From a plasmid: a stretch of 64,000 nucleotides of DNA. Positions 1 to 64,000 of this stretch are shown here, in pieces. The stretch lies in the sequence record NZ_CP020429.2; one strand, 5' to 3'. Both the position numbers and the translations under genes were made by a program. The notes beneath the pieces were generated by a model. It was not told where the DNA came from. It saw nothing but the letters and a program-made list of their open reading frames with translations, and searched no databases. How positions within the stretch are numbered: the stretch's first letter is position 1; every line of letters starts with the position of its first letter.

Positions 1-88
1 TGAGAAAGAGGAGTATTTGAACTTAGTTCAAAAATTAGAAGAGTTTGATTCCTCTCTTGCCACCAAGTATCGTCAATTGATCGACTAG
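1..88 (+). CDS. 3' end of an unidentified CDS (...EKEEYLNLVQKLEEFDSSLATKYRQLID*), truncated by the window edge
   Basis: Open frame from the window start to TAG at 86-88. No family recognised. Confidence 0.4.
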   Translation, partial: EKEEYLNLVQKLEEFDSSLATKYRQLID

Positions 89-101
89 AAAGGAGAAAGT
101 C

Positions 102-402
102 ATGAATGATTTACTCCTTATTCCGGTAATTTTTTTTAGCAGTAGGAGGAATTCTCATTCTTTTATGGAGAATCTTACTCATTGCCAGTGGACTTTTCCT
201 GATTGGTTTTGTCAGTTTTCTTATTTTCGTGGAGGGTTATGGAATTTATCTGTTCTTTACTGAATCAAACCTATACATAGAAGATCTATCCCAGAATGGT
301 CTGAACAGTTTTACAGGATTTTATGCGATATTTAATCTATCTTTGCTTGTATGTGGTGTTTTGAAAATCATTAGTTGGACAAGAAGATTAAAAAGTAGCT
401 GA
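102..402 (+). pseudogene. small membrane protein gene frameshifted at a T8 homopolymer
   Basis: ATG at 102 (MNDLLLIPVIFF). After the T run at ~125-132 the +1 frame continues as a hydrophobic protein (LAVGGILILLWRILLIASGLFLIGFVSFLIFVEGYG...KSS*) to TGA at 400-402. Total length 301 nt is not a multiple of 3. Confidence 0.5.
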
Positions 403-428
403 GAAAGAGATTGTTCAGCTACTTTTTA
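394..428 (+). terminator. rho-independent terminator
   Basis: agtagctga...tcagctact hairpin followed by TTTTT. Confidence 0.6.
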
Positions 429-556
429 ATTGGGCACTATAAAAATTTTTCTCGAAAATAAGAAACTTGCACGATTTACTCATTACTTAGCCAATACTAG
501 AGTTTATACTAGTTACTGTAAAGATGATCATCTAAAAGAAGGAAGGAGGCAACCTT

Positions 557-727
557 ATGGCTAAAAATACAAGTCGTCCAGAGATTGATTCTCTAAGTTT
601 CGAGGTTGAAAACCAAGAACTTTCCGGGAAATCAGGAGCTGGTTGGTTTACAGCTGTTCAACTTACATTGGCGGGACGTTGGTTCACCTGTTCCTATGAG
701 TGTACGACAAATAATGTTCATTGTTAG
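557..727 (+). CDS. 56-aa Cys/Trp-rich small peptide (MAKNTSRPEIDSLSFEVENQELSGKSGAGWFTAVQLTLAGRWFTCSYECTTNNVHC), candidate precursor peptide
   Basis: Strong RBS (AAGGAAGGAGG) 7 nt upstream of ATG. Paralog of the following ORF. Hydrophilic leader-like N-terminus, C-terminal half rich in Thr/Ser/Cys/Trp. Confidence 0.6.
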   Translation: MAKNTSRPEIDSLSFEVENQELSGKSGAGWFTAVQLTLAGRWFTCSYECTTNNVHC

Positions 728-783
728 ATAAAACAAAAGGAAAATTCTAGTGTTTTATTACAAAACATTGACAAGATTTTGAG

Positions 784-990
784 TTGGTGTTATATTTACG
801 GGGAGAAATACAAATAAAACAAGACAACTTTGAGATTGATTCTTTGGATTATGAAATTAATAGCCAAGAGTTGAATGGTAAACCTGATGCTGGGTGGGAT
901 ACGGCTGTTAGATTAACAGCACAGGTGCGCTGTGGGTGGTGGTTTACATATTCTTATGAATGTATTTCGCCAAACGTGTGCTGTGGATAA
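784..990 (+). CDS. paralogous Cys/Trp-rich small peptide (...FEIDSLDYEINSQELNGKPDAGWDTAVRLTAQVRCGWWFTYSYECISPNVCCG). Start codon uncertain.
   Basis: Aligns along the whole core with the 557..727 peptide. No in-frame ATG: the aligned start position holds ATA (814). TTG at 784 and GTG at 787 are alternatives. Confidence 0.45.
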   Translation: MVLYLRGEIQIKQDNFEIDSLDYEINSQELNGKPDAGWDTAVRLTAQVRCGWWFTYSYECISPNVCCG

Positions 991-1019
991 AACTCTCTAT
1001 TTTTTGATAGGAGGATAAA

Positions 1020-1127
1020 ATGGAAGGAATTATTGGAACACTAGACTTCTATGCACCAGTACTGGTCTTAGGAGTTGTTGTCATAGGGATTGTTTACTTT
1101 ATGAAAAAAAGAAACGATCGCAAATAA
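1020..1127 (+). CDS. 35-aa small membrane peptide (MEGIIGTLDFYAPVLVLGVVVIGIVYFMKKRNDRK)
   Basis: RBS AGGAGG 8 nt upstream. Single TM helix plus basic tail, followed by a terminator. Confidence 0.45.
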   Translation: MEGIIGTLDFYAPVLVLGVVVIGIVYFMKKRNDRK

Positions 1128-1137
1128 TCAACATTGA

Positions 1138-1167
1138 CCGATACCTAAAAAGTATCGGCTTTTTTTA
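1138..1167 (+). terminator. rho-independent terminator
   Basis: ccgatac...gtatcgg stem followed by TTTTTTT. Confidence 0.6.
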
Positions 1168-1254
1168 TAGTATAAATATATTGCACAAAATACTCATGGC
1201 AAACCTTGAAAGAAACCGTATAATGAGAGTGTAAAAAAGAAACGGAGGAATGAA

Positions 1255-1992
1255 ATGATGAAACAGCTTATTGTGACAGGATTAACGAAAACATTTGGTC
1301 AAGGGGATAATATCGTTCATGCTTTATTAGATGTGAACTTGTCCGTTGAAAAAGGTGAATTTCTGGCAATTATGGGGGCTAGTGGTAGTGGAAAAACAAC
1401 ACTTCTCAACTGTATTTCAACGATTGATAAACCAACATCAGGTGAGATTCGATTTGAAGATTTTGACATCATCCATGCCAAGGAAAATGAACTAGCTGAC
1501 TATCGTGCTAAAAACATTTCCTATATTTTCCAAGCTTACAACTTGGTGGAAACCTTGACAGTTTATGAAAATATTGTTCTACCTCTTCAAATTCAGGGGA
1601 AAACTATCAAAAAACATCAGGATAAGATTGAGGAAATTTTGGATAAGTTGGCCATCCAAAACTTAAAAGATAAGTTTCCTAATCAGTTATCAGGTGGTCA
1701 GCGGCAACGCGTGGCAACTGCTAGAGCCTTGATTGATGATTCTAAACTGATTATCGCAGATGAGCCGACAGGAGCCTTGGACTCTGCCAATTCTGAAAAA
1801 CTGATGGTACTTTTGCAGGAAATCAATAAAAGTTTTGGTATTACCATTTTACTGGTTACGCATGACCCTGCCGCAGCCAAGTACTCTTCACGGATGGTGC
1901 TACTTAGCGATGGAAAGATTATGGATGATTTGGAACGTAACAGCTTATCTAATGAACAGTATTTGCAAGAGATTTACAGCCGTACCAGATAG
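1255..1992 (+). CDS. ABC transporter ATP-binding protein (BceA/MacB-like, peptide efflux type)
   Basis: Walker A GASGSGKTT, signature LSGGQRQR, Walker B IIADEPTGALD. Paired with an FtsX-type permease. Confidence 0.9.
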   Translation: MMKQLIVTGLTKTFGQGDNIVHALLDVNLSVEKGEFLAIMGASGSGKTTLLNCISTIDKPTSGEIRFEDFDIIHAKENELADYRAKNISYIFQAYNLVETLTVYENIVLPLQIQGKTIKKHQDKIEEILDKLAIQNLKDKFPNQLSGGQRQRVATARALIDDSKLIIADEPTGALDSANSEKLMVLLQEINKSFGITILLVTHDPAAAKYSSRMVLLSDGKIMDDLERNSLSNEQYLQEIYSRTR

Positions 1993-2004
1993 GAGGAGGA
2001 GAGT

Positions 2005-4020
2005 ATGTATCCAAAATTGATTTTACGAAATGTATTTCGAAATTTACAGACCTATACCATCTATTTTTTCAGTCTGACCTTGATTTATAGCTTGCTCTAC
2101 GCTTTTAATGCTTTACCAAGCCATCCAGTGATGCAAAGTTTATCAGGAGCAAAGGAAATGTTAACGACGGTGATGAGCCAGTACATGGGCTTGCTTTCCT
2201 ATCTGATTCTATCGGCGATTGCCTTTCTCGTCGTTTATTCCACAAACTTTGTCCTGGGACGGCGCAAGAAAGAGCTAGGACTTTATGCAACGCTGGGAAT
2301 GAAGAAGAAGCAGATTATCCGTACCCTGTTCTTTGAAACCATGCTGGTCAATATCTTTTCCTTGATTCTAGGTTTCTTGCTTGGAGTGATCTTACTGGTC
2401 ATTCTAGCTAAGATTGCATCTGAGTTTTTTATGGCCAATTACTTTGGTAGTCTGCTTTTCTTTGATAGCAAGTCTGTCATCTTACTAGTTTATTCCTATT
2501 TGGTAACCAGTTTTATTGTTGGTGTCATGGACATTCTTACCTTTAGAAAGCAAAATATCATTGCACTCATTCAAGAAAATGGGGTCAAGAAATCTGTCTT
2601 GGCAAAAGGCAAGCCTGTTCTTCAAGCACTTCTCTTTATTCTTTCGACAGCTGTTATCGGTTTTGGTGCTCTCTATTTTTCAGACTATCACCATCTATCA
2701 CTCTTGAAAAGCTGGGGTATCTTGCTGGTATCTGTCTTCGTGATTTTTGTGATTTTATTTTACAATACCTTGAGCCATTTTATCTTGGTTTCCCTTAGAA
2801 AACTACCTCAAACCTACTATAACAAACTAAACAGTTTTAAAATTCGTCAATTTTCAAAACAAGCTGATAGTAATTCGGTCACGTTGGCTGTCTTATCCTT
2901 GACCTTGACACTGGCTCTCAGCTTACTAGTTTTTAGTGGTAGTGCCTATACGACTATGAACCGAGAGCTGAACAAATACTCACCTTATGACGTATCTGTC
3001 AATCTTTATCGTGGTCAAGAGTTCCAGTTTTCTCAGGAATCTGTCAAAGACAGATTGAAAGAAGATGGATTTGACTTTAACCTCTTCAAAGAGGAGTACA
3101 GCTATCCTATCTATTCTAGTGATTTAACCTATAAAGATTTGATTGATACTAGCAATCTCTGGGCGCATGATAAGGAACTTCCTAAATCAAAAGTACCGAT
3201 TTTAGGAATTTCTGCCTACAATCATCTCCGCAAACTGCAAGGTGAAAGAGAGGTTGACTTGGCAGATAACCAATTTCTGGTCAATGCTAACTATAAAGGA
3301 ACTGCCAAGCAGATTCAGGACTTTCTATTAACGAGAAAAACCCTCATGATTAACGGTTATTCTCTTAATCTTGCGTCTTCAAAGCCACTTGAAACAGTTT
3401 ACTTTTTATCGTCAGTGGGTACAAATGACACAGGAACCTTAATTGTACCAGATAAGGTAGTAGTTGGATTGATGGAAGACCACACGACCTATGTTGCCAA
3501 TTTCAAAGAAAATATCGACAAACGGAAAGTAGAAACATTCTTAAGTCAGTGGATAGAAAAATACTACTTCACTCGTGATGGAGCAGAGTTGAATCCGTTC
3601 ACCTATCAAACGAAAGGAAGAATTTTTGAGATTTATCTTGGATTTATGGGCGTCATCGTCTTTGTCATGATTTTTGTCAGTGTTATTTTTATCATTATTT
3701 CCCTCAGTATCTTGTCACTTCAAACTTCTACAAGTTCTTTGGATAGTGTCAATGATTATCAAATCTTATACCTTCTTGGGAATAAGAGAAATCAAAATCG
3801 CTCTATTCTTTTGCAACAGATTCTAAGTTATTTCTTGGTTCCGCTGGTTATCGCTGGTCCGCTAGCACTTGCCTTGAGTACAGCTCTTTTGGGCTATTTT
3901 GAGAATTTCGCTAATACCAGCATTTCTATTGATATCACCTATCTGGGAGTAGCGGTTTTACTCTTTGTCCTTTACCTGCTAGTGACTTACAGAGTAAGTT
4001 GGCAAATTATTGAAAATTAA
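2005..4020 (+). CDS. FtsX-family ABC permease with 10 TM helices and a large extracellular loop (BceB-like)
   Basis: 671 aa with two FtsX-like TM bundles. RBS GGAGGAGGAG. Confidence 0.85.
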   Translation: MYPKLILRNVFRNLQTYTIYFFSLTLIYSLLYAFNALPSHPVMQSLSGAKEMLTTVMSQYMGLLSYLILSAIAFLVVYSTNFVLGRRKKELGLYATLGMKKKQIIRTLFFETMLVNIFSLILGFLLGVILLVILAKIASEFFMANYFGSLLFFDSKSVILLVYSYLVTSFIVGVMDILTFRKQNIIALIQENGVKKSVLAKGKPVLQALLFILSTAVIGFGALYFSDYHHLSLLKSWGILLVSVFVIFVILFYNTLSHFILVSLRKLPQTYYNKLNSFKIRQFSKQADSNSVTLAVLSLTLTLALSLLVFSGSAYTTMNRELNKYSPYDVSVNLYRGQEFQFSQESVKDRLKEDGFDFNLFKEEYSYPIYSSDLTYKDLIDTSNLWAHDKELPKSKVPILGISAYNHLRKLQGEREVDLADNQFLVNANYKGTAKQIQDFLLTRKTLMINGYSLNLASSKPLETVYFLSSVGTNDTGTLIVPDKVVVGLMEDHTTYVANFKENIDKRKVETFLSQWIEKYYFTRDGAELNPFTYQTKGRIFEIYLGFMGVIVFVMIFVSVIFIIISLSILSLQTSTSSLDSVNDYQILYLLGNKRNQNRSILLQQILSYFLVPLVIAGPLALALSTALLGYFENFANTSISIDITYLGVAVLLFVLYLLVTYRVSWQIIEN

Positions 4021-4100
4021 GTCAAATACCAGAGTTGCCTATCCGACAATTCTGGTATTGTGTTACAATGATATTAAAGTAGTTCAGGAAGTGGATACTT

Positions 4101-5675
4101 ATGAAACAGTTTGTCAAATTGATCTCGAAAAACTCACTTTTATTGTGGTGGTTGACGATTTTTAATCATCTAACTTTGATGATTTATATTTATTATAGGA
4201 TTCCTCTGGACTTTTCGACAGATTTTTCCTTACAGATGGTTTTATTGCTGATTATTGCTTTAATTGTATTTAGCTATATTTGTAATATTGTGACCTTTCG
4301 GTATAGTGAGTTGAAACTTTGGTTGCTCCTGATGATGTTTCTCATTAGCTGGCAATCCATATTTAATCAAGGAGTTGCGAGCACCCTGTTGCACTTTTTT
4401 GATATTCTTCATCCGCTCAACTCTTTTTTATTGGTGTATAGTTCTCTGTCTATTATCTTTCTGGGAGAGAAAATAGGAGAAGAACTGTTGAGTGTGTCCT
4501 TTGTGTTGACACTAATCACCATTAGTTCGTATCTGTTAAGTCCTTCAATTTTTCTATTTCTGTCCTTGTTTGCGTCTTTCTTTTTAAACCTTGTTCCCTT
4601 GATTTTACTGATTTTATATCATAAAGAGTTGAAAAGCAAACTCAAGTATCAGAGACGAAATTTGTGGATATTAGCTTTGATATTGCCTCTTTCTTATTTC
4701 TTTTTGTATATCAATACGACGGGCTCAGGAGTGATGAACCTAGTCTGGTATCTAGAAATTCTTGGTATCTTAGCTTTTGTACACTTCAAAACGATTGTCA
4801 GCTCTCTTCAAAAAAAGGTATCAGAGTTGAAATTGTCCTATATAAAAGCTTTTTCACACTTGTTTTTACTAGTTATATTTTTGTTAGTAGGTATTTTCAT
4901 CATCTTTCGTCTAGACTTAAACACGAGCTTTTTAGTCTTGAATATCATGTTACTATTGTTCGGGATTTGTTCGGAAGAATTGATTCGCCTCTTTCGTTCT
5001 GCTGAAATGCTAGATGCTAGGGATTATGTAAAAGTTCTCTTTTTAAAGCGTAATCGTATGGTGAAAAGTCTGCTGGCAAATGAAGACACAGAACAACAGT
5101 TCTCCGAATTTCTTCACAATGAAATCCTGCAAAATGTGATGGCGATAAAAAATTTCAATCAATATAGTAGCAATCAAGCTTTTGGTGAACAGATCAATCT
5201 GGTGACAGAGGAGTTGGTTCAGCGGATTCGTGAGCGGATGGATTATTATCAGCCAATGGTAGAAACAGACGAGCAGTTAGACATCCAGTATCAAGGGCTG
5301 ATTAATCGGATTGTCAAGCGCTATCACGCAGAAAATGAAGTCGTCACACAGTTTCCTGACCACTTTAGGCTTTTATCTCCTTACGATAAAATTGCCTATC
5401 GTCTGGTTGAGGAGTTGGCGACCAATGCCGTTAAGTACGCTAGTGGTGGAACGATTTCTTTGAAGATTGATGTGAATAATGACGCTATTTTTATCATTTC
5501 TGAAAATGACTGCCTTCAAACAGAAAAATCCTTAGGTTATGGCTTGAAAAATATGTCTAATAAAATTAGTGTTTTAGGTGGTCAGATGCAGATTTTTGAA
5601 AATAATAAGAGATTTCGTGTAGAAATTTCTCTCCCGATTGATAAGGAGTTGTGTTATGAAAATTTTGTTAATTGA
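4101..5675 (+). CDS. multi-TM sensor histidine kinase (HisKA_3/NarL-partner type)
   Basis: About 8 N-terminal TM helices and a C-terminal HATPase (ELATNAVKYASGG, GYGLKN). Confidence 0.8.
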   Translation: MKQFVKLISKNSLLLWWLTIFNHLTLMIYIYYRIPLDFSTDFSLQMVLLLIIALIVFSYICNIVTFRYSELKLWLLLMMFLISWQSIFNQGVASTLLHFFDILHPLNSFLLVYSSLSIIFLGEKIGEELLSVSFVLTLITISSYLLSPSIFLFLSLFASFFLNLVPLILLILYHKELKSKLKYQRRNLWILALILPLSYFFLYINTTGSGVMNLVWYLEILGILAFVHFKTIVSSLQKKVSELKLSYIKAFSHLFLLVIFLLVGIFIIFRLDLNTSFLVLNIMLLLFGICSEELIRLFRSAEMLDARDYVKVLFLKRNRMVKSLLANEDTEQQFSEFLHNEILQNVMAIKNFNQYSSNQAFGEQINLVTEELVQRIRERMDYYQPMVETDEQLDIQYQGLINRIVKRYHAENEVVTQFPDHFRLLSPYDKIAYRLVEELATNAVKYASGGTISLKIDVNNDAIFIISENDCLQTEKSLGYGLKNMSNKISVLGGQMQIFENNKRFRVEISLPIDKELCYENFVN

Positions 5676-6252
5676 TGATCATAAATTATTTAGCCAAAGT
5701 ATCAAGATGATTTTAGAGTTATCGGAAAACATTAAAAAGGTCCAGTTAGTGGATAATTTTTCGACTATTTTGGAGATTGCTTTTAATGACTACGACATTA
5801 TTTTGATTGACATCAACCTGACGAGTCTGTATCAAGATGATGGGCTGACCTTGGCACAAGAGATTATCGATAATGGTTGTTCTAGTAAGGTTGTAATTTT
5901 GACGGGATACAGCAAAAAGATGTATGAACACCGAGCTAAAGCTATGGGGGCTTATGGCTTTCTGGATAAAAGCATGAACCCAGATGAGTTGGTGAAAAAA
6001 CTGGAAAAGATTTATCTAGGTGGTAAGGTCTTTTCAGATGAAGTGATGGTAGAGGTGCTAACACCACGAGAAATCGAGATACTAGAATTGGTTAGAAATG
6101 GCTTGACCATTGATGATGTCTGTGACAAGGTCGATGTGAGTAAACGTACAGTTTCCAATCACTTGGCCAATATCTTTTCAAAATTTGGAGTGACTAACAG
6201 GCAGGAGGCGATTCATATCGCTGAGCAGTTGGGCTATTTTCCACCAGATTAA
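5638..6252 (+). CDS. NarL/LuxR-family response regulator
   Basis: Receiver domain (ILLIDDH, D in ILIDIN) and C-terminal LuxR HTH (LTPREIEILELV...SNHLANIFSKFGV). Confidence 0.85.
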   Translation: MIRSCVMKILLIDDHKLFSQSIKMILELSENIKKVQLVDNFSTILEIAFNDYDIILIDINLTSLYQDDGLTLAQEIIDNGCSSKVVILTGYSKKMYEHRAKAMGAYGFLDKSMNPDELVKKLEKIYLGGKVFSDEVMVEVLTPREIEILELVRNGLTIDDVCDKVDVSKRTVSNHLANIFSKFGVTNRQEAIHIAEQLGYFPPD

Positions 6253-6530
6253 AAAGTTGCAGAAGATGCAGCTTTTTTAATTTATTTACAAAAATTGCAC
6301 ATATTACTCATTCTAATAAACGGTAAATTTGATAATCTATTAGTAATTAAGGAGGAAATCATTATGTCTATGGTATCTGAAAAATGGTTTGTATAAGAAA
6401 CTTTATCAGACGGATTACTAATTTTGTAAGTTATATTGGCCACCTTCGGGTGGCATTTTTACTTCTGTGATACTTTTTTCAAGATTTATCTGCTATTCTT
6501 GACCTAGTTTTTATAGAAAGAAGGTCTAAG

Positions 6531-7172
6531 ATGTTAAATAAAGTCAAAACTAAAGCCTTAATTAGTGTTGGAGCAGTAGGCGCAACTAACTTTATTCTCA
6601 TGATGGGATATACTGCTGGTCAACATTCTACTGCCAAACAAAGTCGAAAAGAAATCGAATTGGCTGTAGCTAAACTTGTAGAGGACAAACAAGCAGAAGA
6701 TAAAGCAAGTGTTTTATCATCAGATACTGTAAAAGAATTTTTGACACAGTACTATACGAAAGAAAAACTAGGGGAAAATAATACACGTATTCAACCTTAT
6801 ATGACTGAATCGGCTTATTCTCAAGAATTGACAAGTCAAAACGATGCCATGAACCAAGTGTATAAGGACTATATTTTGGATTATCATTTTGAAAAAGCTG
6901 ATATCTTTGTCAATCAGACTACGAATCAAGCTATTGCCATGGTGTCTTATAATGTAACCTATGTATCTGATTTAAAGAATGCCAACCAATCAAAGACAAA
7001 CCAAACATAAACCCGAACGGTTAAATTGTCCTATTCTAAACTACCTGGTAAGTTATTGGTCAATCAAGTACAGGTTTGGAAATCTGGGTTAGATGAACTA
7101 GATAAGGCAACTTCTAAAACTTTAGAAGAATCCTCATCTGTTCCATCATTGCCGAATACTACGACAAAATGA
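6531..7172 (+). pseudogene. secreted/anchored hypothetical protein interrupted by an in-frame TAA at 7008-7010
   Basis: The ORF 6531..7010 continues in the same frame for 53 more codons to TGA at 7170-7172. N-terminal signal/TM MLNKVKTKALISVGAVGATNFILMMG. Confidence 0.5.
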
Positions 7173-7288
7173 TGATATTTTATGAATATAGAGGAATGTA
7201 AGCAAATTTCAATTTTTGATGTAGCCAATCGATTAGGTATCTCCTTTAAACAAGTTTCTAGCAGTGTCTATGAACATCCTGAACATGT

Positions 7289-7330
7289 TGAGTGTGTAGC
7301 TTTGCTTGTGCGAGCTAATTCATCAGTGAA
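7289..7330. repeat. BOX-like intergenic repeat, copy 1 (gagtgtgtagctttgcttgtgcgagct...)
   Basis: About 35 bp nearly identical to 9394-9450. A weaker third copy lies at ~7407-7432. Resembles the pneumococcal BOX element C box from memory. Confidence 0.5.
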
Positions 7331-7598
7331 GTAGATGTTCGGCAAATGCTATAGCTTTCGTAGACTGAGGATATTACGACGAAATAATACGGTAATTCCG
7401 AACCGCTGAGTGTGTAAGATTGCTTATAAAAGCGTAAAAACCTTGTAATGAATCAATAATGAAAAGCCTTGATTGCAAGGCTTTTTTGCGTTTTTGTGAT
7501 AGAATACAGTTAGTTATAAATAGAGAGCCAATAAGAATCAGTAAAAATATTATTTATTAAATAATCAAGCTAGCGTAGACGAACTGGATAGGTTACTA

Positions 7599-8519
7599 GT
7601 GAAAACTGCAAGATGTGATGTGAAAAGAATCGGAGAGTGCTTGATGGATTTTAGTAGTAAGATAGCCATAAATAAAGGCTGGTCAGATGATAAAAAATAT
7701 TGTGTGACAGATCAAAATCAGCAAAACTATTTCTTGCGTATTTCTGAGAAGAAAAAATTGGGTTCTAAGAAATTTGAATTTGATATGATGAAGAAAGTAG
7801 CTTATCTTGGAGTTCCGATGTGTAAACCAATTAGCATTGAACTCTGCGATGACGAAGTACATTCTTTACACGAATGGATAGACGGGAAAGATGCAAGAGA
7901 AACCATTTTAACTGTTTCGAAAGAACAACAATACACTTACGGAGTAGAAGCAGGAAATATACTTCGAAAAATTCATTCACTTCCTGTTACAGAAGTTCGT
8001 GAAAATTGGGAACCCTTTTATAATCGAAAAATTGATGACAAAATCAAAAAATACAAAGAATGTCCCGTTCAATACGAAAATGGTCAGATTTTTATTGATT
8101 ATTTAAATGCAAATCGAGAATGGTTAAAAGATAGACCTCAGGTTTTCCAACATGGGGATTATCATATCGGAAATTTCATGATTGGAAAAGATGGTAAAAT
8201 TTATGTCATTGACTTTGATCGATTTGATCTTGGAGATCCTTGGGAGGAGTTCAATCGTATTGTATGGTCTGCTCAAGTTTCTCCCTCTTTTGCGTCTGGT
8301 ATGATAGATGGATATTTTGATCATAAGGTTCCGGATTTATTTTGGAAGCTTCTCGCTATCTATATTCTAAATAACATAGTTGGTGCACTGCCATGGGCTG
8401 TACCATACGGAGCTGAAGAAATATCAGTAATGCAACATCAAGCTAAGGAAATTTTAGAATGGTATGATGATATGAAGCAAATCATTCCTAGTTGGTATTT
8501 GATTGAGAAAAAGGCTTAA
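7599..8519 (+). CDS. aminoglycoside/macrolide phosphotransferase (APH)-family kinase. The likely true start is M at 7644.
   Basis: Catalytic HGDYHIGNFM and IDFDRFDLGDPWEEF motifs of the APH/choline-kinase fold. Confidence 0.8.
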   Translation: MKTARCDVKRIGECLMDFSSKIAINKGWSDDKKYCVTDQNQQNYFLRISEKKKLGSKKFEFDMMKKVAYLGVPMCKPISIELCDDEVHSLHEWIDGKDARETILTVSKEQQYTYGVEAGNILRKIHSLPVTEVRENWEPFYNRKIDDKIKKYKECPVQYENGQIFIDYLNANREWLKDRPQVFQHGDYHIGNFMIGKDGKIYVIDFDRFDLGDPWEEFNRIVWSAQVSPSFASGMIDGYFDHKVPDLFWKLLAIYILNNIVGALPWAVPYGAEEISVMQHQAKEILEWYDDMKQIIPSWYLIEKKA

Positions 8520-8637
8520 TAATAAAAGAGTTTAAATATCAATTTGAAAAAATGTCAAGATTATTTGCTCATATTATAACGAATTCAATTCTTTATTAAT
8601 ACCTATCGAGAATTATCTTGAAACTTGGAATGTTGTT

Positions 8638-9270
8638 TTGGAGTCAAGTTACATGAAAGAATATATTTTAAATTTAGAAAAAGAATTCTCTTTAATAGAT
8701 AATGGATTTAAAGAAGAAGAGAAAAGAGCTCTTGCTGATTATCTATCAAACGATAATGTGTATACCAAAGAATTAGCATTTTTAGCTTTTAAATCCAATG
8801 TATATCAAGTTAGAATGTACAGTGTATTTCTCTTTGGCCATTTGTCATCGTATGAAGAAATTTTGATCTTTATGAGGGATGAGGTTTCAAAGGATGACAA
8901 TTGGAGAGTTCAAGAAGTATTAGCAAAAGCATTTGATGAATTTTGTAAGCAAACAGGTTATGAAAAATCTCTTCCGGTTATTGACGACTGGCTACAAAAT
9001 AATAATCCAAATGTCAGAAGAGCTGTTACAGAAGGTTTGAGAATATGGACGAGTAGACCATATTTCAAGGATAATCCAGATGAAGCTATTAAACGAATCG
9101 CAACATTAAAAGAAGATTCTAGTGAATATGTTAGAAAATCAGTTGGTAATGCTTTGAGGGATATTAGCAAAAAATTTCCAGACTTGATTAAAGAAGAACT
9201 TGATAGTTGGGACGTTAAGAGTAAAGAGATTCAAAAAGTTTACAAGTTAGCAAGTAAATTTATTAAGTGA
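8638..9270 (+). CDS. HEAT-repeat protein, DNA alkylation repair (AlkD/AlkC-like) family
   Basis: About 210 aa. Repeated VR(R/K)AV/SVGNALRDI helix motifs typical of this family. Assignment made from memory. Confidence 0.5.
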   Translation: MESSYMKEYILNLEKEFSLIDNGFKEEEKRALADYLSNDNVYTKELAFLAFKSNVYQVRMYSVFLFGHLSSYEEILIFMRDEVSKDDNWRVQEVLAKAFDEFCKQTGYEKSLPVIDDWLQNNNPNVRRAVTEGLRIWTSRPYFKDNPDEAIKRIATLKEDSSEYVRKSVGNALRDISKKFPDLIKEELDSWDVKSKEIQKVYKLASKFIK

Positions 9271-9393
9271 CAATTATCAGCTACAAAGTTGGAAAAATGG
9301 TAACTATAAAATATTTTCAATCTAAAGTTTAATTTTAAACAACAACTCTATCCCTTTCGTTCTATAATATAGATGTTGACTAACTCCATACGT

Positions 9394-9450
9394 GGAGTGT
9401 GTAGCTTTGCTTGTACGAGCTGATTAAACAAGGATGTAGCTAGTGAGAGT
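9394..9450. repeat. BOX-like intergenic repeat, copy 2
   Basis: ggagtgtgtagctttgcttgtacgagctgattaaacaaggatgtagc; matches 7289-7330. Confidence 0.5.
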
Positions 9451-9471
9451 CTTAAAGTAAGGAGTCTAAAC

Positions 9472-10245
9472 ATGAAATTCCATGAATTTGGTGATAAGAA
9501 TTTGCCTCCTATCTTACTGATACATGGTGGTCGCAGTTCCTGGTGGAATTATCTTCGTCAAGCAAAAATCTTGTCAGAAGAATACCGTGTTATTTTACCT
9601 ACTTTGAATGGACACGGAGAAGAATATCATCTCGATTATGTTTCTACGGAAGATTCTGCTTTAGAGATCCTAGACTGTATCGAAGCAAACTGTGGCGGGA
9701 AGTTGTTTGCGATTGGTGGTGTTTCACTTGGTGGTCAAATTGCCATGGAGCTTTTGTCTTTAGACAGTGAAATTGCTGAGAAGGCCATCATAGACGGAAG
9801 CCTCTGTATTCCTCAACCAAGGTTAGCCAAAATCAGCATCTTTCTAGTGTCTCTATTTGGTAAACTGATGTTCAATAAATTCTCTTGCAAACTTCAGTTA
9901 AGCATGATGAACAAATTCTATCCTAAACTGGCTTATCCAGAGGAACTAAAAGCTTATTATTTGGATGATCTGCCAAGGACGCCTGTCAAAACATTAGTGA
10001 CTATTTACAAAACCTATATGGGGCGTTACAAACTGAAGGATACGATTTCTGCTAGCAAAGCTCAGGTTTTATATATCTATGGTGAAAAAGAATTAAACTG
10101 TGTGAAAGCATCGGCGAAATTATTTCAGTAGCTACATCCAAATACGATTTTGTATGAAGCAAAGGGCTATCATCACGGCTATTTATCAGCTTACCTGCCT
10201 CAAGAGTGGGTTGATTTGGTTGAGCCTTTTTTAAAGAAGAAATAA
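9472..10245 (+). pseudogene. alpha/beta hydrolase interrupted by an in-frame amber TAG at 10129-10131
   Basis: GVSLGGQIA nucleophile elbow. The frame continues after TAG through a catalytic-His-like region (GYHHGY) to TAA at 10243-10245, just before the next gene's RBS. Confidence 0.6.
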
Positions 10246-10257
10246 GGAAAAATAAAG

Positions 10258-10698
10258 ATGAATAGAATAGTAGACGATCAGATAACGCTTATTCCTTATT
10301 ATAGAAATGATGACATCTCCCTTCTTTGGTATCAAGATAGTGAGGTTTGCAAACAAGTAGATAATACTGATCAGATTTATAATCTAGCAAAACTTCATAA
10401 AATGTATGATTACCTAACTTCACATGGTTCTTGCTATTATATCCAATATGAAGGAGTGTTAGTTGGAGATGTGACACTCCAAGATAACTCGGAACTTTCT
10501 ATAGTTATCAGCAAAGAGTATCAGAATTTACAGATCGGAAGACGATGTGTTTCTGAAATGATACAGCTGGCGAAAGAACAAAAAATGGTAAAGGTCTCTG
10601 CACAAATATATCCTTTTAATACTCAAAGTCAAAGAATGTTTTTGGCTTTGGGATTTCAGAAAGTAGATGAAGAGTGGTATGAATATAAGTTGATATAG
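10258..10698 (+). CDS. GNAT-family N-acetyltransferase
   Basis: 146 aa. QIGRRCVSEMIQLAKE acetyl-CoA binding motif. Confidence 0.65.
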   Translation: MNRIVDDQITLIPYYRNDDISLLWYQDSEVCKQVDNTDQIYNLAKLHKMYDYLTSHGSCYYIQYEGVLVGDVTLQDNSELSIVISKEYQNLQIGRRCVSEMIQLAKEQKMVKVSAQIYPFNTQSQRMFLALGFQKVDEEWYEYKLI

Positions 10699-10929
10699 AA
10701 CAGTTGTATATTTCCATACATATTAAGAATATAATCTGCTGTTTATAAAATAATGTTCATGAAAAAAGAGATAAAAGGTACCTACTGATCCATGGACAAG
10801 AGTTTTGTTCAGAAATCTAAAAATGAAGAGAACACCAACAGATGATTTTTTGTTGGTGTTCTCTTTATGTGATTACTTTTTGGTATCTTTTACGAATAGA
10901 TATATTGTATAAAATAGGAGGTATATAAT

Positions 10930-11175
10930 ATGATGACTTATGATGAAGTAATGGAAGCGATAGAAAGAGGGTTTATCAAGGGAGATAAAATCAGTATTAT
11001 TCGGCGAAATGGCAAGATCCATGATTATGTTTTACCAGGAGAGAAAGTAGAACCTGGAGAAATAGTGGAAGAAGAGAACTTAGATATTGTCCTTGAAGAG
11101 TTGAAGGGGTCCGGCAACCGAAGGGCGCTAGCCTTCAAACTTTCCTCCCAAAATGTGTCCAAAATATTGACATAA
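10930..11175 (+). CDS. small conserved hypothetical protein (copy 1, 81 aa). Its C-terminal extension runs into the 40-bp repeat.
   Basis: Paralog of 17940..18125, with an identical ~60-bp upstream region including RBS AGGAGG. Confidence 0.6.
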   Translation: MMTYDEVMEAIERGFIKGDKISIIRRNGKIHDYVLPGEKVEPGEIVEEENLDIVLEELKGSGNRRALAFKLSSQNVSKILT

Positions 11176-11180
11176 TTCCA
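11140..11180. repeat. about 40-bp direct repeat (ttcctcccaaaatgtgtccaaaatattgaca[t/g]aattcca), left copy
   Basis: 38 of 40 nt identical to 15255-15298. The two copies bracket the ABC + LytTR two-component cassette. Confidence 0.7.
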
Positions 11181-11282
11181 AACAATGTGAGGCACCGTAT
11201 CTGATACGGGAAATTTAGAGTTTATCTAAAAATATGATACTAGGACTTTGCGAGCTCAGATAGTGTACACACACTATCGTTA

Positions 11283-11343
11283 AAATAGAAACATCAGTAA
11301 AGGTCAGACTGACACCTTTTGACTGATGTTTCTATTTTATTTT
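11283..11343 (+). terminator. rho-independent terminator
   Basis: 16-bp stem (aaatagaaacatcagt / actgatgtttctattt) followed by a T run. Confidence 0.7.
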
Positions 11344-11515
11344 GGGGAGAATCCCCAAACCCCTATAAAATAAAAATTTTATCAAATAAACTATTTTACT
11401 ATTTACTACACTTAAAATAACAGAATAATACAAATGAAATTTAGTCTTAATAATTTAAGGTATCCTATAACCATCAACAGTGATGTTGAAATAATTCAAA
11501 GGAGGAAGCTATTCA

Positions 11516-12381
11516 TGAGTACAATACTACGAGCGTGTAATTTAAGTAAATCGTTTGGTTCACAAGAGGTGTTAACTAATATCAATTTTGACATCCAATC
11601 AGGAGATATAGTTGGCTTGATTGGAAAAAATGGATGTGGGAAGACTACTCTAATGAAGATGATATTGGGTCTCACATCACGAACTGAAGGTGATATTCAA
11701 TTTGAAGGTGATTCGAATTATCATACTAAAAGAAAGGCTTTAAATAAAATTGGTTTCCTCTTAGATTGTAGGTTGTTTGAAGATTTCTCTGCATATGATA
11801 ATTTGAAATTATTCTCTATGTATTCTTCAACAGTTAATGAAGAAAATCTAGATGACCGAATTGATAGGTTGTTAAAATTTGTTGGTTTAGATAACAGTAA
11901 AAAACTAGTAAAATCTTATTCGTTTGGTATGAAGCAGAGATTGGGTTTGGCGCTGGCATTATTAGATGATCCTGAATTCTTGATTTTAGATGAACCATTT
12001 GTTGGTTTGGATCCCTCGGGGGTTAGAGTCCTTCTTGATTATATTGTAAAGTTACGTCAAGAAAAGGGTGTTACAATTTTAATCTCATCACATCAGTTAC
12101 ATGAAATTGAAGAAATTTGTGACTATTTTTTATTTATAAATGATAAGAGAGTTGAAACACATTCTAAACTAGGAGAAAATCAAATAGTTATTACTTTAGG
12201 GAATGTGGTGCCAGAGTTGGAACATAGTTTAAGAGATATGGTTGATATGAAAGAAAATCAGATAACTTTACCAGAAGATATGTCACTACTGAACTCAACA
12301 TTAAAGCTTATTTACAGATATAACGGTGAAATAAATGATATCACAATAAATGATTCTATAGAAGAATTATTTAGGGGGTGA
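11516..12381 (+). CDS. ABC transporter ATP-binding protein (ABC-2 type). Start taken at MSTILRACNLSKSF.
   Basis: Walker A GKNGCGKTT, signature FGMKQR, Walker B LILDEP. RBS AAGGAGGAAG. Confidence 0.85.
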
Positions 12382-12385
12382 CAAA

Positions 12386-13138
12386 ATGAACTCAATCATT
12401 TTAGCAGAACTATATAAATTACTGAAACGAAAAAATTTTATTGTATTAGCGGTACTATCTTTGTGGTCATTGATTTACGGATTGGGTGCTTTTTTGCATT
12501 GGGATTTTGTAAAGATTGGTGCTAAGTTAGATTTGGTTACCTTTATTACAACGATGTGGACGTTTTTATTGATATTAACTATTCCATTATTATTAATCTT
12601 ATACACCTCTTCCTTTATCTTAGGAGGAGAAATCCAAGGAGGGCAAATTTTACTAGAAGTAAATCGAGTGTCTAGTAAGAAAACGTTAATTATTTCTAAA
12701 TATATTGTTGTCATTTTATCAATTTTATTTTTATATGTACTGAACTGTTTATCATCACTAATCACATATATTTGTTTTTTATCTCGAAGTGAGTTTGGCT
12801 ATGTGAATTTTTGGAAGTTGCATCCTACAAATATGCAATCAATAATAATTAGTTTAGTAAATTTAGGTTTCATTATTTTATTGGCTAGTGTAGCTTTTTA
12901 CTTATCATTATATGTTTCGGCAATAGTAGCTGCATTTGCAAGTTTAGGTGTTTACTTTTTATGTCAATTATTGTCATATGTTACTATTATTTCTAAATTT
13001 GTTCCAGGATATTTTTTTGTTGTATCTAATTATCGTTTTTCGTTTGGATTATCTATGGTCCATTTGCTAAGCTATCTTTTCATCTGTATGCTATTATTGA
13101 TGGCTACCATGAAAGGATTTGAAAAAAAAGCACTGTGA
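12386..13138 (+). CDS. ABC-2 family permease with 6 TM helices
   Basis: 250-aa hydrophobic protein, translationally coupled to the ATPase. Confidence 0.75.
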   Translation: MNSIILAELYKLLKRKNFIVLAVLSLWSLIYGLGAFLHWDFVKIGAKLDLVTFITTMWTFLLILTIPLLLILYTSSFILGGEIQGGQILLEVNRVSSKKTLIISKYIVVILSILFLYVLNCLSSLITYICFLSRSEFGYVNFWKLHPTNMQSIIISLVNLGFIILLASVAFYLSLYVSAIVAAFASLGVYFLCQLLSYVTIISKFVPGYFFVVSNYRFSFGLSMVHLLSYLFICMLLLMATMKGFEKKAL

Positions 13139-13175
13139 GTGATATAATACTCCAAAAAGGAATTTATGGAAGCGG

Positions 13176-13904
13176 ATGTATAGAATAGCAATTTGTGATG
13201 ATGATAGTCTACACGTTAGTAATTTAGAAAATCACATTTCGAGATATTTTGATGAGCTTAACATTCAATATGAGATTGACGGTTACTATAAAGGAGACCG
13301 TCTAGTGAAATCAATGAGAGAACAGATGGATAACTATCAATTGATATTTTTAGATATTGAAATGGAGGGTCTCAATGGTATTGAAACTGCAAAATTATTG
13401 AGGAGTTTGGACAAAAGTTTCATCCTAGTCTATGTTACAAGTTATGAGCAATATGCTTTAGAGAGTTTTGAAGTATCACCATTTCGATATTTAATAAAAC
13501 CAGTATCTATTGAGAAACTGAGAGCTGTTCTTAAGGATGTTCTTGTGGAGTTAACTGCAAAACAGAAATTTCTGTTTTATCAAGTAGGTATGGAGCATTT
13601 TCAGGTAAACTTGGATAATATCGTGTGCTTGTACTCGGAATTTGGTAGAAAAATTCATCTTGAATTGGTTGATGGTCGTAATGTGTCGTTTTATGGGAAA
13701 ATATCGTCAATTGAAGAAGGTCTGCCCCAAACCCATTTTGTCAGAGTCAATAGTGGCACTATGATTAACCTGAATTATGTTACATCACTTAATCGAAGTG
13801 ATGTAACGATGATAAACGGTGATTGTATTACCATTAGTAGAAGTCGTAAGAAAATAGTAATATCAGCTTACAGTCAGTTTATTGAGAGGAGTTTTGGGTT
13901 ATGA
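13176..13904 (+). CDS. LytTR-family response regulator (AgrA/ComE/BlpR-like)
   Basis: Receiver domain (IAICDDD...FLDIEM) and C-terminal LytTR DNA-binding domain ([15 protein letters not shown]). Confidence 0.85.
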
Positions 13905-15154
13905 TTAACTTATTTAATTCAATTGGACTCCTCTCTCTTTTTTTATTTCAAAGCTTTATTATTTGGATTTATTTACAGCATTTTTTTGTCATTAAAATTT
14001 CTAAAAATAAATTCTATTGTTTTATTTTAGGTGTTTATTTCATTGGTAGAACGTCTATAACAGTTAATCACGATACCATTATTGATTTTAAATTTTTTTC
14101 TTTGTTTTTCACATTCTTGATATTGTTCTTTTTTTTATCAGGGGATGTAATGAAAAAAATATTTCATTACTTATTCTTGATTTTTTGGTTCCTGATTCAA
14201 GAAGATATTACAATTTTATTGTTGAATCATGCGCAACAGACGAGAGCGATTGTTATTTTTGTCGTTCAATTTTTATTGATGCTATTAACGCTTTTATTTA
14301 TACTTGGATTAAAGCATTTTAAGATAGATAATTTATTAGGTTTGAATAAAATAGAGTACGCTATTTTATCAGTCACTCCTCTGTTGTCCATCATTCTATT
14401 GATATATAAAGTTTCACCACCTATAGATAAAGTTCTTATATTTGATAGCTATTTATTATTAATAAATATTGTTATAATTGTACTTTATAATTACTTGAGC
14501 GAAAAAAATTATAACCTTATCAAAAACAAAATAGTCTTTGACGAAAATAGTATGACTTGTGAAATTATAAAACAGGAAGAAGAATTGGCAACTCTTAGAC
14601 ATGATTTAAAAAATATAGTTTCCTCAATAGATTTTTACGCAGATAGTAGTGATTATAACAATATCAAGGTGATAACTAGAGAGATATTGGGACAAGAAGT
14701 ATTTAATCGTAAAATCACAGGATGTATACCTATTGATGCAGTGCTAAATCAAAAAATATCTAAGATGAAAAAAGATGGTATTCCATATAGCTTAGATTTA
14801 CAAGTTCCATATAATTTAGATCTAAGTGCTATTGCTATTGATTCGTGTGCTATTCTGGGTAATATTCTTGATAATGCTATAGAGGAAATTGAACGTAATA
14901 ACTTAGATGATCCAATTGAAATAGCTTTGCGTTTTAAGAATAACAAATTAGTTTTTAAAGTTGCCAATCCAATCAAAGATTCTAATGTAGATGTTAATTA
15001 CGATGGAATGAAGTCGATAAAATCTCCTAACCGGCAAGGTATAGGGATAAAAAGTAGTTATGATCGGGCTATGAAATTGAAGGGACATTTAAATATTACT
15101 GTTCAGTCAAATCGATTTATTGTATTGGTTGTGATTCCGCTAAGGATGAACTGA
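13901..15154 (+). CDS. AgrC/ComD-like (HPK10) membrane histidine kinase
   Basis: 6-7 N-terminal TM helices, H-box LRHDLKN, C-terminal GHKL ATPase. Overlaps the regulator's stop codon. Confidence 0.8.
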
Positions 15155-15178
15155 GTCTTTATTGGGAAATCTATATTC

Positions 15179-15208
15179 AAACTCTGCTAATGGGCAGAGT
15201 TCTTTTTC
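15179..15208 (+). terminator. rho-independent terminator
   Basis: aactctgc...gcagagtt stem followed by TTTTT. Confidence 0.6.
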
Positions 15209-15254
15209 TAGGGTGTCTTACAGATGGTTTATTGGTACAGTATGATAATCGTGT

Positions 15255-15298
15255 CTTTTCTCCCAAAATGTGTCCAAAATATTGACAGAATTCCATGA
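15255..15298. repeat. about 40-bp direct repeat, right copy
   Basis: See 11140-11180. Confidence 0.7.
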
Positions 15299-15551
15299 CA
15301 GAACTTTGTACCAAGAATTAAGTAATAAGTTTCAAATCCCTGCTAGAAAAGATCATTTGATAGATGATATTGAAGGACGAAAGATTAGACTTGCGGCTGA
15401 TATTATTTGTGGTAGAAAGCAAATTGTTAAGTTTCACGAAAATGATTATGAAAAGTGGAGAGAAGATTATGAACTTGTTCGTTCCAATTTAAACCTTCAT
15501 TTTTGTGGCCTAACACAAGGCGCCAACAATCAATACTTATCACTACACTAA
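15270..15551 (+). CDS. hypothetical protein (93 aa) with a GTG start inside the repeat
   Basis: ORF only. Its frame reads the repeat as SQNVSKILT, the same residues as the C-terminus of the 10930 gene. Confidence 0.35.
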   Translation: MSKILTEFHDRTLYQELSNKFQIPARKDHLIDDIEGRKIRLAADIICGRKQIVKFHENDYEKWREDYELVRSNLNLHFCGLTQGANNQYLSLH

Positions 15552-15618
15552 ATATTTAGATAGGATTGATTATTTACTTTTTGATCTAAAATGTTATTTT
15601 AGAGGACAAGAGACTCCG

Positions 15619-15864
15619 ATGATTGCTGCCTATCAAGGTGAAGAGACAGAGATTTGGTTAAGGCAGTTTAGTAGAGATTTCAAGTATTTCACTGATAAGA
15701 TGAAGTTGAATGCTTTCGTGAATGAAAACTATGAAGTTTTAGGTATCAGTAAAGCACAATCAGAAATTATTCAGAGAATCATTTCTAGAAAGGAGATTTC
15801 AGATACATTAAATCTGTTCATGGAAAATATGTTAAACTTAAATCGGAAAGGTATATTCAGTTGA
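15619..15864 (+). CDS. hypothetical protein (81 aa)
   Basis: ORF, translationally coupled to the next gene. Confidence 0.35.
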   Translation: MIAAYQGEETEIWLRQFSRDFKYFTDKMKLNAFVNENYEVLGISKAQSEIIQRIISRKEISDTLNLFMENMLNLNRKGIFS

Positions 15865-16316
15865 AAGGAGAACTCATGACACCGCAAGAAATGTGGAATC
15901 AATACAAGAAAATTAACGCCTCTATCGGAGATGAGATAGAGGCCTGGGCTTTTGGAGTGGAAGCTGATCTCTTGGCAGACTTGGTTTTAAAAGGCGTAAA
16001 GACGGCAACCGCTTCAGCTTACGACCTTTATGCACTAGAGGATGAACCCCTTCCGCAGGAAGGTACATTCGATGTTATTTTAGACAGTCAAGATCAAGCT
16101 GTCTGCATTGTCGAAATTACAAAGGTTTCCGTTGAACCCTTTAATCAAGTGTCAGCTGACCATGCCTTCAAGGAAGGGGAAGGTGACAAATCCCTAGCCT
16201 ATTGGCGTCAGGTTCATGAGGACTTTTTCGCCGAGTGGCTGAGGGAGGCAGGACTGACTTTTACACCTAACAGCAAGGTTGTTTTAGAAGAATTTCGCAA
16301 GGTTTATCCATTATAG
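15861..16316 (+). CDS. ASCH-domain protein
   Basis: 151 aa. EAWAFG...LADLVLKGVKTATAS pattern typical of the ASCH/YqfB fold. Confidence 0.6.
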   Translation: MKGELMTPQEMWNQYKKINASIGDEIEAWAFGVEADLLADLVLKGVKTATASAYDLYALEDEPLPQEGTFDVILDSQDQAVCIVEITKVSVEPFNQVSADHAFKEGEGDKSLAYWRQVHEDFFAEWLREAGLTFTPNSKVVLEEFRKVYPL

Positions 16317-16489
16317 AACATGAGAGTGGGACAGAAATCAGTAATTCGTTAGAATTCGATTTCTGTCCTACCTCCGACAGTTGAGTAGGGCTGTAAAAGC
16401 TGATGAAATCAGCGTAGTAGAGCTCACACAACCACTGCGTCTTGTTCAACAATCCAAAGACAATTGAGAGGCTAGGACTTTTGTCCCAG

Positions 16490-16688
16490 CCTCTTTTGAG
16501 ATATGATATCATAAAAAAAGGGCTACTTAAGATTTCGAAAGAAGAGCTGTCATCGACACAAGAGACAACTCTAGAAGAGTTAGATGAAATGTCTGGAGTT
16601 GTTAAGCAACTAACGTGTGGGGAAGCAGTTGCAGATTTAATTGCCTATGCTTTCCTAGATGATATGGAGTTAAATTGGGAATTTTCTG
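16490..16688. repeat. about 199-bp direct repeat, copy 1
   Basis: About 98% identical to 17614-17813. The two copies flank the toxin-antitoxin pair. Confidence 0.8.
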
Positions 16689-16830
16689 TGAAATAAAAAG
16701 AAGGTAGCTGTGATAAATGCCGATATTAAGTTATTTTTAACCTAGATTTTTCTACAATAATTATTCTTTAAATATATAATAAAAAGCCCTTGATATAGGG
16801 CTTTTTAGCTGGATTCAAACTATAATAATA

Positions 16831-17121
16831 CTAACCAATGTGAATCGTAAGAGGTTTATTAAGAGCAACGGCGATTTTGCTCATGGTTTCGATGCTAGTG
16901 TTATTTCCCCGCTCGATACGTGCAATGGTAGATTGTGGAACATGTGATAGGTCTGCTAGTTCACGCTGGCTAAGCCCAGCTTTTTGACGTGCGTTGTAGA
17001 CAGCTAGAGCGCTCTCCAAGACAGCTTTTTCTGACAAATAGCCAGATTTGAAGTCATCATTTTTCAATTCTTCATTCAAAAAATTATCAAATTTAATGGT
17101 TGCCATTTTCGTTCTCCTCAA
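16831..17121 (-). CDS. higA: HTH XRE-family antitoxin (HigA-like). The likely start is MATIKFDNF.
   Basis: C-terminal HTH_3 (LSQRELADLSHVPQSTIARIERG). Overlaps the upstream toxin gene. Confidence 0.7.
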   Translation of the reverse strand: MRRTKMATIKFDNFLNEELKNDDFKSGYLSEKAVLESALAVYNARQKAGLSQRELADLSHVPQSTIARIERGNNTSIETMSKIAVALNKPLTIHIG

Positions 17122-17458
17122 ATTCTTGTTTTAATGCTTTAGCGTGTTTGATTTCAGCAGTAGGGGTCTTTTGTGTTTTCTTTGTAAATCCATGCGTAAT
17201 GATAAAGCGGTCATCAACAACATGGAAATAAAGTGCACGCTGAATGTTACTTGATACCTTAGAACGGATTTCAAAAATGTCACTGTCTAACTTTTTAACC
17301 CATTCCATGCGTTGGGCTTCCAATAAGCCCTGCTCTTGAATCATGCTGATAGTCGCTAGGAGTTTCTGCCTGTCTTTTATCGGTAAGTTTTGTAAAAACT
17401 CGATAAATTCATTCCGTCCGTTTGTACGTGTGTAAAATTCAAATTTTGGGTGTTTCAT
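17093..17458 (-). CDS. higB: HigB/Gp49-like (RelE/ParE superfamily) toxin
   Basis: IFEIRSKVSSNIQRALYFHVVDDRFIITHGFTKKTQKTP matches the phage Gp49-like HigB family. Toxin-first gene order. Confidence 0.7.
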   Translation of the reverse strand: MKHPKFEFYTRTNGRNEFIEFLQNLPIKDRQKLLATISMIQEQGLLEAQRMEWVKKLDSDIFEIRSKVSSNIQRALYFHVVDDRFIITHGFTKKTQKTPTAEIKHAKALKQEFEENENGNH

Positions 17459-17613
17459 TGTATCTCAATGATAGCATATATTGTTCATTTGTACAATCAT
17501 CAATAGTGTGAACTTTTGGGTATAATATGGCTCAATTCAGTGATTTTTAGGGTAAAATTCACACTATTCAGATGAAATTAGTTCAAATCAGTTGTAAATT
17601 GGCTTTTGAACAG

Positions 17614-17813
17614 GCTCTTTTGAGATATGATATCATAAAAAAAGGGCTACTTAAGATTTCGAAAGAAGAGCTGTCATAGGCACAAGAGACAACTCTAGAA
17701 GAGTTAGATGAAATGCCTGGAGTTGTTAAGCAACTAACGTGTGGGGAAGCAGTTGCAGATTTAATTGCCTATGCTTTCCTAGATGATATGGAGTTAAATT
17801 GGGAATTTTTCCA
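17614..17813. repeat. about 199-bp direct repeat, copy 2
   Basis: See 16490-16688. Confidence 0.8.
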
Positions 17814-17939
17814 AGCTAGTGACTCTTAATAGTAGAAATTAAAAAAGCACTTAAAGTTTTTTAACTTTGAGTGCATTTTTTGTTACTTTTTGGTATCTTT
17901 TACGAATAGATATATTGTAGAAAATAGGAGGTATATAAT

Positions 17940-18125
17940 ATGATGACTTATGATGAAGTAATGGAAGCGATAGAAAGAGGGTTTATCAAGGGAGATAAAA
18001 TCAGTATTATTCGACGAAATGGCAAGATCCATGATTATGTTTTATCAGGAGAGAAAGTAGAACCTGGAGAAATAGTGGTAAAAGAGGACTTAGATGTTGT
18101 CCTTGAAGAGTTGAAGGAGTTCTAA
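17940..18125 (+). CDS. small conserved hypothetical protein (copy 2, 61 aa)
   Basis: About 95% identical to the N-terminal 58 aa of the 10930 gene, with an identical upstream ~60 bp. Confidence 0.6.
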   Translation: MMTYDEVMEAIERGFIKGDKISIIRRNGKIHDYVLSGEKVEPGEIVVKEDLDVVLEELKEF

Positions 18126-18304
18126 AATGATGCAGCTTTTAAGTAAGATGATTCCTATGGTCTCGTAAAAGGGATACAAGAGTGATATAATAGTGATGTT
18201 AGTATGATTTTATGGACATGGTGGTTGGGATGATGATAACGATAATTTAATGTTCAGCATATTGAATTATTTTCTTGAAACAATAGGATAATTGAGGTAC
18301 TTAT

Positions 18305-19039
18305 ATGGAAAAAAAGGTTGCGGTGAGGGCATCGCGAATATCGAAAGAATTTAGAATAACTAACGAGAGAGTGAATAATGTTTTAAAAGGGGTATCTTTT
18401 GTAGCACATTATGGAGAGTTTATTTCTATTCTAGGAATTAGTGGTTCAGGAAAATCCACATTGTTAAAGTGTCTCTCGAGCCTTTCATTACCAACAAGTG
18501 GTGAAGTAGAAGTTAATGGAATTAATCCATATCAATTGAATAATAGCAAACTAGCCAAATTTAGGAGAGAAGATATCTCTTTAATTTTTCAATCTTATAA
18601 TTTATTGCCAGCACTACCGGTGCTTGAAAATGTTGCGCTACCTTTAAGATTATCTCATAAAAAGGTAGATAGAAAACAAATAGAAAAGTTACTAGACAAG
18701 ATGGCATTTACTGCTAATCTAAATAGTTCAATTAGTTCTTTATCGGGTGGGGAGCAACAAAAAGTAGCTATTGCTAGAACCATACTCGCAGATAGTCAGA
18801 TTATTTTTGCTGATGAACCAACTGGTGCATTAGATAGTATTTCACGTCAGAAGATATTTGATTTACTAAAAGACTTGGTGAGGCAAGGGAAGTGTGTCAT
18901 TATGGTAACGCATGATATTGAACTAGCTTCACGTACAGATAGGTCATTAATACTAAAAGAGGGAAAAATTTTTCAGGATTTACAAAACCCTTCAGCAGAT
19001 GTATTATATCAGGCATTAGAGTCCATACCGGCTGAGTAA
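18305..19039 (+). CDS. ABC transporter ATP-binding protein (MacB/BceA-like)
   Basis: Walker A GISGSGKST, signature LSGGEQQKV, Walker B IFADEPTGALD. Confidence 0.9.
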   Translation: MEKKVAVRASRISKEFRITNERVNNVLKGVSFVAHYGEFISILGISGSGKSTLLKCLSSLSLPTSGEVEVNGINPYQLNNSKLAKFRREDISLIFQSYNLLPALPVLENVALPLRLSHKKVDRKQIEKLLDKMAFTANLNSSISSLSGGEQQKVAIARTILADSQIIFADEPTGALDSISRQKIFDLLKDLVRQGKCVIMVTHDIELASRTDRSLILKEGKIFQDLQNPSADVLYQALESIPAE

Positions 19040-19051
19040 CAGGAGGACGAT

Positions 19052-20410
19052 ATGCTTACATTAATTTATTATCAGTTCCGCTATACTAAAAAGCAATGGT
19101 TAGGAACAATACCTGTATTTTTAATTTCGAGTATTTTGGTGGGGACTTGTTTAACAATCGCTAACAACATTTCTGCCAATCCGATACTGTTTCAAGATGT
19201 TGGAACTCCACTGCCCATATTTGTAGGTCCAATTATTTTTGGTGGCTTAACTTTATTATTTTTAATATCAAGTTCGATTCAGTTACTGTTAAATTATTTT
19301 AAGGAGGACTATCAAACTTGGAATAAATTAGGTACTAATAGGAATCAACTGGCTTTCTTAGTTGCAGGGCAAATCACAATTATTTCCTTTTTGGTCAGTA
19401 TTGTTGGAAGTTTTATCTCCATTTTTGTTGCTAGATATTATTACAGTCTAGTTCAACATTTAGCTGGAAAAGCACAACTACCTAGTATTCCCATCGTTTT
19501 TGATTTTAAAGCTTTTTGCCTCACCATATTGTTAATTTCAATATTAGCTTTTTGTGGTAGCTTTATACATACACGTAAAATCTTAAATCAAGTTATCGAA
19601 TCACAAGAAAATGATAATTTAAAAAGACGTAAGTTATCTAGAGTAGCTAAGCTAGGTGGTACGACCATACTATTCTTCCTATGGGGATGGTTAGCATATG
19701 AATTTTTTTACCCTCCAACTTCTCTATCAGGTGATGACTTAATATTTAAGTTGGACGATAATATTTTAGTCATATTAATACTTCATATTATTATGATTCA
19801 TTTTCTTTCCCCAGAGTTACCAGAGTTTATCGTAAAATTGTTATTTAGAAAAACTCATAGTTATAGTTCTACATTAGCTAAGTGGCAAGTTCTTGAAAAT
19901 CGTTCGTATCTAAAGTCCCTATCTTCTTCAGTAATGATGGGAATAGTGCTGATTTCTGGATTTTTGATGTACTCTGCTGTTTCATATGGTGATTTAGCAA
20001 ATCAGTCTCAGCAGGCTAATGAAACTAACGCAGTATTACTGCTCTTTGTAGCAGGCCCTATCTTAGTTATTCTTGCAAATATCATTACCATTACGATACT
20101 GTCCTCATTTGCAGAAAAAAGGGTTGTTCAACAGTGGAATGTACTTGGCATTTCCAAATCACAAAGATATTTTGTTCGTCTGTCCGAGGCGGGGATTTAC
20201 AGTCTTTTGATTGTGATTATTTCTTCAATTTTCAACTCTATATATTATGTTTTATCGCTTCAACTAGCTAAAGCTATTAGTGTAAAAGTAACTAGTAGTG
20301 CAAATGCTTATCTCTATACTTTGCTAATCTCAATTCTTATGTTTCTTTTTCTAGTTATAACAAAGGTATCTATAGATAGTAATGTTGATAGAAATACAAA
20401 AGAAGTTTAA
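19052..20410 (+). CDS. FtsX-family ABC permease
   Basis: 452-aa polytopic membrane protein coupled to the ATPase. Confidence 0.75.
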   Translation: MLTLIYYQFRYTKKQWLGTIPVFLISSILVGTCLTIANNISANPILFQDVGTPLPIFVGPIIFGGLTLLFLISSSIQLLLNYFKEDYQTWNKLGTNRNQLAFLVAGQITIISFLVSIVGSFISIFVARYYYSLVQHLAGKAQLPSIPIVFDFKAFCLTILLISILAFCGSFIHTRKILNQVIESQENDNLKRRKLSRVAKLGGTTILFFLWGWLAYEFFYPPTSLSGDDLIFKLDDNILVILILHIIMIHFLSPELPEFIVKLLFRKTHSYSSTLAKWQVLENRSYLKSLSSSVMMGIVLISGFLMYSAVSYGDLANQSQQANETNAVLLLFVAGPILVILANIITITILSSFAEKRVVQQWNVLGISKSQRYFVRLSEAGIYSLLIVIISSIFNSIYYVLSLQLAKAISVKVTSSANAYLYTLLISILMFLFLVITKVSIDSNVDRNTKEV

Positions 20411-20689
20411 TTTTCAAACATCATTTTCATAAAGAGTAGAAAGTTGAAAAATTTCACTACTGTAAGCTATAGCATGTGCATCTGATATAGAAAATAAGAG
20501 AATTTATTGGCTCATTTTCAACTGAACGGAGTAACTCATTTTAGGATGGTGTTTTTTGTTTAGATTGGTTGCTTCGATAAAGCAATCTGCTTTCTCGCTT
20601 AATCTGATTGTTAGCATTTACGAAATTTGGTTGAAAAAATATAAAAAAGTGAAATAAAGTATCCTCTGAGTTTCGAAAACAAGACCTGT

Positions 20690-20985
20690 TATGATATACT
20701 TATATCAAGGTTAAGGAATGAGGTTTCTCCCCTCTCCTTAACCCCACCATTGTTGTTGTAAGGTTAGACGAGATTTCTCCTCTCGGAACTAACATAATCT
20801 TTTCATTTCTACTAGTTATGAACAGGGACATCCCATAAACATAACTGTACTTTCTGTTTTTAGTGTTGTTAGGTTTCTCCCCTAACAGATAAACTAAAAA
20901 TAGTCATTGTTTTTCTTCTTTGTAGAAATAATACTAGGAAAACGAGGTAGTCCATTGAGACTTGCCTCGTTTTTTGTTGTCTCGT
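20690..20985 (+). ncRNA. candidate small RNA with three stem-loops, each carrying an identical 7-nt loop UUUCUCC, ending in a terminator
   Basis: Hairpins at 20711-20741, 20769-20785 and 20869-20885. TATGAT(A) -10-like box at ~20690. Terminator hairpin 20941-20976 followed by T6. No ORF. Confidence 0.35.
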
Positions 20986-21189
20986 AAAGGTTACTTTAAA
21001 AAAACCATTGGAACAACAGGAAGTTCCAATGGCCACAACAACAATATTTTTCATAAAAACAATGACTTGTATCTAGGAAAAATCCTAAATCAGCCATAAC
21101 GACCTTGTTTTTTCCGCCGACATTGATACCGCGGAGTAAAAGTGCATAACGCTTGTGTGCTCCTTACAAATATATCTATTATTTCCAAA

Positions 21190-21687
21190 CTAACTGTTAG
21201 AGTTTCTAATGTAAATCATCCGTTTTTCTTTCACGGCTTCTCCTAGGTCAATGACCTTTTCCTGACCGTCAAAAACAAAACCTATTTTTTCATAAAAGGC
21301 GATGGCACGTTTGTTATCTTCTAAAACCCATAATATAATCTCTTGATAACCATCCAAGGCAGCAAAAGCAGCTTGTATGAGCTGCCGGCCCACACCCTTG
21401 CCATAATAATCTTTTAAGACATACAAGGCGAAAATTTCACCCGCTATCGTAGCTGAATCTCGAAAATCACCGTAGCTAACAAAGCCGACCACTTTAGCAT
21501 CATCCAATGCGATTAAGGTATTTTCAGGATACTTTTGACTATAAAACCGGCACTTATCCAAAGTCATTTGTTCTTGAAAATCCGCGGGCAAAATCTCATC
21601 ATAAGCTTCACGCCATGTCTGCCAATGAACTCTGGATTTCCCTTCTATCTCCTCAGCTGTCACCATTGGTTTGATTGTGATGACCAT
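21190..21687 (-). CDS. GNAT-family N-acetyltransferase
   Basis: 165 aa. LYVLKDYYGKGVGRQLIQAA acetyl-CoA binding motif. Confidence 0.75.
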   Translation of the reverse strand: MVITIKPMVTAEEIEGKSRVHWQTWREAYDEILPADFQEQMTLDKCRFYSQKYPENTLIALDDAKVVGFVSYGDFRDSATIAGEIFALYVLKDYYGKGVGRQLIQAAFAALDGYQEIILWVLEDNKRAIAFYEKIGFVFDGQEKVIDLGEAVKEKRMIYIRNSNS

Positions 21688-21915
21688 TTGTTTCCTCCTT
21701 GAATAAATCTATCTCAATTATTCCGCCTGAAAACCATTTCTATCTAATTTCCCATTTTCTCCCCAAACTACTACATAAACATTTTTGGGTAAGCTAGTAA
21801 AATCAACATAGTCAGTTAGTCTCGCACCTTCAGGAACCTCGCCTTCCAGAAATAGATACATTTCTAGTCTAACTTATTGATTGTGTTATTTCAAGGGTAG
21901 GAAATCAGAATAAGA

Positions 21916-23070
21916 GTGTTATTATCTCAAAAGTCAACCTATGTCACTAGGTTGCGACACCTATATAAAATAGCCTATCATGGCTTCATGGTAGAATTTA
22001 AAGATTATGAAAATACACAGGAACTAGAAGGCTGGTACAATTGGCCAGTTAGGGCCTCTAAAAAGATAAAATCCATTAGGGCAATCAATAGTGTCATCTC
22101 TTACTTTAGGAGACATCGATTAAAGAGAACGCTAATCATTAGCTATACTTTACTGGGTACAATGGTATGGACAGCTACGACTGGCTATTTCTCTCCTAAA
22201 CGGGTTACTTACACGGAGACACAGCTGCGAGCGACGCAAACCTTTGGTAATGGCCTTGGAAGCATCACAGCAACCTCTATGACGTATTCACCATCTAATG
22301 GAATGGTCGTTATGGAATTAGCAACATCAGATGCGACTAGTGCTATTCAGAAAGGAATCAATACTGAAAATCTTGATTGGCAAGTTTTCTTGCCAAGTAG
22401 TGTCAAGAACCCAGAAGCAGTGACTTTAGAAGTTATTCCGTTAACTGGAGATAAAGTGTATCTGGTTTTGCGTAATGTTCCTTCAGATTATACGCTCATG
22501 GTTATTCGAGCGACCAATAAGACGCCAAACTCTAACAGTCTAAAGTTGGATGTTCAAGAATATGACGATTACTTGTCATCAAGTAGTAATTCAGTTTTCA
22601 ATCAGAAAAAACAAAAAGATAATGATTTTAACAAGACCTATGTTGATTTCTTTGTAACTCCTCAAAATGAACTTCTCAAAAACAAGTATGTTAAGAATTT
22701 ATCACGTGAGAAGTTTGCTCTTAATATTTTCGAAGAGGAGTTGAAGTATCAAAAAGGTCAACGGAAAGAACTTCTGAATTCTGCAAAAACACTTGATGAC
22801 AGTGTCAAGGAAGATACTAAGACATTGGAGCAGTTGAAGCGTGAGTCAGAATACTTGGTCGGTAACGACTTAACCGATAAGCAGAGTGATATGGAAGCTA
22901 TCGAGAAAAGTATGGACTCTAAAGAGAAGGATGGAGCGAAAGCGCGTGAAAATGCTGCTTATGTTCAGACAATCATTGAACAGATTGAAAAGAATATCAA
23001 AGCAGTTAAGAATGGTACTTACAAGTTTAATTCACCAGTACGATCAGTAAAACAAGATATTGGGGAATAA
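21916..23070 (+). CDS. membrane-anchored coiled-coil protein, first gene of T4SS-like block 1. True start probably internal.
   Basis: TM helix TLIISYTLLGTMVWTATTGYF, C-terminal Lys/Glu-rich coiled coil. Palindromic motif at 21943-21960 just upstream. Confidence 0.4.
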   Translation: MLLSQKSTYVTRLRHLYKIAYHGFMVEFKDYENTQELEGWYNWPVRASKKIKSIRAINSVISYFRRHRLKRTLIISYTLLGTMVWTATTGYFSPKRVTYTETQLRATQTFGNGLGSITATSMTYSPSNGMVVMELATSDATSAIQKGINTENLDWQVFLPSSVKNPEAVTLEVIPLTGDKVYLVLRNVPSDYTLMVIRATNKTPNSNSLKLDVQEYDDYLSSSSNSVFNQKKQKDNDFNKTYVDFFVTPQNELLKNKYVKNLSREKFALNIFEEELKYQKGQRKELLNSAKTLDDSVKEDTKTLEQLKRESEYLVGNDLTDKQSDMEAIEKSMDSKEKDGAKARENAAYVQTIIEQIEKNIKAVKNGTYKFNSPVRSVKQDIGE

Positions 23071-23105
23071 ATATAAAAAGGAAAGAAAGGACTTTATTAA
23101 CGATT

Positions 23106-23504
23106 ATGACAATTGACGAACAACGCTACTTACTTAACCAAGATTGCCTATTGATGAAATATCAGCGAGGTAACGCTATGAATGAACCCCTTCAAATTTT
23201 TAGAGGGAAATGGGCAGACGGTTTAGAACGCCTACACCAAATCATTGATAAAGAAGTTGGTTGGAAGAACTTTCGTAGTTTTGTCTCAAGTAACGTTCAT
23301 CATGACGCTGAAACATCCATTGAGGTAGTCAAGAAACACTTGAACCAATGCCGTATTGAATGTACGGACCTTTTGGATATTGATTTTGGAGAGAAAGGTT
23401 CTATATGTATTCAGAGGAATCAAGTAGAGCTTTTGACTGAGAAATTCCGTTATTTCCTTTATTTTGAAAGTAATATTCAACCAATGATGGATATTGACTT
23501 CTAG
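23106..23504 (+). CDS. hypothetical protein (132 aa)
   Basis: ORF in an operon-like array. Confidence 0.4.
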   Translation: MTIDEQRYLLNQDCLLMKYQRGNAMNEPLQIFRGKWADGLERLHQIIDKEVGWKNFRSFVSSNVHHDAETSIEVVKKHLNQCRIECTDLLDIDFGEKGSICIQRNQVELLTEKFRYFLYFESNIQPMMDIDF

Positions 23505-23916
23505 GAGGTACTGGATGAATCAAGAAGAAAATCAACAACAAGAGGGGAACTGGGGACTGCCTCGTGGTCTTTACACACAGGTAAAGTACTACGGTGTTCC
23601 GGTAATGAAAGCCTTCATTATAGTAGGGAGTTTTGTTTTTCCGCTACAATTCAGGGATATATTTTTCCCTAGAGGGCAAGAGTTGAAGTTCCTAATCAAT
23701 TTACTCTGTACAATGACTTTAACGATTTATTGGATGATCCCTTCTTCGTCTGGTGGAAATAAGTTCTGGGAATTTATTCATGCACACCGTCGGACAAAGA
23801 AACGTTATTATCCAATTGATAAGAACTGTTACCCAGAGTTGAGAGATGATGGCTCGAAAAACCGTCGCTACTTAATGGATAAGGCTGCAGAACGTTTAGG
23901 AAGGAAGTATAAATAG
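23494..23916 (+). CDS. hypothetical membrane protein (140 aa)
   Basis: Two TM segments, overlapping start and stop with its neighbours. Confidence 0.4.
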   Translation: MTSRRYWMNQEENQQQEGNWGLPRGLYTQVKYYGVPVMKAFIIVGSFVFPLQFRDIFFPRGQELKFLINLLCTMTLTIYWMIPSSSGGNKFWEFIHAHRRTKKRYYPIDKNCYPELRDDGSKNRRYLMDKAAERLGRKYK

Positions 23917-25860
23917 ATGAAGGAGAGGACTAACCATAATCTTAGTAAGACTCCTTATATTGACAAATACACAACAGACCTTACTGAGAAAATCAGACCC
24001 AAGCGTCAAGATTTTGTGGCTTGGGGTAGACAAGATGAAATCAGACAAGTCTTTATCTCACTGAATCGATTAGAAAAAAACTCTCCTGTACTAATTGGTG
24101 AAGCTGGTGTAGGTAAAACAGCTATTGTAGAAGGAATTTGTGCGGATATTCTTAACAATAAAGCCCACGTCCCAACACGTTTCCGAGGTAAGCAGGTTAA
24201 GCAACTAGAATTATCTGCTATCCAAGGGAAAGAATTTGACCATACTGGTAAAGAGGTGAACATCATTGCTAAAATGGACGGGTTGATTAAAGAGTTTATG
24301 GCTCATAAAGATGAGTTTATCCTCTTTATTGATGAAGTGCATACCATTATGGGAACTGGGGTTGAGGGAAGTGCTCTTGACGTCGCTAATAGCTTGAAAC
24401 CAGCCTTATCTCGTGGGGAAATCTATCTTATATCAGCTACCACAGCTGATGAGTTTATGATTATTGAACGAGATCCTGCAATGGAACGACGTCTACAACC
24501 AGTTTACGTTGATGAACTGGACAAAGAGGCATCTATTTTGGTCTTAAAAAAACGTCGACCAAAGTACAAACGAGAACTTGACATTGAGATTCCTAATGAT
24601 GTCATTAAGGCGGCAGTGGAATTATCTATTCGTTATATTACGGATAAAATGCTTCCAGATAAAGCTATTGATATTATTGATGAAGCTTCAGCGACTGCAA
24701 ATATAGATGGAAAATCAGAGATTACCTTAAGAGATATTGCGAATGTCATTCACCGTAAAAAAGGTATTCCAATGGAAAGTCTACTACGCACGTCTTCAAC
24801 TCCAGTGGATTTTGCGGAAGGGATGCGTGCTGTTGTTAAGGGGCAAGATCATGTGATTCGAACCATAGCACGCCTTATGTATAAGGGAATCCAGGGAGGA
24901 CAGAACAAGCGAAGACCTCTTGGAACTCTTCTTCTACTTGGAACAACTGGTACAGGTAAAACTGAATTGGCGAAACAAGCAGCCAAACAACTGTTTGGTA
25001 GTGAAGAAGCGATGATTCGGCTGGATATGTCAGAATACATGACAGATAATGCCGTTGTTCGTCTTATAGGAAATGACGAACGAAAAGGTGACTTAACGGA
25101 AAAAATTAAGAAGAATCCCTACTCGTTAGTACTATTGGACGAGTTAGAAAAGGCTCATCCAGATGTCTGGGCTTTGTATTTGCAAATGCTTGATGATGGA
25201 CATTTGACTGATGGACGTGGACGAAAAATCAATTTTAAGAATACGTTCATCATTGCAACATCAAACGTGGGTCATAAGCGAATCAAAGATAAATATATCA
25301 CCTCTGGTCAAACTTTTACAGAAATGAACAAGACTGACTATAAAGAGTTCATGAAGGACATGAGAGACGAGTTAATCAAGATCTTTAAACGTCCTGAATT
25401 TATCAACCGTTGGAAAATTGAAGTGACTAATATCTTGACGAAACAAACCATTGATAAGATTGTCTATTCAAAAATGGCAGTGCATGAGAGTAGTTGGTTT
25501 AAAGAGCATCATATCCTTATTAATTATGAGGATGTTAAGGATGGTAACCAAACTATCGATGGCAAAAAATACTTTTATGAATATCTTAGTAGTGTCGGTG
25601 TTAGTCCAGAAGATGGAGCAAGGCCTTTAGAGAGAACTATTGATGAAGTGTTAACTGATGAAATCTTTGAGCAATTGTATTTCCTTGGGCGAAAGCCACA
25701 AGATTACTTTATGGTTGATGTGTCTTTATCTGGACATGCACCAGGAACGTTTGCGTATGGGAACTCAGGTAGAAAGACCGTTCAAGATAGACGTCAGACA
25801 CATATTAGTGTCAAACGGATACCTCCAGAGGAGTATGGTAACTATTTGCTTACTTCTTAA
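23917..25860 (+). CDS. ClpB/ClpC-family double-AAA+ ATPase lacking the N-domain and middle domain
   Basis: D1 Walker A GEAGVGKT and Walker B LFIDEVH. D2 Walker A GTTGTGKT, Walker B LVLLDELEKAHPDVWALYLQMLDDGHLTDGRGR, and GARPLERTI in the C-terminal small domain. Confidence 0.8.
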   Translation: MKERTNHNLSKTPYIDKYTTDLTEKIRPKRQDFVAWGRQDEIRQVFISLNRLEKNSPVLIGEAGVGKTAIVEGICADILNNKAHVPTRFRGKQVKQLELSAIQGKEFDHTGKEVNIIAKMDGLIKEFMAHKDEFILFIDEVHTIMGTGVEGSALDVANSLKPALSRGEIYLISATTADEFMIIERDPAMERRLQPVYVDELDKEASILVLKKRRPKYKRELDIEIPNDVIKAAVELSIRYITDKMLPDKAIDIIDEASATANIDGKSEITLRDIANVIHRKKGIPMESLLRTSSTPVDFAEGMRAVVKGQDHVIRTIARLMYKGIQGGQNKRRPLGTLLLLGTTGTGKTELAKQAAKQLFGSEEAMIRLDMSEYMTDNAVVRLIGNDERKGDLTEKIKKNPYSLVLLDELEKAHPDVWALYLQMLDDGHLTDGRGRKINFKNTFIIATSNVGHKRIKDKYITSGQTFTEMNKTDYKEFMKDMRDELIKIFKRPEFINRWKIEVTNILTKQTIDKIVYSKMAVHESSWFKEHHILINYEDVKDGNQTIDGKKYFYEYLSSVGVSPEDGARPLERTIDEVLTDEIFEQLYFLGRKPQDYFMVDVSLSGHAPGTFAYGNSGRKTVQDRRQTHISVKRIPPEEYGNYLLTS

Positions 25861-25933
25861 GGGGTGTCACTAGGTTGTGACTCGTAGATGGACTATTGTA
25901 GACTACAGATATTAAAATTTTAAGGAGGCTGTT

Positions 25934-26281
25934 TTGAAAGAAAACACATTTTTGAACAACGTGAAGACAAAGGCATCAACACTAGGAATGACTGCTTTGT
26001 TGACGTTAAACTCTGTATCACTTGCTTTTGCGGAGCAAACTGGAGGAAAAGCTACTAACCCAGCTAATGAGGCTACTAATACGCTTAATGATGTTTCAGG
26101 TATGTTGCGACTTGTATTCCCAGGGATAGCAATAATATCTGGTTTACTTGCATGTATATTGATGATGATGGGTGACAAGAAACGAACGGAAGCCCTTGAC
26201 CGACTCTTGTGGATTGCGATCGCACTATGTGTTGGTTCGGCACTTGCTTCGGTTGTTGAATATCTTTGGCAACCCAAATAA
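25934..26281 (+). CDS. VirB2/TrbC-like T4SS pilin-type small membrane protein (TTG start)
   Basis: Signal peptide, two hydrophobic helices, 115 aa. RBS TAAGGAGG. Sits in a T4SS context. Confidence 0.55.
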   Translation: MKENTFLNNVKTKASTLGMTALLTLNSVSLAFAEQTGGKATNPANEATNTLNDVSGMLRLVFPGIAIISGLLACILMMMGDKKRTEALDRLLWIAIALCVGSALASVVEYLWQPK

Positions 26282-26301
26282 GTAGTTAAGAGGTATACTT
26301 T

Positions 26302-27507
26302 ATGGAAAAAGAATTACTTACCATAAAGGGGAATCGCAAGGTATTGTTTCCCGATGCCTTGTTTCTTTATATCGAGTGGAAAGGCAATGCAAATCCTAAA
26401 AAGGATGAAGAGTTAGCGGATATCATTGATGACTTAGATACTGAATATTTCCCTAGTAATAAAAAGGAAAGTATCGCTCAAAGTCTACCATTTCTAACTT
26501 TTAAACAAGCAGAATTACTTTTTCGAGAAATCAAAAAGCGTTATTCTGAATTTACCTTAAAAGGAATTGCCCTTGCTAGTCAACCGATGGAACAAAATGG
26601 TCGTGTCACACGACCAACAACGGGAGTCCCTAGTATTGAAGGACAACCTCAGATTACCCCTTTTGTTATTACGAAAGATTATAAGGAACTCGTTACCCCA
26701 CTCATCGAAGAAGCACACCGTGATAAACGGTTTGAGAAAACAACATATGAAGGGATCTCCAACTTTTTCAGTGGTCCAATGGGGTTGCTTCCATGTTATG
26801 CTGAAAGTTTAGGCTTGTCTCTTGTTGATATGCCACCTTATCCAAAACCAGGAACGATTGAAGGAGAACTTCCAAATCGTCTTATGTCGAATAAGGATAA
26901 GTATAAACAGTCAGTTGCTGGAGCCAAGAAACGGAAGGAGAAAACAGGCAGAGTGTATGAAGATGAAGAAGTAGGACCACCAAGTAAGTTGCCATTGATT
27001 TTGGCTATTGTCTCTTGTACGTTGTCGGTGTTCTTATTGTTGATGCTAATGGTCTACAATAGCAATTTCACGCGCGTCAAGAAAGAACTTGTGGCCACAA
27101 CAGATAAAGTTGAGCGTCTTATAATGATACAAGATCATGAACATGAGATTGATGTTATGGCTCGCTATTTCTTGTCATACTATTATTCAGGAGACAAGGA
27201 TAAGCTTAAGGCTTACTTGGATAATAACGACGCTAAATTTACTAACCCAGAGGTAGCGACTGTTTCTAGCACAATGTTGGAGAAAGTTGAACTCGTTAAG
27301 AATGAGAAAGATACCTATGAGGTTACATACGTTGTTGGTACAACGGATGAGGCTCAAAAAACGACAGTTCGTCGTGTTACTTTCAATGTTAAGAAAAAAC
27401 CATCAGCTACTCAAGGTTGGGTAGTTACATCTGAACCGACAACAACAGCATTTGCAACGCCAACATCTCCTTCTACTGAAACTTCAGCTGAAAACAAGGA
27501 GGGATAA
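26302..27507 (+). CDS. single-pass membrane protein, T4SS-associated (possibly VirB8/TcpC-like)
   Basis: Central TM helix (LPLILAIVSCTLSVFLLLMLMV), a soluble C-terminal domain and a Thr/Pro/Ser tail. Confidence 0.4.
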   Translation: MEKELLTIKGNRKVLFPDALFLYIEWKGNANPKKDEELADIIDDLDTEYFPSNKKESIAQSLPFLTFKQAELLFREIKKRYSEFTLKGIALASQPMEQNGRVTRPTTGVPSIEGQPQITPFVITKDYKELVTPLIEEAHRDKRFEKTTYEGISNFFSGPMGLLPCYAESLGLSLVDMPPYPKPGTIEGELPNRLMSNKDKYKQSVAGAKKRKEKTGRVYEDEEVGPPSKLPLILAIVSCTLSVFLLLMLMVYNSNFTRVKKELVATTDKVERLIMIQDHEHEIDVMARYFLSYYYSGDKDKLKAYLDNNDAKFTNPEVATVSSTMLEKVELVKNEKDTYEVTYVVGTTDEAQKTTVRRVTFNVKKKPSATQGWVVTSEPTTTAFATPTSPSTETSAENKEG

Positions 27508-27510
27508 CCT

Positions 27511-29754
27511 ATGGGTGCAGAAGCAACAATTGAGATTGAACAAGGGAAGGTCTGGCCATCCCTATCAGATATGATCTCTCAATCGAAAGATTGGCCTAAT
27601 GAAGTTGGTCCTAAAGGTTGGGGAGGTGACAAGGATAAAGAGCTATTATTGGCATCCTTTTATGCACAGTGGGACCAATACCTCCACCCAACAACTGGGG
27701 TCTTTATAGCTTTTGGCTTTATTCCCGAGATGCTATCAAAAGGTATCTATAGTTTTAGTTATGCGATTGAGAAAGCATACCTCAACATGTTTAAGTTGTT
27801 CGGGATGTTTGATTATATTAGTCAATCCGATAGCTTTGTTGGTCAAGTTTATAAGTGGCTTCAAATCGTTGGGATTTCTTTATTTGTTTTGGTAACGCTC
27901 ATTCGTCTGATAATGGCAATGGCAGGAGCACCTTTCAGGTACAGAGAATTCTTCAATCACATTATTTTGGTAACTTTTTCTGTAACTGCACTTCCGGTAT
28001 TCGCTTCAAAATTTGGTAGTGCTATAGCGAAGGATACCGTAGGACTAGCCTATTATGACATAACTGGTAGTAGTCAGAGTGTTTCACTTTCTGTAACCCC
28101 ATTTCGGGGTAATACGGTTGACCTCGAAATGCTGTATGCAATGGATTTTGATACAGATAAGTTAGGCTATAATGAAGATACTCATTTTATAGCGGGTGAT
28201 AAAAACTGGAATACCATTTCAGATGGTAATATTTGGTTCACCAATTTTACTGAAACCTATGGCCCAACCAATAAAGCCATGTTGCAGTATTATTCTGGAC
28301 GTGAAGGACGAGTATCGTCGCTACCTAAGATGTTAGGAATACGAGAAGACGGTTCGGTTGATTGGTGGCAACAGGTTAAAAATAGTGCTGCGATGTCTAA
28401 CCCAGTAACAGCCCTTCTTCAAATCAGTAAATTGTTCTTTACTGGTTGGAAAGAGCAAAAAGACTTGAAGGAGGACCAGGCAAATTCACCTTATAATGGT
28501 TTCTCTGATGTAATGAGATCCACGCTCAACACCATTCGTTATGCAGATGGTAAGATAGCTTATGCACGAGTCACTACGTCAAAATCAGGTTATTTCCTTG
28601 GCTTTGATAATACAGCCTTTTTGCCGACTTACGCTCGCTATAAGGTTGACTGGATAGCACTGATAACCCAGCAAATTATTCTTTTGCTTCTTCTTGTCGG
28701 ATTGCTAGTAACGACGGTACGAGTAATTTTCAAAACGCTTATAACAGTGATTATTTCACCCCTCGTTTCTTACGCAGCAGTGGGAAATAGTATGAGAATC
28801 TTGGAAGTTTGGCAGGAAGTTATGACAGGAATTGCTGCCATCTGGTTCCAACTACTATTCGTTAAAGTAGCTCAATGGTTCTTAATTACTTATAGTGAAG
28901 TGAAACTCAATCTAGGTTCTGGAGCATCTGATGTTGCTAAGAAAACTCTAGGTGGAAGTTTCTATGATGGACTAGATCCATTCCAACATGCCATTGCGAC
29001 GATTGCGGTTTACCTTGGTGTTTATCTTGCGGTTTCTCAAGGTTCAAAAGTTTTGGAACGCTGGATAGGTATTGATACTAACCTTTCAAGTGGAACTAAG
29101 GCTGGAGTTGCTACAATGGCTGTTGGTGCGATGGCTGCTAATAAAATGGGTGGCGGTGCTAGAAACTTCGCTGTTGGTAGGTATAATCCAACTACTGGCA
29201 GACGAAATCAAAGTGGGTTTAACCGTCTCAGAAATAGTGTTAGTAGTGGAACCAAAGTTGGTGTAAAGGGACTTAAGACTGCTGGAAGTACAGTAGGTTC
29301 GACTGCTAACAATATCAGACGAGGTGCCTTAACTGCTGCTGGTGCTACTGCTGGTACAGTCGCTGGTACTTGGAAAGCAATGGCTGATAGGAGAGCTCAT
29401 GGTCTTAAGTATAGAGAGATTGTTGGTCAGTCAATGAGTGCTGCTGGACGTAATGTGTCTAAAGGAGTCAGAGAGACTGTTAAATCTGGTAAAGAAGTTG
29501 TTGGCAATGAATTCAGGAATGCTAGTCAAACAGTTAAGAGAGACTTCTCAAGTAGTTTCGGAGCAGGTTATACAAATACTAGAGATAATGTTAGAGACAA
29601 AATCTTAAATAGTACTGGTGGAGCTGGAAGAATTACTCCAAAGGGTGATACTTCAAGCATTACTCCTCCGACTCAAAGCTTACCAAAGAAGAATAGGTTA
29701 GACAGCGACAGTCGATTCCAGAAATTTGATGCTGGAGAAGATGGAGAATTGTGA
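27511..29754 (+). CDS. VirB6/TrbL-like polytopic T4SS membrane protein with a Gly/Ser/Thr/basic low-complexity tail
   Basis: 747 aa with at least 6 TM helices, then a 250-aa Gly/Thr/Ser/Arg/Lys-rich tail, as in Gram-positive VirB6 homologues. Confidence 0.55.
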   Translation: MGAEATIEIEQGKVWPSLSDMISQSKDWPNEVGPKGWGGDKDKELLLASFYAQWDQYLHPTTGVFIAFGFIPEMLSKGIYSFSYAIEKAYLNMFKLFGMFDYISQSDSFVGQVYKWLQIVGISLFVLVTLIRLIMAMAGAPFRYREFFNHIILVTFSVTALPVFASKFGSAIAKDTVGLAYYDITGSSQSVSLSVTPFRGNTVDLEMLYAMDFDTDKLGYNEDTHFIAGDKNWNTISDGNIWFTNFTETYGPTNKAMLQYYSGREGRVSSLPKMLGIREDGSVDWWQQVKNSAAMSNPVTALLQISKLFFTGWKEQKDLKEDQANSPYNGFSDVMRSTLNTIRYADGKIAYARVTTSKSGYFLGFDNTAFLPTYARYKVDWIALITQQIILLLLLVGLLVTTVRVIFKTLITVIISPLVSYAAVGNSMRILEVWQEVMTGIAAIWFQLLFVKVAQWFLITYSEVKLNLGSGASDVAKKTLGGSFYDGLDPFQHAIATIAVYLGVYLAVSQGSKVLERWIGIDTNLSSGTKAGVATMAVGAMAANKMGGGARNFAVGRYNPTTGRRNQSGFNRLRNSVSSGTKVGVKGLKTAGSTVGSTANNIRRGALTAAGATAGTVAGTWKAMADRRAHGLKYREIVGQSMSAAGRNVSKGVRETVKSGKEVVGNEFRNASQTVKRDFSSSFGAGYTNTRDNVRDKILNSTGGAGRITPKGDTSSITPPTQSLPKKNRLDSDSRFQKFDAGEDGEL

Positions 29755-29774
29755 TAACTAGTTTACAAAAAAAG

Positions 29775-29805
29775 CAAATCGAACTGTGTACTGACCCCAA
29801 AAGTT
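29775..29805 (+). mobile_element. IS3-family (IS150-like) terminal inverted repeat fragment
   Basis: gaactgtgtactgaccccaaaagttagat, related to the IRL-like sequences at 30108-30165, 32119-32170 and 41216-41280. Confidence 0.45.
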
Positions 29806-30027
29806 AGATAATTTATTTAAGCAAAGGATTTAGTTCTGCATTGCATAGGGCTAAGTCCTTTTCTACCATTTGTCAAGTATATCAAGGTATTCTAGTTTTA
29901 CCTTGGAAAAATCTCTAAAGAAAACTCTGTTACCAACCCTTGGATAATTATCGTTTTTCTTCTTGCTCTTTTTCTTCCTCCAATCGGAGTTCTTTCAACT
30001 TTTTTAGAATAGCCTTCTTAGCTTTCA

Positions 30028-30165
30028 TGTACTCCTTTTCTGATTAAGATCGCTTAAAGCTTTCCAAAGATAATCTATTTGCACTTTATCTTCATAAGTC
30101 AATTTCATAATAAAAACACCCCCAAAATTAGATTTTTTCTGTCTAATTTGGAGGTGTCGTTCAAA
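30028..30165 (-). mobile_element. IS3-family remnant: IRL plus a degenerate orfA stub (MKLTYEDKVQIDYLW...)
   Basis: The reverse complement reads TGAACGACACCTCCAAATTAGACAGAAAAAATCTAATTTTGGGGGTG then ATGAAATTGACTTATGAAGATAAAGTG. MKLTYEDK is the conserved IS3/IS150 OrfA N-terminus. Confidence 0.55.
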
Positions 30166-30346
30166 AAAAAGTTTTTAGAGTGTTTTTTGTTTAAGTGGAA
30201 AAAATACTTTTCCGATCATATGTTATTTTGAGGTTGAGTTTTAGGTATTAGAGTTATATATTCTGATGATTTTCCTGATGAAGTAAATGGAGTAGAGAGT
30301 GGTTTGTGAATAATTCGGAGGCTTTCAAAATTCTTTCGATATTTCA

Positions 30347-30964
30347 CTAAAAATTTTGAAATACCACGATTATAGCTGATAGTATCATAGCTACACCACC
30401 GATATATGCAATCCATTTTTCAGAATGTTTTCCAAGTGCACTTCCAATATTCGATGCAAAATAACTATATAAATAATCGTTGATTAAACCAACAAATAGA
30501 TATGTCAAACCTAATATTGTAGTTTGTAATAAAAATGGAGAGTTGTGGTTAATGAATTGAGGTAAAAATGAAGCAAAGAAAATAATGTTTTTAGGATTTA
30601 AAAATATCAGTAAAAATGCATTTTTAAAGACTTCTCCCTTTTCAGGAGGTGTCATTTTCTCAGTTTTATCTTTTACCTTATTAGCACCAAGAAGACTTTT
30701 GATTCCTAAATAGATAAGATAAGCGATTCCAAGTAAACGTAAGATTGCGTACAAGGTTTCCGAAGCTTTAAGTATAGCTCCAATCCCAATAAAGGAAAGG
30801 ATTAGACAAACAAGTCCTCCCCAGAAACTTCCCCAAACTATTTCATAGGCTGTTTTTTTTCCATGAGTCATACTAGTTGTTATAAGATAAGTTACTGTTG
30901 GTCCAGGAGGGGAAATAAGTAGAATGCAAGCGATGGTGTATGATATCCATGTAGATAATGACAT
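30347..30964 (-). CDS. LysE/RhtB-family amino-acid/metabolite exporter
   Basis: 205 aa with six TM helices typical of the LysE fold. Confidence 0.7.
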   Translation of the reverse strand: MSLSTWISYTIACILLISPPGPTVTYLITTSMTHGKKTAYEIVWGSFWGGLVCLILSFIGIGAILKASETLYAILRLLGIAYLIYLGIKSLLGANKVKDKTEKMTPPEKGEVFKNAFLLIFLNPKNIIFFASFLPQFINHNSPFLLQTTILGLTYLFVGLINDYLYSYFASNIGSALGKHSEKWIAYIGGVAMILSAIIVVFQNF

Positions 30965-30965
30965 A

Positions 30966-31961
30966 TTATTTTTCCTTTACAACTCTATATTTTATATCAT
31001 CCTCATTTAAGTTTAGCAATGGGACTGGAAGCTTGGTATGTACAAACTGACTAGGGGTTAATGCTGGCGTCATATTAGATAAAAAACTTAAGAGGTTATT
31101 TTTGCTATTAGATGCGTAGACTGTATAAAAATTTCCAGAATTCCAATTTATGACAGCATATTTAAAAAAGTTAGCCAAAATGTTTTTAAATGTATCTATT
31201 GTTACAAGACAGTTATTCATATCTGTTAACACATTCTCTTTTTTCAGTCGAATGGCTTTTTGTGAGAAAAATCTATTCTTAAAAAGAGAGTCTTTAATAT
31301 GTTCTCTTTTTAGAAATTCAGTAATATCTTTATTGGAAAATTTCTCAATAAAACCAATTATACCATCATTTTTAAGTTTTTCTTTTGTAAATTTTATTTG
31401 TTTAGCTCTATCTGGACTGTACATCTGAAATGTCGTATCTTCTATTATGACATCAAAACCATTGAAATTAGGAAATAATTCTCTGATATTTGAGTTGTTT
31501 ATTTTATTGTAAGGAGATAAGATAAATTTGGAATGTAGTGGTTTACCATATCTAAAAAAATTATCCTGATTAGCTTTTGTTGGACTACAAGATAAAGTTT
31601 TTATCTTTCCATTACTTAAATTTCCAATTGTTCTAGCCATTGTTCCCTCAGCAGCTCCAAGAACATACAAATATTGCGTCCCCTCTCTTTTTTCTAAGTA
31701 ATCTTTTAATGCCGAGCCAACGCGACATTCTTCCTCTAATATAAAGGGGATACTTGAGTAGAAATGTTTGTCAAATTGTCCTTGTAATTTTCTATGATTT
31801 AAATAAAAGAATAACATTTTTTCGTCATTTTTAAATAAGTTTATATCACCTAGATAAGTATTGTCTGGTTTTCCCAATTCGCCTAACGCAGTCTTTTCAA
31901 AAAAATCTGCAAGTGCCCCTATTCTAGGGGTGTTGGTAATATTATCTTCAATATCTTTCAT
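30966..31961 (-). CDS. class I SAM-dependent methyltransferase-like protein. Start taken at MKDIEDNIT.
   Basis: Motif I-like YVLGAAEGTMA and acidic post-I FDVIIEDTTF. RBS GGGAG before ATG at 31961. Confidence 0.5.
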   Translation of the reverse strand: MKDIEDNITNTPRIGALADFFEKTALGELGKPDNTYLGDINLFKNDEKMLFFYLNHRKLQGQFDKHFYSSIPFILEEECRVGSALKDYLEKREGTQYLYVLGAAEGTMARTIGNLSNGKIKTLSCSPTKANQDNFFRYGKPLHSKFILSPYNKINNSNIRELFPNFNGFDVIIEDTTFQMYSPDRAKQIKFTKEKLKNDGIIGFIEKFSNKDITEFLKREHIKDSLFKNRFFSQKAIRLKKENVLTDMNNCLVTIDTFKNILANFFKYAVINWNSGNFYTVYASNSKNNLLSFLSNMTPALTPSQFVHTKLPVPLLNLNEDDIKYRVVKEK

Positions 31962-32118
31962 AAATTTTCTCCCATATGTTATAATTATACACAAAAAATA
32001 GTGAAGTACAATCAAAAAGATGAAATTTTTAGAAGGTTACAAAATCTACATAGAATTTGAAAAAATTGATCGTAAAATGCGTAATAATCCTCTTAATATT
32101 AAATAAACGAGCTTCGGT

Positions 32119-32368
32119 AGAAATGAACTGCACCCCAAAAGTTAGACAGAAAAAATCTAACTTTTGGAGTGTTTTTATTATGAAATTAACTTATGAAGAT
32201 AAAGTTGGGATTACTTTGGCATGTTTAAATAACAAAAAATTGGTAAAAATGATCGTAGGGAAGAACTGTTATTTTATCCAAATATCCACAATATTATTGG
32301 ATTTTGAGAGAATTAAGTGTGAATATAAAAAAGACAAATATCAAAAACGATGTTTGTCTTCATTCTGA
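32119..32368 (+). mobile_element. IS3-family remnant: IRL (tgaactgcaccccaaaagttagac...) plus a degenerate orfA stub (MKLTYEDKVGI...)
   Basis: IRL resembles the IS150 left end (TGTACTGCACCCATTTTG...). The 62-aa ORF starts MKLTYEDK and then diverges from transposase sequence. Confidence 0.55.
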
Positions 32369-32746
32369 AATAATGACAGAGTCATTATTATTGTGGTCTT
32401 GCAGACAGCTAGGATTGCATCCTCTTTTTCCAAAAATATTTGGAAAAATTCACCTCTCTCTAGGCAAAACGTAAGTTATTTTTCTAAATCAAAAAAGAAA
32501 CACAAAAAGAAATTGAGAGAATCTTGCCTTTATATCTATTTTTAAGTTATTGTGATGATTAGCTTAACGAGGATATACAACGACTTTAATTTTTGACAAA
32601 GATTTGTACACATTTTTATCTATTTCTACATAAGAATCATGAAAGTTAAAATTGTTTTCATTTCAAAATTGAAATAGTGAATACTGGGTGGTATACTATT
32701 ACAAATAATAAAAATTATAATAGTTTCAAGTAATAGGGAGCTAGCG

Positions 32747-33670
32747 ATGTTTGAACAATACTTCGGTCATCGGTTAAGAGAGTTGAGATTAGCACAAGGA
32801 CTAACTAAAGAAAAATTTTGTGAAGGGGATGAGGTTTTATCAATACGGCAATTGACACGTATAGAAACAGGGAAGTCTCAACCTAAATTAGAGACCTTAG
32901 AGCACTTGGCAAGACGTCTGAATATATCTTTATCGGAATTGCTTGGAGAGAGAGCTGTAGGCTCAAAGCTGCCGTTAGAATACCTCAATCTCAAATATCA
33001 ATTGATGCATGCGACTAGTCTAGATAAGCCAAATAATCTAATGAAACTAGACGAAAAGCTGGGTAAAATTATTGATAGCTATTATGATGATTTGCCAGCT
33101 GATGAACAGAGGGTTGTTGATATCTTACAGTCAAAACTTTACTCTTATACTTCAAAGACACATCAAAAATTTGGCATGAGCATATTGGAGAAGAGTTTAC
33201 CATCATTATGTGAGAAAAGGGTATACACTATCAATGATCTACTACTTATAGAACTATATCAAATCTCGTTAGGAGATGGTGATAGTATGAGGTCAGATGG
33301 GTTTAGTGAAGGGACTTTTTATACTATTTGTAGAAATCTAATAAATAGTTATGATAATATTCCCACGGAGTATCTATTTTTACTTAGGGATGCCTTATTA
33401 ATGGTTCCAATAGTTGAATATGAACGAAAAAAGTTTCATTTATCGGAGATAGCATTCAATCAACTGCATCACATTATGGAGGAAACTCAAGATTATCAGA
33501 AAAAACCAATATTGAGAATGCTAGAGGGACAGTATCTATATGTTGTAAAGAATGATATTTTTGAGGCTAAAAAGGCCTATCAAGAAGGGATAATCTTGGC
33601 TAGATTGTTAGGAGATACCTCTTTAGCTGACATTATATCAGAGAAAATGAGAGATGCTATGAAAGAATAG
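32747..33670 (+). CDS. Rgg/MutR/GadR-family transcriptional regulator (RNPP type)
   Basis: N-terminal XRE HTH (LRELRLAQGLTKEKFCEG...SIRQLTRIETGKSQP) and a ~240-aa helical repeat domain. Confidence 0.8.
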   Translation: MFEQYFGHRLRELRLAQGLTKEKFCEGDEVLSIRQLTRIETGKSQPKLETLEHLARRLNISLSELLGERAVGSKLPLEYLNLKYQLMHATSLDKPNNLMKLDEKLGKIIDSYYDDLPADEQRVVDILQSKLYSYTSKTHQKFGMSILEKSLPSLCEKRVYTINDLLLIELYQISLGDGDSMRSDGFSEGTFYTICRNLINSYDNIPTEYLFLLRDALLMVPIVEYERKKFHLSEIAFNQLHHIMEETQDYQKKPILRMLEGQYLYVVKNDIFEAKKAYQEGIILARLLGDTSLADIISEKMRDAMKE

Positions 33671-33671
33671 A

Positions 33672-33701
33672 GCAGGACATACGTGTCCTGTTCTTTTTTT
33701 C
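33672..33701 (+). terminator. rho-independent terminator
   Basis: caggacat...atgtcctg stem followed by T7. Confidence 0.65.
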
Positions 33702-33830
33702 TAATATGCAGTATATTATATTCATAAAGCGAATTGAAGAATAGAAATTTGAGTGCATTATTTTCTTTGGGGATTTTAGGAATTTACACTTGTCATAAAA
33801 TTTATTTAAAATACACAAAGGAGATTTATT

Positions 33831-35633
33831 ATGAAATACTCAAATAACAAACTAGCCCGCTATTCAATTCGAAAATATTCTATTGGTGTAGCATCTGTTC
33901 TAATAGGATTTTTCTTTATGGGAGTATCAGTATCTGCTGATCAAGTGACAGAAGCGAACGCTGTCGCTCCATCAAGTCTTGTAACAGAAAAATCAGATGC
34001 TACAGTGGCTTCTACAAATACAGAAATTGGAAAATCTACAGAAGTAGTACAAGCTAATACTCCAGAAGTTCCTTTAGGAAGCCCAAATGAAACGAGGGAT
34101 GAAGTAAAACCTGATACAATCAAAAAATCTGAGTTAAGTATTTCCGAGTTAGACACAAGTAATAAAGTCTCAGAAAACAGTACTACACCTATGTTAGAGA
34201 CAAAGGATGAAAAAGAGACACTCAAAGTGGTAGCTGAGGATAAACAAGCTGATACAATTGAACAAGTAGATCCTACTAACCCAGAAGGCAAAAAAACAGT
34301 TGGGTATGCTGCTGCGAATATTGATAAGCCAGAGACCTCCATTGTTAATGATGTGACACGGATTCGAGCTACCAAAAAAGATGGTAAGTACATTCATTCA
34401 ACAAATGTTAATAATGTTTCATCTGGAGATGTTGTCTTGTTTTCAGCAGGTGGTGGTTCAATTGCACGTGGTGATGACTACCCTCAAAGATTCAAGAATG
34501 GTAGAATTTGGGTAGATGCAGATGATTGGGGACAATATGTTAGGGAATGTACATCATTTGTAGCTTATCGCCTAAGTACAGTAAATGGATTTACAATTCC
34601 TTATGCTTATGGTGACGCAGGAAAATGGGGATATCGAGCACGTAGTGAAGGTTACAGGGTAGATAATACTCCAGCATTGGGTTCAGTGGCTTGGTATGAT
34701 AATCAATATCAACATGTTGCATGGGTATCTAATGTCATGGGGGATTACATTGAATTAGAAGAGTATAACTGGCATGATGATCATATTTATCATAGACAGG
34801 TAGTTAATAAAAATACTGTAACAGGATTTATTCACTTTAAGGATATTAATAGAGTGGTGGACGATTCTTCAAATCACCCATCACCTTCAGTAGACCAAGA
34901 AGTTCCAGAAAGTGGTGTCTATTATTTCAAAGGACGTGCTAGTATAAAATCAGAACCTAAAATGTCAAGCCCAGAACTTGCGTACTATGACGCAGGTCAA
35001 AGTGTAAACTATGATCGTAAATTGATTGCAGATGGTCATGAGTGGATTTCTTATCTATCTTACGCTGGAAATCGTCGTTATATCCCTATTCGTGAAATTG
35101 TAAATGTGACTAGTAGTCCAACGGGTACTATAAGAATTGTAAATAATGATTCTGAGACAGGAACATTTGATATTATCGTTTCCAATGTTTCAGACGTTAA
35201 CGGAGTTCAAAAAGTATCGCTCCCAACATGGTCTGAAATTGATGGACAAGATGATATTATTTGGTACACTGCTACTCGTCAATCTGATGGAACATATCGT
35301 CAACATGTAAACGTAAGTGATCATAAAAATTCAACAGGAGTTTATAATGTTCACTTGTATTATGTTGAAAATAGCGGTAAACTTGTTGGTGTTGGTGGGA
35401 CTACTGTTAATGTGCAAAAGAATCAGGATACCTATACTATCCCATCAAGTGGTGTTTATCGTTTCACACAACGAGTCAGTATAAAGTCAGAACCTAGTAT
35501 GTCAAGCCCTGAATTAGCTTATTATGACGCTGGTAATACGGTTAATTATGATAGAGTATTGACTAATGAGGGACACACTTGGATTTCTTATCTCAGTTAT
35601 AGTGGAAATCGCCGTTATATTGCTATTAATTAA
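33831..35633 (+). CDS. YSIRK-signal secreted CHAP-domain peptidoglycan hydrolase with SH3b and GBS Bsp-like repeats. No LPXTG.
   Basis: Signal ARYSIRKYSIGVASVLIG. CHAP Cys (RECTSFVAYRL) and His (QHVAWVS). Two SH3_5-like modules (SEPxMSSPELAYYDAG.SVNYDR...W.SY.SY.GNRRYI) and one Bsp-like repeat. Confidence 0.8.
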   Translation: MKYSNNKLARYSIRKYSIGVASVLIGFFFMGVSVSADQVTEANAVAPSSLVTEKSDATVASTNTEIGKSTEVVQANTPEVPLGSPNETRDEVKPDTIKKSELSISELDTSNKVSENSTTPMLETKDEKETLKVVAEDKQADTIEQVDPTNPEGKKTVGYAAANIDKPETSIVNDVTRIRATKKDGKYIHSTNVNNVSSGDVVLFSAGGGSIARGDDYPQRFKNGRIWVDADDWGQYVRECTSFVAYRLSTVNGFTIPYAYGDAGKWGYRARSEGYRVDNTPALGSVAWYDNQYQHVAWVSNVMGDYIELEEYNWHDDHIYHRQVVNKNTVTGFIHFKDINRVVDDSSNHPSPSVDQEVPESGVYYFKGRASIKSEPKMSSPELAYYDAGQSVNYDRKLIADGHEWISYLSYAGNRRYIPIREIVNVTSSPTGTIRIVNNDSETGTFDIIVSNVSDVNGVQKVSLPTWSEIDGQDDIIWYTATRQSDGTYRQHVNVSDHKNSTGVYNVHLYYVENSGKLVGVGGTTVNVQKNQDTYTIPSSGVYRFTQRVSIKSEPSMSSPELAYYDAGNTVNYDRVLTNEGHTWISYLSYSGNRRYIAIN

Positions 35634-35644
35634 GGAGAATTATT

Positions 35645-36337
35645 ATGAAGCCTACTACAAAACGTTTCACAACTTTAACCGCACTCGCTTTAACTTCCGT
35701 TCTATTACTTGGTGCATGTGGTAATAACAAGAAGGAAGCCACATTAACATCGAGCTCTAGTAAGGTTAGTCAGAAAGTGAAATCGACAAAACCATCCTCA
35801 AAAGAAAAAGCGAAGAAGTCTGAGAAAAAGACAAAATCTTCTAGTTCAGAAGAAGTCTCAAAAGAAACCTCTGGAGAAAAGGCTTCACAACCATCAGCCG
35901 GAAATGTTGCTGAATCTGCTCAACAAGAAGTTGCCCCAACAAATCCTAATGAAGAAACAGCTGGAGTAAATCAAGGAACTCCTACAGAACAACCAGCTGC
36001 TTCAGCGGAACAAACACCAGCTACCACAGTAGTTGATGCTACGGCAATGGCTAATGGTGATTTCTCTAGTGTTGCTGGTACCTATCAAAATGACTTAGGA
36101 GATACAATTACAGTATCCCCATCCGGTAGTGTAACTCGTGTTGGCGCTGAAAGTGGTTATAGTGATACAAGTAGTCAGCTCTTTAATGGTTTTGCTCAAG
36201 ATGGCGGTTATGTAGCAGGTTTTGCTCATAATGATGGACCAACCAGTGACCCAATTTTCTTTGATAGTAACGGACAGATTCGTTTTGGTTCTGATGCGAT
36301 ATATGGTCGGATGCATGTTTACAATAAAGTAGATTGA
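35645..36337 (+). CDS. Ser/Lys/Glu-rich lipoprotein
   Basis: Lipobox LLGAC after a signal peptide, then a low-complexity Ser/Lys region. Confidence 0.65.
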   Translation: MKPTTKRFTTLTALALTSVLLLGACGNNKKEATLTSSSSKVSQKVKSTKPSSKEKAKKSEKKTKSSSSEEVSKETSGEKASQPSAGNVAESAQQEVAPTNPNEETAGVNQGTPTEQPAASAEQTPATTVVDATAMANGDFSSVAGTYQNDLGDTITVSPSGSVTRVGAESGYSDTSSQLFNGFAQDGGYVAGFAHNDGPTSDPIFFDSNGQIRFGSDAIYGRMHVYNKVD

Positions 36338-36401
36338 TGGTATTGTCCCTCAGTACTTAAGAAAAGGAAATCACAAGTAGTAGAAGGAGCACACTTTAAA
36401 A

Positions 36402-36701
36402 ATGTCTCAAAAAGAACATGGAGAAGTGAGAAGTACTAGTGGCACCTTAAAGGGTACCTATCACTATTTGAATTCTCCCAGTCCTCATTTGTTTCCGTTT
36501 GTCTTTATTAGTAATGTAACAGATAACTTTCAGATGTTTCGCGTGTGTAAGAATGGTAAGCCAATTGCCTTTCCATTACTTCTACCAAATCAATATAAAA
36601 TTGTTTACATTAAGGATTTTCAAAATGTTAGCTCCTGTGATGAGATTACAGTGACTGAACATTTAGAGGAATACATCTATGATGAATCAGACTTAGACTA
36701 G
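36402..36701 (+). CDS. hypothetical protein (99 aa)
   Basis: ORF only. Confidence 0.3.
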   Translation: MSQKEHGEVRSTSGTLKGTYHYLNSPSPHLFPFVFISNVTDNFQMFRVCKNGKPIAFPLLLPNQYKIVYIKDFQNVSSCDEITVTEHLEEYIYDESDLD

Positions 36702-36972
36702 AATGATATCTATAGTCAATTTAACTCAGAATAAATTGATTAATCTGTTCAGATTTGCTTAATGTGTCAAGAAATTAGATGTTTGAAAAGTCCTTAGATA
36801 TATCTAAGGACTTTTCTTCATTATAATAGGTAATAGTTATCGAAAAAATTATCGATCAATTTTCTACAAAATAAAGTTTAGTAATATTAATGAAATACTT
36901 GTAAAATATTTTTAAAAGAAGTATACTATAGGCGTAAAAACGGTTCCATTATTTTATGAAACAGCCTAGAAA

Positions 36973-39900
36973 GTGAGAGTGATCAAAATGAGAAAGGCAT
37001 ATGTTTTTAAGGAACGTCAACGTTACTCAATTCGTAAATATTCTTTTGGAGCTGCATCAGTCTTGATTGGTGCGAGCTTGATGCTTGGTGGGCATGCTTT
37101 GGCTCAGGAACAAGCCAATAGCACAGGTTCTATCACGGACTATGAAGTTACTGTAAATAATTCTGAAGCACCCCAAATTGACCAAGCAACTTCAGAAGCT
37201 GTTACCGAGGTTCTCAATGAACCAGCTTCAAGATCTGAAGCGCCAAGACCTAAGCTTGCCAGCAGTGAAGTTGCTTCCTCTGAAGCTAGTAGTGTAGTGG
37301 TCAGCGAGGCTGCTTCTTTGGAAGTACCAGCAGAGGTTGCTCAATCTGCATCTGCTGTCGCTTCTGTTGCGAGCTCAGAGGTGGCTAGTCCACGTTATGA
37401 AGTGTCATCAGTAGCTAGCTCTGAAGTAGTTAGTGAGATTAACCGTTCAGCAACTTCAGAAGTAGCAGAAGCTAGAGTTACTGACCGTGAAGCTGTCGAT
37501 ACTAGTCTTCGTACTGTCTTAACTAATGCTAGTCAGCCAGGTGTAGATGGTCCTGTGACTGCTGATGGTTCTCTTGATATCCCATCAAACGGTACCTATT
37601 ATTTCCGTCGCACAACTGAAATTCGTACAGCTCCAGTCATGGATATCAAACCTACATTTGTCTTTAGTGCAGGCGACCATGTTATCTATGATAAGGTCTT
37701 GAAGAGAGACAATCATCAATGGATTTCTTATATTGGTTATGACTATGAACGCTACTACGCTGATATCGCAGCATTGAAGGCTGAAAATACTAGTAGCAAC
37801 ACTGAAGCGACTAGAGATGAAACCATCCCTGAACGTGGTACTTATTACTTCACTAAACCTGCAGATGTGAAGAACCAACCTAGCTTGACTGCCAAGACTG
37901 AGTTCAATTTTGATCCAGGCATGTCAGTCAACTACGATAGATCTTTGCTTGCGGACAACCACCGTTGGATTTCTTACACTTCGTACAGTGGTACTCGTCG
38001 TTATGTCGACCTAGGTGCTGTTGCAGAGGCTGTAGCTAAACCAAGAGGCGATATCGCTATTGAAAGTCATGACAATGGTGACTTTAGTGTAGTTATCAGT
38101 AATGTTTCAGACCAAAACGGTGTCCTCGGGGTATCTGTTCCAATCTGGTCTGAAAAGAATGGTCAAGACGACATCATCTGGTACAATGCGACTCGTCTTA
38201 ACAATGGTAACTACAAGGTTAACGTCAGTCTAACTGACCATAAGAATGAACGTGGTCTCTACAATGTTCATCTTTACTATGTTGAAACTAATGGTAAATT
38301 AGTTGGTGTTGGTGGCACAACTTACACAGTTCCTGCCAAGGTCGAAGAAACTCACACAACTACTAGTTATAGCCTTCCTGACTCAGGAACTTATACTTTC
38401 AAAGAACGCTCTAGCATTAAGGCAGAACCTCGTGTAGCAAGTCCAGAGTTGGCTTACTATGATGCTGGCATGTCAGTCAACTACGATAAGCTTGTCAGTG
38501 GTGATGGTTATGAATGGCTTTCTTACCTCAGCTACAATGGCAACCGCCGTTATGTAGCCGTGGCTAAACTTGCTCAACAAGAAAGCAAACCAAGCGGTAC
38601 TATCAATATTGAAAATCTCTCTAACCTTGGTTTTGATGTTCATATCACTAATGTTTCTGGTGGTGACAAGGCTATCCAAGGCGTAAGTGTTCCAGTTTGG
38701 ACATCCAAAGACGGCCAAGACGACCTTGTATGGCACCAAGCTAGCAGACAAAGTGATGGTAGCTACAAGGTTCGTATCAATGTTAGTGACCATAAGGCTG
38801 AAGCAGGCGAATACATTGTCCATCTCTACTATGTTCAAGATGGTAAGATGGTAGGTATAGGAGGCACTAGCACAACTGTTCCAGTTCAAAATGCAACTCG
38901 CCACAACCTTCCAGCTTCAGGTTCATATACCTTTACTGCTCGTACTGGCATTAAGGCAGAACCTCGTGTGGCAAGCCCAGAGTTGGCCTACTACGATGCT
39001 GGTATGTCAGTCAACTATGACAAGATTGTCAGTGGTGATGGTTATGAATGGCTTTCTTACCTCAGCTACAATGGCAACCGACGTTATGTAGCCGTGGCTA
39101 AACTTGCTCAACAAGAAAGCAAACCAAGCGGTACTATCAATATTGAAAACCTCTCTAACCTCGGTTTTGACGTTCATATCACTAATGTTTCTGGTGGAGA
39201 CAAGGCTATTCAAGGCGTAAGTGTTCCAGTTTGGACAGCTAAAGACGGCCAAGACGACCTTGTATGGCACCAAGCTAGCAGACAAAGTGATGGTAGCTAC
39301 AAGGTTCGTATCAATGTTAGTGACCATAAGGCTGAAGCAGGTGAATACATTGTCCATCTCTACTATGTCCAAGATGGTAAAATGGTAGGTATCGGAGGCA
39401 CTAGTACAACTGTTCCAGTTCAAAATGCAACTCGCCACAATCTTCCAGCTTCAGGTTCATATACCTTTACCGCTCGTACTGGCATCAAGGCTCAACCTTT
39501 GGTAGCCAACCCAGATGTTAGCTACTACGATGCTGGCATGTCAGTCAACTATGACAAGGTTGTCAATAATGATGGCTATACATGGCTTTCTTATCTCAGC
39601 TATTCAGGACATCGTTTCTATGTGGCTATCGCACCAACGAGTGTGACTAAACCTGTAGAACAACCTGTTCAACCAAGTACACCATCATCTGGTACCTATA
39701 CTTTCAAAGAACGCTCTAGCATTAAAGCAGAACCAAGTGTAGCGAGTCCAGAGTTGGCTTACTATGATGCTGGTATGTCCGTTAACTATGACAGATTGGT
39801 GACTGCAGATGGTCACACATGGCTCTCTTATGTTAGCCATGGAGGCAACCGTCGTTACATTGCTATTGATGGTAAGGCAACAGCAGTTGCTCAACCAGCA

Positions 39901-40104
39901 AGTCCAAGCCTAGCTGCGACTGGTACTTATACCTTTACCAAACCTAGCTCTATCAAGGCTCAACCAAGTATTGCTAGTCCAGAGTTAGCCTACTATGATA
40001 AAGGCATGTCCGTTCGCTATGACAAAGTCCTTACAGCTGATGGCCACACCTGGTTGTCTTATGTAACCTATAGCGGTGCAAGACGCTATGTGGACATTGC
40101 TTAA
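36973..40104 (+). CDS. large YSIRK-signal surface protein (1043 aa) with a Ser/Ala/Val/Glu-rich spacer, at least 6 SH3b-like modules and at least 3 Bsp-like repeats. No LPXTG.
   Basis: Signal RQRYSIRKYSFGAASVLIG. An internal near-perfect 534-bp tandem duplication (~38400-39470) is also mirrored by two spurious 143-aa antisense ORFs. Confidence 0.8.
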   Translation: MRVIKMRKAYVFKERQRYSIRKYSFGAASVLIGASLMLGGHALAQEQANSTGSITDYEVTVNNSEAPQIDQATSEAVTEVLNEPASRSEAPRPKLASSEVASSEASSVVVSEAASLEVPAEVAQSASAVASVASSEVASPRYEVSSVASSEVVSEINRSATSEVAEARVTDREAVDTSLRTVLTNASQPGVDGPVTADGSLDIPSNGTYYFRRTTEIRTAPVMDIKPTFVFSAGDHVIYDKVLKRDNHQWISYIGYDYERYYADIAALKAENTSSNTEATRDETIPERGTYYFTKPADVKNQPSLTAKTEFNFDPGMSVNYDRSLLADNHRWISYTSYSGTRRYVDLGAVAEAVAKPRGDIAIESHDNGDFSVVISNVSDQNGVLGVSVPIWSEKNGQDDIIWYNATRLNNGNYKVNVSLTDHKNERGLYNVHLYYVETNGKLVGVGGTTYTVPAKVEETHTTTSYSLPDSGTYTFKERSSIKAEPRVASPELAYYDAGMSVNYDKLVSGDGYEWLSYLSYNGNRRYVAVAKLAQQESKPSGTINIENLSNLGFDVHITNVSGGDKAIQGVSVPVWTSKDGQDDLVWHQASRQSDGSYKVRINVSDHKAEAGEYIVHLYYVQDGKMVGIGGTSTTVPVQNATRHNLPASGSYTFTARTGIKAEPRVASPELAYYDAGMSVNYDKIVSGDGYEWLSYLSYNGNRRYVAVAKLAQQESKPSGTINIENLSNLGFDVHITNVSGGDKAIQGVSVPVWTAKDGQDDLVWHQASRQSDGSYKVRINVSDHKAEAGEYIVHLYYVQDGKMVGIGGTSTTVPVQNATRHNLPASGSYTFTARTGIKAQPLVANPDVSYYDAGMSVNYDKVVNNDGYTWLSYLSYSGHRFYVAIAPTSVTKPVEQPVQPSTPSSGTYTFKERSSIKAEPSVASPELAYYDAGMSVNYDRLVTADGHTWLSYVSHGGNRRYIAIDGKATAVAQPASPSLAATGTYTFTKPSSIKAQPSIASPELAYYDKGMSVRYDKVLTADGHTWLSYVTYSGARRYVDIA

Positions 40105-40310
40105 GAGTTGTAACATCACTCTCTTTTGAGGGTGGTGTTTTTTGGTAGAAAAGAGCCAAAAAAACAAACATCAAAAGAATGTTTGTCTTTACTTTAGCCC
40201 TACATGAGAAAGGGTGGCCCTGACTAATAAACACCAGCAGGGATATATTACGTATGTTCGTATAGAATTAGTTTAAGAGGTAAGACAGTACTGAAAGGTA
40301 GTACAGTAAC

Positions 40311-40922
40311 TCATAATTTAATCAGTATTCTGATAAATAATTCTTTTAACTTTTCTAAGTCTTCATGGACTGTCCCGTCCATATAGAGATTATAAACTTC
40401 ATCGTCTTGTTCCACTCGTATCTGTGCAGAGTAACCTTTTGATAGAGCTAAAGCACGAATAACCTCTCGTTGAGTTCGTCCATTACCCTCTCGAAAGGGA
40501 TGAAAATAATTAAGATTATCAAGAATTTCTATTAAATGCATAATGATTTCATCTTTGGAGTTGGCAGTTTGATGATAGGAATGAATCAGATGATTCATAT
40601 GAGTTTCAGCTGTATTAAATGACTGTATTGGCATAAAAGGATTACCGCTTTTAGAGATATTTACTTTGCGATATTGTCCAGCCCAAGCGTAAACATCTTG
40701 AAATAAATAATTGTGGATGGCTAGAATATCGCTCATGGAATAGACCTGAATGGGCTCTAAACGCAAGTCTGCAAGCCTTCTAGTAACGAATAAGTGTTCA
40801 TTTCGGTAAGCTTCTTCGATATTTGTAATATTTTGTTTATTGACTAAGACTGTAGAATCTGGATAGGTATATTGGTTATTAGGGTCAATGTACTTATATC
40901 CTTCATATTGATTCTTAACCAA
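40311..40922 (-). CDS. Fic/Doc-family protein (AMPylase-type toxin)
   Basis: Canonical Fic motif HPFREGNGRTQR. Confidence 0.85.
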   Translation of the reverse strand: MVKNQYEGYKYIDPNNQYTYPDSTVLVNKQNITNIEEAYRNEHLFVTRRLADLRLEPIQVYSMSDILAIHNYLFQDVYAWAGQYRKVNISKSGNPFMPIQSFNTAETHMNHLIHSYHQTANSKDEIIMHLIEILDNLNYFHPFREGNGRTQREVIRALALSKGYSAQIRVEQDDEVYNLYMDGTVHEDLEKLKELFIRILIKL

Positions 40923-41103
40923 TGTTCAATTCCTTTCGTCTGTTAGTGACATAAGTTTTTAAATCAATTACATCCTGAACAGTAGGCTCATAATTTTCAA
41001 TCATTGAAGATCCGATAGCATACCAAACGGTATCAAAATCTGAATAATTATCAAAAGAAATTCCTAAAATTGTTAATTCTTCTTCATTTACATCAAGAGT
41101 CAT
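40915..41103 (-). CDS. small antitoxin-like protein upstream of fic (class I Fic inhibitory module)
   Basis: 62 aa, overlaps the fic start by 8 nt. Contains an S-x-x-x-E-N (SSMIEN) inhibitory-helix-like motif. Confidence 0.55.
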   Translation of the reverse strand: MTLDVNEEELTILGISFDNYSDFDTVWYAIGSSMIENYEPTVQDVIDLKTYVTNRRKELNIG

Positions 41104-41215
41104 GGCATACCTCCTTGTATATCAATATCATTGTACCATAAACCCTTTATATTTACATGAAAGATGGAGATAGTTATGATTGATTGAACTGTTTATAGGC
41201 TATTTTCATCATAAA

Positions 41216-41280
41216 AAACACCCTCAAAAATTAATTTTTTCTGTCTAACTTTTGAGGTACAGTTCAATCTGTTTGAGTTT
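41216..41280 (-). mobile_element. solo IS3-family IRL remnant
   Basis: Reverse complement tgaactgtacctcaaaagttagacagaaaaaattaatttttgagggtg followed by an ATG with an 11-codon stub. Confidence 0.45.
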
Positions 41281-41713
41281 TTACACATAATTATTGATAG
41301 CATCAAAACAAGGCTTGCATAACCTTGGGAATATTTGACAGCACCTTCATTAATTCCAGTCAGTAGTTACATTCTAAAACATTGTACTTGTTTAATTGGA
41401 ACTGAGAGAAATTTGGTATCGTAAAAACGCTCACTAATTAAATAGTAGAGTCCTCTTATATACAAGATATGTGCCTTCTTGGATAGTTATCTGAAAGTAT
41501 GATGATAAAGTGGTTGGTCATAAATTATTGATGATTCATGTGACAATCAGAAAAATCCATTAGATTCATGACATTATAACTTTACCAATATTATGATAGA
41601 AATTTGATAACGGTATTGAGAAATATTTAATTGAAAATTCTAAAAATAAGGTATTAAAAAAGTAATTATGGTACAATATAAAAGAAAATCGTTTTATCTT
41701 TTATATCGAATTT

Positions 41714-42442
41714 TTGCTGTTACTCACTAATTTGTGTGTTACTTATAGTATTATAGGAGTAATGATGAATAAGATTTTAGCCATTGATGATGACGAAGAA
41801 ATTCTAAAACTTATAAAGACAGCTTTAGAGATTGAGAATTATCAAGTCACAACTTTACAAGAAATACAAGTACCAATAGTTTTTGATAAATTTAAGGGGT
41901 ATGATTTAATTCTATTAGATATTCTGATGCCTAATATAAATGGAATAGAATTTTGTTATAAAATTCGTGAAGAGGTATGCTCTCCAATTATTTTTGTTAG
42001 TGCCTTATCTCATGACGATGAAATTATCCAAGCTTTAACCGTAGGAGGAGATGATTTTATTGTTAAACCGTTTAGTTTGAAACAATTTATAGCTAAGGTT
42101 AATTCTCATTTGAAGAGAGAAGAAAGAGCAAGGTTAAAGATTGAAAGAGATAAAAGGAGCTTTCCTCCTCTAGAAATTTATCTAGAGGAACGTATGCTAT
42201 ACATCGATAAGATCCCTTTAACTTTAACTTCTAGGGAATATGATATTTTGGAATTATTATCTCGTTATCCCCATAAAGTATTTACAAAAGAAGAGATATA
42301 TGAACAGGTCTATGACGAGGAGGCGTCAGCATTATTTCACTCCATTTCAGAGTATATTTATCAAATTAGAATGAAATTTGCAAGCTTTGGAATTAATCCA
42401 ATAAAAACAGTACGTGGGATTGGTTATAAGTGGGATGTCTAA
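41714..42442 (+). CDS. lanR: OmpR-family response regulator of the lantibiotic locus (NisR/SrtR-like). The likely start is MMNKILAIDDDEE at 41764.
   Basis: Receiver domain plus winged helix (TVRGIGYKW). Confidence 0.8.
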   Translation: MLLLTNLCVTYSIIGVMMNKILAIDDDEEILKLIKTALEIENYQVTTLQEIQVPIVFDKFKGYDLILLDILMPNINGIEFCYKIREEVCSPIIFVSALSHDDEIIQALTVGGDDFIVKPFSLKQFIAKVNSHLKREERARLKIERDKRSFPPLEIYLEERMLYIDKIPLTLTSREYDILELLSRYPHKVFTKEEIYEQVYDEEASALFHSISEYIYQIRMKFASFGINPIKTVRGIGYKWDV

Positions 42443-43778
42443 AAAATATTCAATAAAAAAAAGAGTCTGGTTAGTAGTTTTTGAAGTTTGTGCTGGTTTT
42501 TTTATTACAATTCTAATAATCTATATAATTTCATTTTCTTTCTTAAGGCTAAATATAGTGACGTCCCATAATATTGGAGAGGAATATCATTTTGAAGATA
42601 AAAAAACAATAAAACAACTGACAAACTATGCGGAATCTTTGGGACTAGATTATGTTATTTTAGATAATAAGGTAAATAAAATCATTAAGGGGAAATACAT
42701 ACCTAAAGAATTTTCTTTATTCAGAAAAGTTGTAGAAGAAAAAGATAACTTAATTTTGGACACAGTGCATTATGACTTCTATAACAATGTTGATTATAGT
42801 ATTGTTATTAGATATAATGAGATGCCAGAATTTTCTAATCCTAAGTTTAGGGATGTTCCATATAATATGTTGACTTTTTATTTTCTAGGGTTAGGAATAA
42901 TAACTAGTATTGTGGTTGCTTCAACAAGGTTTGTGAAAGAAATTTCTTCGAATTTTAAAGAAATAAAGAAAATAGCAAATAAAATGGGGATAGAAAGATT
43001 ATCTAAACAAGAAAACTTTTCTAAAATAACGGAATTTGATGATATCCTGGCAACCCTATATACAAAGGGAGATGGTTTGAAAAATTTGATTGATCGAGAA
43101 AAATTAGAGAAACAAGATTTATCATTTCAAATATCTGCTCTCTCTCATGATATAAAGACACCTTTAACTGTTTTAAAAGGGAACCTTGAGTTATTAGAAT
43201 TAACGTCCTTAACAACTAGTCAACAAAGTTATGTTCTTTCAATGGATAATAGTATTTCTGTTTTTGAGAGCTATTTCGACTCATTGATTTCCTATACTCG
43301 GATGCTTTCAGAAGATAGAGGAGCAAAGTTGATAGTTGTTGAAGAACTGCTAAGTGAGTTACATTTTGAGGTTGATGATCTTTTGAATATAAACGATGTT
43401 GAATTTTCTATTGGGAATCACCTTGTAAGCAGTTCTTTTTATGGAGAAGAAGAAAATTTGATACGGGCAATATCTAATCTTCTAGTTAATGCAATTAGAT
43501 TTACACCCTCTTCAAATAAGAAAATAGAGGTCATATTATCTGAATCGGAAACTCTCATTTATTTTGAAGTATGGAACAATGGTCCCCAGTTTAATGATTG
43601 TACTTTGAAAAATGGCACTAAATTGTTTTACACAGAAGATAATAGTAGAGGAAATAAGCATTACGGAATTGGATTAGCTTTTGTTAATGGTGTTGCTATT
43701 AAGCATGGAGGGCACCTTCAGTTGGTAAACCCAGCAAGAGGGGGAGCAAGTGCAATTTTATCCATTAAGAAGAAATAG
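42414..43778 (+). CDS. lanK: sensor histidine kinase (NisK/SrtK-like)
   Basis: Two TM helices with an extracellular loop, H-box LSHDIKTPLT, and HATPase N and G boxes (NLLVNAIRFT, GIGLAFV). Confidence 0.8.
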   Translation: MGLVISGMSKKYSIKKRVWLVVFEVCAGFFITILIIYIISFSFLRLNIVTSHNIGEEYHFEDKKTIKQLTNYAESLGLDYVILDNKVNKIIKGKYIPKEFSLFRKVVEEKDNLILDTVHYDFYNNVDYSIVIRYNEMPEFSNPKFRDVPYNMLTFYFLGLGIITSIVVASTRFVKEISSNFKEIKKIANKMGIERLSKQENFSKITEFDDILATLYTKGDGLKNLIDREKLEKQDLSFQISALSHDIKTPLTVLKGNLELLELTSLTTSQQSYVLSMDNSISVFESYFDSLISYTRMLSEDRGAKLIVVEELLSELHFEVDDLLNINDVEFSIGNHLVSSSFYGEEENLIRAISNLLVNAIRFTPSSNKKIEVILSESETLIYFEVWNNGPQFNDCTLKNGTKLFYTEDNSRGNKHYGIGLAFVNGVAIKHGGHLQLVNPARGGASAILSIKKK

Positions 43779-43916
43779 ATATAATTTAAAGCATTTGGAC
43801 AGAAATTGTAAGAAATTTTCTGTCCAAATGCTTTTTTTCTGAACAGATTCTGAACTTAAGATGAAATAATAACATCGTAAATATATCGGACATATAAATA
43901 AGAGAGGAAATATAAG

Positions 43917-44021
43917 ATGAAAAATACAATCAAAGATTTCGACCTAGATTTAAAGACAACTAAAAATAACTCTGATGAATCACTTGGTCATGCAGAAAAC
44001 TGTAAAGCTAACATTAGCTGA
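43917..44021 (+). pseudogene. lanA: remnant of a class I lantibiotic precursor gene (streptin-like leader MKNTIKDFDLDLKTTKNNSDES with no plausible core)
   Basis: The FDLDL box and the first 20 residues closely match the streptin SrtA leader (MNNTIKDFDLDLKTNKK, from memory). The C-terminus (LGHAENCKANIS) is not core-like and overlaps the lanT start out of frame. Confidence 0.5.
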
Positions 44022-45474
44022 ATTTGAAACTCCAGAAATATATGATGATATTACACGTATACAAAATCAAATATCCTATAAACCATTTCAAATATATAAA
44101 TCTATTATTTCTGTACTTTCTTCATTAGTATCATTTATTTCTTCCTTTATCATTTTGTTGAATTGGAAAACATCAATTTTTCCACTCTTGATTATTCTTC
44201 CGGTAATTTCAATTTATATATACTTAAAAATAGGTAAAAACGAATTTGAAATGTTATATAAGCGGAGTAGTGATGAAAGGGCAAATTGGTACATAAGCCA
44301 TATTTTAACACATGATTTTGCTGTTAAGGAATTAAGGTTAGGCATATTAGAAAACTATTTTTTAAAAAAATTTGACAAAAATAATCAACTATTTATTACT
44401 CAGGAAAATAGCATAAATAAATCTAAAATGGGAAATGGTATTTTATTGGGAATATTGGAGATTATGATAGAGTCAATAATAATGTTTCTTGCAGTTAGAG
44501 AGGCGTTTTTAGGAATAATTTTAATTGGAAATGTAACAACCTTTATTAGATCTTTGTCAACAATGCAAACGAGTACCAAAAATATAGTGAACAATATTTA
44601 TTCCTTCTATAATGGATCACTGTACATGGAGTTACTATATGATTTCACTCATAGTGAGACTGAATACAATAATCTAAAAGAAAAAGTAGTTAACGATATT
44701 AAGTCTATCGAGTTTGAAAATGTTTCTTTTTCATATGATGGTAAGGAAAATGTGATAAATAACATAAGTTTTTCAATTAAATCAGGAGAAAAAATAGCAA
44801 TTGTTGGTGAAAATGGTTCAGGGAAGAGTACTATTTTTAAATTAGTCTGCGGACTTTATGATAATTATGAAGGAAACATTTATATAAACGGTAATAATAT
44901 TCGTTCAATACAGAAAAAATCATATTATAAGAGGATATCAGCTTTATTCCAGGATTTCTTGAAATACGAGTTAACACTTCGAGAAAATATTGGTTTAGGT
45001 GATTTATCAAAACTGTATAATGATGAGGCTTTAATAAACACATTAAAGCGTACGGGAATTGATTCAATATTTTATGAGAAAGAAGGAAAAACTAATCAGT
45101 TAGACTTAGAACAGCAACTAGGAAATTGGTTCGAGGACGGGAGACAGTTATCTGGTGGGCAGTGGCAAAAAATTGCATTGTCAAGAGTTTATCTTAAAGA
45201 AGCTGATTGTTATTTTTTAGATGAGCCTAGTTCAGCTTTAGATCCAAAATCTGAAGCAAAAATTTTTAAAACTTTTTTTGAATTGTCACAAAATAAGATT
45301 GGCATTTTCATTACACATAAGCCAAGTATTACTCAATTTGTAGATAAAATTCTATACTTGGAGAATGGCAATATAGTCGAGACAGGAAGTTTCAATGATT
45401 TAAATTTTAAAGGTAAGAAATTCAAAAACTTGTTAGATAAGGAGATTGGAATTGTATATGACACCTCAAATTGA
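43975..45474 (+). CDS. lanT: LanT-type lantibiotic ABC exporter, N-terminally truncated by ~100 aa relative to NisT and possibly nonfunctional
   Basis: Aligns with NisT from ...LELSDYEQADMYN/YKPFQ onward (here LAEFETPEIYDD...YKPFQ at residue 35, versus ~139 in NisT). Walker A GENGSGKST, signature LSGGQWQKIALSR. Confidence 0.8.
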   Translation: MNHLVMQKTVKLTLAEFETPEIYDDITRIQNQISYKPFQIYKSIISVLSSLVSFISSFIILLNWKTSIFPLLIILPVISIYIYLKIGKNEFEMLYKRSSDERANWYISHILTHDFAVKELRLGILENYFLKKFDKNNQLFITQENSINKSKMGNGILLGILEIMIESIIMFLAVREAFLGIILIGNVTTFIRSLSTMQTSTKNIVNNIYSFYNGSLYMELLYDFTHSETEYNNLKEKVVNDIKSIEFENVSFSYDGKENVINNISFSIKSGEKIAIVGENGSGKSTIFKLVCGLYDNYEGNIYINGNNIRSIQKKSYYKRISALFQDFLKYELTLRENIGLGDLSKLYNDEALINTLKRTGIDSIFYEKEGKTNQLDLEQQLGNWFEDGRQLSGGQWQKIALSRVYLKEADCYFLDEPSSALDPKSEAKIFKTFFELSQNKIGIFITHKPSITQFVDKILYLENGNIVETGSFNDLNFKGKKFKNLLDKEIGIVYDTSN

Positions 45475-46699
45475 ACAAATTTTAGATTATGTTGCTGATA
45501 GATTTACGAACTATGAGCAAATAGTAGCAGAAAGTACAAATGAGACGCTAATTAGCATAGAATCTAAATACAAAAATACTTTTTTTGAAAAATCTTTAAG
45601 TCACGGAATTCCATCATTAATTTTAATGTATAGCTCGCTATATAAAGTAACTAGACAAGATAAGTATATGGATCTGTCTAACAGCTATATCAGTAAATTA
45701 GTTGAAATAATCTCCAAAGACGGAATAGAATCTCCCTCTCTCTATGCGGGGACTGCTGGTATCTCATTGGCAATTAGGGAAGCTAGTATATCAGGGAAAT
45801 ATTATACCAAGCTATTGGACTCTTTACATCGCCTATTGAAAGAACAAATTCAAGAAAAGTTGATTATAAGTTTATCAAATATAGATAAAGGGATTATTGA
45901 TCCATTTGACTATGATATGGTTAACGGTTTTAGTGGAATAGCTAATTATTTAATGCTTGAGAGAGAATATTTTTTTGAAGAGTTGAAACAAATAGGAATG
46001 TATCTTTTGAAGTATATTGAGACAATTTTTAGTAAAGTGAAAAATTGTTCTATAGATTCAAAAATTGAATTTGATTTAGGTATTGCTCATGGAATAGTTG
46101 GTCCAATGTTAATATTGGCGAAGTTAAAATCAGAAAGAATCTTAGAAGATAATGATGAGATATTGAACAAGGCTATCAAGCTAGTATTTTTATATAGAAG
46201 AGAAGATAAACTATGGCCTGGTAAAATATATTCTGATAATATTTTGAATCGTGATTTTAAAAATCTCCCTACTAGGATGGCTTGGTGCTACGGTACTCCT
46301 GGTACATCACTTGCCTTATTTAAAATATGTCAATTGATGGATTTAAACTATACTGATAGTATTATAGAGAGTTTGATTGCTCAGATAACTAGTCCAGAAA
46401 AAAATATTTATTCACTGACAATGTGTCATGGATTATCAGGTGTTTCCTTTATATACGATTTGATTGGTAGAAGCAATTCAAATGTGAGATTAGTGAATTT
46501 TGCAGAGTGTTTACGCCAGGAAATAATAATACAATTCTCAGGTCAGAAAATATTTGGATATACTGATAGAGAAAAATTAGGAGAAGTAGAAATTGAATTT
46601 GAATCAGTTGGTATATTACAGGGGGTATCGGGAATTGTCTTATTTTTATTAAATCCTTATAGCGATGAGAAACTCTTGTGGGATAGAATGTTTATTTAA
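45446..46699 (+). CDS. lanC: LanC lanthionine cyclase
   Basis: Zinc-ligand motifs GIAHG, WCYGTPG and CHGLSG. Confidence 0.9.
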   Translation: MELYMTPQIEQILDYVADRFTNYEQIVAESTNETLISIESKYKNTFFEKSLSHGIPSLILMYSSLYKVTRQDKYMDLSNSYISKLVEIISKDGIESPSLYAGTAGISLAIREASISGKYYTKLLDSLHRLLKEQIQEKLIISLSNIDKGIIDPFDYDMVNGFSGIANYLMLEREYFFEELKQIGMYLLKYIETIFSKVKNCSIDSKIEFDLGIAHGIVGPMLILAKLKSERILEDNDEILNKAIKLVFLYRREDKLWPGKIYSDNILNRDFKNLPTRMAWCYGTPGTSLALFKICQLMDLNYTDSIIESLIAQITSPEKNIYSLTMCHGLSGVSFIYDLIGRSNSNVRLVNFAECLRQEIIIQFSGQKIFGYTDREKLGEVEIEFESVGILQGVSGIVLFLLNPYSDEKLLWDRMFI

Positions 46700-46717
46700 T
46701 TAAGAGAGGAGAACAAG

Positions 46718-49678
46718 ATGTATAATGTATTTCCAAGAGGCATGATCCGTGTTCCTTTGCAAAAACAGGAATTTTATGAAAAAGGATATGATGAGCTGAT
46801 AAAAGATAAAGTTTTTATGGAGCAACTTTTAGTTGCTAGTCCTAGTCTCTATCATAGTGTAAAAAATATTGATAAATGTAACGAAAAGAAAAAACAAAAA
46901 ATAAAAATATCAATAAAAAGTTACGCAAAAAGGGCGGCACTACGTACTACTCCGTTTGGAATTTTTACCGCAATAAATGTAGTCGACCTGAAAAATGAAA
47001 CAAACTCCAATGTAAAAAAAATTAGTTTTACTAAAAAAGCGACACCAGATTATCTTTGGATATATTCTTTGGTGAAATCTTATGAAATAAAGAATATAGA
47101 AGAACTTGCCTTCAAAATTAATACAGCAGCATTTATCCAAGGGGATAGATATGTATTACCATTTACAGTGAGTGAGTTTGAGGAAGATAGAAATATAAGT
47201 CTTTCAAAACCAGTTCAGATATTGATTGAAAAATGCCAGAAAAACTATGTGAACTATGAAGAACTGATAAAAATACTTAAAACCAGTTATCCGGAGATAG
47301 CTTTAGAAGTGCTAACATCATTTATTTACAATTTGGTTGAAAATGATTTTTTAATTTCAGATCTAAGACCACCTATTTGTAATATTAATCCACTAGATTA
47401 TTTATTATCGAAATTGGAAAAGGGAAGACTAAAAAACGATTTACAACATTTAAAAAATATGATTGAGAATTATAATGATTTAAAAATAGGTGAGGGCTGT
47501 AATTTACTTCTTCAAATATTTGATGTCATGAAAAATATCCATAAATATGATATTGGTGGAAATTACCTAAAGGTAGATTCCATAGCAAATTTTAATGGTA
47601 GATTTGATGTCTTATCGGAAAAGTCTTTAGAGATTATAAAGCAGCTTGCAGAGATGTTTGTGAAGTTAAATAATAACGTTAAAAGAAGAGGTGGCAGGAA
47701 AAATTCACTTAAAGAATATCAGTTGAAATTTATTGGAAAATATGGGGAAAACTGTGCAATTCCTCTTGTAGAAGTAATAAATAAGGATGTTGGTATAGGT
47801 TTCCCTGATTATTACAAAGACGAATCAGGAGAAGCAATAGAGTTTAGTGATCCAATAATGCAAATGTTTGAAAAGAAATACGAGGAGGCTCTTTTAGATG
47901 GTAAAAGTATTGAATTTCGGTCAAAGGATTTACATGATTTTAAATTAAATCAAAATAATAGTTTAGAATCATTTGAATTAAATTTTAATATCAAAAAACT
48001 AAATGATGATATCAAGTTATATTTAGGTGCCAATATTGGTTCTGGTCAAGCTGGAAGAAGTTTCGGTAGATTCTATACATTAAGCGAACAATTGAAAACA
48101 ACTATTCAAAAATTAGATCAGAAAAATTGTATGAATGTAGAGCTATCATTCGTTCCGAATCAGATAAGAATAGCGAATGTAATGCAAAATTATAGCACTG
48201 AAACCTTCAATACATCATTTTTTACAACATCATGGGATTCGACAAATGAAATTAGATTAGAAGACATCTATATAAGATATAGTGAAGGTAAGTTTCATTT
48301 TACAACAAGTGATGGGAAAAATGAATTGAAATTTACTATGAATAATATGTTGAATCCTGACAGCCAAAGTAAGGTACTGAGATTGTTGGTTGATATATCA
48401 GAGTTTGAGTATGGATTGTCACATTGGTCTTTATTTCCATGGGATATTTTAGCTCAGGAAAAAGTCTATATTCCTGAAATTTCGTTTGAAGGAATTACGA
48501 TAGCTACCGCACAATGGAACTTATCAATGATAAGAGAACAGTTACTAACTAAAAATAAATTTATTGATAAAAAAGTTATTTTTGATAATTTTAGAAAAAC
48601 ATACAAGGTTCCAAATGACATCATTTTAAAATATGCAGATAATGAATTAAGGCTAGATTTATCTATGGATGATGACTTAGAGATTTTATTTAAAAATATC
48701 AAAAAATACGTATACGTTTCGCTAAGAGAAATTGAAAAAGGAGAATCAATTTTTAAAGAATATTTAGGTAACTATAACGCAGAAATAGTTGTTCCAATTA
48801 TTAAAGAGATAGATAGAAATGCAAGCCATGAAACTAATTTAATCTTTAAAAATGAAATTAAGAGAACATATTTACCATTTTGTGACTGGCTATTTTTAAA
48901 GTTGTATGGTCCTAAAGAACGACAAAATGAACTATTAGGTTACTGGAGCAATTATTTTGCGAATATACTACCAAGAAATTATAATCAACCCAAAATGTTT
49001 TATATGAGATATTATGACACAAATGATCATATAAGAATGCGAGTAAATTCTCGTTCTTTTGAGAATAATTTTTCTTTATATTTGTCAGTAGTTCGTGACT
49101 TATTACCTATGTTGATAGAAAAAGGTATTGTCTCAGATATAGAGGTGAGTAGTTATAAGCCAGAGGTAAACAGATATGGGGGACCTAATTTAATACACTA
49201 TGCTGAAGAAATTTTTTGCAAAGAATCTATTTTATTTATGAATCATATAATAAGTTTGTCAGAAAATGAAAGATTAGTTTGTGCTACATATTTAGTTTTA
49301 TACTATCTAAATTATTTCTTCAAAGATGAAGTGACAAAGTGTTCTTTTCTCCTTGAGAATTATACTGGAAAATATAAGAAAGAATTTAAAAATTTACCAA
49401 TTGATTTACCCATAGAGTATATGAAGAGTTTGAAGGGAGTAGCATCGGCGCTAGATAGATATGATTATTTCCAGGAAATGGATAAATATCTTACTTCTTA
49501 TATGGAAGAATACAATCGATTCGATAGTACAAATGATCTATATAATACAAAATTTAATTTAGTAGGAAGTTTTTTACACTTATCAATGAACCGATTAAAT
49601 GGGATTAATAGAGAATTTGAAGAGAAGGTATATTGTTTTGCTTATTACACACTAAATGCCCAACAGTATATAGAATAG
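46718..49678 (+). CDS. lanB: LanB lantibiotic dehydratase
   Basis: 986 aa. Conserved blocks align with NisB (RTTPFG, ...FLKLYGPKERQNELL..., MFYMRYYDTNDHIRMR). Confidence 0.9.
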   Translation: MYNVFPRGMIRVPLQKQEFYEKGYDELIKDKVFMEQLLVASPSLYHSVKNIDKCNEKKKQKIKISIKSYAKRAALRTTPFGIFTAINVVDLKNETNSNVKKISFTKKATPDYLWIYSLVKSYEIKNIEELAFKINTAAFIQGDRYVLPFTVSEFEEDRNISLSKPVQILIEKCQKNYVNYEELIKILKTSYPEIALEVLTSFIYNLVENDFLISDLRPPICNINPLDYLLSKLEKGRLKNDLQHLKNMIENYNDLKIGEGCNLLLQIFDVMKNIHKYDIGGNYLKVDSIANFNGRFDVLSEKSLEIIKQLAEMFVKLNNNVKRRGGRKNSLKEYQLKFIGKYGENCAIPLVEVINKDVGIGFPDYYKDESGEAIEFSDPIMQMFEKKYEEALLDGKSIEFRSKDLHDFKLNQNNSLESFELNFNIKKLNDDIKLYLGANIGSGQAGRSFGRFYTLSEQLKTTIQKLDQKNCMNVELSFVPNQIRIANVMQNYSTETFNTSFFTTSWDSTNEIRLEDIYIRYSEGKFHFTTSDGKNELKFTMNNMLNPDSQSKVLRLLVDISEFEYGLSHWSLFPWDILAQEKVYIPEISFEGITIATAQWNLSMIREQLLTKNKFIDKKVIFDNFRKTYKVPNDIILKYADNELRLDLSMDDDLEILFKNIKKYVYVSLREIEKGESIFKEYLGNYNAEIVVPIIKEIDRNASHETNLIFKNEIKRTYLPFCDWLFLKLYGPKERQNELLGYWSNYFANILPRNYNQPKMFYMRYYDTNDHIRMRVNSRSFENNFSLYLSVVRDLLPMLIEKGIVSDIEVSSYKPEVNRYGGPNLIHYAEEIFCKESILFMNHIISLSENERLVCATYLVLYYLNYFFKDEVTKCSFLLENYTGKYKKEFKNLPIDLPIEYMKSLKGVASALDRYDYFQEMDKYLTSYMEEYNRFDSTNDLYNTKFNLVGSFLHLSMNRLNGINREFEEKVYCFAYYTLNAQQYIE

Positions 49679-49689
49679 GAGTAATCAAT

Positions 49690-50385
49690 ATGTTAAAAAT
49701 ACAAAACTTAAGAAAATCTTATGGTAAGAGAACGGTACTAGATAATGTCAATATGAATATTCCTAAGGGAAAAGTGTATGCTTTAATAGGTCCAAATGGT
49801 GCTGGAAAATCAACTATTATGAAAATTTTGACTGGTTTAATTAATAAAACCAGTGGTTCTATCACTTTTGAAGGTAGAGAATGGTCACGTCGAGATTTGC
49901 AGAAAATTGGAAGTATTATTGAAGAACCACCACTTTACAAGAATTTGAGCGCATACGATAATATGAAAGTAGTTACAACAATGCTTGGTATTTCAAATAG
50001 TACAATACTTCCGCTATTAAATAAAGTAGGTTTAGGAAACATTGATAGGAGACCAGTAAAGCAATTTTCTCTAGGGATGAAGCAAAGGTTAGGAATAGCT
50101 ATCGCTTTAATAAATTCACCTAAATTACTTATATTGGACGAGCCTACCAACGGGTTGGATCCTATTGGAATTCAAGAATTAAGGGAAATTATAGAGTCAT
50201 TTAAATCAGATGGGATGACAGTCATGATTTCAAGTCATATTCTTTCAGAGGTCGAACATCTAGCTGATTTTATTGGTTTTATTTATGAAGGAAAGATTGT
50301 ACTGGAGAAGGAATATGATGGATCTGAGAATCTTGAGGAGTTATTTAATAATCAAATTATATATGAAAAAGGGAGGAGATTATGA
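49690..50385 (+). CDS. lanF: LanF immunity ABC transporter ATPase. Start taken at MLKIQNLRKSYG.
   Basis: Walker A GPNGAGKST, signature FSLGMKQR, Walker B LILDEPTNGLD. Confidence 0.85.
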   Translation: MLKIQNLRKSYGKRTVLDNVNMNIPKGKVYALIGPNGAGKSTIMKILTGLINKTSGSITFEGREWSRRDLQKIGSIIEEPPLYKNLSAYDNMKVVTTMLGISNSTILPLLNKVGLGNIDRRPVKQFSLGMKQRLGIAIALINSPKLLILDEPTNGLDPIGIQELREIIESFKSDGMTVMISSHILSEVEHLADFIGFIYEGKIVLEKEYDGSENLEELFNNQIIYEKGRRL

Positions 50386-51131
50386 AACAAGTTTTTTTAT
50401 CAAATTTAATTAAAATAAAGAATACGAGTATTTTTAGGTTAATTTTTATTTTCCCTTTCATTTGTGTCATTCTTTCTTTATTGTTTTCATCATTGGGTGG
50501 TAAGGAAGTATTAAGTCTAACTGCAGAAACCACCGTGAATCAGTGGGGGGTTATTTGGATTAATGTAATTATAGCTGTAAATTCCGCTTTGTTAAATAAG
50601 TTGGAATTAGATTCAAATAAGTATTCTGTTTATTTATCAAGGAATGTTAATTTAAAAAAGGTAGAATACGCAAGAATCATATTGGTAGCTTTTTTAAATT
50701 TAATAATTAGTATGATTTTAAGCCTAATACTTATCTTAATGGGTTTAATTTTACCCACACCAAGTCTTATTAGTATATGTAGGATGCTATTAACTATTTT
50801 ATTGATTTGGTTGACAACATTATGGCAAATTCCATTTATTTTATGGCTATCAAGAAAAACTAATTTGTATTTTGCTATGATTATTAATACAATATCACCA
50901 CTAATTATTGGTACAAGTTTTTCTCTCTTAGATACATGGTATTTGTTTCCTTATGATTGGTCATTGAAGCTACTTGAACCAATGACAAAAATGAGAATAA
51001 ATGGTATACCTATTGGATCTGAATATATTCCTGATTATTCAATGATTTTCGTTTCATTTTTCTTAGGGATTACTTTTTTCATTTTATTGGTCGAACTATC
51101 TGCTATCTCTTTCAAAAGACAGGTTAAATAG
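50382..51131 (+). CDS. lanE: LanE immunity ABC permease
   Basis: 249 aa with 6 TM helices, translationally coupled. Confidence 0.75.
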   Translation: MKQVFLSNLIKIKNTSIFRLIFIFPFICVILSLLFSSLGGKEVLSLTAETTVNQWGVIWINVIIAVNSALLNKLELDSNKYSVYLSRNVNLKKVEYARIILVAFLNLIISMILSLILILMGLILPTPSLISICRMLLTILLIWLTTLWQIPFILWLSRKTNLYFAMIINTISPLIIGTSFSLLDTWYLFPYDWSLKLLEPMTKMRINGIPIGSEYIPDYSMIFVSFFLGITFFILLVELSAISFKRQVK

Positions 51132-51133
51132 TC

Positions 51134-51856
51134 ATGAAATCATATATATACTCTAGTTTTTTAAAAATAAAAAACACTTCTTATTTGCTAGTACACATTT
51201 TAGCCGCATTATTATTTCCACTACTTTTGTTCCTATATTGGAATCAACGTGGAGGGTTACAAAGCAGGACAGTATTATTTTCTTACTTTCAAATAGTAGG
51301 AGTACTTCTTCCTTTTGCTTCTAGTATTGTGAATATTCAACTAAAAAATTTGGAGGAATCATCTGGTAAATTTAAATATTTGTTAGGGTATTCACAATCG
51401 AATTATAAGCCATTTTTTGCTGAATTGGTATTTTTGTGGTTATGTTATTGTATAGTTTTAATAGTTTCAATTACTATATTTATCTTTTTGTTGAAAACTA
51501 TTGGTATAGTTGTATCTCTAAGATTACTTATTTTGATTAGTTTATTTTATATTATTTTGGGCTATATAGCATATATGCTTAATCAGATTATTAGTTATTT
51601 ATTTAGCACAGGTGTGGCACTAGGTATTTCAATGATGGGAGTCATTATTGCTGCGTTTTGTGAAACGAGTCTCGGTGATAAGGTATGGTTTCTAATCCCA
51701 TGGGCATGGTTTTTGAGAGTATCAGATACACTATTCAACCAACAAAAAATAGATAACACTCCACTTATGATTATATTTGTTATTTCTATCATAATAGTAT
51801 TTTTTCATTTTTTACTATTTCAAAAGTGGAATCAAGACCGCTTGATAAGTGGTTAA
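51134..51856 (+). CDS. lanG: LanG immunity ABC permease
   Basis: 240 aa with 6 TM helices. Confidence 0.75.
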   Translation: MKSYIYSSFLKIKNTSYLLVHILAALLFPLLLFLYWNQRGGLQSRTVLFSYFQIVGVLLPFASSIVNIQLKNLEESSGKFKYLLGYSQSNYKPFFAELVFLWLCYCIVLIVSITIFIFLLKTIGIVVSLRLLILISLFYIILGYIAYMLNQIISYLFSTGVALGISMMGVIIAAFCETSLGDKVWFLIPWAWFLRVSDTLFNQQKIDNTPLMIIFVISIIIVFFHFLLFQKWNQDRLISG

Positions 51857-52254
51857 ATATGTTCAGTTTTCTATCTATAATTAATACAATCTAATTATGT
51901 TTGATTAGGAAATGGCTATAACATCTTATATCCTTGGATTTTATAGTATGATTTTAACATATATTTTCATAGATTTACTTTTAATGATGAAAATTTGAAT
52001 CAATTTCAATAAACTTTTTAAAAAAAGTAATGACAGTTACGATTTAAAAAAATATATGTGTTACATAGGACATTTAATATAAAGTTTTATTTGACTAGCT
52101 ACTTTCTTCCTCGCCGTTTGGAGTCTGGCCAATATAAAAAAGAGAGGCAGCCTTGGACTACCTCTCTTAGATTATAGACAAACTACTTTTTCAAAGGTGG
52201 TTTGTTTTTTTATTTTCTTAACATAATAGCATCGGCTGAATAGGTTTCCTCTCA

Positions 52255-52617
52255 TTATTTCTTTGCCATGAAGAATAAGAACAATGGATTGAAAAGACTG
52301 ATGATGAATAGAATAATACCACCTACAATCAATAAGCCAAACAATGGATAAAAGAAACTAGAGATAGCTCCTAAAAAGAGGCCTATAGAACGAATGATGC
52401 CATGAAGTGTCATAAATAGACAAAATAAGGCAAATATAGCGGTTAAACTCATCGAGAATTTCAACCAAATCAGTTGTGCAGTTTTGCCTTTGAATTCGAA
52501 CAAAAAAGTGGCAAGGCAACAGCCCATGGCAATAAGAACCGAAAGTAGTAGCCATTTAAACGAGGTCCAAGTGCTTATATAGAGTGAAAAGTAGAAATCT
52601 TGTAAAAAATCTAGCAT
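52255..52617 (-). CDS. small polytopic membrane protein (120 aa)
   Basis: Four hydrophobic helices. A minus-strand terminator hairpin at ~52138-52172 is followed by T6. Confidence 0.45.
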   Translation of the reverse strand: MLDFLQDFYFSLYISTWTSFKWLLLSVLIAMGCCLATFLFEFKGKTAQLIWLKFSMSLTAIFALFCLFMTLHGIIRSIGLFLGAISSFFYPLFGLLIVGGIILFIISLFNPLFLFFMAKK

Positions 52618-52753
52618 CCTAAAACCCTCCTAAAAAAGATTATTGCGATTGTGTTTATTTGATTGTAACAGGATTTAAGTAGCTAGACAAGGACAGAGAG
52701 CCCTAAATAGAAGTAAATAGTCAAAATAATGGAGAAGTATGAGTAGCTAATAG

Positions 52754-53662
52754 GTGTCACTGGGTTACGAACGCCCTGTGTTGTTTTATAGAATAGTGGA
52801 AAATAATGTTTATGGAGGAAATCATATGTCAGGTTTAATTGAAGAACCAGTATTGACAAAAAAAGAACTTAGAAAACGAAATAAAGAACTTAAGAAACAA
52901 AAAAAAGAAGAGGCACGTAAAAGTAAACAAGCTAAGAAGAAGGAAAAACAAACACAATATGAAAGTATCGACCTTGGTGAACGTGCCGGAGAGGAATTTG
53001 TGTATGTTCCACTTAATAAGAAGAAACGTAAAGATTTTTTAGACACTGTTGCGATAACTGATGTGAAGTCTATCCTATATGGCTATCCTAATCAACCGAT
53101 ACGATTAGCTAATGGCTATTCAGGATATGTGCAGATTTTTGAGGTGTTTGGGCAAGATATTCAAGCGATGTCTAACGAAGAACAGGCAGCAATTAAAGTA
53201 GGATTCACTCTTTTTCTGTCTGGGACTGCCTTTGACATGATGATCCAGACAACAAAATTGCCAACAGATGTCTCAAGTCAATCTAACGAATTGCTACGTC
53301 TTCTAGATGAAGTCAAACAAGAACAGAACGCTCCAGAATTGATTGTCAATGATGGTGATGACATTGATACCATTTCACGTAAAGAGAGATTAGTTTATCA
53401 GCTAAGACAAAGAGAAGATATTTTGAAAACAAAATATCTCGTCCAACAAGTCATTGCGATCAATCAACAAAATATCGAGTTCTTTATTTGGGTGTTTGGA
53501 GATACTTTGGCTGAAATTGATTCCAATACACGTACCACACTAACGATTGCTTCGAGCCACGGATTTGCCCCTAAAGTTGTATCTGTCGAAAAGAAGGAAG
53601 AGTTGTTGACTCAATATTACAACTTTAATGATTCACTGAATGTTTCGCCTAACCAGTATTAG
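52754..53662 (+). CDS. T4SS-block-2 protein with a Lys-rich N-terminus (possibly a VirB4 N-domain-like or accessory protein). The likely start is MSGLIEEP at 52824.
   Basis: Preceded by the palindromic motif at 52755-52772. Lys/Glu-rich stretch then a globular domain. Confidence 0.35.
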   Translation: MSLGYERPVLFYRIVENNVYGGNHMSGLIEEPVLTKKELRKRNKELKKQKKEEARKSKQAKKKEKQTQYESIDLGERAGEEFVYVPLNKKKRKDFLDTVAITDVKSILYGYPNQPIRLANGYSGYVQIFEVFGQDIQAMSNEEQAAIKVGFTLFLSGTAFDMMIQTTKLPTDVSSQSNELLRLLDEVKQEQNAPELIVNDGDDIDTISRKERLVYQLRQREDILKTKYLVQQVIAINQQNIEFFIWVFGDTLAEIDSNTRTTLTIASSHGFAPKVVSVEKKEELLTQYYNFNDSLNVSPNQY

Positions 53663-53673
53663 AAGGAGTTTAC

Positions 53674-55635
53674 ATGGATTTAAGTTCACGAAAAATCAAG
53701 AAATATATTCGAGAGGGTTATGACCTCAATCTTATTAGTAGGATTCAAAGTGATATTCCAGATTTTAAATATGATGATAGATATTGGAGACAAGCAAACG
53801 GTTATTATAAGATTGCTCATGTTCCATATGACCGATACCCAGAACACGGTTTACCTGACTTTTGGATGAGTGATTTAATGCTCGTTGATAATGTAATCAG
53901 TTTTATGTCCTTAGAACATGCTTCAAATAGTGAAATGTCCGAACTAGCTTCAAAAGCTATTTCGAATATGTTAGCCACTCAAAATACAAAGGCTGCACAA
54001 GATGCCGATGATAAGATGCGTATCAGTTCTTTATTAGACTATCGCGAAAAACTAGGTAACAATGTTCCTTCTAAAAAAATTCACACCCGCTTTTTGTTAG
54101 CTGCAAACACATTGGAGCAACTGGTAGAACGAGAAGCTGACCTCAAGCAACAGTTGAATCAGTATTCTATCTCTTCTTCAGATGGCATGCAAGATGTCGA
54201 ATATCATACAGCCTTTATCCCCGCTTCTCGTTTGGAAGACACCCCACTACGTCGAAAAGGGCAAGCAGCATCCGTCTGGGATTTAGGTGCTGGCTATCCT
54301 TTTAATCATACGAACTTAATGGATACCTATGGTGTTTACTTGGGAGAAACACGTACTGGTGGTGTGGTTAACTTTGACCTTTTGCATGAAGATAGGGAAC
54401 GTAAAATTCCATCAATGCTGATTGCCGGAGCAGGAAACGGAAAAATGAAACTGTTAGGTAACTTGATTGACACCTATTTTGCTAAAGGACATACCATTTT
54501 TAACATTGACCTTACTGGGAAATTAAAAGACCTTACGGAAATGCAAGGTGGTCGATATGTCAAGATGTCTGGGACAAATAATCGAAATCATATTAACCTC
54601 ATGCAAATTATTGCAACGGCTTCCTCTGCAGATGGAGAAACAACAGACCAGGTCCAATCTTTCTATGCCCACCGTAATAAACTACGTGCTTTGGCTCAAA
54701 TTCTTGATCCAGGGTTAAAGAATTCTGACCTCAATAATTTGTCATCTGCTTTAAACGACTTCTATGAAGACCGTAGTCTGTGGAACCGTAATGCAGAAGT
54801 GATGGACCAAGAAGACTTAACGATTACGAATGTCATTCCTGAAGATTATCCAACTCTATCTCATTGGGTAGAACGCTTAAACAAGCTTAAAGAGGACAAA
54901 ATCGCAGAGGGGAATGAAATTGATGCTGCAAGTTATGACCGTCTCTATAATGCTTTCTCTGGTCTCTTGGGAGATTATCGCTTCTTGAATGCGACCTCAC
55001 AGTTTGAAGATTTCTCAAATGAACAAGTTGTGACCTTTGACCTCTCTGGGATTCAAGATACTGAACTTCTTAATATTCAGCTTTACCAAGTGTTATCTAT
55101 CATTTCATCATACGCTGTAGCAAATGGAAGAAGGGTATCTGAGTATTTCCGTAGAGGGATTATCGGGGGAGCTAAGAGCCAGCGACCTCATAGCATTATT
55201 ACCATTAACGGAGCACATAAGCTCTTCAATTATCGTTATTCAGAGTCTCTTAACTTTCTAAAGGATTTGATTGAGAATGTAAGTAGTAACTATTCCGCAT
55301 TTATTATGGAAATGAGTTCGTTAGATAACATCCTCTTGAATGCAAACTCTACGGATGCAGTGGATTACGTTTTAGCGACACGTGCGATTTTCTCTATGAT
55401 GACGTATCGTGTCTTTTCTCAATTAGGTGATTTGACTATCCCTCGTCTAGCGGATGCTTTACAAGGGGAAATGACTGAGAGTGAACTTTCGTCACTTAAA
55501 TATTTAAGAGATGGTGATTTCTTCCTAAATATTGCTTCTGTCAAGAACTTAGTCTTCAACCATCAACTAGCGGATAATAGGTCTTATGGTAAGTATCCGT
55601 ATGATGAACATGTTCGCTATGCATTCTTACCTTAG
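53674..55635 (+). CDS. VirB4/TraE-like conjugative ATPase homologue with apparently degenerate Walker A and Walker B motifs
   Basis: 653 aa. P-loop region LIAGAGNGKMKLL (Met at the Ser/Thr position). ITINGAHKLF sits where VirB4 proteins carry hhhDEAH. Confidence 0.55.
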   Translation: MDLSSRKIKKYIREGYDLNLISRIQSDIPDFKYDDRYWRQANGYYKIAHVPYDRYPEHGLPDFWMSDLMLVDNVISFMSLEHASNSEMSELASKAISNMLATQNTKAAQDADDKMRISSLLDYREKLGNNVPSKKIHTRFLLAANTLEQLVEREADLKQQLNQYSISSSDGMQDVEYHTAFIPASRLEDTPLRRKGQAASVWDLGAGYPFNHTNLMDTYGVYLGETRTGGVVNFDLLHEDRERKIPSMLIAGAGNGKMKLLGNLIDTYFAKGHTIFNIDLTGKLKDLTEMQGGRYVKMSGTNNRNHINLMQIIATASSADGETTDQVQSFYAHRNKLRALAQILDPGLKNSDLNNLSSALNDFYEDRSLWNRNAEVMDQEDLTITNVIPEDYPTLSHWVERLNKLKEDKIAEGNEIDAASYDRLYNAFSGLLGDYRFLNATSQFEDFSNEQVVTFDLSGIQDTELLNIQLYQVLSIISSYAVANGRRVSEYFRRGIIGGAKSQRPHSIITINGAHKLFNYRYSESLNFLKDLIENVSSNYSAFIMEMSSLDNILLNANSTDAVDYVLATRAIFSMMTYRVFSQLGDLTIPRLADALQGEMTESELSSLKYLRDGDFFLNIASVKNLVFNHQLADNRSYGKYPYDEHVRYAFLP

Positions 55636-55637
55636 AA

Positions 55638-55964
55638 ATGGTGAAAGGGGGAAATACAATGAACCTACAGCAACCATATTCTGATGAGGCATTCCAACTA
55701 CAAACTAAAATTCTGACAGAGGATAATCCGCATGATTTAGAAAGAATTGTAAATGATTACTTAGAGATCTTGGCTTACAAAAAGACCTGTCGTGTTGTTG
55801 ATATTACTTATCAGATGCGAAAAACACATCTTTTAAGTAGTTTATGTGGCTTATTTGGAAGTCAGCAAGTAGATGAGTACTCAGCCATGATTATCTACCA
55901 AGAACCAGCTCGATTTGAGTCGAGAATATTTGAAACAGAAGAAGAGCCAGAGGAGGAAAATTAA
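55638..55964 (+). CDS. hypothetical acidic protein (108 aa) in the T4SS block
   Basis: ORF with a coupled start. Confidence 0.35.
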   Translation: MVKGGNTMNLQQPYSDEAFQLQTKILTEDNPHDLERIVNDYLEILAYKKTCRVVDITYQMRKTHLLSSLCGLFGSQQVDEYSAMIIYQEPARFESRIFETEEEPEEEN

Positions 55965-55967
55965 TCA

Positions 55968-56666
55968 ATGACCACACTAATGCAAATGTCACTATGGGTT
56001 AACAATATTGCTTATGACATTAAAACACTACGTTTCTTTAGGATAGTTTCCTTCATTATTAGCTTAGTTCTTGGTTTGGTTGGTTTCTATAGCTATCTCA
56101 TGCTCTATCAGACACTTTTATTTGCCTACGGTGTTCATTTTATGGCTATTGCCTATACACCGTATGTGTTTTGTGCCTTGATTGTAGCCATTTATCAGCT
56201 ACTTACTGGTAAGAGACGTGAACGTATCAAGAAAGCAAAGCGTATCCTTATGTTTAGTCTTCTACCAATCTGTTTGATGAACACCTGGGGCTTTATCACG
56301 CTAGTGACTTGGGGGCTTGCATGGGTTATGGCCAAACTAGAATATAACCATAGAAAACGTGCTGTTAAGATCGTATCATTCTTTTCAAAGGAATATTCAC
56401 CTCTTTTTGAAAAGAGATTGGCTAATCGAAACAACTATTATGCTTATCAATCTGCTTATCGTCTCCTAGACTTGATTCAGGTGTCAGCTTATGAAGAACT
56501 CTTTAAGGAAGAAGTGACGGAAAAAGATTATAAAGCTGGTCTCGTTGTTAAAGAGTTACACCGTACTTTCAGAATTAAAGGTGTACCTTTTTCTAAGGTA
56601 ACTGTAACAGATAAACTTTATATTGCTCCACAAAAAATGCCAATTATTGGCTTAAGGAGGTTTTAA
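55968..56666 (+). CDS. membrane protein (232 aa, 4 TM) in the T4SS block
   Basis: Hydrophobic N-terminal half. Confidence 0.4.
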   Translation: MTTLMQMSLWVNNIAYDIKTLRFFRIVSFIISLVLGLVGFYSYLMLYQTLLFAYGVHFMAIAYTPYVFCALIVAIYQLLTGKRRERIKKAKRILMFSLLPICLMNTWGFITLVTWGLAWVMAKLEYNHRKRAVKIVSFFSKEYSPLFEKRLANRNNYYAYQSAYRLLDLIQVSAYEELFKEEVTEKDYKAGLVVKELHRTFRIKGVPFSKVTVTDKLYIAPQKMPIIGLRRF

Positions 56667-56669
56667 TAT

Positions 56670-57092
56670 ATGGTATCTTATCGTTTTAAACGAGATGGTC
56701 AGTATATTCAGCGTGAACTAGAACTAGATCCTCTTGATGAGCATCAAGACCAAGTCTATCCGGAAAGCCTTGAAGAGCAAGTAGATTATTCAGCATTTTA
56801 CGATACCTACTATGACGGTTTTGATGAAGACAGTATCTCACGTGAACAAGAGAAAAAACAAGGTCTCATTGCGCGTGGGAAAGAAAGGTTATCCAGTGTC
56901 AAGGAGGATGTGACAGACTATTATAATTTGCAAGTGGAACGTCACAAAGACTATTACTCAGATGAAGATTCATTTTGGATGCGTAAGCAACAACAAAAAC
57001 GAAATCGAAAATTCATTAAACAAAGTATCTTTCTTGCCCTAGGACTATTACTTGTATTTGGTTGGTATTGGCTAACCGCACTACTTCATTAA
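56670..57092 (+). CDS. small protein with a C-terminal TM anchor (140 aa)
   Basis: ORF with a C-terminal hydrophobic helix. Confidence 0.35.
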   Translation: MVSYRFKRDGQYIQRELELDPLDEHQDQVYPESLEEQVDYSAFYDTYYDGFDEDSISREQEKKQGLIARGKERLSSVKEDVTDYYNLQVERHKDYYSDEDSFWMRKQQQKRNRKFIKQSIFLALGLLLVFGWYWLTALLH

Positions 57093-57109
57093 GGGGGTGA
57101 CTGAGATAT

Positions 57110-59170
57110 TTGAAACGAATAGGTGATAAAGCTGCTCGTGTTCTTCTAACGATTTTTGGAGTGAAGACAACCATTATTATAGGAACTATTTTAACTTTTG
57201 CGGTTATCTTAATTGCAATTATCACTGGTTTAATGGGGACGATTAGTACTTCCGGTGGGAAAGGTGGCAAGACTAACGCCCAATGTGTAACCTACCAAAA
57301 AGATGGCGATGAAGAAGACGATGATGAAGAAGACGATGATGGCTCTAAGCCTCAATCGACTTCTACTAAAACAGACTCAGCATCTGCAGGCGACTCTGAC
57401 CCCTTTACGAAGGGGACAAAAGCCTATGAAAATGCCCACAAAGTCTTTATGGCTTTTGTGAATGCTGGATTGTCTGGGGAATCTGCTGCAGGTGCTGTTG
57501 GTTGGGCAAACTCTGAAGGGAGCTATGACATCATTGGACGTGCCCAAGGGCATTATGGTGGTGGTATCAATGACTCCATTTCTAAGGGAGCTGTGCCAAC
57601 GACAGGTGGTACATCTAACACACTTGGTGGTGGTGGAATCTTCCAGTTTGACCCCTACACAAAATATGCACCTTTAAATAGTTCGGACTGGGAAGATGCG
57701 GATAAGATGGTTGCCTTTGTTATTGATGCAATCTCAAAAGGTGACTGGAACCCAGCCTATGACGAATCTGGCCATAACTGGTCATTCCAGGAGTTTGCTA
57801 AACAAACCAATATCGATGAAACTGCTATGGCATGGAATGCCTACGAACGAGGTAATATGGCTTATGTCAGACCAGAGCAGAAGAAGGCGGATGCAAGGAA
57901 GTTTGCGGAAGTCTTCGAAGCAAGTAAATATAAGTACGATGATGCCAAGTTCCAAAAGGCGTTTGGTGGTGGTGGAGCTTCTTCCAATAACTCCTCGTCA
58001 AGTAGTCAAAGTTCAGATGATGATGACGGTGACGACGATGAAGAAGATAGCGACAACGAAGACAATGATAACGATAGCAGTTCAAGCAGTTCATCAAGTG
58101 ACTCTAGCAACAAGGATAGCAAAAAAGACAGTGATAAAGACAAAAAGTCTATTGATACTGATAAGGCTATCAAGTGGTATAAGGATAAGCTAGGGAAGGT
58201 CAAATATTCTCGTGATGCTCGTACCGGACCAGATAGCTATGACCATTCATCTGCTTTATACTATGCCCTTGTTGACGGCGGTGCTAAAGAATCTGGATCT
58301 CCAGTAGATACCGATTCAGAACACGACTGGTTGAAAGACAATGGTTATGAGTTAGTGTATGAAGGTGACTGGTCGTCTAAAGATGATGTTCAAAACCGTG
58401 AAAAAGGAGATGTCATTATCTGGGGTACGAAAGGTAGTAGCTCTGGAGATAAAGGACAGACCATGCTAGTTGAGGATAAGGAGAATATTATCCAATGTTC
58501 ACCATCGACAGACGGGATTTCTGAGAATAATTATGGTCAATATCGAGACCGTATTACTATGGACTACGGAAAAGTCTATGTCTATCGTCCAAAAGAGTCA
58601 AAAGACAAGAAGGATAAGGATGATGACAAGGAAGAAGTAGATGCAGATACGTGTGGTGATAGCGATAGTAGTAATCTCAGTACTGATACAGGTCAGCCAC
58701 TTGATGTCCCTTATACCATTACCCAACTTTTCGGAGCATCAGCTAATGCTGGTGGTCCAAATGCGGGTTCAGGACACACTGGAATGGACCTTGCAGCACC
58801 AGAAGGCTCTCCAATTTATGCCGTAACAGACGGTGAAGTAGTAGAGGTCAATGAAGAGGCGATGAATATCGATGGTAACCACGTGATGCACACTCTTCCA
58901 GATGGCACTATTATTTATTATGGACATATGCGTGATGTTCCTCTTGTTAAGAAAGGGGATAAGGTCAAAAAAGGCCAACTTATCGGATATGTTGGACAAA
59001 CGGGAGCAGCTACTGGACCACATATTCACTTTGAACGTCGGAAAACGAAAGTCTTCCAGTACGGTGATTTCTTGAGTCCAGCGTCGATTATTCTAGGGGA
59101 TACCCAACCACAAGTTGGTATGGTGATTGATCCTAAGACACAAAAAGGTGGAGCACCATCTAAAGAATAA
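57110..59170 (+). CDS. T4SS-associated cell-wall hydrolase: N-terminal TM, central domain, C-terminal M23/LytM peptidase, with Asp/Glu/Ser low-complexity linkers
   Basis: M23 motifs GSGHTGMDLAAPEGSPIYA and GPHIHFE. Two acidic poly-D/E/S linkers. A central CHAP-like region is uncertain. Confidence 0.75.
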   Translation: MKRIGDKAARVLLTIFGVKTTIIIGTILTFAVILIAIITGLMGTISTSGGKGGKTNAQCVTYQKDGDEEDDDEEDDDGSKPQSTSTKTDSASAGDSDPFTKGTKAYENAHKVFMAFVNAGLSGESAAGAVGWANSEGSYDIIGRAQGHYGGGINDSISKGAVPTTGGTSNTLGGGGIFQFDPYTKYAPLNSSDWEDADKMVAFVIDAISKGDWNPAYDESGHNWSFQEFAKQTNIDETAMAWNAYERGNMAYVRPEQKKADARKFAEVFEASKYKYDDAKFQKAFGGGGASSNNSSSSSQSSDDDDGDDDEEDSDNEDNDNDSSSSSSSSDSSNKDSKKDSDKDKKSIDTDKAIKWYKDKLGKVKYSRDARTGPDSYDHSSALYYALVDGGAKESGSPVDTDSEHDWLKDNGYELVYEGDWSSKDDVQNREKGDVIIWGTKGSSSGDKGQTMLVEDKENIIQCSPSTDGISENNYGQYRDRITMDYGKVYVYRPKESKDKKDKDDDKEEVDADTCGDSDSSNLSTDTGQPLDVPYTITQLFGASANAGGPNAGSGHTGMDLAAPEGSPIYAVTDGEVVEVNEEAMNIDGNHVMHTLPDGTIIYYGHMRDVPLVKKGDKVKKGQLIGYVGQTGAATGPHIHFERRKTKVFQYGDFLSPASIILGDTQPQVGMVIDPKTQKGGAPSKE

Positions 59171-59187
59171 ATCAAAAAGGAGAAAAA

Positions 59188-60003
59188 ATGAAAACAAAAA
59201 TCAATCAAAAAAGTATGTCATTATTTACTGCATTATGCCTAGACTTGTGTTTGCGAAAAGCTTTCTTATGGTTCTTTTTAATTATGGGAACACTTTTCTT
59301 GAATATCCTTTCTAAGACAATGCCGGGTCAACAAGCATTATTATTTATTAGTGTTATCGAAGGCATTTATCTAGCATCATTCACGTTTAGAGTCATTCAA
59401 AAATACAGAATTGGGAGTGAATTGTTGGTTTATACCGTCTTAATTAGTTTCATTGAGATGATAACCTTGTGTGTTCTTTTGTTGAGGCCAACACAGATTA
59501 CACAGATTACAGAGGCTGAAGTAACTTATATTTTAGAACTATCAGTTATTAGTCTCATTCTTTATGTTGTAGGTTCAAAATTAAGCTTGAACTTATTTAA
59601 ACGTTATCTATTCAAGAATGTTATTGATGTGAAATATCTTGGGTTGAAGAAATCTACTGAAACCAGCTTATATAATGAACATTCACTTATTAATGATATT
59701 GAGTTAACAACCCACGACACTAATGCTCAAATGACAATGATTAATAAGAATGCTATTAAGCCAGAGTATAGGTCGATTGTCGAGGTCACTAATATGGAAT
59801 GTGAGAAAGTAATTGCTCCTCATTATTATAGAGAGGGAACTACTCCAGGGAAGCCTCAAGGGAATATCAAACATACGTTTGAAACGAAAGATACGCTATA
59901 CCATCTTCATTTCAACTTCCATTTATTCGGCATTAACAGTAAGTTTTCACCATGTTATCTTTATTTAATTGACCTAACGGTTAGTGATAAACAGGGTAGG
60001 TAA
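59188..60003 (+). CDS. polytopic membrane protein (271 aa), last gene of T4SS block 2
   Basis: Multiple TM helices in an operon context. Confidence 0.4.
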   Translation: MKTKINQKSMSLFTALCLDLCLRKAFLWFFLIMGTLFLNILSKTMPGQQALLFISVIEGIYLASFTFRVIQKYRIGSELLVYTVLISFIEMITLCVLLLRPTQITQITEAEVTYILELSVISLILYVVGSKLSLNLFKRYLFKNVIDVKYLGLKKSTETSLYNEHSLINDIELTTHDTNAQMTMINKNAIKPEYRSIVEVTNMECEKVIAPHYYREGTTPGKPQGNIKHTFETKDTLYHLHFNFHLFGINSKFSPCYLYLIDLTVSDKQGR

Positions 60004-60472
60004 AACATAAATATAATTATGTATATAAAGGAGATTCTTGAAATATAGTTATATGATAGAATCAAAAACTGCAGAACTTAAAGAAAGACAGGTTATTGAT
60101 GTAGTTAGTGTATTAGGTCTTTTTTACATGAAGTTACAAGTGACAGTAACTATTTTAGGTATAACTATAAGTGATCCGAATACCCTTTTGAGAGGGTTTT
60201 AACAAGTCAAATGTTATGGTCTTAGCAATATGAGAACTAGTATCTTTAGGTTTTGTTAGCTATCAAGGGCATGTAGCATATATAGCTTAACATCTGGAAC
60301 ATTTTCTTTGAATCTGATGTGTATGAAATTGGATTTATATATTGATACTCATAAAACGAATACCCTAGGGAATAAAATATGTAATTTGTATGAGAGTAAT
60401 ACATATTTTATATTGTTGTTTGAAGTATTTATTTCTAAGTGATAAAATATATATAATAATTAATCAAGGAAG

Positions 60473-61351
60473 ATGAAATTGGGAATTTTACTAGCTTCAA
60501 GATTGAAGGAAAGACGAAAAGCACTAAAAATGTCTCAAAAGGAACTTGCTGAGGGGATTTGCAAACAAGGACAGATTAGTCGTATAGAGAATGGGGAGTA
60601 TACTCCAGGATCAGAATTGTTATATGCACTTTCGAGAAAACTTAGAGTAAGTATGGATTATTTTTTTGATGAACAAGTTCAAGATGAGAAAAACGAGCTC
60701 GAAAATTTTAGATTAGTAGCTGAAAACTTCATTTCACAACGAGACTATTCATCGTTAAAGTACCTATATAATTTAGAAAGCAAATCATCAAGTCATTTAT
60801 CTTTATCAGATAAGATGTATTTAGAGTGGATTCAAACTCTTGTTTTATTTTACTGTGATAATAATAAGTTAGAAGCTGTAAGTAAACTAGAAAAGCTAAT
60901 AAAAGAAAAAAATATCTCAGAAATAAACTATCTTAGGTTTTCAAATACATTATTTAACTTTTACTATGATATTGATGATTTAAATCAATTCAATGAGATA
61001 CGAGATAATCTAGAGAAGCGTGTAAATAACTTAATAATACATACAATTGAAGAGTTGGAGTTGTCTATAAAGTTTAATTACAATATCAGTCGTTATCTTT
61101 GGTTGCAAAATAATGTTGAAGATGCTATAAATAAAATAAGTGAAACAATTCGGATTTGTAAAAGATATAGATCAAATTATCTTTTGGCAGACTTGTATTT
61201 ATTGCTTGGAAATGCTAGTGCAAGCTTTGGTAATATAGATGAAGTCAGAGATTACTATACTAAGGCTAAATTTCTTTATAACCTAGATGGTAACCAAGAG
61301 ATGTCTCTAAAAGTAGAACATTATTTAGCAGAAAAGTTAATGTCAAACTAA
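60473..61351 (+). CDS. Rgg/PlcR-type (RNPP) transcriptional regulator
   Basis: N-terminal XRE HTH (LKERRKALKMSQKELAEGICKQGQISRIENGEYTP) plus a TPR-like C-terminal domain. Confidence 0.75.
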   Translation: MKLGILLASRLKERRKALKMSQKELAEGICKQGQISRIENGEYTPGSELLYALSRKLRVSMDYFFDEQVQDEKNELENFRLVAENFISQRDYSSLKYLYNLESKSSSHLSLSDKMYLEWIQTLVLFYCDNNKLEAVSKLEKLIKEKNISEINYLRFSNTLFNFYYDIDDLNQFNEIRDNLEKRVNNLIIHTIEELELSIKFNYNISRYLWLQNNVEDAINKISETIRICKRYRSNYLLADLYLLLGNASASFGNIDEVRDYYTKAKFLYNLDGNQEMSLKVEHYLAEKLMSN

Positions 61352-61387
61352 CTGTTTAGTTTGATATTTTGAGACTTGTTTTTCTTT

Positions 61388-61422
61388 AACAGTTAGAATG
61401 AGGTATTCTAACTGTTTTTTTA
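61388..61422 (+). terminator. rho-independent terminator
   Basis: 12-bp stem (aacagttagaat / attctaactgtt) followed by T7. Confidence 0.7.
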
Positions 61423-61444
61423 TTAGCTAAATTAGGATAATAAA

Positions 61445-62377
61445 TTATAGATATAAATTTCCAATAAATACAAAATAGGTATTGTTTATTAAATAGAAAA
61501 GTGATATTACTCTAAGTAATTCATTCGTGTTCTCATTGGTTCCTCGTTGCCATGGAGCATGAGGGTCAGGAAAATAGACTTCAATGTTCAATTGATCGCT
61601 CAATTTCTGATGATAGGTGAATTCTTTCCCTCTATCAGGAGTTACTGTATACTTCGTCAAGGGTTCTGACATTTTTACCATAGCTTCTATTACCAACTTG
61701 CTTTTCTTGACAGCTACCTTCTGGATTTTTAGAAAACGAGAATAATGGTCAGTTAGAGTCACTAAACAAGCTTTTCCAGTTTTACCTGCAACGGTATCGG
61801 CTTCCCAATCTCCTATTCTAGTTCGGTTATTAGCATTTTCTGGTCTTTCGTGAATCGTATGAGAAATAGAAATTCTCCCTCTATTTTCGACATAACCTTT
61901 TGTATGACGTGTTTTTCCACGATGACGGAGCTTACGAATGACACCACGAGCACCATGAGATAGTGAGTTATCATCAAAATGACCTCTGTAAATGGCTCTA
62001 TAGATTGTTTGATAACTAATAACAGTTTTTCCATACTCTAATCGCAACCGACCTTCTATTTTTTCAGGAGACCATTGGTAATCGAGAAATAGATGTTTGA
62101 CGGTATTGCTTAAATTGTGATCTATTTCAAACATCCGTTTCCGCCCACAGTGTGATTTAGCCCTATGGTAAGACTCCTGTGCATGACTTGGAGAAAAGCT
62201 TCCTTCTTTTAGATGTCGCTTCCACTCACGACTAATACTAGATGGATGACGATGAAGTAACTTAGCAATTTGAGAAAAATTTAGGCCTTGCGTACGGTAA
62301 ATGAGAATACTTTCACGCTCGTCTATGGTAAAATGATGGTAGCTCATAAGATTTCCTTTCGTAACTAGTTCGTTCAA
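61445..62377 (-). mobile_element. IS30-family transposase gene, 3'-truncated and diverged
   Basis: N-terminal HTH, DDE region with IGDWEADTV and PWQRGTNENTNELLR. The protein then ends in 21 unrelated residues where IS30 transposases continue ~45 aa. Confidence 0.75.
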
Positions 62378-62477
62378 TTCTATTTTACTAGAAAATCTTA
62401 TGAGTTTTTATTGTGCACCTATATTGTATATTCAAGATAGTAAAGATATTATTTCTTACAAAAATACAAAAAGTGTA

Positions 62478-62507
62478 TTGACAAAAATAAAAAAAACTGT
62501 ATATAAT
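62478..62507 (+). promoter_or_regulatory. sigma-70-type promoter (TTGACA-N18-TATAAT) for the bacteriocin gene
   Basis: Consensus -35 and -10 hexamers about 115 nt upstream of the ATG. Confidence 0.55.
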
Positions 62508-62624
62508 AACGTTAAAAGTAAGCGCTTACTTAATGTAACAGTTGACTTCTGAAGGTTTAGAAATGTTATGCATAGTTTATGTCATTTTATTTCCTTCATC
62601 GCAATTACTTTAAGGAGAATACTT

Positions 62625-62921
62625 ATGAGAAAAAATATGAAATCGTTAATGGTTTTGGCTCTTGCTGTGACTTCTTTTGGAACTTTGTCTGGAGTTGCTG
62701 CAGCTACGCAGTATCCAGGTGGTGGTGTTTGGACTTACGGGGCTTCTAACGGTGGTGCTTTTTCGAATTACTATCATGGTTCGAAATATCATAGTTCAAC
62801 TGTAGTTAGTCGTTGGACCTCTAAATCTAGTAAGGCCTATGCTTATGCCGGTCAGACTTCGTATGCTTTTATTAAAACGTCTTTTGGCGAGCAGGCTGCC
62901 TTTTACTATAACTATAATTAA
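62625..62921 (+). CDS. lactococcin 972-family bacteriocin precursor (Sec signal plus ~70-aa mature peptide)
   Basis: RBS AAGGAG 7 nt upstream. SNYYHGSKYHSSTVV and AAFYYNYN match Lcn972 SNYHHGSKTHSATVV and ASFYYNFW (from memory). Confidence 0.8.
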   Translation: MRKNMKSLMVLALAVTSFGTLSGVAAATQYPGGGVWTYGASNGGAFSNYYHGSKYHSSTVVSRWTSKSSKAYAYAGQTSYAFIKTSFGEQAAFYYNYN

Positions 62922-63050
62922 TTAAGTAACGGTGACTAGGTTGAATGTAATATGTCAACCTAGTTTTTGTTTCCTTGTAATAGTTCCATTTTCGACCGTG
63001 AATTTTATTTCAATACAAAGATATATAATTGTTCCGTTTAGGAGGTTTGT

Positions 63051-64000
63051 ATGAAACGTGTTTTTATATTCATCTCGACTATCCTGTTTTCTTGCTACTT
63101 AGTCACAATGATTGTTCAACAAAATCAGCAACTATCTTTTTCGAGTTATAATGCTGTAGATGTGACTGGTCAGGCTTTGACTGATCATAAGGTATCTAAT
63201 CGTAAGGAAGTAACAGATGCTTTAACTAATTTAGCTGATGAGCATAATAGCTTAATTGCTAGACGGATTGTTCAACCAAATGAAAAGGGTGAAATAGATT
63301 TTCGTTATCAGTTTTACGGACACGTTTCTCCACCTTCTAATTTAAAAAGGGCTTCTCAGGAGAGTGCTGAAGGCAGTGATATAGTTAGTAACTATCTAAT
63401 TGTCTCAGGTGATTTAAAGGGAGCAGAACTTATCTCGACATTCAGTCAGCTTGGCTATAATGCGGTTGATTTTTCTTCTTATTCAATACTGTCTTTACTT
63501 TTAACAATATTATTGAATGAGGTTTCACTTATTAGTTTCGCATTATTTCTGTTGACCTTTGCTTCACTAGTGTTGATTTACCGAATAAAGGATTTAAGGG
63601 ATGCGGGAATCAAGCTTGTTTCGGGGCAAAGCATGATGAAAGTAATGTTATCATCATTTATCGTTGATGCTAGGCAGTTATTGATTGCATATTGTTTATC
63701 TATTCTTATTGGGGGAGTAGGTTTGTGGCATTTTCGGATTTTGCAATCTTTGCCTATATTACTTTATTTTACAGGAGTAACTTTATATTTTTTTGCACTA
63801 TGTTTTATTTCTCTTGGGTTAAGTTTAATATATCTACTAGGGTTAAAAGCAACTTCTTTAGTTGAAGTTATGAGAGGGCGCCTCCCCTTAAGAAGACTTC
63901 TAGGAGTGATGTTCTTAGGACAATTCGTTGCAATTGTAGTTGTTGGTATTACTGTAGGTACGTTGTTGAATAGTTATCAAGATTTTGTGCAATTAAATAG
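63051..64000 (+). CDS. bacteriocin-associated integral membrane protein (Lcn972 operon orf2-like immunity/transport), 3' partial at the window end
   Basis: RBS AGGAGG. N-terminal TM, a ~150-aa extracellular domain, then multiple TM helices. Open to the window end. Confidence 0.7.
   Translation, partial: MKRVFIFISTILFSCYLVTMIVQQNQQLSFSSYNAVDVTGQALTDHKVSNRKEVTDALTNLADEHNSLIARRIVQPNEKGEIDFRYQFYGHVSPPSNLKRASQESAEGSDIVSNYLIVSGDLKGAELISTFSQLGYNAVDFSSYSILSLLLTILLNEVSLISFALFLLTFASLVLIYRIKDLRDAGIKLVSGQSMMKVMLSSFIVDARQLLIAYCLSILIGGVGLWHFRILQSLPILLYFTGVTLYFFALCFISLGLSLIYLLGLKATSLVEVMRGRLPLRRLLGVMFLGQFVAIVVVGITVGTLLNSYQDFVQLN

Follow-up and report, generated by a model that had tools for sequence, protein, structure and literature searches.

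A probable non-producing remnant of a salivaricin 10-type lantibiotic cluster, with predicted inducible immunity, on a streptococcal plasmid

The published srn operon for salivaricin 10 is carried by pSALI-10 (CP090008; PMC10235938), the megaplasmid of Streptococcus salivarius SALI-10, and is homologous to the pneumolancidin (pld) cluster of Streptococcus pneumoniae. On pSALI-10 and pSAL813 the annotation lists four slmA genes, an ABC ATPase, a permease, a kinase, a regulator, lanM and a peptidase-domain ABC transporter, and the full cluster runs srnA1-A4, a 35-aa ORF, srnXY, srnKR, srnM and srnT. In S. pneumoniae P174, lacZ fusions revealed that the pldA1, pldFE and pldM promoters are peptide-inducible and that the kinase gene is not, while mutation of the first T in the TATA box of the pldFE promoter gave a hyperinducible phenotype (PMC4742701). 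Only the modified, secreted peptide induces the locus, and immunity requires pldK and pldFE rather than the peptides; indeed, pldM and pldT deletion mutants stay immune (PMC4742701). S. mitis B6 and other S. mitis carry a pldFEKR-only region preceded by two fragments resembling pldA1-3 and pldA4, and a non-producing locus with signal-inducible immunity was reported for S. mitis in 2016-2017 (PMC4742701, PMC5729180). BceAB-like transporter pairs, also discussed in PMC4742701, are induced by an adjoining two-component system.

We analyzed 64,000 nt of plasmid DNA (NZ_CP020429.2; hereafter the window), within which an initial annotation had described two tandem precursor-like peptides, a transporter and a two-component system as a layout typical of producer-immunity loci. 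Each of its features was found at or near the position it gave, and the two small genes are indeed RiPP (more exactly, lantibiotic) precursor genes, with a BceAB-like immunity transporter as neighbor and, next to it, an unusual kinase with many TM segments and a NarL-type regulator. The locus is not, however, a producer-immunity locus, because the synthetase and exporter genes, srnM and srnT, have been deleted downstream of the regulator and only a remnant is left. Taken together, sequence comparison and analogy with pld make it very probable that the region is left over from a class II multi-peptide lantibiotic cluster, srn/slm/pld, and no longer produces; inducible immunity is predicted for it. 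Window positions 423-6389 share 98-98.5% nucleotide identity with pSAL813 and pSALI-10, five genes are intact (the 35-aa ORF, ATPase, permease, kinase and regulator), and the genes kept are only those published as needed for immunity. The system itself has already been described; our small additions are the nucleotide-level deletion mechanisms, a common promoter box and the overlooked 35-aa ORF. The genes and flanks are as follows.

1-88, plus strand: 3′ end of a DUF5962-family gene, flank outside the cluster (the L010 counterpart has PF19387)
102-402, plus strand: frameshifted small membrane-protein gene, flank (ORFs 102-263 and 229-402)
557-727, plus strand: peptide 1, chimeric srnA1::srnA3 precursor gene by DNA alignment (56 aa; NF040663, 95.2 bits)
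814-990, plus strand: peptide 2, srnA4/pldA4 ortholog by alignment with srnA4 (NF040663, 104.1 bits)
1020-1127, plus strand: p35, intact single-TM ORF (35 aa; RBS GGAGGATAAAATG)
1255-1992, plus strand: ABC ATPase, SrnX/PldF (245 aa; PF00005, 2.7e-36)
2005-4020, plus strand: BceB-like FtsX permease, SrnY/PldE (671 aa; PF02687, two FtsX stretches)
4101-5675, plus strand: multi-TM histidine kinase, SrnK/PldK (524 aa; sub-threshold HATPase_c)
5656-6252, plus strand: NarL/GerE-type response regulator, SrnR/PldR (PF00072, PF00196)

In the flank, the two overlapping ORFs correspond to one intact 106-aa ORF in the S. oralis locus L048 (5283-5603), and window positions 1-10727 are 100% identical to positions 9445-20171 of L010. 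The gene cut at position 88 is a DUF5962 gene and not a transporter, given the PF19387 domain of its counterpart.

The two peptides had been left outside any named family. Both in fact score above the curated cut-off of 60 bits for NF040663, 'salivaricin M family lantibiotic', in an NCBIfam search, and their common architecture is not a chance likeness; the family is already named, as salivaricin M/E/10 and pneumolancidin, with slmA, srnA and pldA as gene names. Recognition comes from NCBIfam only, as Pfam gave no match for peptide 1, peptide 2 or the 35-aa ORF. In alignment both have the leader EID[ST]L-x-[FY]E[VI]-x-x-QEL and a GS/GA/AA double-glycine-type site before the mature G or W, as well as the mersacidin-type T-x-S-x-E-C (FTCSYEC in peptide 1, FTYSYEC in peptide 2), a lipid II-binding motif in ring B whose role is set out in the salivaricin 10 paper (PMC10235938). 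The same paper gives the mature N-terminus as GWFTAVQL; cleavage therefore occurs after SGA, one residue before the AG-Trp junction proposed initially.

Peptide 1 had been regarded as the good copy. Its ATG is indeed preceded by a near-perfect RBS, GGAAGGAGG, but alignments reveal a chimera without a family-invariant Cys: the 5′ ~140 nt of the gene match srnA1, the 3′ ~45 nt are identical to srnA3, and srnA2 is absent from the window. Moreover, the DNA alignment shows that a slippage deletion has taken out the 9 bp GGACGTTGT that separate two GGACGTTG repeats, and this in-frame loss removes Cys-Gly-Arg, including the first core Cys, where CG is kept in all eight of the other aligned family members. 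Of the three conserved core Cys of the family (rings A, B and C, the first in R/H/S-C-G), peptide 2 keeps all and peptide 1 does not; the missing one would belong to ring A. The second copy had been suspected of decay, with ATA exactly where the first has ATG, and both points were borne out by alignment with pSAL813 and L048. The codon at 814-816 is ATA where srnA4 of either has ATG, and the only in-frame TTG or GTG starts fall upstream of the RBS, as opposed to the ATG and strong RBS of peptide 1. By our own count from the alignment there are 13 nt differences from srnA4 of pSAL813/L048 in 177 nt, two of them synonymous, so that the changes are mostly non-synonymous, as compared with a whole-locus divergence of ~2%. 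Peptide 2 is thus likely a pseudogene.

The fate of the synthetase and exporter genes can be read from a short segment beyond the regulator.

6364-6396, plus strand: 10-codon stub MSMVSEKWFV, defined by three-way alignment with the 5′ end of lanM and the 3′ end of lanT in L048
6439-6454, plus strand: terminator originally 3′ of srnT, in DNA homologous to what follows lanT

The stub consists of the first 8 codons of srnM fused to the out-of-frame 3′ end of srnT, of which only the last ~50 nt remain. In blastn, window positions 581-6389 correspond to L048 6467-12289 and positions 6368-7285 to L048 17301-18218, placing the junction within a 12-bp microhomology, TGAAAAATGGTT, at 6378-6389; the breakpoints were mapped against both L048 and L103, and the same break is seen against pSAL813. 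These alignments indicate that a single 5-kb deletion across the microhomology took out both srnM and srnT. Consistently, tblastn with SrnM found no SrnM ortholog in the 64-kb window (the sole match, at 22%, is a class I LanC), nor does the window contain an ortholog of SrnT, the LanT with an N-terminal C39 peptidase domain, so that both the LanM (DUF4135 plus LANC_like) and the LanT of a functional class II lanthipeptide cluster are missing. The original statement that the window holds no C39 transporter or modification enzyme stands for the cognate synthetase and the C39 transporter, and fails for modification enzymes at large, as a LanC (45446-46699) and a LanB (46718-49678) of an unrelated class I cluster are present. 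Two ORFs were tried as the missing LanM and rejected: 36973-40104 encodes a YSIRK/SH3_5 surface protein, and 46718-49678 is the class I LanB.

It had also been suggested that modification genes might lie upstream, and on that reading the region would be a new locus for making, and withstanding, a RiPP or bacteriocin, with the modification enzymes and exporter encoded just upstream of the window. The gene order does resemble such a locus, and the window begins only 556 bp before peptide 1. Yet across more than 20 identical or near-identical contigs the upstream DNA never contained a LanM, radical-SAM, YcaO or C39 protein, and instead encoded DUF5962, an ABC exporter together with an Rgg-type regulator, paratox, or what is left of an unrelated lantibiotic-immunity locus. 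This refutes the upstream-enzyme reading; in this lineage the deleted genes sat downstream of the regulator, where the scar lies, and the family already has a name. We give a novel producer-immunity locus next to no credence.

A second alternative is that peptide 1 still functions as a secreted signal or weak bacteriocin, through another C39 transporter of the host or a LanM acting in trans. The same 56 residues recur unchanged in 625 blocks of the collection, on hundreds of contigs, and the gene combines an intact ORF and near-perfect RBS with a complete leader, a GA-G cleavage site and an inducible promoter box; the family-invariant first core Cys, however, is lost, and at none of the 21 loci with this chimeric peptide 1-type allele was SrnM or SrnT found within 10 kb. 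The octapeptide GWFTAVQL is preserved as well, and when phosphorylated it is the immunomodulatory tail of salivaricin 10, yet the same paper attributes phosphorylation of Thr4 to SrnM, which the window lacks (PMC10235938). The pldM and pldT mutants of P174 neither inhibit nor signal (PMC4742701), meaning that an unmodified or non-cognately exported peptide is inactive in that strain. In sister orphan loci, furthermore, almost all species (among the best 80 of 129 loci) carry a frameshift in this gene, and this speaks against the peptide being under selection. We consider a working peptide 1 quite unlikely. The significance of the locus is chiefly one of correct annotation: NCBI and genome miners label this peptide 'salivaricin M family lantibiotic', and one source 'salivaricin M precursor', although the stretches examined contain neither a cognate synthetase nor a cognate exporter. 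A further idea, that the 56-aa peptide is the true salivaricin M from a producer locus on a chromosome, was rejected, as a 603-kb S. salivarius contig in which the peptide differs by one residue is also laid out as an orphan locus.

The transporter and signaling genes are, by comparison, well preserved. Pfam matches and a crude hydropathy scan agree with their initial description as a BceAB-like pair, a multi-TM kinase and a NarL-type regulator. The ATPase gene is 98% identical to that of pSAL813 at the DNA level, and the permease has a hydrophilic stretch of ~235 aa between residues 310 and 547 and is intact in 74 of 76 scorable loci (among the best 80 of 129). The first ~290 residues of the kinase are hydrophobic with multiple TM segments; sub-threshold HATPase_c is its only Pfam match, and weak NCBIfam matches, to UhpB and to LiaS, suggest the HisKA_3 type. 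Among other orphan loci, dN/dS values of 0.07 for the ATPase, 0.17 for the permease, 0.19 for the kinase and 0.15 for the regulator indicate purifying selection on all four large genes. Such a module could be kept mainly as general BceAB-type resistance (to bacitracin or nisin-like compounds) rather than as specific salivaricin 10-type immunity, a possibility raised in PMC4742701 to explain the locus in non-producing strains and echoed by the BceAB-like architecture and by one source that names the ATPase 'bacitracin export ATP-binding protein bceA'. Induction in P174 was, however, demonstrated with cognate modified peptides (PMC4742701), and the multi-TM N-terminus of the kinase and the GerE domain of the regulator differ from a BceS-type two-TM sensor with an OmpR-type regulator. 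We regard general resistance as the main role as improbable; SrnXY may be specific for salivaricin 10-type lantibiotics. General resistance of this kind is, in itself, compatible with the immunity-remnant explanation.

The regulatory elements of the cluster are as follows.

467-483, plus strand: box TTGCACGATTTACTCAT, exact match to TTGCACNNNNTACTCAT, presumed SrnR/PldR operator of the peptide-inducible promoter P_A
768-796, plus strand: near-consensus sigma-70 promoter (TTGACA, 17 nt, TG-TATATT; 11/12 hexamer matches)
1138-1158, plus strand: intrinsic terminator after the 35-aa ORF, stem-loop CCGATACCTAAAAAGTATCGG then a T run
1181-1197, plus strand: box TTGCACAAAATACTCAT, overlapping the promoter of the immunity transporter operon
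1196-1224, plus strand: transporter operon promoter (ATGGCA, 17 nt, TATAAT)
6251-6277, plus strand: terminator 3′ of the regulator gene
6295-6311, plus strand: box TTGCACATATTACTCAT, surviving promoter P_M of the deleted synthetase gene, identical to the L048 stretch upstream of lanM

Exact matches to TTGCACNNNNTACTCAT number three in the 64 kb, one each at P_A (whose -10 hexamer TATACT lies at 505-510, upstream of the precursor genes), the transporter operon promoter and P_M, and the search found no exact box before the kinase gene. The three boxes therefore fall exactly at the promoters equivalent to the peptide-inducible ones of P174, and the 17-bp box recurs at the counterparts of these three promoters in L048, L103, the divergent L002 cluster and pSAL813. 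By analogy, SrnR presumably binds it. The promoter at 768-796 lies upstream of srnA4 and the 35-aa ORF. If the immunity-remnant reading is correct, a modified lantibiotic from neighboring producer streptococci would be sensed by SrnK, possibly together with SrnXY; activated SrnR would then bind TTGCAC-N4-TACTCAT upstream of the transporter operon, and also at the now-useless precursor and synthetase promoters; SrnXY would be induced and the cell protected, and the two peptide genes would be relics with no active product. Judging from the pld deletion phenotypes of S. pneumoniae P174 (PMC4742701), the window locus would in this way confer inducible immunity.

To place the locus among its relatives we surveyed the best 80 of 129 loci by kinase alignment, with one species representative each, all at 95% identity or above; kinase identities in this set are 95-97% (aa). 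The synteny of the peptides with the transporter does recur across Streptococcus, mostly in the form of orphan loci. Only 4 of the best 80 of 129 loci contain srnM/T with four intact precursors; the remaining scorable ones lack srnM/T, with at least three different deletion end-points, and their peptide genes are almost all frameshifted, while p35, srnX, srnY, srnK and srnR keep their full length in nearly every one. Most mitis-group remnants in this set end just past the regulator terminator (L048 12183). Among the species representatives examined from the best 80 of 129 loci, immunity-only clusters outnumber complete ones by ~18:1, a ratio that counts each species once and is not a strain frequency. 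The 95-97% identity across S. mitis, S. oralis, S. pneumoniae, S. pseudopneumoniae, S. infantis, S. parasanguinis, S. rubneri and S. salivarius may reflect horizontal transfer of the cassette p35-srnXY-srnKR. If so, resistance to the phosphorylated lantibiotics of probiotic S. salivarius may already be common in the oral microbiota. The excess of immunity-only loci bears on how well salivaricin 10-producing probiotics displace oral streptococci. The set also shows cleanly how bacteriocin production can be lost again and again while immunity stays ('cheater' genotypes).

The 35-aa membrane peptide initially noted after the precursors is indeed present, with a single TM segment. It lies in the interval between pldA4 and pldF that was termed 'intergenic' (PMC4742701), and it appears neither in that cluster description nor in the salivaricin 10 one (PMC10235938). 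Among the best 80 of 129 loci it is intact in all 77 that contain it, the promoter motif of 768-796 occurs exactly ~253 nt upstream of it in 72 of 74 and the box of 1181-1197 is exact in 70 of 74, although with orphan loci only 3-5% diverged this conservation may partly reflect recent spread. The terminator at 1138-1158 is likewise conserved in related loci, p35 of the divergent L002 cluster is 66% identical, and dN/dS for p35 among other orphan loci is 0.52. We tentatively suggest that p35 is perhaps an unrecognized third component of the immunity or sensing module, partnering the BceAB-like transporter or the multi-TM kinase. NCBIfam also matches p35 to a 'QVPTGV sortase B sorting domain' (22.1 bits, cut-off 21.35); this was discounted as a match of composition, because the TM segment and basic tail explain it and the QVPTGV motif is absent.

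VraH of Staphylococcus aureus is a small membrane protein that partners the BceAB-type transporter VraDE. Going by description, p35 may be analogous, both being tiny, with one TM segment, and encoded next to a transporter of the BceAB type. With BceAB-BceRS the window shares an ATPase and a ~650-aa FtsX permease with a big predicted extracellular loop, next to a two-component system, and differs in its kinase (~8 TM segments rather than 2) and its NarL/GerE-type rather than OmpR-type regulator. The closest producing relative is the salivaricin 10 cluster of pSALI-10 (CP090008) and of pSAL813 from LAB813 (PMC10235938, PMC6787328), which has the same order of precursors, 35-aa ORF, srnX, srnY, srnK and srnR, the same three promoter boxes and leader, and the same mature N-terminus. 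Unlike it, the window lacks srnM, srnT and srnA2, has srnA1 and srnA3 fused with loss of Cys-Gly-Arg, and has an srnA4 without a start codon; its left flank (1-422) resembles the mitis-group context of L048 and not pSAL813. In gene content the window matches the S. mitis B6-type pldFEKR remnants, with intact ATPase, permease, kinase and regulator and neither synthetase nor exporter, a type found here in at least 70 species representatives. It departs from those remnants in several respects: both of their peptide fragments are interrupted by stops, whereas here the first stays in frame and nothing but the start codon is missing from the second; unlike most mitis-group remnants, it still has both the promoter of the synthetase gene and the junction in the microhomology; and it resides in an S. 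salivarius-group strain, probably on a megaplasmid, rather than on an ICE or a mitis chromosome.

The two small genes that open the locus encode lantibiotic precursors of a family that is both named and experimentally characterised. The gene layout given in the initial annotation is present, the ORF list and the raw sequence being in agreement.

Features of the locus (positions along the strand as given)
557-727, peptide 1: 56-aa ORF with an ATG start and a strong RBS
814-990, peptide 2: ORF homologous to peptide 1
1020-1127, hydrophobic, single-TM 35-aa ORF
1255-1992, ABC ATPase, 245 aa
2005-4020, FtsX permease, 671 aa
4101-5675, kinase, 524 aa, N-terminal half hydrophobic
5656-6252, regulator with Response_reg and GerE domains

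In a profile search, peptides 1 and 2 scored 95.2 and 104.1 bits, respectively, against NCBIfam NF040663 ('salivaricin M family lantibiotic'; curated cut-off, 60 bits), and no Pfam model matches either. Their resemblance is not due to chance: they had been described as a related pair, and both indeed exceed the cut-off of a single model, which also supplies the named family to which the initial annotation could not assign them. On contigs encoding relatives of peptide 1 we found a complete class II lanthipeptide cluster that combines LanM (DUF4135 + LANC_like) and a C39-ABC LanT with three tandem precursors and the same 35-aa ORF, ATPase, FtsX permease, 524-aa kinase and GerE regulator. By megablast against plasmids, window 1-7300 matched the S. 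salivarius megaplasmids pSAL813 (CP040803) and pSALI-10 (CP090008) at 98.5%; the pSAL813 annotation lists four copies of slmA ('salivaricin M family lantibiotic'), an ABC ATPase, a permease, a kinase, a regulator, lanM and a peptidase-domain ABC transporter. The published srn operon on pSALI-10 (srnA1-4, srnXY, srnK, srnR, srnM and srnT) specifies salivaricin 10, a group of lantibiotics phosphorylated at Thr4 and having the mature N-terminus GWFTAVQL; the SrnA2 sequence is that of salivaricin E, and the srn genes have homologs in the pld (pneumolancidin) genes of S. pneumoniae P174 (PMC10235938), which are located on an ICE (PMC4742701). Therefore, through its links to salivaricin 10, salivaricin E and pld, the family left unnamed at first is well known.

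When aligned by blastn with the complete cluster of S. oralis subsp. dentisani (L048), the window resolves into three collinear blocks, and comparison with pSAL813 gave identical breaks.

Collinear blocks between the window and L048
Block 1: window 1-681, L048 5203-5882
Block 2: window 581-6389, L048 6467-12289
Block 3: window 6368-7285, L048 17301-18218

The first break falls within the precursor array. In the DNA alignment, the first ~140 nt of the peptide 1 gene match srnA1 and the remainder is identical with the srnA3 3' end; peptide 1 is an srnA1::srnA3 recombinant, with srnA2 lost. It is also without the 9 bp GGACGTTGT, which in srnA1 sit between two GGACGTTG repeats, a loss that takes out Cys-Gly-Arg and thereby a Cys kept in all of the other aligned family members (8/8). 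Salivaricin 10 is described with three rings, A to C, of which ring B contains the lipid II-binding motif (PMC10235938), and the first Cys, missing from peptide 1, would be the residue that closes ring A. Peptide 2 is the srnA4 ortholog and, as had been noticed from the sequence, carries ATA (814-816) at its start position; its orthologs in pSAL813 and L048 have ATG there. By our own count from the alignment it differs from srnA4 at 13 of 177 nt (2 of the 13 synonymous), against a locus average of ~2%.

At the second break, ~5 kb with lanM (srnM) and lanT (srnT) are gone. A three-way alignment places the deletion junction at a 12-bp microhomology, TGAAAAATGGTT, common to lanM codons 5-9 and the lanT 3' end, and a 10-codon ORF, MSMVSEKWFV (6364-6396), is left after the intact lanM promoter. 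The initial annotation had proposed looking for modification genes 10-15 kb upstream; no hidden modification enzyme was present in the left flanks of >20 contigs with an identical or near-identical locus, and SrnM lay within 10 kb in 0 of the 21 loci whose chimeric core is of the window type. The left flanks carry three kinds of content: DUF5962 with an Rgg-type regulator and an ABC exporter in front of it, paratox, or an unrelated lantibiotic-immunity remnant. In the left flanks of L012/L100 (2930-5630) and L099 (1-4556) the orphan locus, a copy without srnM and srnT, directly adjoins such a remnant, composed of an L_biotic_typeA precursor, LanFEG and an OmpR-type two-component system without a synthetase; immunity-only lantibiotic cassettes seem to gather next to each other. 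The left flank of the window itself (1-422) matches mitis-group contexts and not the S. salivarius producer plasmids, and at 102-402 a frameshift has split a membrane-protein gene into two overlapping ORFs; upstream of the complete S. oralis cluster the same gene is unbroken and encodes 106 aa (L048 5283-5603).

Using the kinase, we scanned one genome per species; 129 species representatives gave matches, and the survey covers the best 80 of the 129. Kinase amino acid identity was 95-97% in all of these 80, which include S. mitis, S. oralis, S. pneumoniae, S. pseudopneumoniae, S. infantis, S. parasanguinis, S. rubneri and S. thalassemiae. The S. parasanguinis and S. infantis loci share about 95-96% DNA identity with the window, which far exceeds core-genome similarity among these species, and therefore the cassette moves horizontally. 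Among the best 80 of 129, lanM and lanT are kept in only four (L042, L048, L052 and L090), each with four intact precursors; L041 has a lanM remnant of ~290 nt, and the remaining loci reaching the lanM/lanT region have neither gene. Since the orphan loci show at least three distinct downstream end-points, loss occurred several times.

Downstream end-points of orphan loci (L048 positions)
12183: the majority
12289/17301 microhomology junction: 14 species representatives and the window
12486: L041
12304: metagenome contigs L008 and L009

Frameshifts nearly always break up the precursor genes of orphan loci, leaving separate 'leader-only' and 'core-only' fragments. Essentially all loci have full-length versions of the 35-aa ORF, ATPase, permease, kinase and regulator (exceptions: two MAGs and one extended regulator), for which dN/dS in orphan loci is 0.52, 0.07, 0.17, 0.19 and 0.15, respectively.

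Other parts of the window share 98.8% identity with the S. salivarius megaplasmid pSsal-YU10, and the window is probably from an S. salivarius-group megaplasmid. Exact matches exist for ten of the proteins it encodes, most of them recorded for Streptococcus sp. FDAARGOS_192 (ARC21792-ARC21839). The surface protein encoded at 36973-40104 (1043 aa, with a YSIRK signal, 7 SH3_5 repeats and 3 GBS Bsp-like repeats) and the TraG/VirB4-family ATPase at 53674-55635 are both in keeping with a conjugative megaplasmid. Judged by the corresponding contigs L094-L096, the stretches at about 10930-11175 and 11434-15154 hold a gene of the paratox family, prophage-type inhibitors of ComR competence signalling; behind it are genes for an ABC ATPase, a protein of 250 aa, a response regulator of the LytTR type and a HATPase_c_5 kinase, together resembling a Blp/Agr-type peptide quorum-sensing module. 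A second, unrelated lantibiotic cluster, of class I (41714-51856), encodes an OmpR-type regulator, a kinase, a LanT-like ABC protein, LanC (45446-46699), LanB (46718-49678) and LanFEG, and shares 98.8% identity with the 'lantibiotic streptin' cluster on pSsal-YU10. In the precursor gene (43917-44021) the leader (MKNTIKDFDLDLKTTKNNSDE...) survives and the core peptide is lost (34 aa vs 47 aa in YU10; the segment is ~900 bp shorter than its YU10 match), so this second locus also has a decayed structural gene.

A 17-bp box, TTGCACNNNNTACTCAT, occurs exactly three times in the 64 kb, at 467, 1181 and 6295 (chance expectation for exact matches ~0.002, our own estimate), preceding the precursors, the transporter operon and the lanM stub, with a -10 hexamer ~21 nt after each; the kinase gene has none in front. 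L048 and pSAL813 carry the box at the same three promoters, as does, with 0-2 mismatches, the L002 cluster, a divergent one with 54-72% protein identity and a different gene order. These positions agree with reporter fusions in S. pneumoniae P174, where secreted peptide induces pldA1, pldFE and pldM and not pldK (PMC4742701), and we therefore infer that the box is likely the operator of the NarL-type regulator. A change of the first T to C in the TATA box upstream of pldF renders the locus hyperinducible (PMC4742701). A near-consensus promoter (TTGACA, 17 nt, TG-TATATT; 768-796) lies ahead of srnA4 and the 35-aa ORF and is unchanged in 72 of 74 loci despite decay of the intervening coding sequence. 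The 35-aa ORF is intact wherever a related locus contains one, with 66% identity in the divergent complete cluster. In the pneumolancidin paper the stretch that contains it counts as intergenic, and it is absent from the description of the salivaricin 10 operon; this conserved ORF is overlooked by both. The name that NCBI gives it, 'QVPTGV sortase B sorting domain', seems to be spurious.

In the pneumolancidin system, deletion of pldM or pldT abolishes inhibition and signalling and leaves immunity in place, deletion of pldK (kinase) or pldFE (transporter) abolishes immunity, and deletion of all four peptides does not affect it; the locus is induced only by modified, exported peptide (PMC4742701). 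Applied to the window, these genetics imply that this locus cannot provide the strain with the lantibiotic; the strain would still be expected to sense salivaricin 10-type peptides from neighbours, which would induce the BceAB-like transporter. The proposal of a producer-immunity locus is borne out for the lantibiotic precursors and not for production: the locus is a non-producing derivative that has decayed, and such loci had been reported before, pldFEKR-only regions behind two disrupted pldA-like fragments having been described in S. mitis (PMC4742701, PMC5729180). Our additions are minor, namely the mechanisms of deletion at nucleotide level, the box common to the promoters, the extent to which the immunity cassette has spread horizontally and the conserved 35-aa ORF. 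As initially described, the transporter is BceAB-like; it resembles BceAB in its ATPase, two FtsX stretches and large loop; unlike in canonical BceRS-BceAB, the adjacent kinase is multi-TM and the regulator NarL-type, and the module is therefore not a canonical member of that group.
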